Positions 1 to 64,000 of a DNA stretch of 64,000 nt are shown here, one piece after another. Numbering within the stretch: the stretch's first letter is position 1; every line of letters begins with the position of its first letter. Under the pieces are notes generated by a model. That model did no database searches and had not been told where the DNA came from. It saw only the letters and a program-made list of their open reading frames with translations. A program made the position numbers and the translations under genes. The DNA is taken from NCBI GenBank assembly GCA_015680685.1, contig MNCI01001410.1, positions 8,964 through 72,963 on the forward strand. Reading direction: 5' to 3'. This DNA comes from Gnetum montanum (Eukaryota > Plantae > Gnetophyta).

Positions 1-587
1 AAGGGAAAGAGAACTAAGTGACTAACTTACATTAACTATTCATCAACTAAGTTCTAATTGTTCCTAACACTAGTATCCGTTCCCACTTGCTATACACATC
101 CTGAACTAGTGCAACGCTACTGGATTACCAAACGCTAATCATTATTGGGTTACCAAGCGCTACATGCATGCTAGAAGCAATCGTACTGAGTGTATTTAAC
201 TAAGGGGGTTGAAGGTTGAAAAAGATATTAATTAACTTGAAAAGCATTTAAACATTTAACAATAATTAATTACTATTTAGCTTAATCTGTATGCTGCAAG
301 GTTTATCATAAAGTTCGTCTTTATTGTTGTACACAAATGTGTGCTCAAGTACAAATTGCTTAAATAAATATCTGTTCACTCTATGACTCCTATTGAGGGT
401 GGGCACACAGAAATTATTCTATCTCTGGAATGGTAAAACTGCAAGAGTTTGGCTAAGGGTCTAACTCTAACTATATGGAACTAAGGGTGCCACCTCTTAT
501 TTATAGAAGATGAGGCAAGACGCGATAGCGTGTACACAATATCGCATGGTGGATGCGATATCACAAACATGATATCGTGGCTCATCA
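1..587 (-). repeat. Partial LTR of the B-related (Athila-like) family, running off the window start
   Basis: Reverse complement matches the solo LTR at 47159-47841. Its terminus gctcatca at 580-587 reads TGATGAGC on the minus strand. It has GCGATATC repeats and a TATA-like ttatttatag. No PPT lies next to it, so it is a 5' or solo LTR. Confidence 0.9.
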
Positions 588-1149
588 TTTGTGAATATAA
601 CAATAAAGAGAAAAAATAGAAAAAACTCTAGTTAACATGACCAAACACTCTTAATAAAGTAAGATCTAATGAAGATACAAAGAAACTTGATGCTTCAATG
701 AATAACATCTTTATGATACCTTCTAGAATAACCTATGAACACAAATAGAAAGACACTAATTAGCCACACCCAAAAGATATATAAATTTTTAAAAATATAG
801 CAATAAAAATAATGAAAATATAATGTTCATCCTTAGAAACCATGTTTAAGGACTTTAACATAGGTGGTAGTGATAGAGTAATCTTTAAAGCTTCTATAGT
901 GTGCATGCTTAATAGAGTCAACAGTGTTTACATATCTTTTAGTCATTTTAGGAGATAACAAAGGGCAAAGAGAGCATTGACGGAGATGCATTCACTTACT
1001 TGTTTGTAGTCAAGTGATGAGATGTGATTAGTCTATCTATACCTATCTTAATCTAATGAAAGAAGAATAAGAAATAAAAACAAGAGAAATAAGATTATAT
1101 TTTAGTATAATATAGTTTCAGACATGAATGGTTGATTAGATTGGACAGC

Positions 1150-4100
1150 TTAGCTCCATCAATGCTAGTAATTTTGAATTTTCCACTACCAAAGAAATTA
1201 GTGACCAAAAATAACCCCTTTAAATTTTGCATAAATTTTTTAGCAAGTTCATGAATAACTTTCAATACTATATGAACTTTTTTAATGCTTTTCCAATTTA
1301 AGTTGATGTGATATCATTGCTTTTTCTTTTCCTAATAGCACTTAATGTTGATGAGTACCTAAAGGTAATGCTCCTTGATGGATTCAATGTTGATAATGTG
1401 TTGTACATTCTTTTTACCTTAATTTATGTGGTTGGATAAGTCTACTCTCAATGATGGGATTTGAAACTCTAGTGACAAGATTGATTCCAAGCCATATACA
1501 AGGTTATAAGGTGTAATACTAGTTGCAATGTAGAAAGTTATCCTATATTCCCATAAGAGATAAAATGGTTTTTCATGTCATTTCCATTTGTTATTGGTTA
1601 TCATCTTCTTAAGAATGTTGATTATATTTTGTTGTTTGCTTCTACATGATCATTCAACTACAATTAATTATGTGTAGAAAATGAATGTTAGATGTTTAAC
1701 TATTTATATAAAGCTTTTTTTTTCCCACTACTAAACTAATGTCCATTATTTGTAACTATGGTTAGTGGTAGGCTAAATTGTGAAATGATGTTATTGGAGA
1801 TAAATTGATAGATTTGTGATTTTATTTAACTTAGTAGGATGAATTATATCCATTTTGCAAAGTACACTATGGAAGTAATGATAAAAGTATAGCCTATAGA
1901 TAACTTGGGGTGCTATCAGTCCAATAATATAAAGATCCCATTGTTGGAAGGAGTAGGTTATTCACGTTGCATGTAACTTTGTTGATGGAACATGTATAAG
2001 GTTGCTATGTCATTAACAAATATCATAAGTTTTTACCTTTTTCATTTAATCATGCTTCATGTCAAGTGAATAGTAATCGAAGTGACTAATCTTGGTGACA
2101 ATGACTCTAAGTTCTACATGTTCTTCACATAGACTTTCATGAACTTTTTGTAATACTACCTAAGCATCAACATTTTGAAGGAAAACTAACAATATATGAT
2201 CGTATAATTTTCAATACATGATTAGGTATGATAGCATATTCCTTATCTCTATTACATAATTTTAGATAGCAAAAGAATTGCTTGGCTATCTTGACTTACA
2301 AAGAATCAACTAATAAAATTTATATTTTTAGAAAGCTTAGAAATTTCTATATAATTTGGAAATAAAAATTACTATAAAAGATATCTATAGGCTTTAGTTA
2401 TATTATGTTCTTTTTAACCCATCAAAAATCACAGTAATTCTAGTAGTTTTAATTTGAGAGATAATAACTAAAATGTTGTTGAGTTTAGGATACTAAAATT
2501 TCAAATGAGCTTAGCAACATGTTCTAAATTTCAAATAAATCTATAAGCAATGAAAAATAATGTGAAATGATTGAGATATTATTGAAATAGTGAATGCCCC
2601 AAAATCTAACTCTTCAATTTCCAAGATTTAGTAAATAATGATGAACGACATTGATGAATATTGATAAATTGATGTATTGATGATGAACTAGTAAAATTCA
2701 TGTTGAAATTATCCTAATGATTTCATGATACAAATTTCCAAGAGATGCCTTTGATATGTGTGTGTGTGACAAGTGGGGAAAAATTTACTAAAAATAATAC
2801 AATATAGTTCAAATGTACAAATTACCCTAAAAATGTACTATATATATATATATATATGTGGATTAAAGATAAAATAACATTACAGCCATCCATCAATTAG
2901 GAAATTTCCTATATGTCATTAAAATAAACTTCTATTTTATAATAAAAATAAAAATTATTATCTTATACTTAAAACAACATTAATTTTGTGTTAAATTAAG
3001 ATGTTGAAGAGGTTAAACATGTAACAAAGAGTGCTTAATATCATCAAATCACTCAGGTTGGACAACATTGTCTATGTTTATGATAAACATCTCTTAGCTT
3101 TCTTACATTATGGATTAAGCAGAAGTGAGTATCATCGATGGTAACTTACATAGTACTTTATATGTTACTATAAATGCAAAAAGTATCTACAAAATTTGCT
3201 AATGTATTTTCATTGTGAGGCATGTATTGAATGTCAACGTCTTCAAAGGTTTCAATTAGTATCTTAGCTACGTTATAATATAGTAATAGATGTTTAGTTT
3301 TAGAAGCATAGAAATTAATTATGTGGTTGATAAATAATTAAGAATCACCTTTAATAATTAGTTATATAGATTTTTGAGTATGCCCTACCATAAGCCATGG
3401 ATAAGCCCCTCCTATCCATCCATATTGTTAATAGATAAAAAGTGAAAATGAAAATATAAAGGTAAGATGTCACATGCATGAAGGATGAGAATGGCTATAG
3501 TAGTGGCCTCATGTATGTTGGATGCTCTATCAAAGTTGAGTATTTCATGTTATCCTTAAGGTACACTCTCAATAGCATTGAAATGTTCATCTAAAAGCTC
3601 AAGGTTAATGTTTGCATTATCCTTGGTAGGAAGCACAAATATTTGATTAGTGATACGTTGTGCTTTAGTTGTAATTTGTGAAAAAAAAATGTAAATGAAA
3701 TTTAGATACTGTGGATTTTCATTGGATAAATAAACTATTTTAATATATGTTAAAGGAGATATCTCTTAGTATATTATCTTTACAAATGATGTTTGCTTGT
3801 CCTCGAAAAAGATAATGTCATCACTTCTTGTGAGAATAGACAAGAGCTAGGTAATTCTTTTTTACTTCAATGTATCAGGTTTGATATGCTACAAGGGCAT
3901 GACTTAGATAATAGATAGGTGTCTTAGCCCCATTGTCTTACTTTTGGCCAATAAAGGAAGCTTCAGATGTATTAGATGTTTCTAAATAGATGTAAAATGA
4001 CTTATCCTTTTATGTTGGATTAATTGAAAGTGGCTTCCTTTGTTAGGAAATGTTGGATATCGCTTAATCTTGAAATAACCCTATGAACAAACTACAACCT

Positions 4101-5001
4101 CTCTTGTAATTCTCATACTTCTTTAATGTTAGTAGGTCCTATCATGTTGATTATGACTTTAATATTATCTTTGACATACAAATATGTGGCCCTAGTGTTC
4201 TTTACTTAGAAAGGAATCATAGTATAATAGAATGTTTATCAAGGTGTTATAAAAGTTCAGTATAGTTGATTCTTTGGGCTAATCCTAATTTTTTTCTATC
4301 ATGAAAAATCATCCATGAAGGAGAGTAATGCATGGAGAGTTATTGTGTCAACAAGTTTATCAAAAATTCATAATAGTAAATCATCTTTAATTATTTCTTT
4401 ATAGAAGTTGTAAAAATCAATGCATATGTGAATGATCACATTTTTCCTAAGTACTAGAATCATGTTGGATTCCTAGTTTGCATAATCTACTACTCTAATG
4501 GAACTAGCTTGATCAAGATTCTTAATTTTGTCATGAACGACCAAGGTTAGGTTTGGAGAAAATTTACAAATCTTTTCTTTGACTAGCTTAATCTAGGATC
4601 TAATACTATGTTATGCTAAATCATTCATGGCTCTAACACTAGCATGCCATTGTAAGACCATGTGAAAGCTTAAATAATTATTTGTAGTATCTCAATGATG
4701 TTTTACATGGAATTTCATTTTAATGTAAAACTTATTTTCAAGACTTCCTTTTCATTCTTGCTAGTAGTAATAAGGATTTTTATAAGGATATCCTTAGTTA
4801 TATCATTGGCTTTTACGTCCAATGCTTATATCAAGTGTTCAAGCCATTCTACAGATTTATCAATGATTATGAATTATTCTTGAAGGTCAATAAGCTCAAG
4901 GTCTAAATAGCTTTGGTCTATTAATCAAAGGACATCACCAAATAACCTTGAAAGATGTAATCTATTGTCCAATTACTTCCAAATCTTAATCTAGAATCCC
5001 T
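1150..5001 (-). pseudogene. pol: Element F: heavily decayed Tat-type pol (RT - RNase H - aRH - integrase)
   Basis: Minus-strand translations give HALLSFMDD (~4310-4335), VHESLCEEH (~2115-2145) and LWEYRITF..TPYNLVYGLESILSLEFQIPSLR (~1450-1555). These are collinear with pol of C and A. Many stops and frameshifts; boundaries approximate. Confidence 0.75.
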
Positions 5002-5007
5002 GCACAT

Positions 5008-5246
5008 CAATGAATGAGAACATAGATCATACTAGGTAAATAAAGTAATTTAATTTTCACTAACTACATTATATGACATGATTCTAGCATTAAGATAAGC
5101 TATATAGGAAGGTGAACACTTGGAGGCCAATGAATGAGAACATAGATCATACTAGGTAAATAAAGCAATTGAATTTTCACTAACTACATTATATGACATG
5201 AGTCTAGCATTAAGATAAGCTATATAGGAAGGTGCACACTTGAGGC
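5008..5246. repeat. Tandem duplication, 2 x ~120 bp
   Basis: caatgaatgagaacatagatcatactagg...gaaggtg(a/c)acactt occurs at 5008 and at 5128 with only a few substitutions. Confidence 0.95.
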
Positions 5247-6528
5247 AACGAATATGTCGTTGCTAGTTATCATATCATGAAACGAATTTTTAGGAAAAGT
5301 AATATGAGAAACATAGATTTCATAGACTAAGTTAAACATGCTATTTGGTGTAACTATAACATATTTGAAGGCCCCAATATATTCTATATGTTTAACATTA
5401 ATAAAAAAATACATTTCATGCTATGTAGCATATACTTGGTTTGAAAGATGGTTTATGCTAGGTAGCGTAAGAGTGACATAAAGGAATTTTACAATGCGGT
5501 GTAAACATGTTGTGAAAAATATCTTTTGCTACATAAAGTACTTTTACACTATTCAGCATAAAAGCAACATTAAAATTTTTTTTACATGATGTAAAAGAAG
5601 AAAAGTGTGGGTTGAAAGAAAAGAGAAAGGTTAATGATTTTTCCTTTTGCATGCTTAGAAACAAGGGTAGGATAGTGAAAAGAGGAAAAGTGACATACCA
5701 TCCAAATGGAAGTGAAAAAGTAGGATTCAGTAAAGCAAGGGAAGAGGCATAGGCTACAAAGATGATGGTCCAAGAGGTGTTACTAGACCCTAGGGCAAAT
5801 TCACTTCATATTACATTAACATATAGGTTTCTCTTATTCATTTTTGTGATTTTCTTTTACAATTATCTTTTTCCATTATCTCACTTTCTTTCATCTTTTC
5901 TTGTTTTGCTTGTTATTTTTGTTTCATGCTATCATGTAACCCTAGTATAGAATAGTTTTCATGCAAAGTATTTATGAAAATTATACTCTTTATTTTATGC
6001 TTAACCCTCCATGTTGTGTTTTAAGCTATGAATTTTATTTCACAATTTTATATTTGGCCCTAGAGTTTTTTTTTTTTTTTTTTGCATGTTAAATATTCAT
6101 CAAAATGTGCATGCTAGTCCTAGAGTTTTTGTGTTTTTACGCTACATTAATCTTTTACAATGACAATGTATTTTAGGTTGGAACTTGGTTGAAAACACAT
6201 TGGTGGACATAAAGTTAAAGTAACTCTAATTTCACACTATTTTCTAGTTTTACACTATTACTCTAACTCATTCTGAAATATGTTTTCCTACCATTTTAGA
6301 TTATGATATAGTAGTTTACACTAAAGCACATTATTTTAATCATTTTTGCTTATTCATGTTGATGATTTACACCATCATAAAAAGAGCTATGTAATTTTTG
6401 CTTATGTTTCAAAGCCTATATATGCTATAGAAATTATAGTTACCATTTGATTTTTTTTATAATTTTCTTGAATTTTTATAACTCTAAGAGTGTAATTCCT
6501 ATTATGGAAATTTTTTGTTCATAAGCCT

Positions 6529-7705
6529 TAAAGTACCACAAAGAAAATTCATCTTATAGCCTATAGCCAAAATTCTTTCCAATTTGGTGGAAAAATAAAG
6601 GCAAGTATAGTTGCCTTATTTTCCCCAAAAAGCCTTTTATTATGGCCCTATATTAATGAAACTTAAGTTAGTTTTTAGTGTAAAAATTGAGATATATAGC
6701 TCACATGCTATAAATTTCATGCATCCTAGCTTATGAAGGCCAAGAAAGTGCTTCACAAGCTATAAATGCCTTATATTCTAGCTTGTAGAAGTCACAAGTT
6801 CCAAGTATTCTAGCTTGTGGGGATTAAAAAGTGCATCTAGAGATGCAAAATTTTATATTTTAGTTCCACATGTTTATCGTTGTAGTTCCACATGCTAGGC
6901 AACCTATAAACACACCATGTGAGATTTGGGCTTTAATCCCACATGCTAAGCACTATAGTTTCACATGGTTGGAAACATGTGAAGGTAGCATGCAAGGGAG
7001 GAAAATTAGTTATAATTAATCACATGCTTCCAAATAATGCTCTAAACATGCTATGATTTTCTAGAAATCTATCAGTAATCATGTTAGAATTAATAACAAC
7101 AAATTAGGATCTCCATAGGCTATTTAAACTAGACTTTGTCTCATTGAAAGGACTTTTGGCAATTTTACATCCAAGATGAACTTGAGACTTTAAAATTAGT
7201 GTAGATACCCAATAGTTAGCAACTAGTTTCCCCAAAAAGTAAATTACTGTAGCAGAGAAAAATTGTAGCAGGAAATATTCAAGGAGTAGACCATACAAGA
7301 GACTTGAGAATAGATCTAACTACAAAACACACCCTTCTAGCTATATTGAGTTCCAAGAATTTTCCTTTGAAGCTCTTGAGCATTAGAATTTCAAAATTTA
7401 TATTTTCTAAACTTTGGTCCTACAAATGTTTTCCATCATTTTAATATAAGTTTGCAATTTTTTGTGTTTTCTACATCTATTTTTCTACATTTATTTGCTC
7501 TTATATTTAGTGTTGTAATTACCATCATAATACATTTTCAATCTTTAATTTACATTTCTATAACATACCTCTAAGTCCCTGAGTGATCGACAAGACTGTC
7601 TAGGGGGCTTTGGACCCTTATTTGTGAGGCCTGTGGATTTGAAGTTAAAACTTTTCCATACTAAAATTTCTTGGATCTCTAGCACTAAATTTTTTAGGTG
7701 CTAAA
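6529..7705 (+). repeat. Element A 5' LTR
   Basis: Aligns along its length with 50939-52102. Ends are decayed (taaagtaccaca...ttaggtgctaaa versus tgaaacacccca...ttaggtgctaca). Confidence 0.88.
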
Positions 7706-7711
7706 TCTTTC

Positions 7712-7729
7712 TAGTACTAGAAGAAGGGC
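7712..7729 (+). promoter_or_regulatory. Element A primer-binding site (decayed tRNA-Asn type)
   Basis: tagtactagaagaagggc lies just after the LTR and is a transition-decayed form of TGGCGCTAGAAGGAGGGC. Confidence 0.7.
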
Positions 7730-8569
7730 TTTCACTAAACTTCTTCACTTAAAGCCAATTTTAATTTTGTCTATCAGTGTTGGATTTTCACAAAACCTAG
7801 CATGTAACCTGTAACTTACAAATCATTGTTGGGTTTTTTTCAAAACCAAGAATGTGGCCTATTGGTCCTTTTAACTTTTTCTGTCAAGTGTTGGGTTTAC
7901 CCAAAACTTAGCATGTGACTTGCAACTAGCCTAGACTACTTAACTATTCAAAATTTATGTTGGACTTTCTTAAAGCCCATTGTCTATCCTTCCACCAATT
8001 TTATCTACAACAAATTTAAAAATTTCATGTTGGATCTCCCTAAGGCCCAACATGTGGCTTATAACCAATGTCATTTTTAGCAATCTTGCATTGATGCTAA
8101 GTCTCCCTCAGGCCTAGCATGTGGCCTACAAGCATCTTGGCCATTTTAATTTTCTCAAACTTTGTGATGAATTTTTCAAAATCCAGCATGTAAACTACAA
8201 CCTACAAATTTCTATTGGATGTTCATAAAACCTAGTGTGTAGCCTTTGACCTATTTCAACGATTTCTTTTTACATTAATTTTTTAACTATAGTGTGTAGT
8301 GCTACCACCATTCCCTACATTGTTAAAATATAGAAATTAATTTTCTTCCAATATAGTGCACATGGTTGACCTTGCCATCTACACTACCTTTTCAATTGTA
8401 GTGCACATTGCTACCCTTATTTCACAACTTACACTTTGCAAATTCTCACACATTGAGACTATCCCACATTGAGACTACGTTGGATAGTCATGCACATTGA
8501 GACTTCCACAAGTTGGATAGTCTTACAAACTAAGAAATTCATATGCTAAGCCACCTAGCTAGCTATCTT

Positions 8570-11500
8570 ATTTAATACCTTGTTCATGCCTTTTCATTGT
8601 TCAACAATATTAGATCACAACATAACACACATGGTCCTTAACCAAGAAGTAGTTCATGTCTATGATCCTAAGGATCCAATATCATTGAATGTAAGTAATA
8701 TCTTAGGCAAAGGGGATAGGAACTAGACTTTACGATCATTAACAAGGAGTACTATAACTTTATTTGTGCCAAAATCTAGGCTAGCCTCCTGATTTCATGT
8801 CCTAATTTAGATGCCAAATGTTAGTATGAAATCATCCACTAGAATGGAAAAAAATATATCCCATCATCCTATGACCAACTTCACCTAACAAATTTTTATA
8901 TGCAAGTGCTAACACAACTAATTAACCTTGATGAGATGAGTGAGGCATTTATCTCATATGAAAATTAAGAGGAATAGGATGAGTTCAAGGTGGATTAGGA
9001 GCCATACAGTTTTATCAAAAACCTCTTCCAAAAGTCAACTTCCCAATTAACCATCTCTAGCCTTGCACCCCCGATATCTCCTATAGCTTAGGTTCCTTAA
9101 TCTTCCCCTATATATCCCATCATGTTCAACCTCCTACCTATAATTATTGCCTACCAATCTTAACCTATGTATTAATCTACATCTTTATTCTTGTTAATGA
9201 TCTTCATCACTCAACCTCATTCTATGTGCCTAGCCTTAGTGGTGTTTAGAACATCACCTCCTTTTATCATACTAGTGGGATCCTCTTTACAACCCCAAAT
9301 TTCACAAGCCTCTTAAATGCCATTTGTCATATTAATCCCCTAAGTGCCAACTCAAACCTCATTAGGATTATTTAATCCTCTTGACATAATGATCACCCAT
9401 CTCCTTCCTTTTATACCAATGCCCCTTGCATCACCCCAAGACTATCAACTTCCTCCATAGCCATTAGTTTAACCTCCCAACCCATAGGGATGTCCCAAGG
9501 CCTAGCTAGATCAAGTCTTCCAAATGATCCAAGACTTTATTAAGGAATTGTAAATTCTTAAAGCCTCTACCACCCTAATGGTTAAATTATGGACTTCTGC
9601 TAAGATGATCCCATTAGTCCTACCATCTGATAGATAACTCTTCACACTAGCATCCCAATTCCCCATTTCACCAAATATAACAACAAGGATGATCCTAACT
9701 CATACCTCATTACCTTATGCTTTGAGTGCTTGTTGTTGCAAGCTTGGTCCCATACTATAATGCATACCTTCCCTATGTCACTAACTAGAAAGATCTTAAA
9801 CTAGTATCATGCTCTACCTAGAGACTCAATTACCTTCCTAGAGGACTTGATTTTACAATTTATTAACCATTTCAAGTGCAACTTGAGACTTGACACCACC
9901 TTAGAACAATTGATGAAAATTAAAAAAGGGTCCCTTGAACTTGTCCAAAAACTCATATAGAGATGGAATGCAACCCTCAACAAAGTCCCTAAGACCATCT
10001 TTGAGACATATCTTTTGGTCATTTTCAAGGGGATGATTAATGATTTTGTCAAATTCAAACTATGCTACCTAGATCGTGATCACTTAGCTAGGCTTTTTCC
10101 TAAAACAAGAACATAGAGGATGCTGCGGAAGCCAACAATGACCCAAAATATATAACATACAGGAACCAACACATGAGGAAGAATAGGGACAAGAAAAAAT
10201 AAAAGCATGTAGCTGTGGCCACTATAGCCAAAGAAACAAAAACAATGTAGGGGCCAAAGACAATCTAACCAAAAGCCCATGTCATGATCTCTCAACCTTC
10301 AATGTCAGGTTCCTTTACCTCTAATTGACCTAGGTCTAACTTTAAAAGAAAGGATTAGTTCATATACAAGAAGTTTCCCATGAAATTGTTTGAGGTTCTT
10401 GACCAATTCCTCAAGAGTGGTTGTATTCAATATAAAAATATAATTGAAACTACCCTTAAGAGGAATGACCATTTGTGTGAGATTTCTAAGGATCCCACCA
10501 TGGTCACTAAGGATGATCCACCTATGTCCAAAAACTTTAAGCTAGACCACTTCTACTATTACCATCAACTTCCTAGCCATGACACTAATTTTTTCTTAGC
10601 TCTAAAGGATGACTTGCAAAAAATGATAGATAATGGTGAGTTGGTACTAGATACATCAAATCTAGTTAGGATCCAAAACTAGAGCATGCAAGTGTATAAG
10701 GATCCCTTAAATGCTAATAATGATCAGTATACTATAGTTACATTCAATGTTAACAACAATTCTAAGCTTGCCTAGGAGTCATTTATGATTCAAGTACATC
10801 CTTGTGATGAAAAAGCTTCAAATTCATCAAGTTCAAGGACTCCTTTTGTTATAATGATATCATCACCTACACCTCTTAGAGAACCATTTATTATTAAGGT
10901 GTTCTTTCCTACCACCACAAAGCTTATAGCCCAAGTTGGCCAATGCCCTTGTGTGGTTGCCAATGCGTCAATCCCTTCATAGCCAAGCAACATGAAATCA
11001 CCTTCAAAATAGTGTAAGAAGCCATCTCCTAAGCCTATGACCAAGGATGGTAAATAACCAAAGGAGTGGAAGTAAGTAGATCCATTGAAGTCTACACCTA
11101 TCTCATCTATTCCCATGAGCCCCAATGCTTAAGCTGCTTTGACAAGTTAACCTAGGGAGGACAACAAACAACAAGAGAAAGGGAAGGGGTCCAAGCCATA
11201 AACACTAAAGAGTGAGGTCAAAATTATAGGTAGAATGGAGAAAGTCAAGGGTAATAAAAATGAAAAAATCATAAATCATAACAAATACTTCCTCACTACC
11301 ATGAAATAGGTCAAGCTTTTACTTAAACAAAAGAATACTTCTCTAAGCTTATATGACCTAGTGATGAGATCTCCTACTCACTATAAGACCTTAGTAAATA
11401 TGTTGACCTCTATTATTATTAGTGAAGACATTCTGACGAATGAAGAATCTATTCATGTAGTAATGGTATTTCCTTCACCTAAGGAAGAAACAATGTCAAC

Positions 11501-11600
11501 TACCTTAATGTTTCATGAGAGTGAGATAAAGTCTAATCTATAAAGTGCTGAAGTATTGAAAGTCCCTCTCTTTATAACTATATGGGTTGGTCAATACAAG
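8570..11600 (+). pseudogene. gag: Element A gag (degenerate)
   Basis: Fragments YHALPRDSITFLEDLILQFINHFKCNL (~9805-9890) and FYYYHQLPSHDTNFFLALKDDLQKMIDNG (ORF 10380-10682) align with C gag. Many stops. Confidence 0.8.
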
Positions 11601-11853
11601 TTACAAATATTATATCCTTTCTCATCTTAAAATTTCTAGGCTTGGTAGAACATATGTAGATTACTTTCACTTCTACTCTTAATTCCTTGATGAATCATGG
11701 GTAGTGGTGAGATGATTAATTTTTTTAGAATACATTGCTAGGAAATAATTCCCCACAACTACCAATTTCCTAGTGGTGGAAGAGATACTAGAGTTCAACC
11801 TAATTTTTGGGAGGCCTTAGATAGCCAAGTTACAAGCAGTCTCTTTTCCTATA

Positions 11854-12669
11854 TGATGGGACACGATATCGCATGAGCCACGATATCGCATCTCTCACGA
11901 TATCACGTGCGTGATATCGCATCTTTCCCTACGATATCGCAATGCGCTGTCATATCTATAAATAAGAGGTGGCTCTCCCTTGTTTCCTCATCCTAGGCTA
12001 GACAGTAGGGAAACTCTGGCAAATTGATCACTCCAAAGATAGAATATTTTCCATGTGCCCACAGTAGGAGTCCTAAAGTGAACGGATCTTTATTCAAGCA
12101 AACATTGTACGTGAACACAAGTTTATGTATGGCAATAAAGAAGAGCTTCTTGGATAAACCTTGCAGTGCATGAAATAGGATTTTATTTACTATTATTTAT
12201 CACTTATTATTTATTACCTGTTATTTACTGCTTTCTCTCTTAACCCTTCTCTCCTAGTTAAGTGCCTCAGTAGGACCGCTTTGAGCATGTGCGTTACGTG
12301 TGGTGATCCCAGCAACAATTAGCGTCTGGTAGCCATGGTTGCATCAGTTCAGGGTGTGTACAGTAAGTGGGAACGGATGCTGATGCTAGGTAATTTAGAC
12401 TTAGTTCATTAGTCAAAGTTAGTAATTAGTTCTTCAACCCTTTACCTTGTTAGCATAGCAGACAAAAACATAAAAAGACTATAAAAATCATATACCTCGG
12501 ACTTACTTAACCATACACCGTGACAACTACAAGTTTTGAGAAGACAATGAATGATTAACCCTAAGTGTTCCATGGGCGTGTAGGCACTTAGTCTGCGGAG
12601 TTTGACCGGATTGCGTGTGCTACGCTCGTATTCGTATGGTTGAGTGTAGGGGTATCTCACCACTCATCA
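11854..12669 (+). repeat. Element B 5' LTR
   Basis: Direct repeat of 18093-18932, with GCGATATCGC palindromes followed by ctataaataagagg (TATA). Confidence 0.95.
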
Positions 12670-12670
12670 T

Positions 12671-12688
12671 TGGTGCCGTTGTGGGGGA
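12671..12688 (+). promoter_or_regulatory. Element B PBS (tRNA-Asp type)
   Basis: tggtgccgttgtggggga resembles TGGCGCCGTTGCCGGGGA, the primer site typical of Athila elements. Confidence 0.85.
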
Positions 12689-12810
12689 CTAAGTGTTTGT
12701 GCGCTGAATAGAACATAGGATATCACTCACATCGTTGAGAGCCTAAAATAACCTTCAGGTTAATTAAAGAAAAATTTATATAATTGTAAATAGCACACCG
12801 ATAAGATACT

Positions 12811-15328
12811 ATGTCTTCTTCTTCTTCTCATAAGAGCAACTCACCACCTAAGGACCATACATGAAACAATCGACAATCAAAAACACATAACCAAAATCCG
12901 CCAAGTCCTCAATAATACCAGATAGTCTATAGTCATCCCAATGAGTATATTCCAAACTTTACCTTTATCCTCCATCAAGATGAACAATTGCGATGGAGAG
13001 ATTTGCAAGGTAACATAGTGTTACCTCCAGATCGGGCAGTCCCAAACATGCTTCTCTGTGCTCTGGCACAAATTGGCATGACTCAACTCTACGTTGAATA
13101 CGTTATGGATGATTTTGACATGAGGGATTACCATCCCATAGCTTTACAACGTATGAGGAACTTAAGTTAGGAGAGCCAATGTACACTATTGAAGGGCAAG
13201 GAGGTCCCGCACGTCCTTAGTGAAATCGGAGATGGTGAACCACTCATAACAGGTTTGCTATCAAAAGATGTTCCCCCTCCTAACGATAATGAGGAGGTGG
13301 GGTATCAGAACCTACGATCCATGATACATAACCCTAGTTCTGATCCCTATGAACACCAACTTTTCATAGATGGAACAACAACTCATGATAAGGATGGGCA
13401 CTTAGATCGTCATCACGATCGGGGCCGAAGCAGCCGAAGAGAAGGTAGGAAACATCGTCATGGTAATGGTTCTCCTTCTTCTTCTCCTTCATCTCATCAC
13501 TCACCCTCTCCTTCCACATCTGGGTGTAGCCACCATGAACATAATAGTGAGGATAGGGGTAGAAAAAATGAGAGACCTCGAAGGGAAAGTCGAGAGAGAG
13601 GAGAAGGGCATGAACGAAGGGAAAGTAGGGAACAACGAAGACATCATAGACGTCATGAAAGAGATGATCATGATGAGCCCCTACTTGCAACCCAAAGTAT
13701 GCTCAATATAATGGAGGCTGTGAGAATACCAACAAGGCATTTAAAAGATAGTTGGATCAAGCACTTAGACATTAATAACATCCCACATTTTGAAGGGGGA
13801 TACAACTCAAATTCGCAACATCATTTATAGGCATTCCATGATGCCTATGCCTTGCAGAACATAGAAAACGAGTGGCAAAAACTTAAGTTGTTTCCAAGGA
13901 CACTCATTAAAGAAGCAGAGAGTTGGTACCAGTCTTTAGAACCAAAAACCATTAGGAGGTGGAGTACAATGATAGAACTCTTCAACGATAAGTATCAAAC
14001 GTACTCCAAAGTGTCTAATTTATGTAAGCAGATCCAAGGCTGGAAGCAAGGAACTCATGAACCCTTGGATACTGCCATGGGCCGATACTATGCATTGTTA
14101 CATCGTTTCCCGGGCCATGGATACGCTCAACAGGATCAACTTTGCCACATCGTGGATGGGCTAAGGCATGAAACTAGAAGAACCCTTGGGACTTATGCCA
14201 AGGGAGACTATCAGAACTTAGAGCCCATGAAGTTCATCACTTGTTGGAACAAGTAGCAAAAGAAGAAGGTGAGCTATGAAAAAGAGAGAGTGCGGAAGAA
14301 TATAACCATGATCCCTCCCTTCGAAAGAAGGGAGTGAAATTTTGTGATGAAGAGGATGAGTAACCACTCGAAGAGTTGGTGAATAGAAAAACCTTGCCGA
14401 TTCAAAAACTAACAATAGAAGTATCGACTAAGATGAATCAATTGTGAGATTCCTTAGACTCCAGACTTGAAACTATATTGAAAATTGTAGAGGAGTCTAA
14501 GGAGGAATGAAGTAGTGACAAAGGTAAGACAAAGCAGAGAGATTTAGGCCCTACACATAACAAGGGTAAGGGAAAAATTACTATCTTCGATGAAGTTGTA
14601 GATTCAAAGACAAACGATGACGGTGGATGTGAGATCTTCCATTATGATCATCCCAAGGGATGTTGTCCAATCATCTCACATCTACAGGAGTATGGGGTGT
14701 ATGCACTTAATCCGAGACTTAACCAACGGCAAACATCCCGAAGGTTACCTTATCCTCAAGGTAACTCAAGACAGTTCCACCAATCACTAACATACTATCC
14801 AAGTGAAACTCCACCACAACCAATCGGACAACATCAGCAGTGGCAATACCCACAGTCATGGGGGATGCCATCGCCAACACAATAGTACCCTTACCAGCAA
14901 CCAGAACCATATGGATATTATGTGCAGTAGCTAGTTTCTCTAAGTGACTCTATGAGTCACACAACTCCCCAACATCACTACCAAGTTCAGGAGTACTTTA
15001 GGAGGACTCCTTCTCCTCTGGGAGGCACCCCACATACTTACCATCCTCCAACTCCATCCTCACCTCTTCCACCAATAGTTCGCACAACACCTCCTGCTCC
15101 AACAATGCAAGGGGAACTCCCTACTCAACCGCAGCAACGTAACACTATGAGAGTTGTAAATATCCAACCCGTTGCTAGTTCTGAAAATTGTAAAAAGAGA
15201 AGACCTTTCTTCAAAACCAAAATCCCAGACAAGCTCTCACAACAACAAGTGGTTGAGCCCATTTACACTCTTCACCATCTAACACTTTAGAACACCCTTC
15301 GGTCCAACAAAGTTGTACGCATACGGTT
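12811..15328 (+). pseudogene. gag: Element B gag (interrupted by stops and frameshifts)
   Basis: Retrotransposon gag core LKLFPRTLIKEAESWYQSLEPKTIRRWSTMIELFNDKY (13852-14256). It is preceded by an R/E/H/S-rich segment and followed by a P/Q-rich segment. Start position uncertain. Confidence 0.8.
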
Positions 15329-15922
15329 ATGTTAACGCATACCATAATTGACTGGATCAAGGTAGGCCACCTTCCCAGGAAACTAACTGATCCTGAAAGC
15401 CCCTTAATCTATTTACAAATTTCCAGGAACAAAAAACATAAGGCTCTTCTTGACTCAAGTTCCAGGGTCAACCTAATTTCACAAGAGATGTATCAAGCCT
15501 GGAACCTACCCCAGCTTAAGAAGAGAAACATTCAACTAGAGCTGGCAGACCAGTCCATCACCATTCCCTTGGGATTGGTGGAGGACATTGCTACCATTGT
15601 AGGTGGTTGTTTGTACCCAGCTAACTTCCTAGTGATAGAAGTTGACAGCAACAACGGGGGCTTCCCAATTATAATGGGAAGGGCATGGCTAAGCACAATA
15701 GACGCATGCCTTAGGATCCGCGATCTTTCCTTGGAGATATCTAAGGTAAATATTTATGGAAATATCAAGAAGAAGAAAGTTCCGTGCATCACATACAGTG
15801 ACTCAGAGGGTGATGAAATGGAAGAATGTTTAGGATCTCTTCCATGTAATCAGTGTGTCCAAGAAACACAAATTCAAAGGTGCCTATATGTAGCAACCAC
15901 ACAAGTAGTGGATACCCCGTGA
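15329..15922 (+). pseudogene. Element B aspartic protease
   Basis: PRKLTDPESPLI..KALLDSSSRVNLIS..IQLELADQS..PLGLVED..ANFLVIE..IIMGRAWL is the Athila-type protease pattern; the D-S-G triad reads D-S-S. Confidence 0.85.
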
Positions 15923-18092
15923 TTGACAACTACTAGAAAGAGCAAACCAATATGCATGGAACAAACTGAGGAAACAACTCATGTTAACAATAGAGGCATA
16001 GATACATTGGAGTATGAGCATCGCCAACTTCCATCCCTTAATCTGATAACATTAGTGGGAAGAAGTTGGACACTTTTACGAAATTCAAATAGATGCTCAT
16101 TATTTCGGATCTCTCCCTTGCAATTCAGTCATGGGGAAGATGGCCATCTTTGCTAATCATTGGAGGCCCTCAGTTCTTTTTAGTTTTTGTTTTACACGTT
16201 TTTGTTTTACATGTTTTTTTTACAAGTTTTTGTTATACACATTTTTTTCTTACACATTTTTGTTTTACAAATTTCTTTAACCTTGTTTTTGTTTTACAAA
16301 TTTCTTTAACTTTTCTTGTTTTTGTTTTTCAACATCATTATAATTTTTCATTTTTTGTGTTTTTGTGTGTGTGTGATCCACTGTGTAAGTTCGTCACCCA
16401 ATAAGTGTTCTTCCTAATGGTATGAACCATTTTCATATTGATTGCTAATGTTTGATTTTTACCTTTAAGTCATAATGTTGATACTAAGGTATGTTTGTTT
16501 TGATATGGCAGGAAATGAGTCCACTTCATCCTTCCATCCACAAAATCTATGGTCTCTCTTGGCTTGGAAATGTACAGTCCCCTTCATAATAAGAACTTTA
16601 ACGAATTGGTGACTAGGCACTTCTCAAACTAAGGAAGGACTCAAGGATTGCAAAGGGTGTGACTTCAAGGGAACTTGATGCTTTTGTGTTGGCCATTCTC
16701 TTAGGTGCTTGGATGTTTTCTCCTTGATTCTTCTTACCGTTTCACCGTTACCCAATTGTTGGAAGTTGAGCAAATAAAAATAAGAAGTCTTTGCATGGTG
16801 TGGTTCTCACGCATAAAAACACAAAACACAAAAAAAAAGTAAGAATTCAAAGCACACCCCTTAGACAAAATAATTCCTTGGGCTACAAGCACTGGTTATG
16901 GAACCAAAAATTTTCCCTCTAACTAAGGCCCTTCTTGCTTCCCATTCTCTCCTCCTTATTTCGTCGGAATGGTGGTGACTCTTGGGGAATGCATTCTTGT
17001 TACTTCAAGGGATGGATTAACTGGATGCATTGATGCGAAGTCACTAGATGTGGTTGGTTTGAGGCTGGAGTTGGAAAGAGGTTTATCAAGTCAAATTAAT
17101 CATGAAACACACAAGGGGCTGTACACCATCTTGTTCTTGGGATTCCATTCCATTCTCTTCTCTCCATCCTTCTCTCCCATGTTCACCTCATTGCCAGTTG
17201 TATCATTAGAGTATATATTGGTTCATACATTTTTTTCTTTTTGGTAAATTCTTGCAGTTAAGACTTTAACTCTTGTTTCAAATGACATTCCCAAAGCCTA
17301 AAAACTCTTTGAATGTGGATTGTCAGGGCATTAAGGGCATGAGCCTGCTTTGGGGAGGACCCACTGACATTCCTATTTGGGGCACTAGTTAAATTCTTTC
17401 CCTTAACATTTTTGCAATCTATTTTATTTTGTTCATTTCCTTCCTGACATCCATTTCATTGATGTCATAGTTATCCCTTTTTATCTATCTTTCTTATTCC
17501 TTTTCTTTCTCCATTCTAACGCTACCGGAGGTTCACGATTAGTCATGGGGGTACGGGGCTGATTTTTTCAATTTTTTCCTAACCCCTACACCTTCGGTAG
17601 TCATCATTAATATATCTCCAGACCCATATCAGCCATACCACAACTCAGCCAATGGACTTTCACTAAAGCAAGGTATCAATTACATGATGATTCATTTACC
17701 CTTGCTAATAAAAGATTGTGTTGTGTGTGCAGATGGCAATCATGCAACAGTAGAGGGGATCTGGAAGGAATGCTTGGAATGGAGCAGCGTTGAAGTAGCT
17801 ATGCAAGGAGTAAGACTGATGGTGCGCTTCCTGATGGACAACGAAAGGCACAATCTTGGCGTTGGCAGCAGCTACACTTCTTTCTCTCTTCTCTCTCAGC
17901 TTCCAACTAAGGCCTGATGTCAATGTAATAAGGTATTCATTCTTGTTGTTATGAACACCAGTTTTGTCAAGTCTTGTAATGATGATCCGTTCACATGTCA
18001 TCCCATTAGTTTCCTTTGAGTCAATAATCCCATACCTTCCCGATATTATTGTAATGAACTCGAGGATGAGTTTTCATTTAGTCATGGGGGTA

Positions 18093-18932
18093 TGATGGGA
18101 CACGATATCGCGACCGTCGCGATATCCATCCCTCGCAATATCGCATACGCAATATTGCATACGCGATATCGCGTCTTCCCCTGCAATATCGTGTACGCAA
18201 TATCGTGCTGCGCCTTCATATCTATAAATAAGAGGCGGCTCTCCCTTATTTTCTCATCCTAGGCTAGACCTTAGGGAAACTCTGGCAAATTGATCACTCC
18301 AGAGATAGAATATTTTCCATGTGCCCGCAGTAGGAGTCCTAAAGTGAACGGATCTTTATTCGAGCAAACATTGTATCAGAACATAAGTTTTTGTACGGCA
18401 ATAAAGGCAAGCTTCTTGGATAAACCTTGTAGTGCATGGAATAGGATTTTATTTACTATTATTTATTACTTTTTATTTATTACCTGTTATTTACTACTTT
18501 CTCTCCTTCTCTCCTAGTTAAGTGCCTCAGTACAACCACTTCGAGCACATGTGTTACGCGTGGTGATCCCAGCAACGATTAGTGTTTAGTAGCCACGGTT
18601 GCATCGGTTCAGGGTGTGTACAGTAAGTGGGAACGAATGCTGACGCTAGGTAATTTAGACTTGGTTCATTAGTTAGAGTTAGTAATTAGTTCCTGAACCC
18701 TTTACCTTGTTATCATAGGAGAAAAAAACATAAAAAGACTATAAAAATCATATACCTTGAGCTTACTTAACCATACACCGTGACAACTACAGGTAAGCCT
18801 AGGAAGACAACGAATGATTAACCCTAAGTGTTCCATGGGCATGTAGGCACTTAGTCTATGGAGTTCGACCGGATCACATATGCTATGCTCGTATTCGTAT
18901 GGTTGAGTGTAGGGGTATCTCACCACTCATCA
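18093..18932 (+). repeat. Element B 3' LTR
   Basis: Direct repeat of 11854-12669, preceded by the PPT at ~18077-18092. Confidence 0.95.
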
Positions 18933-19737
18933 CTATTCATCAAGAAATTCATATGTCCTATGAGGGAGATGAAATTATAATCCATGGAGATAGTGTAATC
19001 CCCTTGTCTATTAAAAATGTTGACATAGAATAAGGATTTGAGGTGGAGTTTTTAGAGGAAACTCCTACCCTCAAAAATGATGTTAAGAGATACAACGATG
19101 TAAACCAAGTCAAGACCAACAATGATGAGGCCATGAATGAAGCATGGAAAGATATCCCATTCAACGTTATTAGTGAAGGAAACAAAGAATATAAAATCAT
19201 GCAAAAAAGGCCTTATACTTTCCCTAATCTTTCAAGTATTAGGAAACAGTTGCATGATTGAGTACATCATCTAATCATCTAATTGTGTATCATACCATGT
19301 AGCCTTTTACTTTTTAGCCTAGTTTTCAACTTTTATTTACATATTTTACTTTACTTTATCTTACTTTTCAAAGTTTATTCTTATGATGCCTTATTTACTA
19401 CTTTACTACATAGCCTTTTCTTTACATTCTTGCATCAAGTTTACACTTTACGTTGATCCTCTTTTATGTCTTTTCATAAAAACATAAAACTCCATAAAAA
19501 TCTTAAACATAAAAACCAAAAAAATAATATGCTTCAAACCAAAACTTTAAAATACTATCCATAGTCATACTATGTGACAATAATAGAAATAAATTGTTCC
19601 ATAACCATAATTGCACTATATAATAATCAACAACACAAAAAATTGTACATAGTCTCCAAAGTCTATGATAGGCAAAATAAGCAACCACAACACTACAACT
19701 AAAATAAAAAAATATAGCATGACCAACATTGCCAAAA

Positions 19738-21992
19738 CTAAGCTGGAGGAGAAGGAGGAGGAGGATCATTGTCTACATTATCATGAATGCCATTGTGATC
19801 ACCAAAGGCCTGTAAATAATAAAAATATAAACAATTAGTAATCATCATAGCCAAAACCTACCTATGAAACCATGGAAACTAAAAAATAGTAAACATAAAA
19901 TATAATATAAAAACTTAAAAATTCCAAAAATAAACCTTAGGAGGTTCTAGAGTAATATCTTCTGGGGCAAAGTTATAAAGACTAGTCTCTAACTTGTGAA
20001 GAATTTACTCTTCACTCATGTTGCCCAGTCAATTTCACCAAGGTCTACTCTTGTTAGGACCTTTTCCCTCTCGATGTCTATCTACTTGAGAGAATTGCAG
20101 GAAAGGTTGGCTGTATTAGTCTTCCCAAATGTAGTAGTCATCTAAGGGGTAGGGGAATTAGTCACTATCACAAATTCTACAAATAATCTTAAAGGTGTCC
20201 TCCATGTTTATGCACTGCAAAAATAACTCATGCTTTTGATGCTCAATGTCCTCCTTATGTAACCATTTTATATAACTCTTTTTATTTCCCTTATATACCA
20301 CTTGTGATCCTCTTTTTTTCCATCCCACTCAAGTACCCAATCACAATAGTTCCTCTATTCTCTAGTCTTACGAACTAACTCCATTTTCTTGTGCTTTCCC
20401 ACATTGCTCCTAGCTAGAGTAACCTGGCTTTGGATGGCACTTCAGTAGCATGACCACTCAATTTCTTTAGTACACAAGGAGCCTTTGCTGGCCACATGGG
20501 CCTTTATAAACTCTTTGTAGTCTCTAAGGTTCCTAATCTCAACTATATGCTTCTTGTTCTCCTTTTCTAAGATCACCACTTTCTCCCATAGGAATTTATT
20601 GGAGCATTGGAGCTCTCAAGATGTCTTGGCACATGAGATAGCATATTTAGTATCCTCCATGTACAATCTCCATGGAACATTCTCTACCTTGAGTGATAGT
20701 GTAGGGAGCTCATTAAGCTCAATGTCATGTGCAAGATCCCATCTAACCTTAAATACTATAATAGCCAAAGCATAATACAAAATCAAAAATGAAAAAAAAT
20801 AACCAAAATAACCAAAATATTTCAAACTACTAGAACCATGTAACCATGAAATATGAAAAATAAAAACATAAAAATGCAAAACCAAAAATGAAAAATAAAA
20901 ATGCACTAATTGGTCTTAACAATAGAGGGGGCTATTTACTATAGCCAATTACCCATATCATCCACCATGCCTTGCATGAATTTAGTCTTATCTAGAACTT
21001 CAACCAAAGGCTTTTCCTAAACATAGAGGTAGATGCTTTTAGAGGAGGCTCATGTACTATAACAAGTATAACGATCAACATAGTTTGCAAAAATTGACAT
21101 AAACTTTAAAAGAAAAAATATAAACAAAACTAAACAAGTACTTGGAAGATCATAAGGAGTATCCATGAGAGAGTTGTCTCCTAGAGGTTAGTCCTCAAAA
21201 ATAACATCCATGATATCTAATGCTTCATTGGGTACCCTTTCTTCCTCCTCCTTGCATCTTATCTCCTTCTCTTCCTTATGTTTTTTTTTCAACTTTTGCA
21301 ACAACTTGGACTGCCAACCCTTGTTATCTCCCTGTAACCATGGCAAAGAAAAAACACAGAACAAGTTAGCAAACATTTTTGTTAACAAAACTATATATAC
21401 ATAATAGTACAAGAAATATAAAAACATACAACATACAAAATGTATACATACATACATGCAGCAAATTGATGCACCTTATCAAACCTAACGTATACCTTCT
21501 TACATGCTAGCTAATCAACAACAAGAGCATTTACTTCAACTTGTGGCCTCTTCATCTTCTTTTTAGCTACACCATCAACTTATGCATGTACCTTCTTAGC
21601 TCTCTTAGCATTATTATCATATGTAACATGGGGTTCAATCCCTATGCTATCAAGGAAATAGTAATGCACATCATTAAACCTCTTAGTGGTAACTATCAAT
21701 GACTCTAAAATATCCTTAACTAGTGGATCTTGGATATGCATCACTGGGACAATGTGTCTTGTCCAAGGCTTGGAAAACTAGGAGCGATCACAGCTCATCC
21801 ACTTTCTATCTTTCTTAACTAGCAAGAATTCCACAAACCTTTGGAGATATATAGCAAAGAATATGAAATGCATGTAACATATCATGTCAAGATTATTGCA
21901 AATTTTTTGGATTTTATCGTGTAACTCAGAGATCAAGAATGTAGCCTAGTTAAACCTACTATCATCAATGAGAACTTTTCTCATGGTTTAAG
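19738..21992 (-). pseudogene. Element A antisense accessory gene, 3' exons
   Basis: The last exon tttacag|AFGDHNGIHDNVDNDPPPPSPPA* parallels C's last exon. VDLGEIDWA..EE*ILHKLE parallels C LDGTDWTSVSEEEILRRLE. WDLAHDIELNELP..AISCAKTS matches E. RFN*A lies next to the C insertion point. Confidence 0.7.
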
Positions 21993-23243
21993 TGAAACAC
22001 CACAAAAATTTCAAGCTTAGTACTTCTCCAACAAGAACCAGGCTAAGTCATGACATTCCTCAACATGGTTGAAGCTCGAGGGCCCCGTAGATAGCTTCAA
22101 GCGGAGTCGAACTCAACAAGAAGCAGGTCCTTGGGACCCACAGACAACCACGACATCTGCTATCAAACCTGGCAACTTCGGAGCTTGAAATACTTAGTTT
22201 ACATTAAGTATGTATTCTCAGCATATACGCTCGATGCTCACAGCGTATACGCCCAGCGTATACGTCCCAGATTGCATCCCCAGTGGCGTATATGCCCAGC
22301 GTAGACGCCTCACATGTACGCTCAGCAGGTACAACTGATGTATACGCCTGGCACGTAATCCCTGAAGACGGCATGGAAACAGCATTGCAGAGCAAGGTTT
22401 GGTATAAGGCAACAACTCACACGAGTAGAGCAACCATCAGCGTATACACCCGGCAGACAGCGTATACGCCAGCATCCACAGCATATACGCCCAGTACATC
22501 TAGCATATACGCCCACAGTCTACGCCCACTTGATACAGCGTATACGCCCAGCAAATGTAACATGTACACTTGTAAATTTTATTCTTTCGCACCCGGTCAA
22601 CGCGCCACGTGTCACCCAACCCGAGTCTAATGTTAAAACCTATATAAAAACCCTAATTTTTCACTAGCCCAGGGAGGGGGTTGGTAATTTTGAGCAAAAC
22701 TAGAGAGAAAAATAGAGACGCTGAGAACTAGAGCAAAGAACCTTATACACTAGACAACCCTGTATGCTGAGCATATAGCCTCTACGCTATGCCTATAGTT
22801 TGAACCAACCAACAGTCATCCCTGCATCCACCGGGGCTATTCGTCTGCCTTGTGTCAAAGCCACAACTGCGTTAGACCGGTGCATTGTAACTCTTATTTT
22901 GAAATACCATTGTTACATTTTCTTCCTAAAATCTGTTACAATTTGCATTAATTGTTGCATGTATACTATTTACGCTCTTTTATGTTTACGCTCCGTTTGC
23001 ATTAGTTACGTTGTTTACGCTCCGCTTTACGCCTGTTACGCCGTTTACATATAACCCAGTGTATAGCACTTCAGTGTACATTCGGGGAAATCCTTGCCTG
23101 ATCCGCATGTGGACCACTCAAGGTACTCTACCTTCGTTAATTCCAGCTTGCCCTCAAGCGAAGGTAGGGTCTTCTGTGCATGTCCGGTGATCCCCCGATC
23201 TTTGTTTCCTTCCAGTCGAAGATCGACGATTTTGGACGGTACA
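21993..23243 (+). repeat. Element C 5' LTR
   Basis: Direct repeat of 38718-40022, with an AGCGTATACGC array and TATA-like tatataaaaa at ~22641. Confidence 0.96.
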
Positions 23244-23248
23244 GAAAT

Positions 23249-23266
23249 TGGTGCTAGAAGGAGGGC
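23249..23266 (+). promoter_or_regulatory. Element C PBS (tRNA-Asn GUU type)
   Basis: tggtgctagaaggagggc is complementary to the 3' end of plant tRNA-Asn (...GCCCTCCTTCTAGCGCCA) with one C>T change. Confidence 0.85.
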
Positions 23267-23289
23267 CTCTGTCTTGAACTTACTGTGCT

Positions 23290-23950
23290 TCAGAGCTCTT
23301 AGCGTCTACGCTGTTGAGTATACGTCGACCCTTTCTGCAAACCTCTCAGCGTTTACGCTACTCAGTTTAAAACTTACTGTCTGCAAACTATCCAGCGTCT
23401 ACGCTGTTGAGCGTCTATGCTGCTCCGTTTAAAAATTACCATCTGCAAGTCTCTCAGCATCTACGTTGTTAACCATACGCTGACTCTGTCTGCAAACTCC
23501 CTAGCATCTACGCTGTTGAACATACGCTGTCCGCTATACGTTGTAGACCCTGTCTATGCTATACGTTGACCCTGCACATTTTATGCTGTAGACTTTGTCT
23601 ACGCTGCACACACAACTCTGTTTATGCTGCTAACACACATGCTGCTCACTTTACGCTGTAGACTTGGTTTACGCTATGCACTAACGACATACGCTGACTC
23701 TGTCTACGCCCTACACCATAAACTCGTTTACACTACCGTCCATATACGCTACACTCTGTACACTGTAACCCCGTTTACGCTGTACGCTGATGCTGTATAC
23801 GCTGCTTAGCATATACATTGTACGCTCTATGCTGTAGATTCTCTACTCTGTATACCTATACGTTGTCTACGCTGTCATTATACGTTGGTCGTTGAAGCCT
23901 ATACGCTGAGACCCAATCTATACGCTGTGCGTCACGAATGTAGGTTTACG
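23290..23950. repeat. Element C 5' UTR array of (T)TACGCTG / TATACGCT motifs
   Basis: Dozens of tacgctg, tatacgct and tctacgct units. Confidence 0.9.
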
Positions 23951-24066
23951 TTACCCTAAGTACTCCAATTCCATATCCCTTCACTGTGTGATATTCTCTA
24001 CTATTCATCATGAACCTCGCAAACACCACCGCTACAACCACCTAGGTCACTGACATCGTAGGCACC

Positions 24067-26927
24067 ATGGCCGTCCAACAGCCCGTGGTACAACCCATAG
24101 TAGGGCCTCGCCGGTCCCTTAGATTGCAAGGGAGAAACCCATCATCTAACATCATAAATCAAGACCAGTACAACTTCATATGCGTGAAAATACAAGCCAG
24201 CCTAATCGTGGACCGAGCCAAAATGGAAGTCAAGAGGAAATACAAACTTTTCTATAGGAGAGGGCAAGAGTTCATTCCTTCCCCATACGACATCATCCCT
24301 CTTCCAGAGCCTTACGCTGAGCTCATCACACAACTCCTTCTGCAAAGGATCCAGTCGCTAGATCAGCCTGTAGTAAATCCTCAATCGAAAGAGGAGGATG
24401 AGTTCACAGCTCAATCCGAGCATGAAGACTCATACCACATCCTTAGCCCACAAACTTATATAAACTTGTTGTTTCACCCATTCACGGGCAAAACTTCGTC
24501 CCTCCAGCCACTGAACATCACGTAAGTGCATGCACCTCAACAAGACGTAGCCGCACTCGTCCCCATTCCTCCACCAATCGACATTCAAGTCAACACACTT
24601 CCCCTCACAATTCCTCCCACAGCCACGGCACCCCCATTTTTACAAATGCAACCCCCTCCAAACAATGTAGGAGTGACCTTCCCACCCCGTGTGATCGGGA
24701 CGCCGCATGTGATACCGGCATCTACATCTGCCCATTATATCCCCCGGGTCCAAACTCACAGAGCCCCTATTACCACTGTAGCTCAACAAGTTCAGGGGAT
24801 TCCTACACAAAACATGACCGGGCAATGGGCAGCGATTGGTGTTCAATCACATCAACCCCCTCACTCCAACATACCACCTCATACAATGCCACTGGTCAAC
24901 ATCCCCCAAACACAACCACAACAACAACAACCCCCTGCGTACAATATGCTGCCTCTAATACCACCCGCTATAAATATTCCACAAGTACAACCGCCAACTA
25001 CACAGCTTACAGCCTTCCAACCTACTATCCAACAATCTAACATGTACACCGTACAACATCCCCAAGCTGTCATCTCACCTAGCACTCAAGACTGGGCAGA
25101 TGCTAAAAAACTAATGCAGGAACTAACTGATGAGGTCAAACGCCTCAAGACGGCTGCCGATGGAGAGTTGAAGGTAGTGGACTTTTACCACGATGACCCC
25201 ATTAGCTCTTCCGTTCTGCCCCTAACCTTACCCAAAGGTGTATCATTACCTACGCTAACTATATATAACAAGGAGATGGACCCCAATGCCCACCTTATAA
25301 CATTTAGACTAGAATGCACATTACTTCAGGCATGGCCACACGTCATTTTGCGAGTGTTCCCTATGTCTCTGGTAGGGAGAGCACTTGATTGGTATCGGGC
25401 CTTGCCAAGGAACTCGATATTTTCTCTAGAGGAGTTGTTACATCAATTCGTTACCAGGTTCAAGTATAACTTGAAACCTGAAGCGACACTTGACAGTCTT
25501 ATACAAGTCAAACAAGCACCTCTAAAACCTGTACAAAAATTCATCCAAAGGTGGAGTGCTGCTCTCAATGAGTTACATGAGCCAATCCCCCAGATGTATC
25601 TGCTCACTATTCTAAAGGGGTCTGTCAACGACTTTTTCAAATCCAAGTTATATTATCTCAATGCGCGTAACCTCAATCAAGCCTTTGTACAGATTAAAAA
25701 CATAGAGGAGGTGGCCCAAAATAGCCACGATCTGCGTATTTAGCCTTTAAGAATCAACACAGTAAAAAAGATAAAGAAAAGGCTAAAACAACTATAGCAG
25801 CGTTGGCAGAAACACACAAGCAAACATGGGACAACAAAGCAAACCACCTATTGCCCATACTAATTACACTAAACCCACTCCTGCGATTGCACCAAAATCG
25901 TCCTCATCACAAAACCCAACACCAAACCGTACAAGAAACTTCAAAAGGAAAGAACCCTCCCAATACACACCACTACCCATGAAACCATCGCAGTTGTTTG
26001 ACCAACTCCTGAAGGCTGGGTTAATGAAACACAAACAGTTATCCCCTGCTGCAATCCAGAGACATGATCGGTTCTATCAATTGGTTCAAAACCCAAGCTT
26101 AGCAATGCCGGATGAACCCCCAGTACCAAAAGGTTTTAGAATGGATTGCTTCTGCGACTATCACCAACGTAATGGGCATGGCACGGATTACTATTTCACC
26201 TTGAAACAAGACATACAACGAATGATCAATGGAGGTCAAATCACTTTTGATGAGGCCAACCCGGTCCAACAGCAAAACCAAGCCATGGATGTGTATAAGG
26301 ATCCTCTGAATACCAAAGAGGCACCGTACGTTATTAACACAATCTACCTAGATAACGAACCTAAAACACCGAGCATTAACACTGTCTACTCTGACCATAA
26401 ACAACAACCGCCTAACAAGCCATTTGTAGTACGTATTCCTCCCACTGCATCAACATCCATGCCTCAATCATCATACGCCCCGCAGCAGCCATATGTTGTC
26501 CACGTACCCCCCGCCATAGCAACTCCTAACACCCCGACCCGCGAAAAACCATACGTGGTGCACGTACCTCCCGTCACTGCTACCGTAAACCCACCAAACC
26601 CTCCTACTCGGCCTGCCCCTTACATAGTCCAAATACCACCTACGGTCGCAATAGCGGAGGTACAACCTCCAGCTAGGCCAACTCCATACGTCGTTAGGAC
26701 ACCCAAAAGTCCTAGTGATCACCAATCCTCTAATTCCCAGATACAAAATAAACCAAGCCCCTATGTCATCAAGGTGCCTAGCTAGTTTGGTACCCAACCG
26801 CAAGTCACTGTCCAACCGTAACCCCACCAGACTCCATACGTAATACGAATTCCAAGACAACCTGAGGCCTCAAAACCAACCACGCCCCCGCGTCACACAC
26901 GAGAATGCTTAGCAGATAGGCTTACAN
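24067..26927 (+). pseudogene. gag: Element C gag (few stops, runs into an N gap)
   Basis: VFPMSLVGRALDWYRALPRNSI gag core; Tat-type knuckle FCDYHQRNGHGTD; P/Q-rich N-terminal part. Confidence 0.9.
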
Positions 26928-27209
26928 NNNNNNNNNNNNNNNNNNNNNNNNNNNNNNNNNNNNNNNNNNNNNNNNNNNNNNNNNNNNNNNNNNNNNNNNN
27001 NNNNNNNNNNNNNNNNNNNNNNNNNNNNNNNNNNNNNNNNNNNNNNNNNNNNNNNNNNNNNNNNNNNNNNNNNNNNNNNNNNNNNNNNNNNNNNNNNNNN
27101 NNNNNNNNNNNNNNNNNNNNNNNNNNNNNNNNNNNNNNNNNNNNNNNNNNNNNNNNNNNNNNNNNNNNNNNNNNNNNNNNNNNNNNNNNNNNNNNNNNNN
27201 NNNNNNNNN

Positions 27210-27911
27210 AAAATACATAGGGTCCATGTAGATGATGGAGCTGCCACAAACGTAGTCCCATATCCCATCATCGAACAACTTGGGCTCACAGAGCTAATCA
27301 GACCAACTGCCACCACATGCTTGAAATCATTCAGCGGGTCACACGTGATAGTCAAAGGCACCGTAACCTTAGACTTCATAGCAGGGGACCAATTCCCCAC
27401 ATCCGCTGACTTCGTAGTAATTGATGAGATGCCAGGATTCAACCTAATATTAGGAAGGCCCTGGTTAGCCCAACTGAAAGCAATCTCTTCCCCTATACAC
27501 CAAGAGATTCATCTACCTTATGAAGGTGGTGAAATCATCATACACGGGGAGGCCTCTAGACCCATCATCTCATCGTACATAGACATAGACCAAGGCTCAG
27601 AGGTTAAGCTCGAAGAGCCTAGACAACATGACATAAATGAACAACAACTGGTAGGCGGTAATCCTTTAAACACAGAAGAAAACCCACCCAAAGCAGAAAT
27701 ACCCCGACCAGACATTGTACATACGCAACCTCACTTAGAAACGACAATTGACACAGAAACCATGATACATGCTGAAACACAAGAAAACACTAACGCAAAA
27801 ACAATTCCATCAGACATCCCTTGGGCTGAATTACCATTCAACGTGATCAGCGAAGGGGATGCTAAATATAGAATCATACCTGCTAACTCTACTCCCAACG
27901 TTAAAATGTGA
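27210..27911 (+). CDS. Element C aspartic protease (end of gag-PR frame; stop at 27909-27911)
   Basis: The frame is open from the gap: KIHRVHVDDGAATNVVP...DFVVIDEMPGFNLILGRPWL. Confidence 0.88.
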   Translation, partial: KIHRVHVDDGAATNVVPYPIIEQLGLTELIRPTATTCLKSFSGSHVIVKGTVTLDFIAGDQFPTSADFVVIDEMPGFNLILGRPWLAQLKAISSPIHQEIHLPYEGGEIIIHGEASRPIISSYIDIDQGSEVKLEEPRQHDINEQQLVGGNPLNTEENPPKAEIPRPDIVHTQPHLETTIDTETMIHAETQENTNAKTIPSDIPWAELPFNVISEGDAKYRIIPANSTPNVKM

Positions 27912-27949
27912 AAAATCAAAAAATTACTAAACCGATAAATAACAAAAAA

Positions 27950-28250
27950 AAATGGTCCGAAATGATGTTAAACTACAACTAGTCTGGGATGACGCTAAAC
28001 TATCATGTCCGCAATGACATAAAACTAGCCACGATCAGAAATGGTTGGTCAACCAAGAAATCCACCCGTGTCATTCAAAACGTCCCTTGCTTACGCTGGG
28101 GCCCGAAATGGCCTTAAACTACACATATGGCCCGAAATGGCCTTAAACTAGTGCAAATCTAGCCCAAAATGGCCTTAAACTAGTGCGAATCTGGCCCGAA
28201 ATGGCCTTAAACTAGTGCGAATCTGGCCTGAAATGGCCTTAAACTAGATC
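27950..28250. repeat. Tandem ~30-bp repeats (ggcccgaaatggccttaaactag...) after the protease stop
   Basis: About 5 near-identical units at ~28100-28250, plus diverged atgac..aaact units from ~27955. Confidence 0.9.
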
Positions 28251-28571
28251 ATCCAATTATACTTTGTTTTCCTCTCCAATTCCGGCTCACTGTTCGAATT
28301 TACGCTTGCCCTGTTGTTAATAACAATTTTCGCAATTATCTTTCGTCTATCATTATACTCTGACTTATAATTACATCCGCGCATTACACTTAAACCACAA
28401 AAACAAACCAAAACATTTTACATTGTCGTGTCGTGTTTGCAATTAAACTCAAAATCAACAGAAAAAATTTTATACATGAAATGATGTACAAGTACAAGTG
28501 TTAACTGGTTTCATTCATCTAAATTTACAATTCCCGTATAAATTTGAGTTAGAATAATTTCACTACAAAAG

Positions 28572-31500
28572 CTAAACATCAGGGACAGGAGGATCATCCC
28601 CTTTGGACCCGCTGGCATCCTGAGCCCCCACTCCATTGGGGCCAGCTTCCTGAACATCATCATCACCTTGATCCTATAAAATGTAAAGGGAGCAATCAAC
28701 ATAAGGACAAAAGAAAAACTTTCAAACATTATGCAGCGAACGAATTTCATACTAACAAAATGCTTACCATAGGGGATCCCCCTAAGCCGAATTCCAGTCG
28801 GCGAAGGATTTCCTCTTCCGAGACACTGGTCCAATCGGTCCCATCAAGGACTAGGTTGACATCTACCAAGGCCTTCCCCTTGTCAACAGCTGACCAAGTG
28901 TGATGTTTTAAAGGGAATTCACCCATCGACACCTCCCCAGAAGCAGTTGTAATCACCCTTGTAGGCGATTCCATCTCAACAGTTGTGTTTTGAGCAAAGG
29001 TATCGAATGCAGAGCACAGACCTAGACCCTCCACAAACATCTCAAGCTTACGCTTTTCAATAGACACCTCTTTCAATGATTTCTTATAATGATGTTTCTG
29101 GTTCTTTTCATCCTGACCCCATTTTCATACCTTGGAAGCGAACGCTTTCCAATCTTGGCACTTGAGGTTTGGCAGATCCACCTGGGCCTTGCGCTTCGCT
29201 AGTTTCCGTGTCAGTGACATGCAACGATTAAGTAGGTTCCAGTATCTAGTATACGTGACCTCGGAAGTTCGCCAAGAGCGATCACCACTTAGTTTAGCAA
29301 AGGCGAACTCATANNNNNNNNNNNNNNNNNNNNNNNNNNNNNNNNNNNNNNNNNNNNNNNNNNNNNNNNNNNNNNNNNNNNNNNNNNNNNNNNNNNNNNN
29401 NNNNNNNNNNNNNNNNNNNNNNNNNNNNNNNNNNNNNNNNNNNNNNNNNNNNNNNNNNNNNNNNNNNNNNNNNNNNNNNNNNNNNNNNNNNNNNNNNNNN
29501 NNNNNNNNNNNNNNNNNNNNNNNNNNNNNNNNNNNNNNNNNNNNNNNNNNNNNNNNNNNNNNNNNNNNNNNNNNNNNNNNNNNNNNNNNNNNNNNNNNNN
29601 NNNNNNNNNNNNNNNNNNNNNNNNNNNNNNNNNNNNNNNNNNNNNNNNNNNNNNNNNNNNNNNNNNNNNNNNNNNNNNNNNNNNNNNNNNNNNNNNNNNN
29701 NNNNNNNNNNNNNNNNNNNNNNNNNNNNNNNNNNNNNNNNNNNNNNNNNNNNNNNNNNNNNNNNNNNNNNNNNNNNNNNNNNNNNNNNNNNNNNNNNNNN
29801 NNNNNNNNNNNNNNNNNNNNNNNNNNNNNNNNNNNNNNNNNNNNNNNNNNNNNNNNNNNNNNNNNNNNNNNNNNNNNNNNNNNNNNNNNNNNNNNNNNNN
29901 NNNNNNNNNNNNNNNNNNNNNNNNNNNNNNNNNNNNNNNNNNNNNNNNNNNNNNNNNNNNNNNNNNNGTGGTGTCTTCCCGTAGCCCCTCCATTTTTTCC
30001 ATCTAATCCTTGCCAGCCTCTTCCTCATCGGTCAATAACTCTGTTGTAGTTTCCTCCTCTTCAATAATAGTCTCTAATTCCTGCCTCCTCACTTCTCGAG
30101 TCAGGTCTAAAGGCATCAGTAGCATGTAAGTGGTCAAAGTAAAAATTATGAATAGGACGAAAACCATAAAGCAACAGGTGTACTAAGTTTACTTACCTCA
30201 AGCAGGCATCTTGAACCATATATGCTTAACCCATGGCTCATCCACATTTGAGGCCTCCTCGGTTGAACGTTCACACCTTGTCAACTTCGACTTGGCCTTG
30301 CCAATGGTTTCTTGGATGACCCGTTCTGCTCTTTTCGGAGTATAAGGCACATCGTCTGGTTCCAACCCCACACTGTCACGTGTGTGGATTGAGGTACCAG
30401 ATGATCCCCCTATCGTGATAGATACGGATTCATCAATTCCCTCAGGCGCATCCTTGGACTTGGCTGTTTCAAACAAGTGGTTGATCCACGGATGAGATAG
30501 TTGACCATGATCCCGCAGAACATACTTGTTGTCCGCACGAACCACTAGAAATTTGGCTAAGTGGTGAAGATAACCGGCAAAGAATGCAAAAGTAAAGTGA
30601 GACTGCACCTCGACATTTGAGCGCAATCACACTATCTCCTTATGCAGGCCCGACAACAAAAATTGGGCCCAGTTATAATGCATTCTGGTTTCTAGGATGG
30701 TTAGCATAATACGCACAACCTCAACACCAAGACTCTGCACCTGGGAAAGGGATTTAGGGAATACCCATGCCCTAAACAGGGGATATAATTCGTTCACTTC
30801 CTCAACCTTTGACTTCCCTTGCATAGGGAATCCCTTAGCACCCTTGGTAACGCCCAACCAGTCCTCTAATTCACGAACTGTATGAAGCTCTTTATGAGCC
30901 CTGTCCAAAGCTACACGTATACCATCCGTTGGTACACCAAACAGGTTTGAAAAGAATTCAGGCGACAGATGGAAAACTATCTTAACATCCTTAATTCGGG
31001 TGCTATAGTGAGAGACAGATGTGTCAAAGGAATCCACGATCCCGATCATTTCCACTATCGACACATCAGGGCTCGGGGTCGTAAAGAGCTCCATAAGGTC
31101 GGCGTCATTTAAATAACGAGCGATGGATGGCGGGGCGTGGGTATGCAACCATTTTTGAGCCTTACTGACCTCCCCGAACTTCATTGACAGGGTAGTCTCA
31201 GTTCGCCCTCTTGTGACAAGGTCCCCACCAGGGGGGACATCAACTGTAAATACAATTCGAAATCATCATATCAGTATAACCCTTGGTAGTTTAACAAATA
31301 CATTAAGACATTTAGAAAATATTGTCGCTAACCTTCAGTAGTGGACTTAGAGGTGCTACCCAAGTCAGAGTCACGAGGAAAAATTGGCCCCTTATGCGAC
31401 CAATCTTCATGCAACCACCCTCAAGCTTTGCATTATGTGAACACTCTAGAGAATCTTTTGTGAAAATGGATGATATCACCCTTTGTTTGAGCTAATATAG

Positions 31501-32114
31501 CTCCACGAAGGGTGGGACCCGCCATAAAGGTCTCTAGAGCTGTACGAGCTAGAGCAAGCCCATCATCCTCAACGCATGTTCCGTCTGGGTTGACTTGAGG
31601 CCTACAAAAGAACGGATGTCAAAACAGAAGCAAATGTCAAACGGTGAAAAGAAACAACAAGCTTAAACGGTCCTACCTATCCACTCGGTACACTATGCCA
31701 GGAGGGTTCTGGAACAACGTGTGCACGCGCGTAGCTAAAAACAGAGTGTTGTTCAGATAATCGCGCCCTCGCGGCAATTGGAGCCACATGCGCGTTAACG
31801 GGCAAGTAGACTTAGGCCCGCCAGAGGGACCACCCTCGATCACAAGCGGCCCCTCATCAATGTCTTCCATGAAGACCGCGACACCCTCCGAGGCTCCTGG
31901 CACCATGGCCTCAAGCACGCTCTGTGCCACCAGTTCACTTAGATGCGACCAGACCACCACTTTAAACCTGTCTAGGATGAAAGTGAGGAACTCACATGCC
32001 CCTTCCCTGAACCATACCCCGTTGTCATCAACGGTCAGATCGGGGGTAGGTTCATTGGCCTCAAGGGGCCCAAACCACGCCAATACCCCAACTAGGAGAA
32101 AAGGTTCAGTGTCC
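28572..32114 (-). pseudogene. Element C antisense multi-exon accessory gene: FCP1/NIF(HAD)-like pseudo-phosphatase + PMD/transposase_32-like region + charged helical tail
   Basis: Predicted exons: 32114-31677, 31601-31333, 31243-30197, 30106-(gap)-28768 and 28673-28572. The introns (75, 89, 90, 94 nt) are all GT..AG and frame-preserving. The scattered stops (TAA/TGA/TAG) are explicable by single transitions. Domain names are from motif recognition only. Confidence 0.75.
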
Positions 32115-32224
32115 CTGCAAGCAACAGAAATGCCATGGTAAATCAACCATGCATGAAAATGACACGAAAAACAAAATTTCATATTATTGGCCGACACTTA
32201 GAAAAACAAAATAAAAATTACCAA

Positions 32225-32950
32225 CTATTTACGCTCAGCGTATACGCTGCCCAACTTGGTGTATACGCTGTCAAGAACCATTTTCGCTCAGCGTATATGC
32301 CATAAAAACCCTCGGTGTATACGCTGTAAAAGCCTCCAGTGTTTACGCTATGTAACTAGTTTACACTGAACGCTGTGTAAACAATCTACATTTACGCTGT
32401 GTAACCAGTCTACGCTGAACGTTGTGTAAACAGTCTACGTTTACGCTGTGTAACCAGTCTATGCTGAACGCTATGTAAACATTCTACATTTACGCTATGT
32501 AAACAGTCTATGCTGAACACTGTGTAAACAATCTATGCTAGACGCCATGACAAACAGTCAGTGTATACGCCATGTAGACCGCCAGCGTATACGTTGTGCA
32601 AACAGTTTATGCTGAACACTGTGCAAATAAGTTTACGCTGAAAACAGTTCACACCATACACCATGAAAACAAGTCTACGCTGTACCCCACTTGAAAAGAA
32701 TTAACTGTTTACGCTCAGCATATACGCTTTGAAAATCATCAGCGTATACGCTGCGAAAACAATCAACGTACATGCTATGAAAATCTTCTACGCCTCATAA
32801 AATCATCTACACTTCACGCTGGTAAAATCGTTTACGCTGTGCATTGACAAAACAGATTACGCTACAGACAACTTAGGCTATGTACAGTATACGCTCAGCA
32901 TATAGAAACTCTCTACGCTAACTCTCTATGCTAGGTGTATACGTCGAAGC
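32225..32950. repeat. Internal array of AGCGTATACGCT / TTTACGCTG motifs
   Basis: Same motif as in C's LTR and 5' UTR; includes ~30-bp tandem units tacgctgaacgctgtgtaaacagtc. Confidence 0.9.
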
Positions 32951-33809
32951 CCTCTACGCTACCAAGACTCTCTACGGTACGAAACATGTACAGATGAAAA
33001 TAACTGACAGAGGCAGGATCAGAGCCTACCTGTGTGACGATCCAGNNNNNNNNNNNNNNNNNNNNNNNNNNNNNNNNNNNNNNNNNNNNNNNNNNNNNNN
33101 NNNNNNNNNNNNNNNNNNNNNNNNNNNNNNNNNNNNNNNNNNNNNNNNNNNNNNNNNNNNNNNNNNNNNNNNNNNNNNNNNNNNNNNNNNNNNNNNNNNN
33201 NNNNNNNNNNNNNNNNNNNNNNNNNNNNNNNNNNNNNNNNNNNNNNNNNNNNNNNNNNNNNNNNNNNNNNNNNNNNNNNNNNNNNNNNNNNNNNNNNNNN
33301 NNNNNNNNNNNNNNNNNNNNNNNNNNNNNNNNNNNNNNNNNNNNNNNNNNNNNNNNNNNNNNNNNNNNNNNNNNNNNNNNNNNNNNNNNNNNNNNNNNNN
33401 NNNNNNNNNNNNNNNNNNNNNNNNNNNNNNNNNNNNNNNNNNNNNNNNNNNNNNNNNNNNNNNNNNNNNNNNNNNNNNNNNNNNNNNNNNNNNNNNNNNN
33501 NNNNNNNNNNNNNNNNNNNNNNNNNNNNNNNNNNNNNNNNNNNNNNNNNNNNNNNNNNNNNNNNNNNNNNNNNNNNNNNNNNNNNNNNNNNNNNNNNNNN
33601 NNNNNNNNNNNNNNNNNNNNNNNNNNNNNNNNNNNNNNNNNNNNNNNNNNTCAAAATTTGTTTAAAAATTTAAGAAATAATAAATATATATATATATATT
33701 TATTACAAAATAAATACTACCACATCCTGATTCCCTTGTAAACCAACTTTAGAAGTCCACATCGAACATTTTGGCGTAGACTCTCCTGTGCAAATTTTAC
33801 GATAAACAT

Positions 33810-33990
33810 TCGGCCTGGTATGGCCTTAAACTGCCATGACGGCTCGGTATGGCCTTAAACTGCCATCATGGACCGGTAAGGCCTTAAACTTCCACATACA
33901 AACCCCCTACGGCCCGATACGGCCTTAAACTGCCACCCACGGCCCGGTAAGGCCTTAAACTACCATGCATCTCGGTGTGACAGTAAACCA
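33810..33990. repeat. Tandem repeats (ggcccggtaaggccttaaactgcca) upstream of RT
   Basis: About 5 units sharing ggccttaaact with the 28100-28250 array. Confidence 0.88.
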
Positions 33991-34075
33991 CCACCGTGCA
34001 TGTACACATGACTTATGCTACCAGAAAACATGGAATAATACCTGTTAGCTCATTCTGCTCTCTATTCATTGGTAG

Positions 34076-37000
34076 GAGCAAGCCCGATGGATTATCAGCA
34101 TTTATCCGCACCGTTAATCATCGACATAAATCTCATCCACTTAAGTTTATCAATGAACGACGCAATCATAGCCTCAACACAGCAAAAAATAGATAACTAC
34201 AAAGGTATGACAAAGCCCCTCGACATAGAAGCTGAAAACATTACCGAAGACCCGTTGACCGAAACCCCCATCACCATGCCCGATGGAGAAATTAAAATAT
34301 TAAAGCTAACACATTACTGCAACCCCAACTGGCCAAAGACCTAGAGAATGTGCTTAGGGACAACTTAAAAGCATTCGCTTGGTCTTACACCGACATGGCG
34401 TGGTTAGATCCTCGAATCGTCTAGCACAACATTATCCTTGATCCGAAATTGATGCCGGTAAAGCAAAAAGCATGAAAGGTTAAACCTGAGGTGGCATTGG
34501 CAGTTCGCAATGAGATCACCAAACTTTATCAAGCTGGTTTCATCTGGGCTGTCGATTATGCCGAGTGGGTATCCAACATGGTTATTGTCTCAAAAAAGAA
34601 CGGAAGCATTCGCTTATGCATTGACTTCTGGGATCTTAATGTTGCAACCATAAAAGATGATTTTCCCCTACCCAGCATCGATCAACTTGTTGACTCGACC
34701 ACTGGGCATGCCCTATTATCTTTTATGGATGGTTTCTCGAGATATAACCATATACACATCAACCTGGAGCATCAGCTCCAGACTACCTTTATGACACCAT
34801 GGGAAACCTTTTGCTACACAATGATGCCCTTCGGCCTCAAGAACGCTGAGGCCACATATCAAAGGGCAATGACATTCATTTTTAGCGACTACATGCTACA
34901 CTTGCTCAATGACTATGTCAATGATATCGTGGTTAAATCAAAAACACCACAACAACATGTACAAGATCTTGATTTAGTACTAAAACGTTGTTTAAAATAT
35001 GAGCTGAGACTTAACCCAAAGAAATGCGTCTTCGGTGTCAAGACAGGAAAAATGCTTGGATTTATAGCTTCAGAAGTAGGGATATGGGTAGACCCCGATA
35101 AAGTTAAGGCCATAACAAACTTAAAACCACCTGGCAACCTTACCGAACTTCGAGGTCTACAAGGTAGATTACAGTTCATCAGAAGGTTCATAGAAAAACT
35201 AACAGACAAATTAAAACCTATGAATCACTTGTTACGCAANNNNNNNNNGGTGGAGAGGTCATGTTTAGCTTTGGTCTTTTCTCTAAGAAAATGACGACAT
35301 TACCTCTTCCATAACCAAGTTAACATAATCTACAAAGATAATGTGCTCAGAGCCATCACAGGAAACATTTACGAGACAAGTCGAATAGCTCGTTGGAAAG
35401 ACATGATAGCTAAGTTTGACCTACATTACATAGCGCAATCATCCATTAAGGGTCAAGCCATAGTAAATCAAATGGCCACATCACCAACGCACGATCAAGC
35501 AACGATAGAGCCAAAATTCCCAGATGAAAATATAAGCGCAATAGACATAGTACCCAATGACTACGACGCCATTTTAAACTTTGATGGAGCATCCACCTCT
35601 CGAGGGGGAAGTGCTACCACTATCATCACCTATCCCTCTGAGGAGATCAGACCCTTTGCTTATCGTTTCAACTTTCACTGTACCAACAACATAGTAGAGT
35701 ACGAAGGTCTCCTTAGAGGTCTTGCACCAGCACTGGCTTCAGACATCACACAACTGGTGGTCAGAGGAGACTCACAACTGGTCTTAAACCAAGTCACAAA
35801 TATTTATACATGCAAAGCGCAACATTTACAACCATACTGTGACTTGGTAAAACATTTAATGAGGTAATTTAAAAACATCGATGTGTAACACGTCTCTAGG
35901 AACAATAATACCATCGCAGACACACTGGCCACCTTAGCGTTAAACATATCACCTGACATGTTCCATACATTACCAAGCTCCATAATCATTTGTGCCAAAC
36001 CAATAACCGATACTCTTGATGCGTTGCTAATTGCATCCGTTAGTACAACACACATGATAGAATGGTATGATGACATAAAAGAGTACCTTCTATGCGGTGA
36101 AACACCGCAACACTTAACGAATGCACAAAAAGATGCGGTACAAAAACGTTCTAGGCAATACGCACTGGTAGGGGACACATTGTGTCATCAACCCTACGAA
36201 GGCATATTGCTAACATGCATTGGTAGTACTAATGCCCAAACCATCGTTGAACAAGTACACGGTGGACTATGCGGAGGACACATAGCACCAAAAGCAATGG
36301 CAACAAAGATAAGATGTCTAGGCTATTATTGGCCACACATGAAGTATGATTGTCTCTCCAAGGTTAAAACATGCAGTACTTGTCAAAGACATAGTAATCT
36401 AATCCATGTCCCACCAAATGAGTTGCATACAACACAAATCACGTGGCCCTTCCAAAAGTGGGGGTTGGACCACATCGGACCACTAACATCCTCATCTTCT
36501 GCAGGGCATAGTTTCATCATAACCGCAATAGAATATTTCACGAAGTGGGTAGAAGCTATGCCCCTTCGAAAAACCACGTCTAAACACATATGCAACTTCA
36601 TTCTCGAAAATATTGTAACCCGTTTTGGCATCCCTATGACCATCATCACTGACAACAGGCCACAATTTAGCAACGCCAAAACCAAAACCTTCTGTGAAAG
36701 CCTGGGGATCAAAAACTCATTTTCATCCCCTTACTACCCCCAGAGAAATGGGCAAGTAGAGGCCACCAACAAAATGATCAATAAAATACTCAAAAAGATG
36801 CTTACCCAAAGCAAGAGAAGATGGCACAAACAATTGGTATACGCATTGTGGGCATATCGCATGACACATCAAACTTCAATAGGTAAAATGCCATATAGCC
36901 TTGTTTACGGTTCAGAAGCTGTTTTACCTTTGGAATTGCAGGTACCATCTTTAAGGATCACACTCTCTGGACTCCTCAATGAAGAGCAAAATAATGACCT

Positions 37001-37301
37001 ACGCATCATTGACCTAAACTCAGTGGAGGAGGAACGCATACGTGCACTCGATCAGATCGAGTGGTACCAAAAATAGCAACGACAACGCCAACGGCACGAC
37101 ATTCATAAGCGTCCCATAAAAGAAGGTGACCTTGTACTTAAAATTGTTCGGGAACACCAGAACAAATTCTTAGCCAACTAGGAAGGGCCTTACTTGGTCA
37201 CCAAAGCATACGACAACGAGGCATTCAAGTTAGCTGATATGGAAGGAAATGAGCTCGCAAATCCTACTAATCACTTATTCTTGAAACCGTTCCATATTTG
37301 A
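34076..37301 (+). pseudogene. pol: Element C pol: RT - RNase H - additional (archaeal-type) RNase H - integrase
   Basis: RT: IRLCIDF.DLN, LLSFMDGFS.YN, MPFGLKNA.ATYQR, YVND. RH: RHYL..RIARW. aRH: FDGAS..TNNIVEYEGLL..RGDSQLV. INT: HGGLCGGH..CSTC, WGLDHIGP, TDN, NGQVEATNK, then a GPY motif. Scattered stops. Confidence 0.95.
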
Positions 37302-37309
37302 GTACAAGC

Positions 37310-37700
37310 TCAGGTACGTGCGAGTCCTAGCATCATAACTATAAACTGATACCACAGCTCGTCTTGGAATCATGACGATAAACTGATACCATAGAACAGT
37401 CCTGGAACCATGACTTAAAATTGATACCACAGCTCGTCTTGGCATCATGATGGTAAACTGATACCACACAGTGTCTGCAATGACAATAAACTAGCACCCA
37501 TCCGGTATGACAGTAAACTGCCACAGTTGCATTCACCAGAGTCCGCTAAGACTATAAACTGGTTTGCCTCTTCACGGTCCGCCAAGACTGAAAACTGGCA
37601 ATGTACTGTCTGCCACAACACTAAACAGGCAATGTCCAACGGGTCATGACATAAAACTAACCCATGATAGTCTGCTAAGACTATAAACTGGCTTGTTCAT
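37310..37700. repeat. 3' UTR tandem repeats (atgac..taaactg core)
   Basis: About 10 diverged ~30-bp units starting directly after the pol stop. Confidence 0.85.
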
Positions 37701-38704
37701 CTCTGTTTCTTCAATCTATGGCTGCATCCAAATCGCTGCATCGCTCGCCATCGGCTAATCCTCACAACTTTGCTGCCAGCCATATACCGTGCTAGACATC
37801 TCATCCAGTGCCTTTGTTTCGCCAGTTGCTGTTTAAGTCTAAGCCTACTTACTCACCCATGGTTTTCTTGTTCTCTTGGAGTTGTGTTTACAGGATGACA
37901 CTCAGAGGTGTTCGTACAAGAATGCACTTCGTCACAAGTAGCAAGGTGAGACGTTGTTCACAGCACACATGGCAAGACTAAATCAAACCATTCACTAGTA
38001 CATCTCCATTTCTTGGTACATTTCCTCTCTATTCATCAACATACTCTACTCAGCCACACCTCTGATACACCCAGTACACTCAAAACTTTAAGCATGCTGT
38101 TGCACATTGCAACACTTTGAAGCAGTTGCAACACACAACATAGCACTTGAGCATGAGTACAAGATCAAAACAAAGCTTCTTAAAAAAAACAAAAAAAAAC
38201 AAGATGACAGTTGTCTTGAAAACAAATACTCATGTCAAAAATAATCGAGTGACATCCCGTTGCATGGCTTTGGCTCTCTGCCAAGAGGTTCCCCCTAAAA
38301 CACTAAACAAGAGCCATGTTCCTCCAAAGAATGCAACACATCATCATGTGGCTTTGGTCTCGCCAACAAGTCCTCTTGGACACTAACAAGAGTCTTGTTC
38401 CACCAAAGGATGCGCATCGCATGCCTTGATTCTGAGTCTGCTAAATAATGGCTATTGACAGGGATCAACATGATACACACCCGAGCATCCCATTTACTAA
38501 ACACAATCCTTTGGTCAGTTCCCAGTCCTCACAATCTCCATTTCCCTACCAGCTACAAATTTCACTTTCGCAATTCCATGTACTACTGAACACGGTACGA
38601 TAATGTCTAGTCAAGTGGCAAAGGACAGAGTCTTTATCGAGTTACTTGTGGTGTTTTGTACTTCTTTGTCGACGCTTCTCGGGTCGATTCCTCCAAACGT
38701 CAAC

Positions 38705-38717
38705 AAAGAAGGGCCAA
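38705..38717 (+). promoter_or_regulatory. Element C polypurine tract
   Basis: aaagaagggccaa lies immediately before the 3' LTR. A has aaagaggagctaa at 50926-50938. Confidence 0.85.
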
Positions 38718-40022
38718 TGAAACACCACAAAAATTTTGAGCTTAGTACTTCTCCAATAAGAATCGGGCTAAATCATGACGTTCCTCAGCATGGCTGAAGC
38801 TCGAGGGCCCCGTAGACAGCTTCAAGAGGAGTCGAACTCAACAAGAAGCAGGTCCCCGAGACCCACAGACGACCATGACATCTGCTATCAAACTTGGCAA
38901 CTTTGGAGCTTAAAATACTTAGTTTACACTAAGTATGTATTCTCAGCGTATACGCTGGGCGTATACGCTCGATGCTCACAGTGTATACGCCCAGCATACA
39001 TGCTCAGCGTATACGCCCAGTGTAGACGCCTCACATGTACGCTCAGTAGGTACAACTGATGTATACGCCTAGCACGTAATCCCTGAAGACGGCATGGAAA
39101 CAGCATTGCAGAGCAAGGTTTGGTATAAGGCAACAACTCACACGAGCAGAGCAACCATCAGTGTATACGCCTGGCAGACAGCGTATACGCCCAGAACATC
39201 CAGCGTATACGCCAGCATCCACAACATATACGCTTAGCGTATATACCCAGTACATCTAGCGTATACGCCCTCCATGCCCAGCGTATACACCCACAGTCTA
39301 CGCCCATCTGATACAGCATATACGCCCAGCAAATGTAACATGTACACTTGTAAATTTTACTCTTTCGCACCCGATCAACGTGCCACGTGTCACCCAACCT
39401 AAGTCTAACGTCAAAACCTGTATAAAAACCCCAATTTTTCACTAGCCTAGGGAGGGGGGTTGGCAATTTTGAGCAAAACCAGAGAGAAAAACAGAGATGC
39501 TGAGAACCAGAGCAGAGAACCTTGTACGCTGGATAACCCTGTATGCTGAGCATATAGCCTCTACACTGTGCCTACAGTTTGAACCAGCCAACAGTCATCC
39601 CTACATCCACCGGGGCTATTCGTCCACCTTGTGTCAAAGCCACAACTGCGTTAGACCGGTGCATTGTAACTCTCATTTTGAAATACCATTGTTACATTTT
39701 CTTCCTAAAATATGTTACAGTTTGCATTAACTGTTGCATGTATACTGTTTACACTCTTTTACGTTTACGCTCCGTTTGCATCAGTTACACTGTTTACGCT
39801 CCGCTTTACGCCTGTTACGCTGTTTACATATAACCCAGCATATAGCACTTCGGTGTATGTTCAGGGAAATCCTTGCTTGATCCACGTGCGGACCACTCAA
39901 GGTACTCCACCTTCGTTAATTCCAGCTTGCCCTCAAGTGAAGGTAGGGTCTTCTGTGCGTATCCGGTGATCCCCCGGTCTCTGTTTCCTTCGAGCTGGAA
40001 ACCGACGATTTTGGACGGTACA
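38718..40022 (+). repeat. Element C 3' LTR
   Basis: Direct repeat of the 5' LTR; 54 bp longer, mainly from extra GCGTATACGC units. Confidence 0.96.
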
Positions 40023-40027
40023 CTAAG

Positions 40028-41516
40028 CTTGTTGAATACCTATAGTCATCTTGAAAACAACATGGAAAATGCCTTAGAGAAAAATAGAGGATAAGTCTCA
40101 TTAGACTCTTTAACTTTGCACTAATCAAGGGTTAATGCTCCACTACTATGAGAGTTAATCAATTCCTCCATTTCCTCTCTTTGGCTCACCTCTTTCCCTA
40201 CTTTTATAAAAACCTAAACACCATCAAAAGATAAGCCAAAGAGATCACTGAATGTAAACTCACTAATGCTCAAAACCATAGGAAAACCATGACTATGAGA
40301 GATGAATTTATTCACTCCTTTGTTAAAGGAGTCAATTACATTCACCATCTTTGTTATGGGCATAAATGGGCTAGGAAGCATAAATAGATCAAGTAAACCT
40401 ACATTAGTAATCTTCTATTGAATCTCACAAGGAGCTATGCTTTCCATCCACTCCTACGATGAGATTACTGCACCTCACTTAAGTATGATTTTCTCCTTTG
40501 CATGGCCTAAGGTGATCATAGTGAAAGTAGACCCACGTACAAAGCCTATAACCAAACATAGGTAGCCCATTAGTCTTTTACATAGTTAAAAAATACAAGG
40601 TCAAGAATGTATAAGCATAAAAATAAAATAAAACTAACTAACTAAAACTAAAATTACTAGAAAACAAAAAAATACTAAAAATGTTGGCTATACAAAAAAG
40701 AAAACTACTTACTTTACTTAGATAAAACTAGAGCCTTCATAACCATGGGTGCGTGTACTCCTAGATCTAGGAGACCACACCAGTTATGAGTAGTCCCAGT
40801 AGCTAAACATCTACAATAAACCTAAGAAAACCATGATGTATACCTGCCAAAGTCATCATGTAGTTGTTGCAACACCACCAACATTACAATTTGACCTTAT
40901 GTAAGTACTTCCAAGGTTGTATGTGCCACAAATAGAACTTCAACACTTTTGATTAATCCTCCATCATGTACCCTATACCTATAACATGAGAACATGAAAA
41001 CCATTAGAAAAAATAGCTTTGGAATAGCAAAAATAAAATGAAAATTTGAGATAGAGCTTACACTTACAAAAGATAGAATATTTTGAGAAGATTTTAAAAT
41101 AAGTTGTTGATCGAGTGGCCTACCATCAGGGTCTTATTAGAATTGTATCAAGAATACTTAGGCATATCCTAGATCTGGGATAACTTTCACATACTTGGGG
41201 TAAACAAACTATTAAGCTACTCACCCTCTACTCAAGTATCAAGATCATCTATAATGAACTTCATGATGCAAATAGCAGATCCTAACAACAAAGTCTCTGC
41301 AATCATAGCTACAATGTCCATGCCAAAGTGTGACCACATGATCATACTAAATTTTTGGTGTAGGGGTGCCAAGAACTCTCTTACCCTAGGTCTAAACCAC
41401 ACTAAGTCACAATGGTCAAGACCCATGTTGGGGTTTAGACTATTCTATTAGCTACCCCCATGCAGAATAGGATCCCTACTAGCTCAATGACAATTACAAT
41501 GGATTTAAAAAATTCC
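40028..41516 (-). pseudogene. Element A antisense accessory gene, 5' exons (FCP1/NIF-like and start of PMD-like region)
   Basis: ctatgtag| is followed by IVIVIELVGILFC, VWFRPRVREFL..KFSMIMWSH (41232-41426) and YNSNKTLMVGHSINNLF*N, then a GTAAGT donor. ETYPLF lies near 40090. Confidence 0.72.
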
Positions 41517-43439
41517 CTACATAGATAAACCATATAGCCATAGGAAAATATGATAACATTAAGGCAAAATTAGACAACAATAGAACCAAGTATAACACAT
41601 GTGATGCCAACGTTGGTACAAAAAGTGCACAAAAAATGTGCAAAATAACCAAAATAATTAGTTCCAACTATAACATGAACAAAAGTTTAACCTCTTGACA
41701 TATTCACAAACACATAACATGAAAGCTCACTAGTAGACATTTAAGCAAATAGTTATTATGAAAACAAAATTTAACATAACTAGCAAGCTAAACTTGATAG
41801 CATTGAAGCCTTGTGCATAAAAACTAGTAAGAAACATGATGTCAAAACTATGTTATTAACTTATATGCTAGGCCCAGGAAAGATTCAAGGGAAAGTGGTA
41901 GTGAAAACATGAGTTTTATTGTATAATTGAACCAATACGCTACCATCAAAAGTTATGAAAAATCTCAAAGCATCCTGCATGGCCCAAAAACCATAGAAAA
42001 TATCATACATTGTCCAAGATGCCTAGGAAAAAATTCATTATAGCCTAAAATCCAAACCAAGATGACCAATGTTGTCAATATTGCCTAAAAAGCTTGACAA
42101 CTCAACATAGAAACTGCAACAAACTTACATAGTTTCCATGGCTAGAAAAAATTAAAAATTTTATTTCTAGATCTAAACACTAAGAACAAGTACCAGATAA
42201 TCCAAACCCTCCTTCAACATTGCACTAACAACTCTTAAATCACCAAAATCTTAATTTGGAATTGCTTAAATTTTTTCCAAAAAACCCAATTTATAGTGAA
42301 ACTACTAGAGTAAAACCTTTGTAAAAAAATATGAAAAAAATTCAAAAAAATTCCAAAATTCATCTTAGGCCCCTCTACACTACACCAGTAACCCCCAAGA
42401 ACCCTAGACACTACCCATAAGTGGCTAAAAATTGTCAACACTATTAATTTTTCAAGGGAAAGATTGCAGAAAAAGCAAAAAACATTATGCATTGGGTTGG
42501 AGGAAAGACCATAAAAATTAAGAACTCCAAAAATTATGACTCTACCACTAGTGCCATGGTAAAACCTTGTACTACATTCCTATGAAGCCCAAAACTAACA
42601 TTTTCATTCCATGAACTTATTAAAAAGGAACAATATTTGACTAATTTTCATCAAAATCAGAGAAAAAATGTTGTAAACAAGCTTAGAGAAAAAATTCAAA
42701 TATCCATTGAAACACACCTTTAAGCCAAAATTTTATTATAGGGATAGTCACACAACCTGAACCTTCTATTTGACATAGATAGAATGAAACATTTCAATTG
42801 GACCAAGCCTAGGCATTGAAAAACATTCCTACAATTTGGCAAAAATTCATAAAAAATGGCAAGAGATGGGTACTTAGCCATCTTGGATGAAGATCCTTCA
42901 ATTACAGAAGGATTTGAAAGTTTAGATATGATCCATACAACCTTGTCTACATCCTCCAATACAAGATTTCTACTTAATGATCCCTTTCTCTTTAACATGA
43001 TTACCAACACAATATTGATTTTGCCTTAGCTTGTCTACAATGGAAGCCAAAATCCTTACTTCTACTTTAACAACATTGTGCTCAGAGATGTATGGGTGTG
43101 GAATTACCCTCAAATATCAAGTATTTGATATTTAATAGTCAAGCCTTACTTTTAAATACTACCTTAGTAAAATCAAAGTTTGGATGGGTGCATATGTTGA
43201 GAATTGGTGCTTGAAACCCTCTCCTAGTACTTATGCACTATGGATGGAAACTTGGTATGCTAGGAAACTTACCTGACATATAGTAAACTAAGTGTTCATA
43301 AAAGGAAAGACCTTGTACATTAGGTTTACTTGGGGTTATACCTTATGAAGATGTTTGACCTTGAGTGAGCCCCATAGGACGTAAGTAAAAAAATACTAAA
43401 AAATTTCCATATGATATGGTTTTAATTCCAAAAAATTAT

Positions 43440-45240
43440 CACACACTATGGCATCATGCACCACAAGCTGTGAAGCTTGTAGTGTAGTGTGCGAAGCCTC
43501 AACCACTATCTAGATTGACTCTCATACTTTAACCTTGGCTTGGGATGATTAGTAGAGCTATATATCTCTCCAAAATTCTTAAATGCTCCCACATGAGCCC
43601 CTAGATACCAAAAAATAAGCTAAAATGGTAAAGAAAAATCTTACAACTACATTACACACTCAGTACATGAGCCTCACATGCTAGCTAGCTTGTGGAACAA
43701 CATGTGGGATTCAAACCAGTTGTTGCATGACCTTAGACAAACGTGAAAATAGATAATTTCAACCCTAAGTACTAATGGTGATGTTTATGGAGCTCTAAAA
43801 CCAAATCAGAAAGATTTAAAATTAATTAATCCTTAGCCCACATGCTAGGCACATAGACCCCACATGTTGGCTAGTGTGTGGGACAATGTTTTGACCAGAT
43901 CCTGCTACTGAAAACTACTTAATTTGACTAGTGAAAAATAAGAGAACTAAGGTGAAAGATAAGCTAATATTTAACCTCCTTTAAGTCTTTAACAATTGAG
44001 TTTAAGCCTAAGATGCTAAGCTTGTAGGCCCACACATTACCTAGTGTGTGGGCTTGAAAGAAACTCTTACTTAGCTTCTTAGGATGTCAAAATTACTATT
44101 TCTAACACAAAACCATAGGCATTAATATTAGTGGCCCTAAAGCTAAAAAAGCCAAGTCAAACAAGCTTAAAATTAACCAATATTTATCCCACACAATGGG
44201 TAGATAGACCCCACATATTGTCTAGCATATGAGGTAGCATGTGAAAAGTTTCGATAGGTTTTTGACACTAAAAATGGCTCAAAATTTTATTGTTAGAGCT
44301 TGGGAATCTTAAATGGGAAGTAAAGCTAATATTTAACCCTATTTGATTCAAGAAAAGTGAGTTTCGCACTCACATGATGGGCCTGTGGGCTCCACACACT
44401 ACCCAACATGTGGGATAGAATGTGGGCTTCAAACTAGCCCTTGGTTAACTTATTTTAGCTTGAAAACACCTATTTTTAACACTAAAACCTATGCACTATC
44501 CTAGAAACCTAATATGGCAAAAGGGCTACCTTTAATAACTTCATGAACCAAACACTAAGCTCTCATACACTAGGACCCTAGCCTCACATGCTACCCAACA
44601 TGTGGGATACCATGTGAGGTCTTTGAAAACCTTCTACTGCTTAAACTAACTCCAAATTTAGTTCATCTCACATCCTAGGCCACTACACTAACACAAAAAG
44701 TCTATAATAGTTAAAACTAGTCAAAAGAGCCTCCCCTCAAACTAAGTCTTCAACTCTACATATTGGCAACACAAGTGCCACACGCTGGTCAGCATTTGGG
44801 CCAATGTAGGGGATATAAATAAGCTTTTTACTAGTCCAAAATCACTCCTCATAAAAGCTACCTAGACCCTTCTCTAGAGTCTTAATATTACCATAGAAGC
44901 CTAAGAGTGTTAAATACTGAGTCAAAATCACTTGAAAATTATATGGTCAAATTCAACATGTTGGGATACTAGAACCACATTTTGTACAACATGTGGGCTC
45001 AACGTGTAAAAGTTTGGTAGGCAAAGAACTCAATTCAAACTCGCTAATCCTCAGTCCAAGACACTCTAAGAAGCCCTACACTTGCCTTACACAGTATAGA
45101 GATGATCAAACTAAGTCAAAAAAATCCTAAACTTAACAAGAATCCTTCACATGCTAGGGATTTGGATTCCACATGCTATGATGTTAGGCTAGACTGCTCA
45201 CAAATTGAGTGAATAGTTCTCACATGCTAGGGATTTAGCA
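43440..45240. repeat. Element A internal array of CCACATGCTAG / CATGTGGG motifs
   Basis: Many cacatgctag...catgtggg inverted-arm units; the same motif occurs in A's LTR (~6700-7050) and 5' UTR (~7780-8250). Confidence 0.75.
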
Positions 45241-45656
45241 CTTCAGCCTTTTTGAGTATGTAATTAGTAAGGAACCTCTTTTTGAGAAGTATGTAATTGG
45301 TTTTGCATGAACTTTTGACCTTTTTTAAGCATATACACAAGATTCACTACCTTGGTTTACAAGCTTTCTACTTGATTCAATGGTTTGTAACCTATTTTTC
45401 TATGTTTTAATTACCTTGAATATTCATTTAGTCTCTTATGCCTCATTTGGCCTTGTCCCACCTTCATTTGATATAATTGAATATCATTTCCAATGCTTTA
45501 TAACATTAATTATCCTAGTTGTACCTTGTTTGGCCTTATCTTGACATTCTTATGTCCAATGATGGTCTATTACTAAGTCATGTTGCATCATTTTGGGATT
45601 ATTTAGCAAATCATGTCATTCTAATGCCACTTAATGTGCTTTTGGTTGATATGTAG

Positions 45657-48600
45657 GATTGGAATATGGACACATGGATGAAGTTTAGCCTACCTTTAAG
45701 TCTCAATGAATCCTATGATAATGTTGAATAGTCAATCGATCTTGAGTGCCTAGATTTTAAGTATGAGAGCCTACGTAATCATATAGCCTTAATAGAAAAG
45801 TCCCTCAGGTGGCTTGAACACATAGTCAAAATCCTTAACCTTGAGGTTGGTAACATTACTAAGGTCTCTCTAGCTATAGTTCCCAAGATGACACACAATG
45901 GTAAGGAGAAAGTGTTAAAACAAAATTCCTCACTCAAATCAGGATAAGCTTAAGACATCACCAAGGCCCTTCTAGATAACATTAAAGTGTTTTCTTAATC
46001 ATAAGAGAATATGCTAGGTCTCAAATCCATGACTAGTGCAACATAGCATCATACTTGATCCCAGTGTCAAGCAAAAGGTTCACAAAATTAGACCAGACTT
46101 ATTCCTAGTAGTTTGTGACAAGATCATGAAGCTTTACCAAGCTAGTTTCATTTGAGCTATCAATTACATTGATTGGGTATCTAATATAGTAGTGGTTCCC
46201 AAGAAAAATGGAAGCATTCATATTTTTATTTATTTCTAAGATTTCAACAAGGAAAATATTAAAGATGATTTCCCATTTCCTAGCATTATTTAACTTATCA
46301 ATACCATGGTTATACATGTCTGATTGTCTTTCATAGATGGGTTCTTGGAATATAACCAAGTTAGGATCAAGCTAGACATCAACTATACCCAACCTTCATG
46401 ACCATTTTGAGAATCTTTTGTTATAGCATGATGTCATTCAATTTAAAGAACACAAGTGCAATCTATCAACAAGCCATGATCCATATATTTAGTGACTACA
46501 TGCTAGGGTTGCTTGATGATTATGTTGATGACATAGCAGTCAAGTTCAAAATAGTCAATGATCATGCATATGACCTCACTTTTGGTACTTCAGCAATGCC
46601 TAAAGTATGAACTTAGACTTAATCCTAAAAAGTGTGTATTTAACATTAAAATTGGTAAGATGATTGGTTTTGTAGTATTTGAGGTCGGGATATGTGTTGA
46701 TACTGATAAGGTTAAATCCATAAGCAATTTGGCAGCACCCACTAATCTTAAGAAGCTATGGGAACTACAAGGTAGATTGTAATGCATTCATAGATTCATT
46801 TCAAGGCTTACAAATAAGTTGTAGCCCATGCAATACCTTCTTAAGAAGGGGATTCACTACGAGTAAACTAACCAATGCTAAAAAGCCTTTGATAACATTA
46901 AGTAAGAATTATTCCAACTACCCATTATAAACCATTTTACATATACCTTGCAATATTCAACATGTCCATAGCCTATTTGCACTATCAAAAATAGAATGAT
47001 GGAGTAGAGCTACCCATATACTGCTTGAGCCATGCATTGATAGCTTACGAGACTTGATACATAGAGGTTGAGAAGTATTGTCTAGCCATAGTCTTCTCCT
47101 TTAAGAAGTGAAGATTCTACCTTTTAGGAGCCAAGTCAACATCCTATGTAAGGATAATTGATGAGCCGCAATATCGCGTCCGCCCCGCGATATCGCGTCC
47201 CATCTTATTATCTATAAATAAGAGGCAACTTCCCTTGTTTTAGGCAATTAGACTTAGACCCTTAGCTAAACTCTTGTAGTTTTACCATTCCAGAGTTAGA
47301 ATAATTTCCATGTACCTACAGTAGGATTCTTAAAGTGAACAGATCTTTATTCGAGCAAATTGTACCTGAGCACACATTTGTGTACGGCAATAAAGACGAA
47401 CTTTATGATAAACCTTGCAGCATATGTACTAAGCTAAATAGTAATTAATTTTTGTTGAATGTCTAAATGCTTTCTTAGTTAATTAATCTCTCTTTCAACC
47501 CTTGACTCTCCTAGTTAAGTACACTCAGTATGACTACTTCGAGCATGTGTGTAGTGCTTGGTAACCCAGTAACGATTAGCGTTTGGTAATCCCAACAGCA
47601 TTGCATTGGTTCAAGATGTGTGCGGCGAGTGGGAATGGATACTAGTGTTAGGAATAATTAGAACTTAGTTAGTGAATATTTAATGTAAGTTAGTCACTTA
47701 GTTCTCTTCACCTTCCCCTATTAGCATAAGACATTAAAAAGATAAAAGTTATAAAAATCATATACCTCAAGCTTACTTAACCATACAACCATGAAAATAC
47801 AAGTTTGGGAAGATAGTGTAGGGTTACCTCGCTGCTCATCAATAATGTACTAAGAGCCATAACAACCAATATATACAAGACTAGCCAAATAACCTAGTGA
47901 AAGACCATAACAACTTAGTTTTAGCTACATTACATCTCCCAAGCCTCAATGAAAGGTCAAATATAGCAACATAACTTAGGACTTTCCTAGTTAAGAAAAA
48001 CATAGCCATCAATCCCAAATTCCTTAATGAGCATGTCAACATTGTCAACAAGGTATCCAAAGGTTATGAGGCCATTATGCACTTTGATTAGGCTTCAAAT
48101 GCCCATGAGGCCAATAATGCCGCTATTATAACATCACCCTCTAGTGTGATCCAATCTCTCACTTATGGTTTTCAATTCCTATGTACCAACAATGTGGAAA
48201 AATATGAAGTGTTGATCAGAGGAATGATGGTAGCATGTAAGCAATGAATCAAATGCTTAATGATAAAAAATTATCTATAACTTATAGTTAACTAAGTAAT
48301 TGAGGTTTATGCATGCAAAGCAAAACATTTATAAACTTATTGTGACCTAGCCAAGAAACTCATGCAACAATTTATAAATGTTGACATTCAACATATACTT
48401 CAAATTGAGAACACCTTAGTTGATGTCATTGCAACCTTAGTCCTAAGTGTGATACTAGATATGTTTACCAAGTTACCTTCCTTGATAGAGAATTGTACTC
48501 TTTCCATCATGCAGAATACTAAAAGTATCTCTATAACTACTATTGATAATGTTCCTCCATAGGAATGCTATGATAATATCAAGTTCTACCTAATGCATAG

Positions 48601-49801
48601 TGAATCTCCACTAAACAAAACTACTTCTCAAAAGAACACTATATGTAAAAGATCAAAATAATATTTCATTATTGCTGATAACACATTATGTTAAAGGTCT
48701 TATGATGACATATTTTTGGTGTTCTTGGGCAAAATCGAAGCTTTCATAGTCCTTAAGTAGGTCCACAAAGATGTATGTGAAGGACATAAAGGACCCACAA
48801 CCATTGCTACAAAGATTAGAGAATTAGAATACTATTGGCCCTATCTAGAAAGTGCCTAGTTGTAGAAGGTTAAAAATTGTGATGCCTGTTAATAACATGG
48901 CAACTTAATACATGTGCCACCAATTGAAATACGTACTACTTAGATCACATGACTATTTCAATGATGGGGAATAGACATTATTGGACTTATAAATTCTAAG
49001 CCTTCTATAGGGCATAGATTCATCATCATCACAATTGAATATTTTACAAAGTGAGTTGAAGCTATTCCTCTAAGGAAAACAAGCTTCAACAAGTTTGTAA
49101 ATTCATACTAAACAACATAGTGTTCTATTTTGGCATACCCTTAACTATAGTTACAGACAATAGACCATAGTTCAATAGCCAAGAAATCCAAGGCTTTTGT
49201 AAATAATTAAGCATCAATAATTTCATTTCATCACCATATTATCCTTAAGCTAATGGGAAAGTTGAAGCAAGCAATAAGATGATCATAAACCTTCTTAAAA
49301 ATATGTCAAATAATAGCAGAAGTAAGTGGCATAAGCAACTTGTGCATGCACTTTGGACCTATAGAATAACCTTTCAAATCATAATTAGTGTAACCTTGTA
49401 TATCCTTGTTTATGAATTAGAATCTATTTTACCTCTTAAGTTGTAAGTGCCATCCTTTAGGGTAACTCTATCTAACTTGAGCAATGATGAATAAGATAAG
49501 GATATTTTTATCATTAACCTCAATTTGATGAAGTAGTAAATACCAATGCTTGCTCACATCGAACAATATCAAGAGAAACAAAAATAATACATCATCATGA
49601 TTCAAATAGACAAAAATTTAGGAAAGAAGATCTAATCCTTAAGGCCATTAATGAAAATACAGAAAAATTCTTGGCCAATAGGAAGGACCTTTCTTTATCA
49701 TCAAAGCTTATGGAAACATAGCATTAAGATTGGTGGACATAGATGGGAATGAATTGGCCAACCTAGTCAGTAATTCCTACCTCAAACCTTATTATATCTA
49801 A
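45657..49801 (+). pseudogene. pol: Element A pol (RT-RH-aRH-INT), degenerate, interrupted by a solo LTR
   Basis: YQQAMIHIFSDYMLGLLDDYVDDI and CLKYELRLNPKKCVF are recognisable. aRH and INT segments are collinear with C to the terminal LKPYYI*. Confidence 0.88.
47159..47841 (+). mobile_element. Solo LTR of the B-related family
   Basis: TGATGAGC...GCTCATCA termini, perfect TSD ATAAT, no PBS or PPT. Excision restores A RNase H (aaggataat|gtactaagagcc versus C aaagataatgtgctcagagcc). Confidence 0.95.
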
Positions 49802-50938
49802 TGCTTAAATGTTTTCCTATAGCCCTTTTTTATCTTTGTTTGAACAAATTATTGACACTGATAACCTTTGTAACCTATGGTAAGTATCCAGTGCGACCTC
49901 TCATCCCTTTATTTTTGGCATAACAAAGGAACTATTAACTTTGTATAAATTTGTGAAGTAAAATACATATTTCTCATGTTATACAAATTATAACCTTTGG
50001 TGGCCTATATTTTGCTTATTTCTTAATATGACCTTAAGCAAACTATTGTGAGCACATGTATTCTTTAACTTGTTTTCATGTTCTCTTGAAGTTATGCTTG
50101 TAGGAAGAAGCCTAAATTCATCACAAGGATGCAACTCATCATAGTAGTGAGTTGCCACATGACCTCAATATGTGAGATTTGGTTAACTTGTTCCATTGTG
50201 CCAAGAGTGCTTATCTCACATCAATTCTATTACTCATTTAGAGTCATAATCCTATAGTTGAGTTACAACCTTCCCTACACTAATAACAACAAAGACCTAT
50301 GTTTTTTGAATGCACCATGGTCATCTAACATCTCCTTTGATATTCTTTGACATCAAGTTTGTTGAATGCAATGCATCTCTTTCAATGAGAAAATAAAAAC
50401 AAAATTTGGCCTTGGAAATGAAACCCAATGAAGGTTTCACCCCTCAAAAAAATCATGAATAAAAAGAAAATGAGAAAAAAAAATTGTAAAGAAAGCCAAG
50501 AGGCCAATGAAGCCTAAATTCAAATCAATAGCTTCAAAAAAAAAGGAAGGAGCCTAATGGCCAAAGAAACCCAAGAGTGGAGTACTACTTCCTCTAATAC
50601 ATTATCAAGTAACTAATAGTCTAAGAACAATGCATGAAGACAATCGCAATCAATAAGCATGTCACTACCATACCATAATTATGATGTCAAAATTTGAAAT
50701 TCTTTGTTAATCCATGTAACCATATTTCCAATAACCAATATAGCCTTTATTTCCTCTTAAACCAATAACACTCCAACGTGACCTTATTTCACCATTGTGA
50801 GCACTCCTTGGCATGGTTTAACAAGTATAGAATCAAGAATGAAGAGGGAGTGTTGGTGATGAAAATTATAGAAGTTTTTTGCATTCTTTATTGATGTCTC
50901 TTAGGTCAATCCTCAAAACATGACCAAAGAGGAGCTAA

Positions 50939-52102
50939 TGAAACACCCCAAGGAAAATTTATGTTACAACCCATAACCAAAATTCTTTATAATTTAGTGG
51001 GAAAATAAAGATAGATATAACTGCCTTATTTTTCCTAAAAAATAGTGCATTATGGCCTTGTACTAATGAAATTTAAGGCATTTTAATATAAAAATTGATA
51101 TTTATAGCTCACATGATGTAAATTTCATGCATCCTAGCATGTGGAGGCCAAAAAAAAAATTCTTTACAAGCTACAAATGCCTTATATTCTAGTTTGTGCA
51201 AGTTGTAGGTCCCAATTATTCTAGCTTGTGGGGATTTAAAAATGCATCAAGTATTGCAAAATTTGATATTTTAGTTTCACACGCTAAGCATTGCAATTCT
51301 ATACACTGGAAAACCTGTCAACATAATGTGTGAGATTTGGGCTTTAATACCTCATGCTAAACATTGTAGTTCCACATGCTAGGCAGCATGTGGGGATGAA
51401 ATTTTAGCTATAATTACTCACATGCTACCAAAAGATGCTCTAAACATGATAGAATTTGCTAGGAATCTATTAACAATAATGCTAGAATTAACAACAATGA
51501 ATCAAGGTCTCCATAGTCTATTTGAACTAGAATTTGTCTCATTGAAAGGACTTTTGGCATATTTTCATCATAGTTGGACTTGAAACTTTCAAAGTAGTGT
51601 AGATACCCAAGAGTCAACAACCATTTTTCCTTGAGTATAGATCAAAGTAGTGGAGAAAACCTGTAGTGAGAAAAGTTCAAGTAGCATATTGTATAGGATA
51701 CTCAAGGATAGATTCGACTATAGAACACATCCTTCCAGTTGTATTGAATTATAAGCATTTTTCTTTGGAGCTCTTGGGCTTTAGAATTTTAAAAATTTCA
51801 TTTTCTAAACTTTGGTTCTACAAATTTTTTCCATTATTTTAATACAAGTTTGCAATTTCTTCTGTTTGCAACATCTATTTTTCTACTTCCATTACTCTTA
51901 GATATAGCATTGTAGTTATCATCACAATAAATTTTCAATCTTTAATTTAAATTTCAATAATAGATCTCTAGGTTCCTGGGTGATTAACAAGCTTGTCCAA
52001 GGCACTGCAGATCCTTTTTTGCAAGGTTCATGGACCTAAAGTTAAAACTATTCTATGCTAAAATTTCCTAGATCTCTAGCACCAAATTTTTTAGGTGCTA
52101 CA
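50939..52102 (+). repeat. Element A 3' LTR
   Basis: TGAAACAC...GCTACA, lying after the PPT and followed by TSD AGCCT. Confidence 0.9.
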
Positions 52103-52114
52103 AGCCTTTGCTTA

Positions 52115-52889
52115 AGAGGACTCTAGTGATTGTAGAGTTAGTTGGCATCTTGTGCTTCATGGAAATTGTAGTTCCAAACTATCCTATCCCTAATGTGATA
52201 ATTAATGAAAACATGAAAGTATGATTTCATCGTAGAGTAGTTGAGTTTTTGTTCTATCTACTTTCGAATTTATTATGATCCTTTGTTTACATCTGAGTGT
52301 ATCCATAATGGACATGATATTGGAAATCATTCATGTCTAAGCTTTGAGCAATGTTTTAGAATACATGCAAGGTGAAGATTCCGGTTAAATTGAGCTAGCA
52401 TACTAAATAATATCATAATGGTCTATGGTTCAAAATTTCTCTAAGATTTGGCACCAATGAGGTATCAACATAGTGGTAAGACACTTGATTTGGAAGCTCC
52501 AGGTCATGGGTTTGATTCCAAAACATACCTATAGGTGTTTGAATGCAAATAATACTATTTTGCTCACTTGAAAAACTTTGAATTTGTTTTGCAATCCACT
52601 TGCAAATGGTTAATTGATTAACATGTAAGTATATAATTTACCTTTTCTTAACTTATGATTATTCATTTTTTACATTGCTCCTAAGATTATGTGGTTTAAT
52701 ACTATGCATGCTTTACAATTATAATATTAACAAAGAACAAGCTTTCATAGTGAATGATACTTTGGTTCTCACATAGATGATGTTGAATGCGATTTCACAA
52801 GGTGACCAAATCAAAATTCAAATAGTAATTCAAATTATATTTGAAATAGAGAACTATAATAGATGATATTACCAAGTGTATCAATGATG
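52115..52889 (+). repeat. Near-identical duplicate of 54579-55353
   Basis: Only a handful of substitutions over 775 bp; the second copy starts at an N gap. Confidence 0.95.
52461..52520 (+). other. Decayed tRNA-like segment (possible SINE head)
   Basis: tagtggtaag (A-box-like) and gggtttgattcc (B-box-like, GGTTCGATTCC with C>T) at tRNA-like spacing. Confidence 0.35.
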
Positions 52890-54569
52890 GATGGCAGCGA
52901 CTCCAGCAGCAGCAGCAGCGACCCTAGCAGCGGCAGCAGCGACTACGGCCCCAGCAGTAGTGACTACGGCCGCGACCCACACGACAGCGACTACAGCAGC
53001 AGCAGCAGCAGCGACTCCAGCAACCGTAGCAGCGACTCCAGCAGCAGCAGCGGTGACTACGGTCGCAACCCACACAACAGCGACTACAACGACTACGACG
53101 GTAGCAACCTTCGGGACCACGCCCCTCGCAACGGCGACCCCGGAGGCGGCTGACACCGTGACCCCCACGGCTACGGCCGTCGAGCTTCCTGGGACGGCTG
53201 ACATCGCGGCCGCGACAACCAGGGCAGCCGCAACTCCTGGCGTGGCCATCGAGGCTCATTCCTATTCCAACAACACCCTGCGCCTTCGCATCCGTAACCC
53301 CCCTACGGATGGCGTGCGTACCATGGAACGGAGCCTCATCGGTCGTTTCATCTCCTGGGGGAGCTGCCCCAGGCTGGACCTAATTCGATGCTGGGTCAAG
53401 GAGCAATGGAAGTTGGAGGATGTTACCGTCCGGAGCCTCTTGGAGGACCTGCTCCTCTTCGTCCTCCCCTCCTTGCAGGCCTGCGACTCCGTTCTTCTTG
53501 GTGGGCCTCGGTTCTATGGGGCCCGGGGTCTCGCATTGACCCCCTAGCGCCCTGGTGCCTACAGAGACCCCGATCTGTTTACCCGCGCCCTAGTCTGGAT
53601 CCGGGTGGCCGGTATTCCGTTGGAGTTATGGAGCCTTGAGTTCCTGCAGGAGGTGGTGGGACATTTCAGCGAGTTCATCGCTTTCGACAGGGTCACGCGG
53701 TCGCTGGACCGGTTGGGTTTTGCCTGTTTTTGTGTCTGGCGAAACCTGTCCATGACCGACCTCGTCCGGGAGGTCGTCTTGGAACTCCCAAGAGGGGAGG
53801 AATCCCTCCAAATTACCTATGAAAACATAGACGTTTGGGACCAGTCACTGCATAGCACGGCCCCCCACATGGACCAGCCGAGCGGGTGCGGATGCTGTGG
53901 TAAGCCGGGCCATCGTGAGGCAGACTGTCGTTTTCGCAAGCCCCGCTCGACTAACCCTGCCCGCCAGCTTTTCGAGGAGGGCAACTAGGTCATCATGGGC
54001 CGTAAGGGATGACTGCATCCCCCACCCAATCNNNNNNNNNNNNNNNNNNNNNNNNNNNNNNNNNNNNNNNNNNNNNNNNNNNNNNNNNNNNNGGTCCCCC
54101 GTCAAGACACCCCATCGCTCCCAATCACCAGCCCCCACCCACCAACCACAACCACCCGAACCGGAACCACTGCTCCCCCCACTGGGGGAGTGGGTCAACG
54201 TTGTTCGGAGGAATACCCGGACTAGACAGCGCAAAGCACCGTAATCCCCAGCTGAAACTGGCTGCACCCCGGTGGTCCGTGAGGGGGAGGGGCGCCCAGG
54301 CCGCCCGACCGAGTCCCGGTCCAGAAGTCGACAAGCCCAGCGACAGATCGACTTGGGTCAACAGCAGACCTTATGGGAGGTCTACCAGCGCCACACCTCT
54401 GGTTGCACATGAAGATTTTCGGTTGGAATTTTCGGGGGCAGGGTACCCCCTATAAATGAAATACCCTACGTCGTATTGTCAGAGAGGAGAATTGTGACGT
54501 GGTCTACCTCCAGGAAACCAAGTTGTAGGCTGCGGAATCCGGTCACCTCCAGTGGACGGACTGGACCAC
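52890..54569 (+). mobile_element. L1-clade LINE, 5' part (ORF1 and start of ORF2), cut by an N gap
   Basis: GC-rich island. ORF1 from 52891 has DUF4283-like LIGRF..W..WKL..VLLGGP, VWIRVAGIPLELW and zinc knuckle CGCCGKPGHREADC. ORF2 from 54409 reads MKIFGWNFRG..CDVVYLQETKL (APE endonuclease start). Confidence 0.9.
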
Positions 54570-57500
54570 NNNNNNNNNAGAGGACTCTAGTGATTGTAGA
54601 GTTAGTTGGCATCTTGTGCTTCATGGAAATTGTAGTTCCAAACTATCCTATCCCTAATGTGATAATTAATGAAAACATGAAAGTATGATTTCATCGTAGA
54701 GTAGTTGAGTTTTTGTTCTATCTACTTTCGAATTTATTATGATCCTTTGTTTACATCTGAGTGTATCCATAATGGACATGATATTGGAAATCATTCATGT
54801 CTAAGCTTTGAGCAATGTTTTAGAATACATGCAAGGTGAAGATTCCGATTAAATTGAGCTAGCATACTAAAGAATATCATAATGGTCTATGGTTCAAAAT
54901 TTCTCTAAGATCTGGCACCAATGAGGTATCAACATAGTGGTAAGACACTTGATTTGGAAGCTCCAGGTCATGGGTTTGATTCCAAAACATACCTATAGGT
55001 GTTTTAATGCAAATAATACTATTTTTCTCACTTGAAAAACTTTGAATTTGTTTTGCAATCCACTTGCAAATGGTTAATTGATTAACATGTAAGTATATAA
55101 TTTACCTTTTCTTAACTTATGATTATTCATTTTTTACATTGCTCCTAAGATTATGTGGTTTAATACTATGCATGCTTTACAATTATAATATTAACAAAGA
55201 ACAAGCTTTCATAGTGAATGATACTTTGGTTCTCACATAGATGATGTTGAATGCGATTTCACAAGGTGACCAAATCAAAATTCAAATAGTAATTCAAATT
55301 ATATTTGAAATAGAGAACTATAATAGATGATATTACCAAGTGTATCAATGATGCATTGACAAAGGTTTTGTCCATGAATTTTAGAAATATCTAGATTTTG
55401 ACATAGAAATATGATTCCTAGTAAAGGCATCATAGTTAAAAAAGAAATATAGCAACTATTTTATAATTTGGTTATCTATTTTTTATTAACATACTTTCAT
55501 CGCTAATCAGTTATGATTTTGTAGAGTTTGTTATTAAAACTACTATAATAGTTATTACATCAAGTAGTACTAAGGAGAAACTTTAGGTCAAGGGTCTTGG
55601 AGTTAACATGGCCTAGGAGTTATTAACCAATCTGTCTCCTATAGAAGTAAGGGAGAAAATGGTTAAAACTAGGCTATTTAATTTATTCATGCTACGACAT
55701 CCTTCTACTTCATTGTTAGAGATGATCAACTAGGTAGCTTCTTTCAATGATGTAGAAATATAACTTTTCATACAAGTCCATAGCTTGCTAATTATCCTAG
55801 ATATAAGAGAAGACTTGTTCTAAAAATTATTTCATATGTCCCAAGATGGTGCCAACATGGCTCATCAAGGGAGAAAGGACTTAGTTAGAAGAAGCATCCT
55901 AGAGGCTTAACTGAATTCACCTTGAGGTGGGTAATTATTAGTAAAAAGTTTTTAAGACTGAGTCATCAATGAGTTGTACTCTCTATTCCATGCTAGGTTC
56001 TTTCTTATCATACTATCTTAGGATAAAATCATAGTCTTTTAACAATTGTGGATCATGAGAAAGGTCATATCTAATGAAACATGCTTTAATTAAATTACTG
56101 CTTTGATCACATGGCTTCAAAGTAAAATTCAAAATGTTCACAAAAAAGTAATCTTAGTGAACCATGTACACATTGTGTTTTTTATCTACTAGTTAAAGAG
56201 GATTATAAAGTTCCTAATTATTAAGTATAAAAATTCAAGGGTTGAAAGGGATACCACTTAGCTCTCTAAATCATAGGTTAAAAATTTTAGAAACAATTTA
56301 AGTTCATGATCCACCTTTAAAAGATACAAGAGATAAGGGTAAGTAGTCAATAAGGGTTTTCTCCTAATAACTATAACATTGATCAAAGGGTACCTAGGGG
56401 GCATGTAGACTAAGCTAAGAGAAAGCATGAGGAAGTAGAGGAGACTAGAAGGAAGAAGGTCAAATTATCAAAAGTAGAGAAAGAAATTCCTCCTCTCAAC
56501 AAACCTAAAGAGATTTGACCCTTAATGATCAAGGTGACGAAACTTCAACAAGAGCTAGCATGTATGTTAAAGAATTTAACTATTGATATTTCTTATGTCT
56601 TGAGCTTCTTTTCCTAAGTAGAAAAATTCTCAATCTAGTAGGATGAGAGGTTGACGCTAAGTGAGATGCAAAGAAATAACCAAGTCAAAAGTAGAAGGAG
56701 AAGAAGATGAGATAAGAAATAAAGAGGTTCTTGTAGGAGGCCTCTTTGATTTTCAATAAGGAAAATACTATAGCATGAATGAACCTTTCACCAGTAGATC
56801 TTTCACCTATGCACTTAGATATTCATGTTAAGTATTTAACCTGATATTATATGCTTAAAAGAATAAGCTAACAATACAGTTTACGGTTAAAAAATTGAGG
56901 CTTTAAGAGATCCATTCCTCTTATACTATAAAAGAAGACTTGGGTAGAAGTACTTGATAAATTGTTATTCATAAAAGGGGTGATAGAGAATCTTAGTAAT
57001 AGATTATAACAATTGGCACCTTAGGCTATTAAGTATTAGCAATGCATTTAGATTTCCAGATCACATATAAAGCCATTGTTAAGACACGAAGCCCCTCTTT
57101 TTACTTGGTTTCTTCAATTTCTAGATTTAGACAAGTAGCTATGAGTTCATGTGACTCATAGCTACCTATAGCTTAAATTCATAGGCCAAGAATTAGATCT
57201 TCAATGATTTTTAAATCCATAAAAGAAACAATGTCCATCCTATGATCACTAAAAGTTAATTTTAGAAGACAAAAGAGAGAGGAACAAGTGGAGTTACCTT
57301 CAAACAAAGATAGGGGTAGCACAGGAAGGTGAATTCAAGTTTTTCAAGGTATTATAAGGTCATGCAACCTACATCAGCTCATATTATAGAATTTCTACTA
57401 GTGATAGATCACAATGAGTCATAATTTATTTTTAAATAGAAAACTAGATTTCATTAATATGAGTCCATATGACTTGGACCTTTGTCCCAACTAATGATGA

Positions 57501-58953
57501 TTCTTTTAGTCTAATTAATCACTCAACTATTAGGATTTGAATACTCAACCATTGGAAATTATTTAATTGAACTACGGATTGCGATCACTCATAGTGATTA
57601 ATTGGCTTCATGATTCTTTATCAAGCTGTGAGGTACAATCTAGCTGTAACTTGCACCTAGGTTGTAGCTATTAGCTAGATGTTATTCCAACCACTAATTG
57701 AAGCTATTTCAAAGTTGAATAAACATAGAACTATAGAGCATTTACCATAATAAGGAAGATAAAGAAGAATGAAGAATAATAACAAAATATATTTAGAATA
57801 AATTGGAATTAGTTTTGAATGATGTTGATTGTACTAGAGATTCTTAAATAATAAGATAGTTATTTCTTTCTTGCCTAAGTGTACATTAATGTTGAGTGTC
57901 TTTTACCATAATTCTAGCAACTTAACACCCACATAACATGTCGTCCTTTATTTGATTAATTCCCACACTTCTACAATGCAAGAACATATAATATTAACCA
58001 ACATTTTTAGCACTATTGCAATAGCCATGGGTGATATTTTTCAGATTTAAACTTTGTACAATTTTTATGTCTTTATTTTACTATTTTATATATGGATCCT
58101 AATTATTCTTTTAATTTTTGTATGTTAGAATTGTTAAAATTTCCAGTGACATTGATCAATTTGCAAATGTTTCTTCTTGAATTGGAAATAATGATGATTG
58201 ATGAAGCACTTGTTAATACTCAACGATTCCTACTATAGATTTTGATTTTATTATTTTTCTTCTTTACTTATCATTTTATTATATTTTTATGGTTTGGATT
58301 CATGAGAAACGTAAAATATTTCTACATGATACAATTCCTTTTGCATACATATCAAAGAAAAGAATAAAAAAGGTTCTAATGTCATCAGAAGAGTTATATT
58401 CATCACAAAATTCTAGATGTCAAGAAGGGTGAAGTTTATTTTGGTAAGAAGGAACATCAATTTCACTATTAGATCCAAAAACTCTTGTAAGTATAGGCAC
58501 TAGGATCAATGTAGTAGATTGACTTAATATTCTAGTTACCTTGACTACTAGAGGGACATAGTTTTCAACCCTATTTTCTAATACTACCCAACTTAATCAA
58601 TTATCCATGACTATTGGTATGCCTACTAAGTTTGAATTCAATACATTAGTTTCAAATTCTATAATTCAATTTGGTTCTTCTCCATTTCTAGAATCTACCC
58701 TTCTCCTAACCACACAAATGGTTGGTCCTTCTTTCAATCAATATGTTCCTTCACAAGTTAATGCTATGTATCATGTCAATACTCCCAATAATCCCTCTAA
58801 TATTTTTCATAAGTAGCAATTGCATCATCAACATCTACAATCCTCTCAGTAAACCTTATTGAATGATTTGACACAAGATGTCCAAAATACATGGCCATCA
58901 TTTCCTAATCAACCAATCTCTCACTATATTCCTATTCAAACACAAGTGTTTAT

Positions 58954-60149
58954 TATAATGAAGGAAAATTTTAGTGCTCAAAATTGAAAAATCCCACACA
59001 AAATAGTTTAACTCGCAAATCCATGGGCCTTGAAAAGGATTTCGAGTACCCTAAATGGTCTTGTTGATCATTTAGGGACTTCAAAAATCTATTACCAGTT
59101 ATTAGAAAAATGAGAATAAACTGTAATAAATATGTATCAAACAAAAGAATGTAGTGCAAGATTCAAGAATAGATAAAATGAGAGAATAGTATAGCCAAAT
59201 AGGTTTAAGAAAGAGTGTAGCTAAAGGCTTTAAAAGCCTAAGAAATTAATGTGACTGCTATGATCTAGTGTAGATTGTAGGATGTGTTCTACACAATTTT
59301 TGTCCTAGTTTTCCGATTTGATCTATAGAGTAATGAATTCCTACTCTAAGCCCTATGCTCAAAAATCAGTGCTACTAAAGCTACAAAAAGACTAAAAATA
59401 TATACTACAAATCTCTGCTATTTTCTACTAAGTGTCCTACCATATGATTTCTCCAAAGGTCTTGAAAGATGTGCTATATTTGGTATTTATAGGCTACCAA
59501 TCTATTGTGATAACATCTGTTATAGTTTTTAAGTGTTACAAATTGTTCTTGGGCCAAAGTACAACATGTGGGATTAAAGCCCAAGTGCCACATGCTACCT
59601 TAGATGCTACCATAGCATGTGGGACTAAGATGTATATCATGTAAAACTAAATCCAAAATTCCACATTCTACCTTACACACTACCATAGCATGTAAAGTTG
59701 AAATATGCAGCATATGAAATTAACCAAATCTTGCATGGTGTGTTACATATTGTCATAGCATGTGAAGTTAGATTATGCAATGGATGAGATGAAAAGGTCA
59801 ATTTTTATAGCTTGTGAAATATTTTCAGCCTCCATAAGCTAGCACACATAAGATTTGTAGCTTGTGGAGTATTTCCGAACCTCCACAAGCTAGAATACAA
59901 GGGATTCACATTATCTAGAGCATTTTTGGCCCCCACAAGCTAGAGTAAGTGGAATTTACAGCATGTGGACTACAAATCTCATTTTTTCATTGAAAAATTA
60001 CTTAAAATTTTTCCAATATAAGGCTACAAGATAGGATTTTTAGTAGGAAAAAAAGGCAATTGTTTCTATCTTTTAATCTCCATCAAATCACAACAAAAAT
60101 TTGGGCTATAAACTTTCATTTGTAACATGAATTTTCTTTGAGTGTTTCA
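58954..60149 (-). repeat. Element D: 3' LTR of an A-related family in reverse orientation
   Basis: The minus strand reads PPT aaagaggagccaa then TGAAACACTC at 60149. The left end aligns with A's LTR end (approximate). 60150-60479 matches A's 3' UTR. Confidence 0.8.
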
Positions 60150-60480
60150 TTGGCTCCTCTTTGTTGATATTTTGAGGATTGACCTAAGATATATCAACAA
60201 AGAATGTGTTAAATACCTTAGCAAATTTATCACTAACACTCCCTATTCATACTTGATTCTATAGTTGTTGAATCATGCTAAGAAATGATTATGAAGATGA
60301 TATAAGGTCATAATAGGATGTCACGAGTTTGGGATGAGATGATTTCTACATTGACTATTGGATAGTGGTCACATGGGCTAACAAAAAATTCCAAATATTG
60401 ACATCATGGCTATGGTATGCTAGTAACATGCTTATTGATTTGAAGAGGTCTTAATGCTTTGCACTGGGAACTATTGGTTN

Positions 60481-62063
60481 TGATCCTTTGTTTACATCTG
60501 AGTGTATCCATAATGGACATGATATTGGAAATCATTCATGTCTAAGCTTTGAGCAATGTTTTAGAATACATGCAAGGTGAAGATTCCGATTAAATTGAGC
60601 TAGCATACTAAAGAATATCATAATGGTCTATGGTTCAAAATTTCTCTAAGATCTGGCACCAATGAGGTATCAACATAGTGGTAAGACACTTGATTTGGAA
60701 GCTCCAGGTCATGGGTTTGATTCCAAAACATACCTATAGGTGTTTTAATGCAAATAATACTATTTTTCTCACTTGAAAAACTTTGAATTTGTTTTGCAAT
60801 CCACTTGCAAATGGTTAATTGATTAACATGTAAGTATATAATTTACCTTTTCTTAACTTATGATTATTCATTTTTTACATTGCTCCTAAGATTATGTGGT
60901 TTAATACTATGCATGCTTTACAATTATAATATTAACAAAGAACAAGCTTTCATAGTGAATGATACTTTGGTTCTCACATAGATGATGTTGAATGCGATTT
61001 CACAAGGTGACCAAATCAAAATTCAAATAGTAATTCAAATTATATTTGAAATAGAGAACTATAATAGATGATATTACCAAGTGTATCAATGATGCATTGA
61101 CAAAGGTTTTGTCCATGAATTTTAGAAATATCTAGATTTTGACATAGAAATATGATTCCTAGTAAAGGCATCATAGTTAAAAAAGAAATATAGCAACTAT
61201 TTTATAATTTGGTTATGTATTTTTTATTAACATACTTTCATCGCTAATCAGTTATGATTTTGTAGACTTTGTTATTAAAACTACTATAATAGTTATTACA
61301 TCAAGTAGTACTAAGGAGAAACTTTAGGTCAAGGGTCTTGGAGTTAACATGGCCTAGGAGTTATTAACCAATCTGTCTCCTATAGCAGTAAGGGAGAAAA
61401 TGGTTAAAACTAGGCTATTTAATTTATTCATGCTACGACATCCTTCTACTTCATTGTTAGAGATGATCAACTAGGTAGCTTCTTTCAATGATGTAGAAAT
61501 ATAACTTTTCATACAAGTCCATAGCTTGCTAATTATCCTAGATATAAGAGAAGACTTGTTCTAAAAATTATTTCATATGTCCCAAGATGGTGCCAACATG
61601 GCTCATCAAGGGAGAAAGGACTTAGTTAGAAGAAGCATCCTAGAGGCTTAACTGAATTCACCTTGAGGTGGGTAATTATTAGTAAAAAGTTTTTAAGACT
61701 GAGTCATCAATGAGTTGTACTCTCTATTCCATGCTAGGTTCTTTCTTATCATACTATCTTAGGATAAAATCATATTCTTTTAACAATTGTGGATCATGAG
61801 AAAGGTCATATCTAATGAAACATGCTTTAATTAAATTACTGCTTTGATCACATGGCTTCAAAGTAAAATTCAAAATGTTCACAAAAAAGTAATCTTAGTG
61901 AACCATGTACACATTGTGTTTTTTATCTACTAGTTAAAGAGGATTATAAAGTTCCTAATTATTAAGTATAAAAATTCATGGGTTGAAAGGGATACCACTT
62001 AGCTCTCTAAATCATAGGTTAAAAATTTTAGAAACAATTTAAGTTCATGATCCACCTTTAAAA
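60481..62063 (+). repeat. Near-identical duplicate of 54740-56322, bounded by Ns on both sides
   Basis: 1583 bp, about 5 substitutions seen. Confidence 0.95.
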
Positions 62064-62229
62064 NNNNNNNNNNNNNNNNNNNNNNNNNNNNNNNNNNNNN
62101 NNNNNNNNNNNNNNNNNNNNNNNNNNNNNNNNNNNNNNNNNNNNNNNNNNNNNNNNNNNNNNNNNNNNNNNNNNNNNNNNNNNNNNNNNNNNNNNNNNNN
62201 NNNNNNNNNNNNNNNNNNNNNNNNNNNNN

Positions 62230-64000
62230 CTCCTACCATTGATTCTTCTCCCTTAAGACCATAACTTCCTTTCATAGGGATTCTTTGGAGCTATCTAGCT
62301 CCCATGAAGTTTTTGCACAAGAAATTGCTAGATCAGTAGCAATCTCATACAACTTCAAGGGTACAGTAGATACATTAGAGGGAAGCTTAGGCAAGGAGTC
62401 AATCTCCATGTCTCTATTGGGGTTCCACTTCATAAAATACACTACAAAAGCATGTAACATAATCATAAACATAATGTGAAACCTAAAATAGCCATGACAT
62501 AAGCATAACCTATAGCATATAAAAGTAACTAAGGTACATAAAATGAAGTCCTTACCTATCTTAGGTGCAACCTATTGCAATCGGTAAATGATGTCCTTAG
62601 CCATCCCATGTATGAACTCCACCTTGTCTAGAGTCTCAACCCATGGTTTCACATAAAACTTAGGTACAGGTGCTTGCATTGATGGCTTAGAAACTACTAG
62701 AAGCATAACAATAATCAAATGGTTAGGATGAAAACCAAAATTAAACTATAAGATATAACAAAAATATTAAGACATGGGCATACTTGGCTCCTCCTCTTCC
62801 TCTTTCTCCTCTGGGATAACGATGGGGGATGTACCTGATATCACCTCATCGGACAAGCTATCTAGATCATTTATATCTACATCATCAAACCCTTCAACCT
62901 TAAGCTGCTTTAGGAGTGCCTCTTCTACACACCTTTGTTATGCTTTGGTAGATACTTAGGCTACCATAGCTTAACGTTTGTCTACAACCATAGCACATAG
63001 AAAATTAGTTAACACATGAAACCATAAAGTAGACATAAACTTCAAAAAATAGCCAAACTTAAACAAAGCATACCTGAGATTGCCTATTGCAAGGACCTAA
63101 GCTTATACTTTAGCTTCTTCAAGGTAGGTTGGTCAAATGCCAATGGTGATTCCTCCATGGGTCTCTTGAGCTTCTTCCTAGCTACTCCTTCAATCCCTAC
63201 ATAGTCCTTTGGCCTCCAAGATGCTCACTAGAAATGTGAAAGGCTCCTCATCATCTATGTTGTCAAGGAACTCACACTGCCTAACATTCAGATCCTTAGT
63301 GGTAATGGATAATGTATCATCCATTCCCTTTGGTGGGTTCTAAGCCTGCACCATTGGATAAATGTGCTTTATCCAAGTCTTAAAAGGTTGTCTTGGATCT
63401 TGGGGAATCCATCTTCTATTCCTATACACCACCAAAAACTCTATAAACCTCTTCAAATAATCTACAAAAAATGCAAAGTGCATGTGAATTATTGTAGAGG
63501 TATTAACACAGAGTCAAAGGATCTCCTTCTAAAGCCCAATAGCCAATGTAGCCACCCAGTTGAACTTGGTGTCATCCATCAAGACCTTCTTAAAGGTCCA
63601 CCCTTGCGTTATGCCAATCACCTTATTTTGTGACAATAGTTTAGGAAATGCACAAAACCTACATAAAGGATATGACTCCTTTGCATCAAGGTTCATGGAT
63701 ACATCCATGGAAATTTTGGAGTGGCCCATGTTGGCATCAAGCCTTTCCAAAATTTCATCATGATGGTCCAATTCCTTCACTATTCTTGTTGGAACCTTTG
63801 CCCCTTCACAATAGAAATGTCAAACAAATTGCAAAAGAGGCCCTCATCAATGTCCATGTTAACCTTCACACCCTAAATATGATATGCAACATCTTCAAAG
63901 TAGGGATGGAAGGGATAGGTGTCATAAATACATCAAGTAAATCTACACATTGGATGTTTTCTTGAATGTACCCAAGCACCTATCCCCTTAGCCACTCTTT
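62230..64000 (-). pseudogene. Element E: fragment of another copy of the accessory gene
   Basis: ESYPLCRFCAFPKLLSQNKVIG..DTKFNWVATLAIGL (63529-63780) matches C ELYPLFRAWVFPKSLSQVQSLG..MHYNWAQFLLSGL. WNPNRDMEIDSLP..AISCAKTSW (62272-62472) matches A 20616-20906. Minus-strand donors (cttacc, atacct on +) are present. Confidence 0.75.

Follow-up and report, generated by a model that had tools for sequence, protein, structure and literature searches.

A decayed antisense gene with a candidate NIF-like domain between the protease and reverse transcriptase regions of a Gnetum montanum retrotransposon

The window, a 64,000-nucleotide stretch of contig MNCI01001410.1 of Gnetum montanum, contains an 18 kb LTR element (element B, 21993-40022) with an antisense gene in its spacer. 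The element is flanked by TTAAG and CTAAG as a 5-bp target-site duplication, and its Pfam domains occur in the order Retrotrans_gag, RVT_1, RVT_3 plus RNase_H, Integrase_H2C2 and rve. An extra archaeal-type RNase H is present between the reverse transcriptase (RT) and the integrase (INT), the arrangement that marks the Tat lineage, and we assign element B to the Tat-lineage Ty3/gypsy elements with an Ogre-type split into a gag-protease (PR) ORF and an RT-RH-INT ORF. The best database matches of the integrase were only 38-52% identical and included Cryptomeria. The spacer between the two ORFs measures ca. 6.3 kb, with PR ending at 27911 and RT starting at about 34200-34491. An earlier sequence-only reading of the locus had placed the antisense gene inside pol; it does lie within the element, but in the spacer between the gag-PR and RT ORFs and not in a continuous pol.

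The antisense gene is located on the minus strand and consists of at least five exons separated by short AT-rich introns (Table 1). The four introns listed in the sequence-only reading were confirmed as segments that start with GT and end with AG, with a GC content of 0.28-0.39 versus 0.47-0.56 in the neighboring exons, and the peptides quoted there are present. Introns 1 (phase 2), 2 and 3 (both phase 1) join open frames, while intron 4 (phase 0) links the frame following an assembly gap to exon 5. Stop-free pieces of the gene display a coding-type codon-position bias, G making up 37% of first and 17% of second codon positions. The frame of exon 1 is open to 32197 and has an ATG at 32182, so that the start at 32114 given earlier was arbitrary. 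Similarity searches were run exon by exon.

Table 1. Coordinates of element B, its antisense gene and the sister copies of the gene in the window.
Feature	Position	Strand	Description
5' LTR, element B	21993..23243	+	TG..CA ends; 92.5% identical to 3' LTR
3' LTR, element B	38718..40022	+	TG..CA ends; 92.5% identical to 5' LTR
gag and protease ORFs, element B	24526..27911	+	Pfam Retrotrans_gag; PR homologous to that of element A
RT, RNase H (RVT_3 type), integrase, element B	34491..37076	+	Pfam RVT_1, RVT_3, rve, Integrase_H2C2
Region 5' of antisense gene	32214..32950	.	AGCGTATACGCT palindrome arrays and 49-bp tandem repeats; presumed promoter
Exon 1	31677..32197	-	ORF; candidate NIF/FCP1-like HAD domain without catalytic aspartates
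Intron 1	31602..31676	-	75 nt, GT..AG, phase 2, GC 0.39
Exon 2	31333..31601	-	End of NIF-like domain and linker; two in-frame stops
Intron 2	31244..31332	-	89 nt, GT..AG, phase 1
Exon 3	30197..31243	-	Conserved domain of ~350 codons; internal stop and TGA just before donor
Intron 3	30107..30196	-	90 nt, GT..AG, phase 1
Exon 4, acidic, readable part	29968..30106	-	TAG at 30005-30003
Assembly gap (N)	29314..29967	.	Inside exon 4
Post-gap coding region	28768..29313	-	One stop; weakly resembles A 20328-20158
Intron 4	28674..28767	-	94 nt, GT..AG, phase 0
Last exon	28572..28673	-	Acidic tail, then stop
A copy, 5' half	40049..41483	-	NIF-like exon, introns 1-2, start of exon 3; cut by insertion of B
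A copy, 3' half	20158..21945	-	Remaining exon 3, intron 3, charged exon, downstream exons
Copy C	62239..63979	-	Exon 3, intron 3, acidic exon, downstream exons; 5' part past window end
Copy D	55656..56240	+	Heavily decayed exon-3 fragment, opposite strand

The claim that the gene reads as one frame across its introns holds insofar as the introns connect open frames in phase; an intact frame is not present. The copy in element B is a pseudogene with 5-6 in-frame stops, of which two are in exon 2 and the others at 30629-30627 in exon 3, at 30199-30197 (a TGA one base ahead of the intron-3 donor), at 30005-30003 (TAG) and at 29124-29122. Exon 4 furthermore contains the N gap, whose nominal 654 nucleotides (218 codons) are an estimated length only, the open frames on its two sides being different at that length. 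Judging from collinearity, the gap probably hides the counterpart of exons common to copies A and C. A simulation of neutral decay at half the LTR divergence predicted 2.8 stops with a 5-95% range of 0-6. The observed number falls in this range and fits neutral decay since insertion. The gene copy in B has been nonfunctional from the time the element inserted.

All four copies of the gene in the window (A, B, C and D) are broken. Element A is older than B, which inserted within A's own copy of the gene. The A gene is 28-34% identical to the B gene and agrees with it in position and orientation, and exon 3 of B shares 29-36% identity with that of A, C and D. Protein searches within the window detected the similarity among the copies with E-values of 1e-18 to 1e-22. 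Overall, protein identity of the gene was 28-36% between families whose RT and integrase are 45-51% identical; the divergence of the gene is comparable to that of gag2, PR and orfC (30-33% identical between A and B). Outside the LTRs no similarity between the elements was found at the DNA level, and at the ca. 30% protein identity of the window copies synonymous sites are saturated.

Introns 1-3 of the A gene occur at positions matching those of B. The counterpart of intron 1 (41067-40979; 89 nt, GT..AG, phase 2) is two codons off, that of intron 2 is found at 40717-40546, and those of intron 3 are located at 21495-21332 in A and 63073-62982 in C, each followed by a charged exon. The intron junctions proposed earlier thus recur in sister copies, introns 1-3 in A and intron 3 in C. 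A 'DPDG' match considered for exon 2 in A was dropped as an overlap in another frame. The sequence beside the gap in B gave no significant similarity to A or C, except for 29121-28768 against A 20328-20158 (z 4.6, 2 of 1000 shuffles). Because A carries its counterpart in the same place and orientation with introns 1-3 matching, the proposal that the intron-bearing antisense gene belongs to the retrotransposon is supported; by this comparison the gene is inherited with the element.

Four weak but concordant results support that exon 1 encodes a NIF/FCP1-homology domain of the HAD type, as had been suggested for exons 1-2. The Pfam NIF profile matched exon 1 of copy B with an E-value of 2.7e-4 (21.1 bits) and copy A with an E-value of 0.037 (14.1 bits), both below the gathering threshold of 21.8 bits. 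In both copies the match covered profile positions 35-76 and NIF was the only or the top family. Among the 30 ESM Atlas clusters nearest to exon 1, 29 were NIF, and in a PDB profile search the best match was UBLCP1, aligned over HAD motifs II to IV. In phmmer against PDB sequences and in a word-index protein search exon 1 had no match, and the single-sequence AlphaFold2 model (mean pLDDT 40) was too poor for a fold search. HAD motif II is present as VVVWS in B and MIMWS in A, versus IVIWS in UBLCP1. Motif I, the DxDx(T/V) that supplies the nucleophile aspartate, is absent; at its expected place, ca. 27 residues ahead of a conserved W-F-R motif, B has LLVGVL and A has ILHGGS. The DD of motif IV is missing as well, the FDD of UBLCP1 facing LAT in B, while A has VGH. 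Since the catalytic residues are missing, the domain is at most a pseudo-phosphatase. The suggestion of a captured CTD-phosphatase fold thus retains the NIF-like sequence but loses catalysis, and that a CTD phosphatase was repurposed is something we infer.

The assignment of exon 3 to PMD or Transposase_32-type proteins found no support. No Pfam match was obtained for the exon-3 pieces of B at E-values up to 10, nor for the scanned pieces of A and C at E-values up to 1 or 10, and the PMD, Transposase_28 and Transposase_32 identities were rejected as being without Pfam support. ESM Atlas provided weak leads of 0.82-0.87, including PMD at 0.82, DUF1985 at 0.83 and ATHILA ORF-1 at 0.84. An exhaustive HMMER search of exon 3a against 1.84 billion protein representatives retrieved no relative, and neither did a profile of exon 3b built from three copies when used against the database. 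The AlphaFold2 single-sequence model of exon 3a had a pLDDT of 43, too poor for a fold search. Protein databases thus yielded no relative for any part of the gene, which leaves this genome as its only known source.

The region upstream of the B gene contains arrays of the palindrome AGCGTATACGCT, which also occurs in the LTRs and 5' UTR of element B. Matches to the LTR motif numbered 18 in this region, with 0.02 expected. Upstream of the A gene a different LTR motif recurs, with 32 matches versus 3.9 expected. Separately, one and the same direct motif is arrayed at both ends of the element B spacer.

Members of the NIF phosphatase family (PF03031: FCP1, SCP1, UBLCP1, Dullard, TIM50) resemble the gene product in the central part of the profile, which is matched in two diverged copies. 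The likeness is one of sequence only, however, with scores below the Pfam threshold and with DxDxT and the motif IV DD replaced in both readable copies. In Arabidopsis, PMD proteins pair with phosphatase-like partners, MAIN and MAIL1 with PP7L, while MAIL3 is a PMD-phosphatase fusion. These systems likewise combine a transposon-related domain with a phosphatase-like, possibly inactive module, but the latter has a PPP-type and not a HAD-type fold, the proteins are encoded by host genes and not by an element, and exon 3 has no PMD match.

With Ogre elements of the Tat lineage, element B shares separate ORFs for gag-PR and RT-RH-INT, an RVT_3-type RNase H between RT and integrase, and a very large size (18 kb). 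Ogre has an intron between the two ORFs (Neumann 2019, PMC6317226; Steinbauerova 2008 as cited there), but its spacer averages 274 bp and contains no gene, whereas that of B is ca. 6.3 kb with a multi-exon antisense gene, the ORF split being read from the genomic sequence. Retand, Grande and RIRE2 carry antisense extra ORFs between pol and the 3' LTR (PMC7264820, PMC11963269, PMC4408406). Like the B gene these are element-borne Tat accessory genes, kept across families, with no assigned function and probably with their own promoter. Their place is downstream of integrase, and the domains they encode are Transposase_28 or PMD; the B gene, situated between PR and RT, contains introns, opens with NIF-like sequence and matches neither domain. 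Retroviral antisense genes of the HTLV-1 HBZ type (discussed in PMC7264820) are also protein-coding, opposite in strand to gag-pol and driven by their own promoter, which for the B gene is presumed, but their sequence is unrelated and the B gene occupies the pol-region spacer instead of a place near the 3' LTR.

We consider it probable, at roughly two in three, that the locus preserves, in decayed form, an accessory gene carried by the Tat/Ogre-type retrotransposon lineage itself. Lying antisense to the genomic RNA, its introns would never be spliced out of that RNA and would in this way outlast retrotransposition. Transcription would start from an internal promoter of its own, and the family-specific palindromic motif that this shares with the LTR suggests that gene and element may be co-regulated. 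The protein would act without catalysis, as a pseudo-phosphatase adaptor whose dead NIF domain might bind a phosphorylated partner, most obviously the Pol II CTD or a substrate of CTD-phosphatase-like enzymes of the host, while the 350-residue conserved domain and the acidic tail could supply targeting. The element would gain in transcription or in escape from silencing.

The gene might instead be a passenger, an ancestor having taken up a host NIF-family fragment with its introns in reverse orientation that was copied ever since without use to the element. Gene capture by LTR elements is documented (PMC7264820), the catalytic residues are lost and every copy in the window is broken. We nevertheless regard this as rather improbable, since the protein is still recognizable, in one frame and collinear although RT and INT have fallen to 45-51% identity and non-coding similarity is erased. 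A and C have also kept the intron positions and the GC difference between exons and introns, and the upstream region follows the LTR motif of each family. It is decidedly unlikely that the antisense RNA is the working product, via double-stranded RNA or interference with the sense transcript: regulatory antisense transcripts of LTR elements are known (PMC7264820, PMC12786077), but what is conserved here is the protein, read in one frame, with codon-position bias and a recognizable protein domain, whereas introns and flanks are not conserved in sequence.

Nesting is common in the window, as with B in A, and the direct motif arrays at both spacer ends might be taken as traces of another mobile element that landed between PR and RT. 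Position and orientation are, however, alike in A and B, and the block bears the LTR motif of its host element. No terminal inverted repeats flank it, contrary to what an independent insertion with its own termini would have, and no LTR-like long repeats, transposase or second RT were found within it; we judge such an insertion very improbable. Since GT and AG dinucleotides are frequent, stops interrupt the frame and candidate sites are open to choice, ORFs and intron borders picked post hoc in a non-coding spacer had to be considered too. That explanation is hardly credible in view of the protein similarity to three other copies (at the E-values given above), the independent Pfam NIF matches in two copies and the clear GC contrast between exons and introns.

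We encountered no earlier report of an antisense gene situated between PR and RT, or of an LTR element containing a NIF domain. To our knowledge, the extra ORFs of plant LTR retrotransposons all lie either 5' of gag or on the stretch from pol to the 3' LTR; we know of no assigned function for them and of none with a recognizable enzyme-type fold of the NIF-like kind. A multi-exon antisense gene splitting pol would extend the known genome plans of LTR elements by a new arrangement and would be a natural case of introns kept by antisense orientation. The NIF-like pseudo-phosphatase domain would offer a biochemical handle on accessory proteins because binding of phospho-CTD or phosphoproteins can be assayed, and the motif arrays common to the LTR and the gene upstream region suggest a testable regulatory circuit. 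A large share of very large plant genomes consists of elements of this type, and there the gene would rank among the most abundant coding sequences though missing from protein databases.

A more specific role, which we consider unlikely as it stands, would be that of an element-specific regulator comparable to retroviral Tat, Tax or HBZ. The palindrome peculiar to each family, arrayed in LTR, 5' UTR and gene upstream region alike, would be recognized by the 350-residue domain. The NIF domain, devoid of catalytic residues, would bind the Pol II CTD in its phosphorylated state, or would sequester the substrates on which CTD-phosphatase-like host enzymes of RNA silencing act. Under this reading the element would be equipped with a factor of its own for transcription or against silencing, and the antisense placement relative to the genomic RNA would explain why the gene keeps its introns. 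Families A and B differ both in the motif and in the protein.

The antisense gene of element B, an 18-kb LTR retrotransposon, was found as an open-frame chain on the minus strand (32197-28572) broken by four short GT..AG segments of 75 to 94 nt, as the sequence-only reading had described (table). At 0.28-0.39, the GC content of these segments is lower than in the pieces on either side of them (0.47-0.56); the flanks of the gene have 0.36-0.41. The window itself is plant-like DNA (37.6% GC, eight N runs). In the stop-free pieces G occupies 37% of first and 17% of second codon positions, which is a coding-type composition, and introns 1-3 link the flanking frames in phase. The splice-like segments, the GC contrast, the phases and the coding composition therefore uphold the proposed exon/intron anatomy. 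The joined frame is not open: five or six in-frame stops interrupt it, and the frames on either side of an N gap differ at the gap's nominal length. Searches were done on the separate gene pieces as they stand in the window.

Features of the antisense gene, its copies and the elements that carry them (window positions)
Feature	Position	Strand	Remark
B 5' LTR	21993-23243		TG..CA ends, flank TTAAG
B gag + protease ORF	ends 27911	+	Pfam Retrotrans_gag for gag
B RT (RVT_1), then RVT_3-type RNase H, then integrase	RT from about 34491	+
B 3' LTR	38718-40022		TG..CA ends, flank CTAAG
B gene, intron 1	31676-31602	-	GT..AG, phase 2
B gene, intron 2	31332-31244	-	GT..AG, phase 1
B gene, intron 3	30196-30107	-	GT..AG, phase 1
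B gene, intron 4	28767-28674	-	GT..AG, phase 0
B gene, in-frame stops	exon 2 (two)	-
B gene, in-frame stop	30629-30627	-
B gene, in-frame TGA	30199-30197	-	immediately ahead of intron-3 donor
B gene, in-frame TAG	30005-30003	-
B gene, in-frame stop	29124-29122	-
A LTRs	6535-7703 and 50945-52100		77.5% identical
A gag	about 9586
A PR	11695 and 18878-19201
A RT	46105
A INT	48461-49575
A antisense gene	41483 down to 40049; 21945 down to about 20158	antisense	cut by B
Copy C	63979-62239	-	extends past window end; 36% identity with B across 129 residues
Copy D	55656-56240	+	heavily decayed fragment
AGCGTATACGCT stretches	22220-23907, 32237-32752, 38945-39269		32237-32752 upstream of antisense gene
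CACATGCTAG clusters	6702-8123, 43675-45230, 51134-51428, 59589-59943

B has the domain order of Tat-lineage elements, and its gag-PR and RT-RH-INT parts lie in two separate ORFs, as in Ogre (PMC6317226, PMC4408406); the closest database integrases share 38-52% identity. The spacer between these two ORFs, which holds the antisense gene, measures 6.3 kb in B, whereas that of Ogre elements averages 274 bp (PMC6317226). Reviews and surveys locate the extra ORFs of Tat elements either upstream of gag or downstream of pol, ahead of the 3' LTR, and describe their domains as PMD, Transposase_28 or coiled coil (PMC4408406, PMC7264820, PMC11963269). Full-text literature searches gave no relevant paper, either on a NIF or FCP1 domain in an LTR element or on an antisense accessory gene with introns. 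The gene thus belongs to a known kind, the antisense accessory genes of Tat elements, and is judged new in its position, its introns and its domain. A sense ORF just upstream of gag (8681-9070 in the older element A, 24067-24525 in B; 32% identity over 141 residues) is conserved between the two, had no Pfam match and is a candidate for the 5' extra ORF described in Ogre.

Element B inserted (sites 21993 and 40022) into exon 3 of another copy of the gene, carried by A, the frame of which is collinear across the site. A's copy also lies antisense between PR and RT, the same arrangement as in B. Outside the LTR pairs no similarity is left at the DNA level. The proteins of A and B are 28% identical in the NIF-like exon and 29-32% in exon 3, compared to 45-51% for RT, integrase and gag and 30-33% for gag2, part of PR and the 5' ORF. 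A counterpart of intron 1 was found in A at 41067-40979 (89 nt, GTAAGT..TTATAG, GC 0.27), two codons from that of B and in the same phase, and one of intron 2 at 40717-40546 (172 nt, GT..AG, GC 0.23) at the exon 2/3 boundary. AT-rich GT..AG counterparts of intron 3 follow exon 3 in A (21495-21332) and in C (63073-62982), and a charged exon comes next, as in B. With introns 1-3 matched in A and intron 3 in C, the intron positions are kept in these sister copies.

The gene is element-borne, vertically inherited, intron-bearing and antisense. An independent insertion of the block is very unlikely: the TIRs and TSD that it would bring were not seen, inverted repeats around the spacer being absent from the output of a repeat search, and the same placement recurs in A. 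Chance, by which open frames and GT..AG pairs were picked from non-coding spacer DNA, is a very unlikely reading given the protein similarity between copies and the GC contrast. A functionless passenger, with every copy in the window broken, is an unlikely rival. Stops also occur in B pol, so the whole element is dead, and the LTR pair of B is 92.5% identical. A neutral-substitution simulation at half of the 7.5% LTR divergence predicted 2.8 new stops over 792 codons, with 0-6 as the 5-95% range, and the observed stop load fits a gene that was intact when B inserted. A function exerted by the RNA only is also unlikely; the likeness between copies is seen in the protein, in a single frame.

For the first domain, four results point to the NIF/FCP1 family, each weak and all in agreement. 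Exon 1 of B matched Pfam NIF (PF03031) at profile positions 35-76 with an E-value of 2.7e-4 and 21.1 bits, slightly under the threshold of 21.8 bits. For the A copy alone, 28% identical, NIF was the only Pfam match, at the same profile positions (E 0.037). In the ESM Atlas, language-model features placed NIF families in 29 of the 30 nearest clusters (best score 0.92, 192 shared features). With a two-copy profile the best solved structure was UBLCP1 (3shq_A, E 0.044), in a 100-residue alignment running through HAD motifs II to IV. Homology of exon 1 to the NIF/FCP1 domain is likely (roughly 0.85), and it stays short of proof, as the AlphaFold model from the single sequence was of no use (pLDDT 40). 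The catalytic residues are absent from both readable copies: at HAD motif I, B has LLVGVL and A has ILHGGS, and the DD of motif IV is replaced by AT in B and by GH in A. If the domain works, it works otherwise than as a phosphatase.

Among copies A to D, conservation is strongest in exon 3. No match was obtained in a Pfam scan, in an exhaustive HMMER search against 1.84 billion representatives or with a three-copy profile. Atlas leads were weak (0.82-0.87: unnamed streptophyte clusters, ATHILA ORF-1, DUF1985, PMD) and the structure model was poor (pLDDT 43), so the proposed PMD/Transposase_32 identity stays an unsupported resemblance.

The N gap (29314-29967) falls within the proposed exon 4. 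At its nominal length, a multiple of three and an estimate only, the open frames on its two sides do not agree; since the length is estimated, neither continuity nor frame is decidable from sequence. Two conserved downstream exons are common to A (21013-20915 and 20795-20553) and C (62649-62551 and 62481-62239) and have no counterpart in readable B sequence. The B piece directly adjoining the gap has no significant match to the sister copies, and the post-gap piece 29121-28768 is similar to A 20328-20158, farther downstream (z 4.6; 2/1000 shuffles). By collinearity, the B counterpart of the shared exons is probably hidden in the gap.

When a single mismatch is tolerated, the palindrome AGCGTATACGCT has 18 matches in the window, where 0.02 would be expected. 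All of them belong to B and lie in its two LTRs, in its 5' UTR and immediately upstream of its antisense gene. In A another motif, CACATGCTAG, has 32 matches (3.9 expected); its clusters fall in the same three compartments, one of them upstream of A's gene copy, and in an LTR-like fragment near copy D. This sharing suggests that the gene has an internal promoter, which would respond to the factor that also acts on the LTR. Transcription would begin at that promoter, and introns may persist because the gene is antisense to the genomic RNA. The protein would act as a non-catalytic adaptor for a phosphoprotein partner, the most plausible candidates being the Pol II CTD and clients of host enzymes of the CTD-phosphatase-like type. 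Such binding could aid transcription of the element or help it to escape silencing.

Also upstream of the antisense gene, a 49-bp unit is repeated in tandem about five times (32321-32630). The PR-RT spacer of B begins and ends with arrays of a 29-32-nt motif (GGCC..ATGGCCTTAAACT; 28100-28250 and 33783-33961), which in this window is confined to these two places and to the plus strand; possibly the arrays help in the handling of the long spacer of the sense strand. Adjoining the 3' LTR of A, a GC-rich 2.5-kb block (52202-54839) has the look of an insertion of its own; direct repeats that are identical to each other, 52202-52375 and 54666-54839, form its two ends. It contains long alanine/threonine-rich and zinc-knuckle-like ORFs, and a Pfam scan of two of its ORFs gave no match. 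A further Tat-type element with RT, RNase H and integrase lies on the minus strand at 1335-4669, and its pre-RT peptide is 52% identical to that of B.
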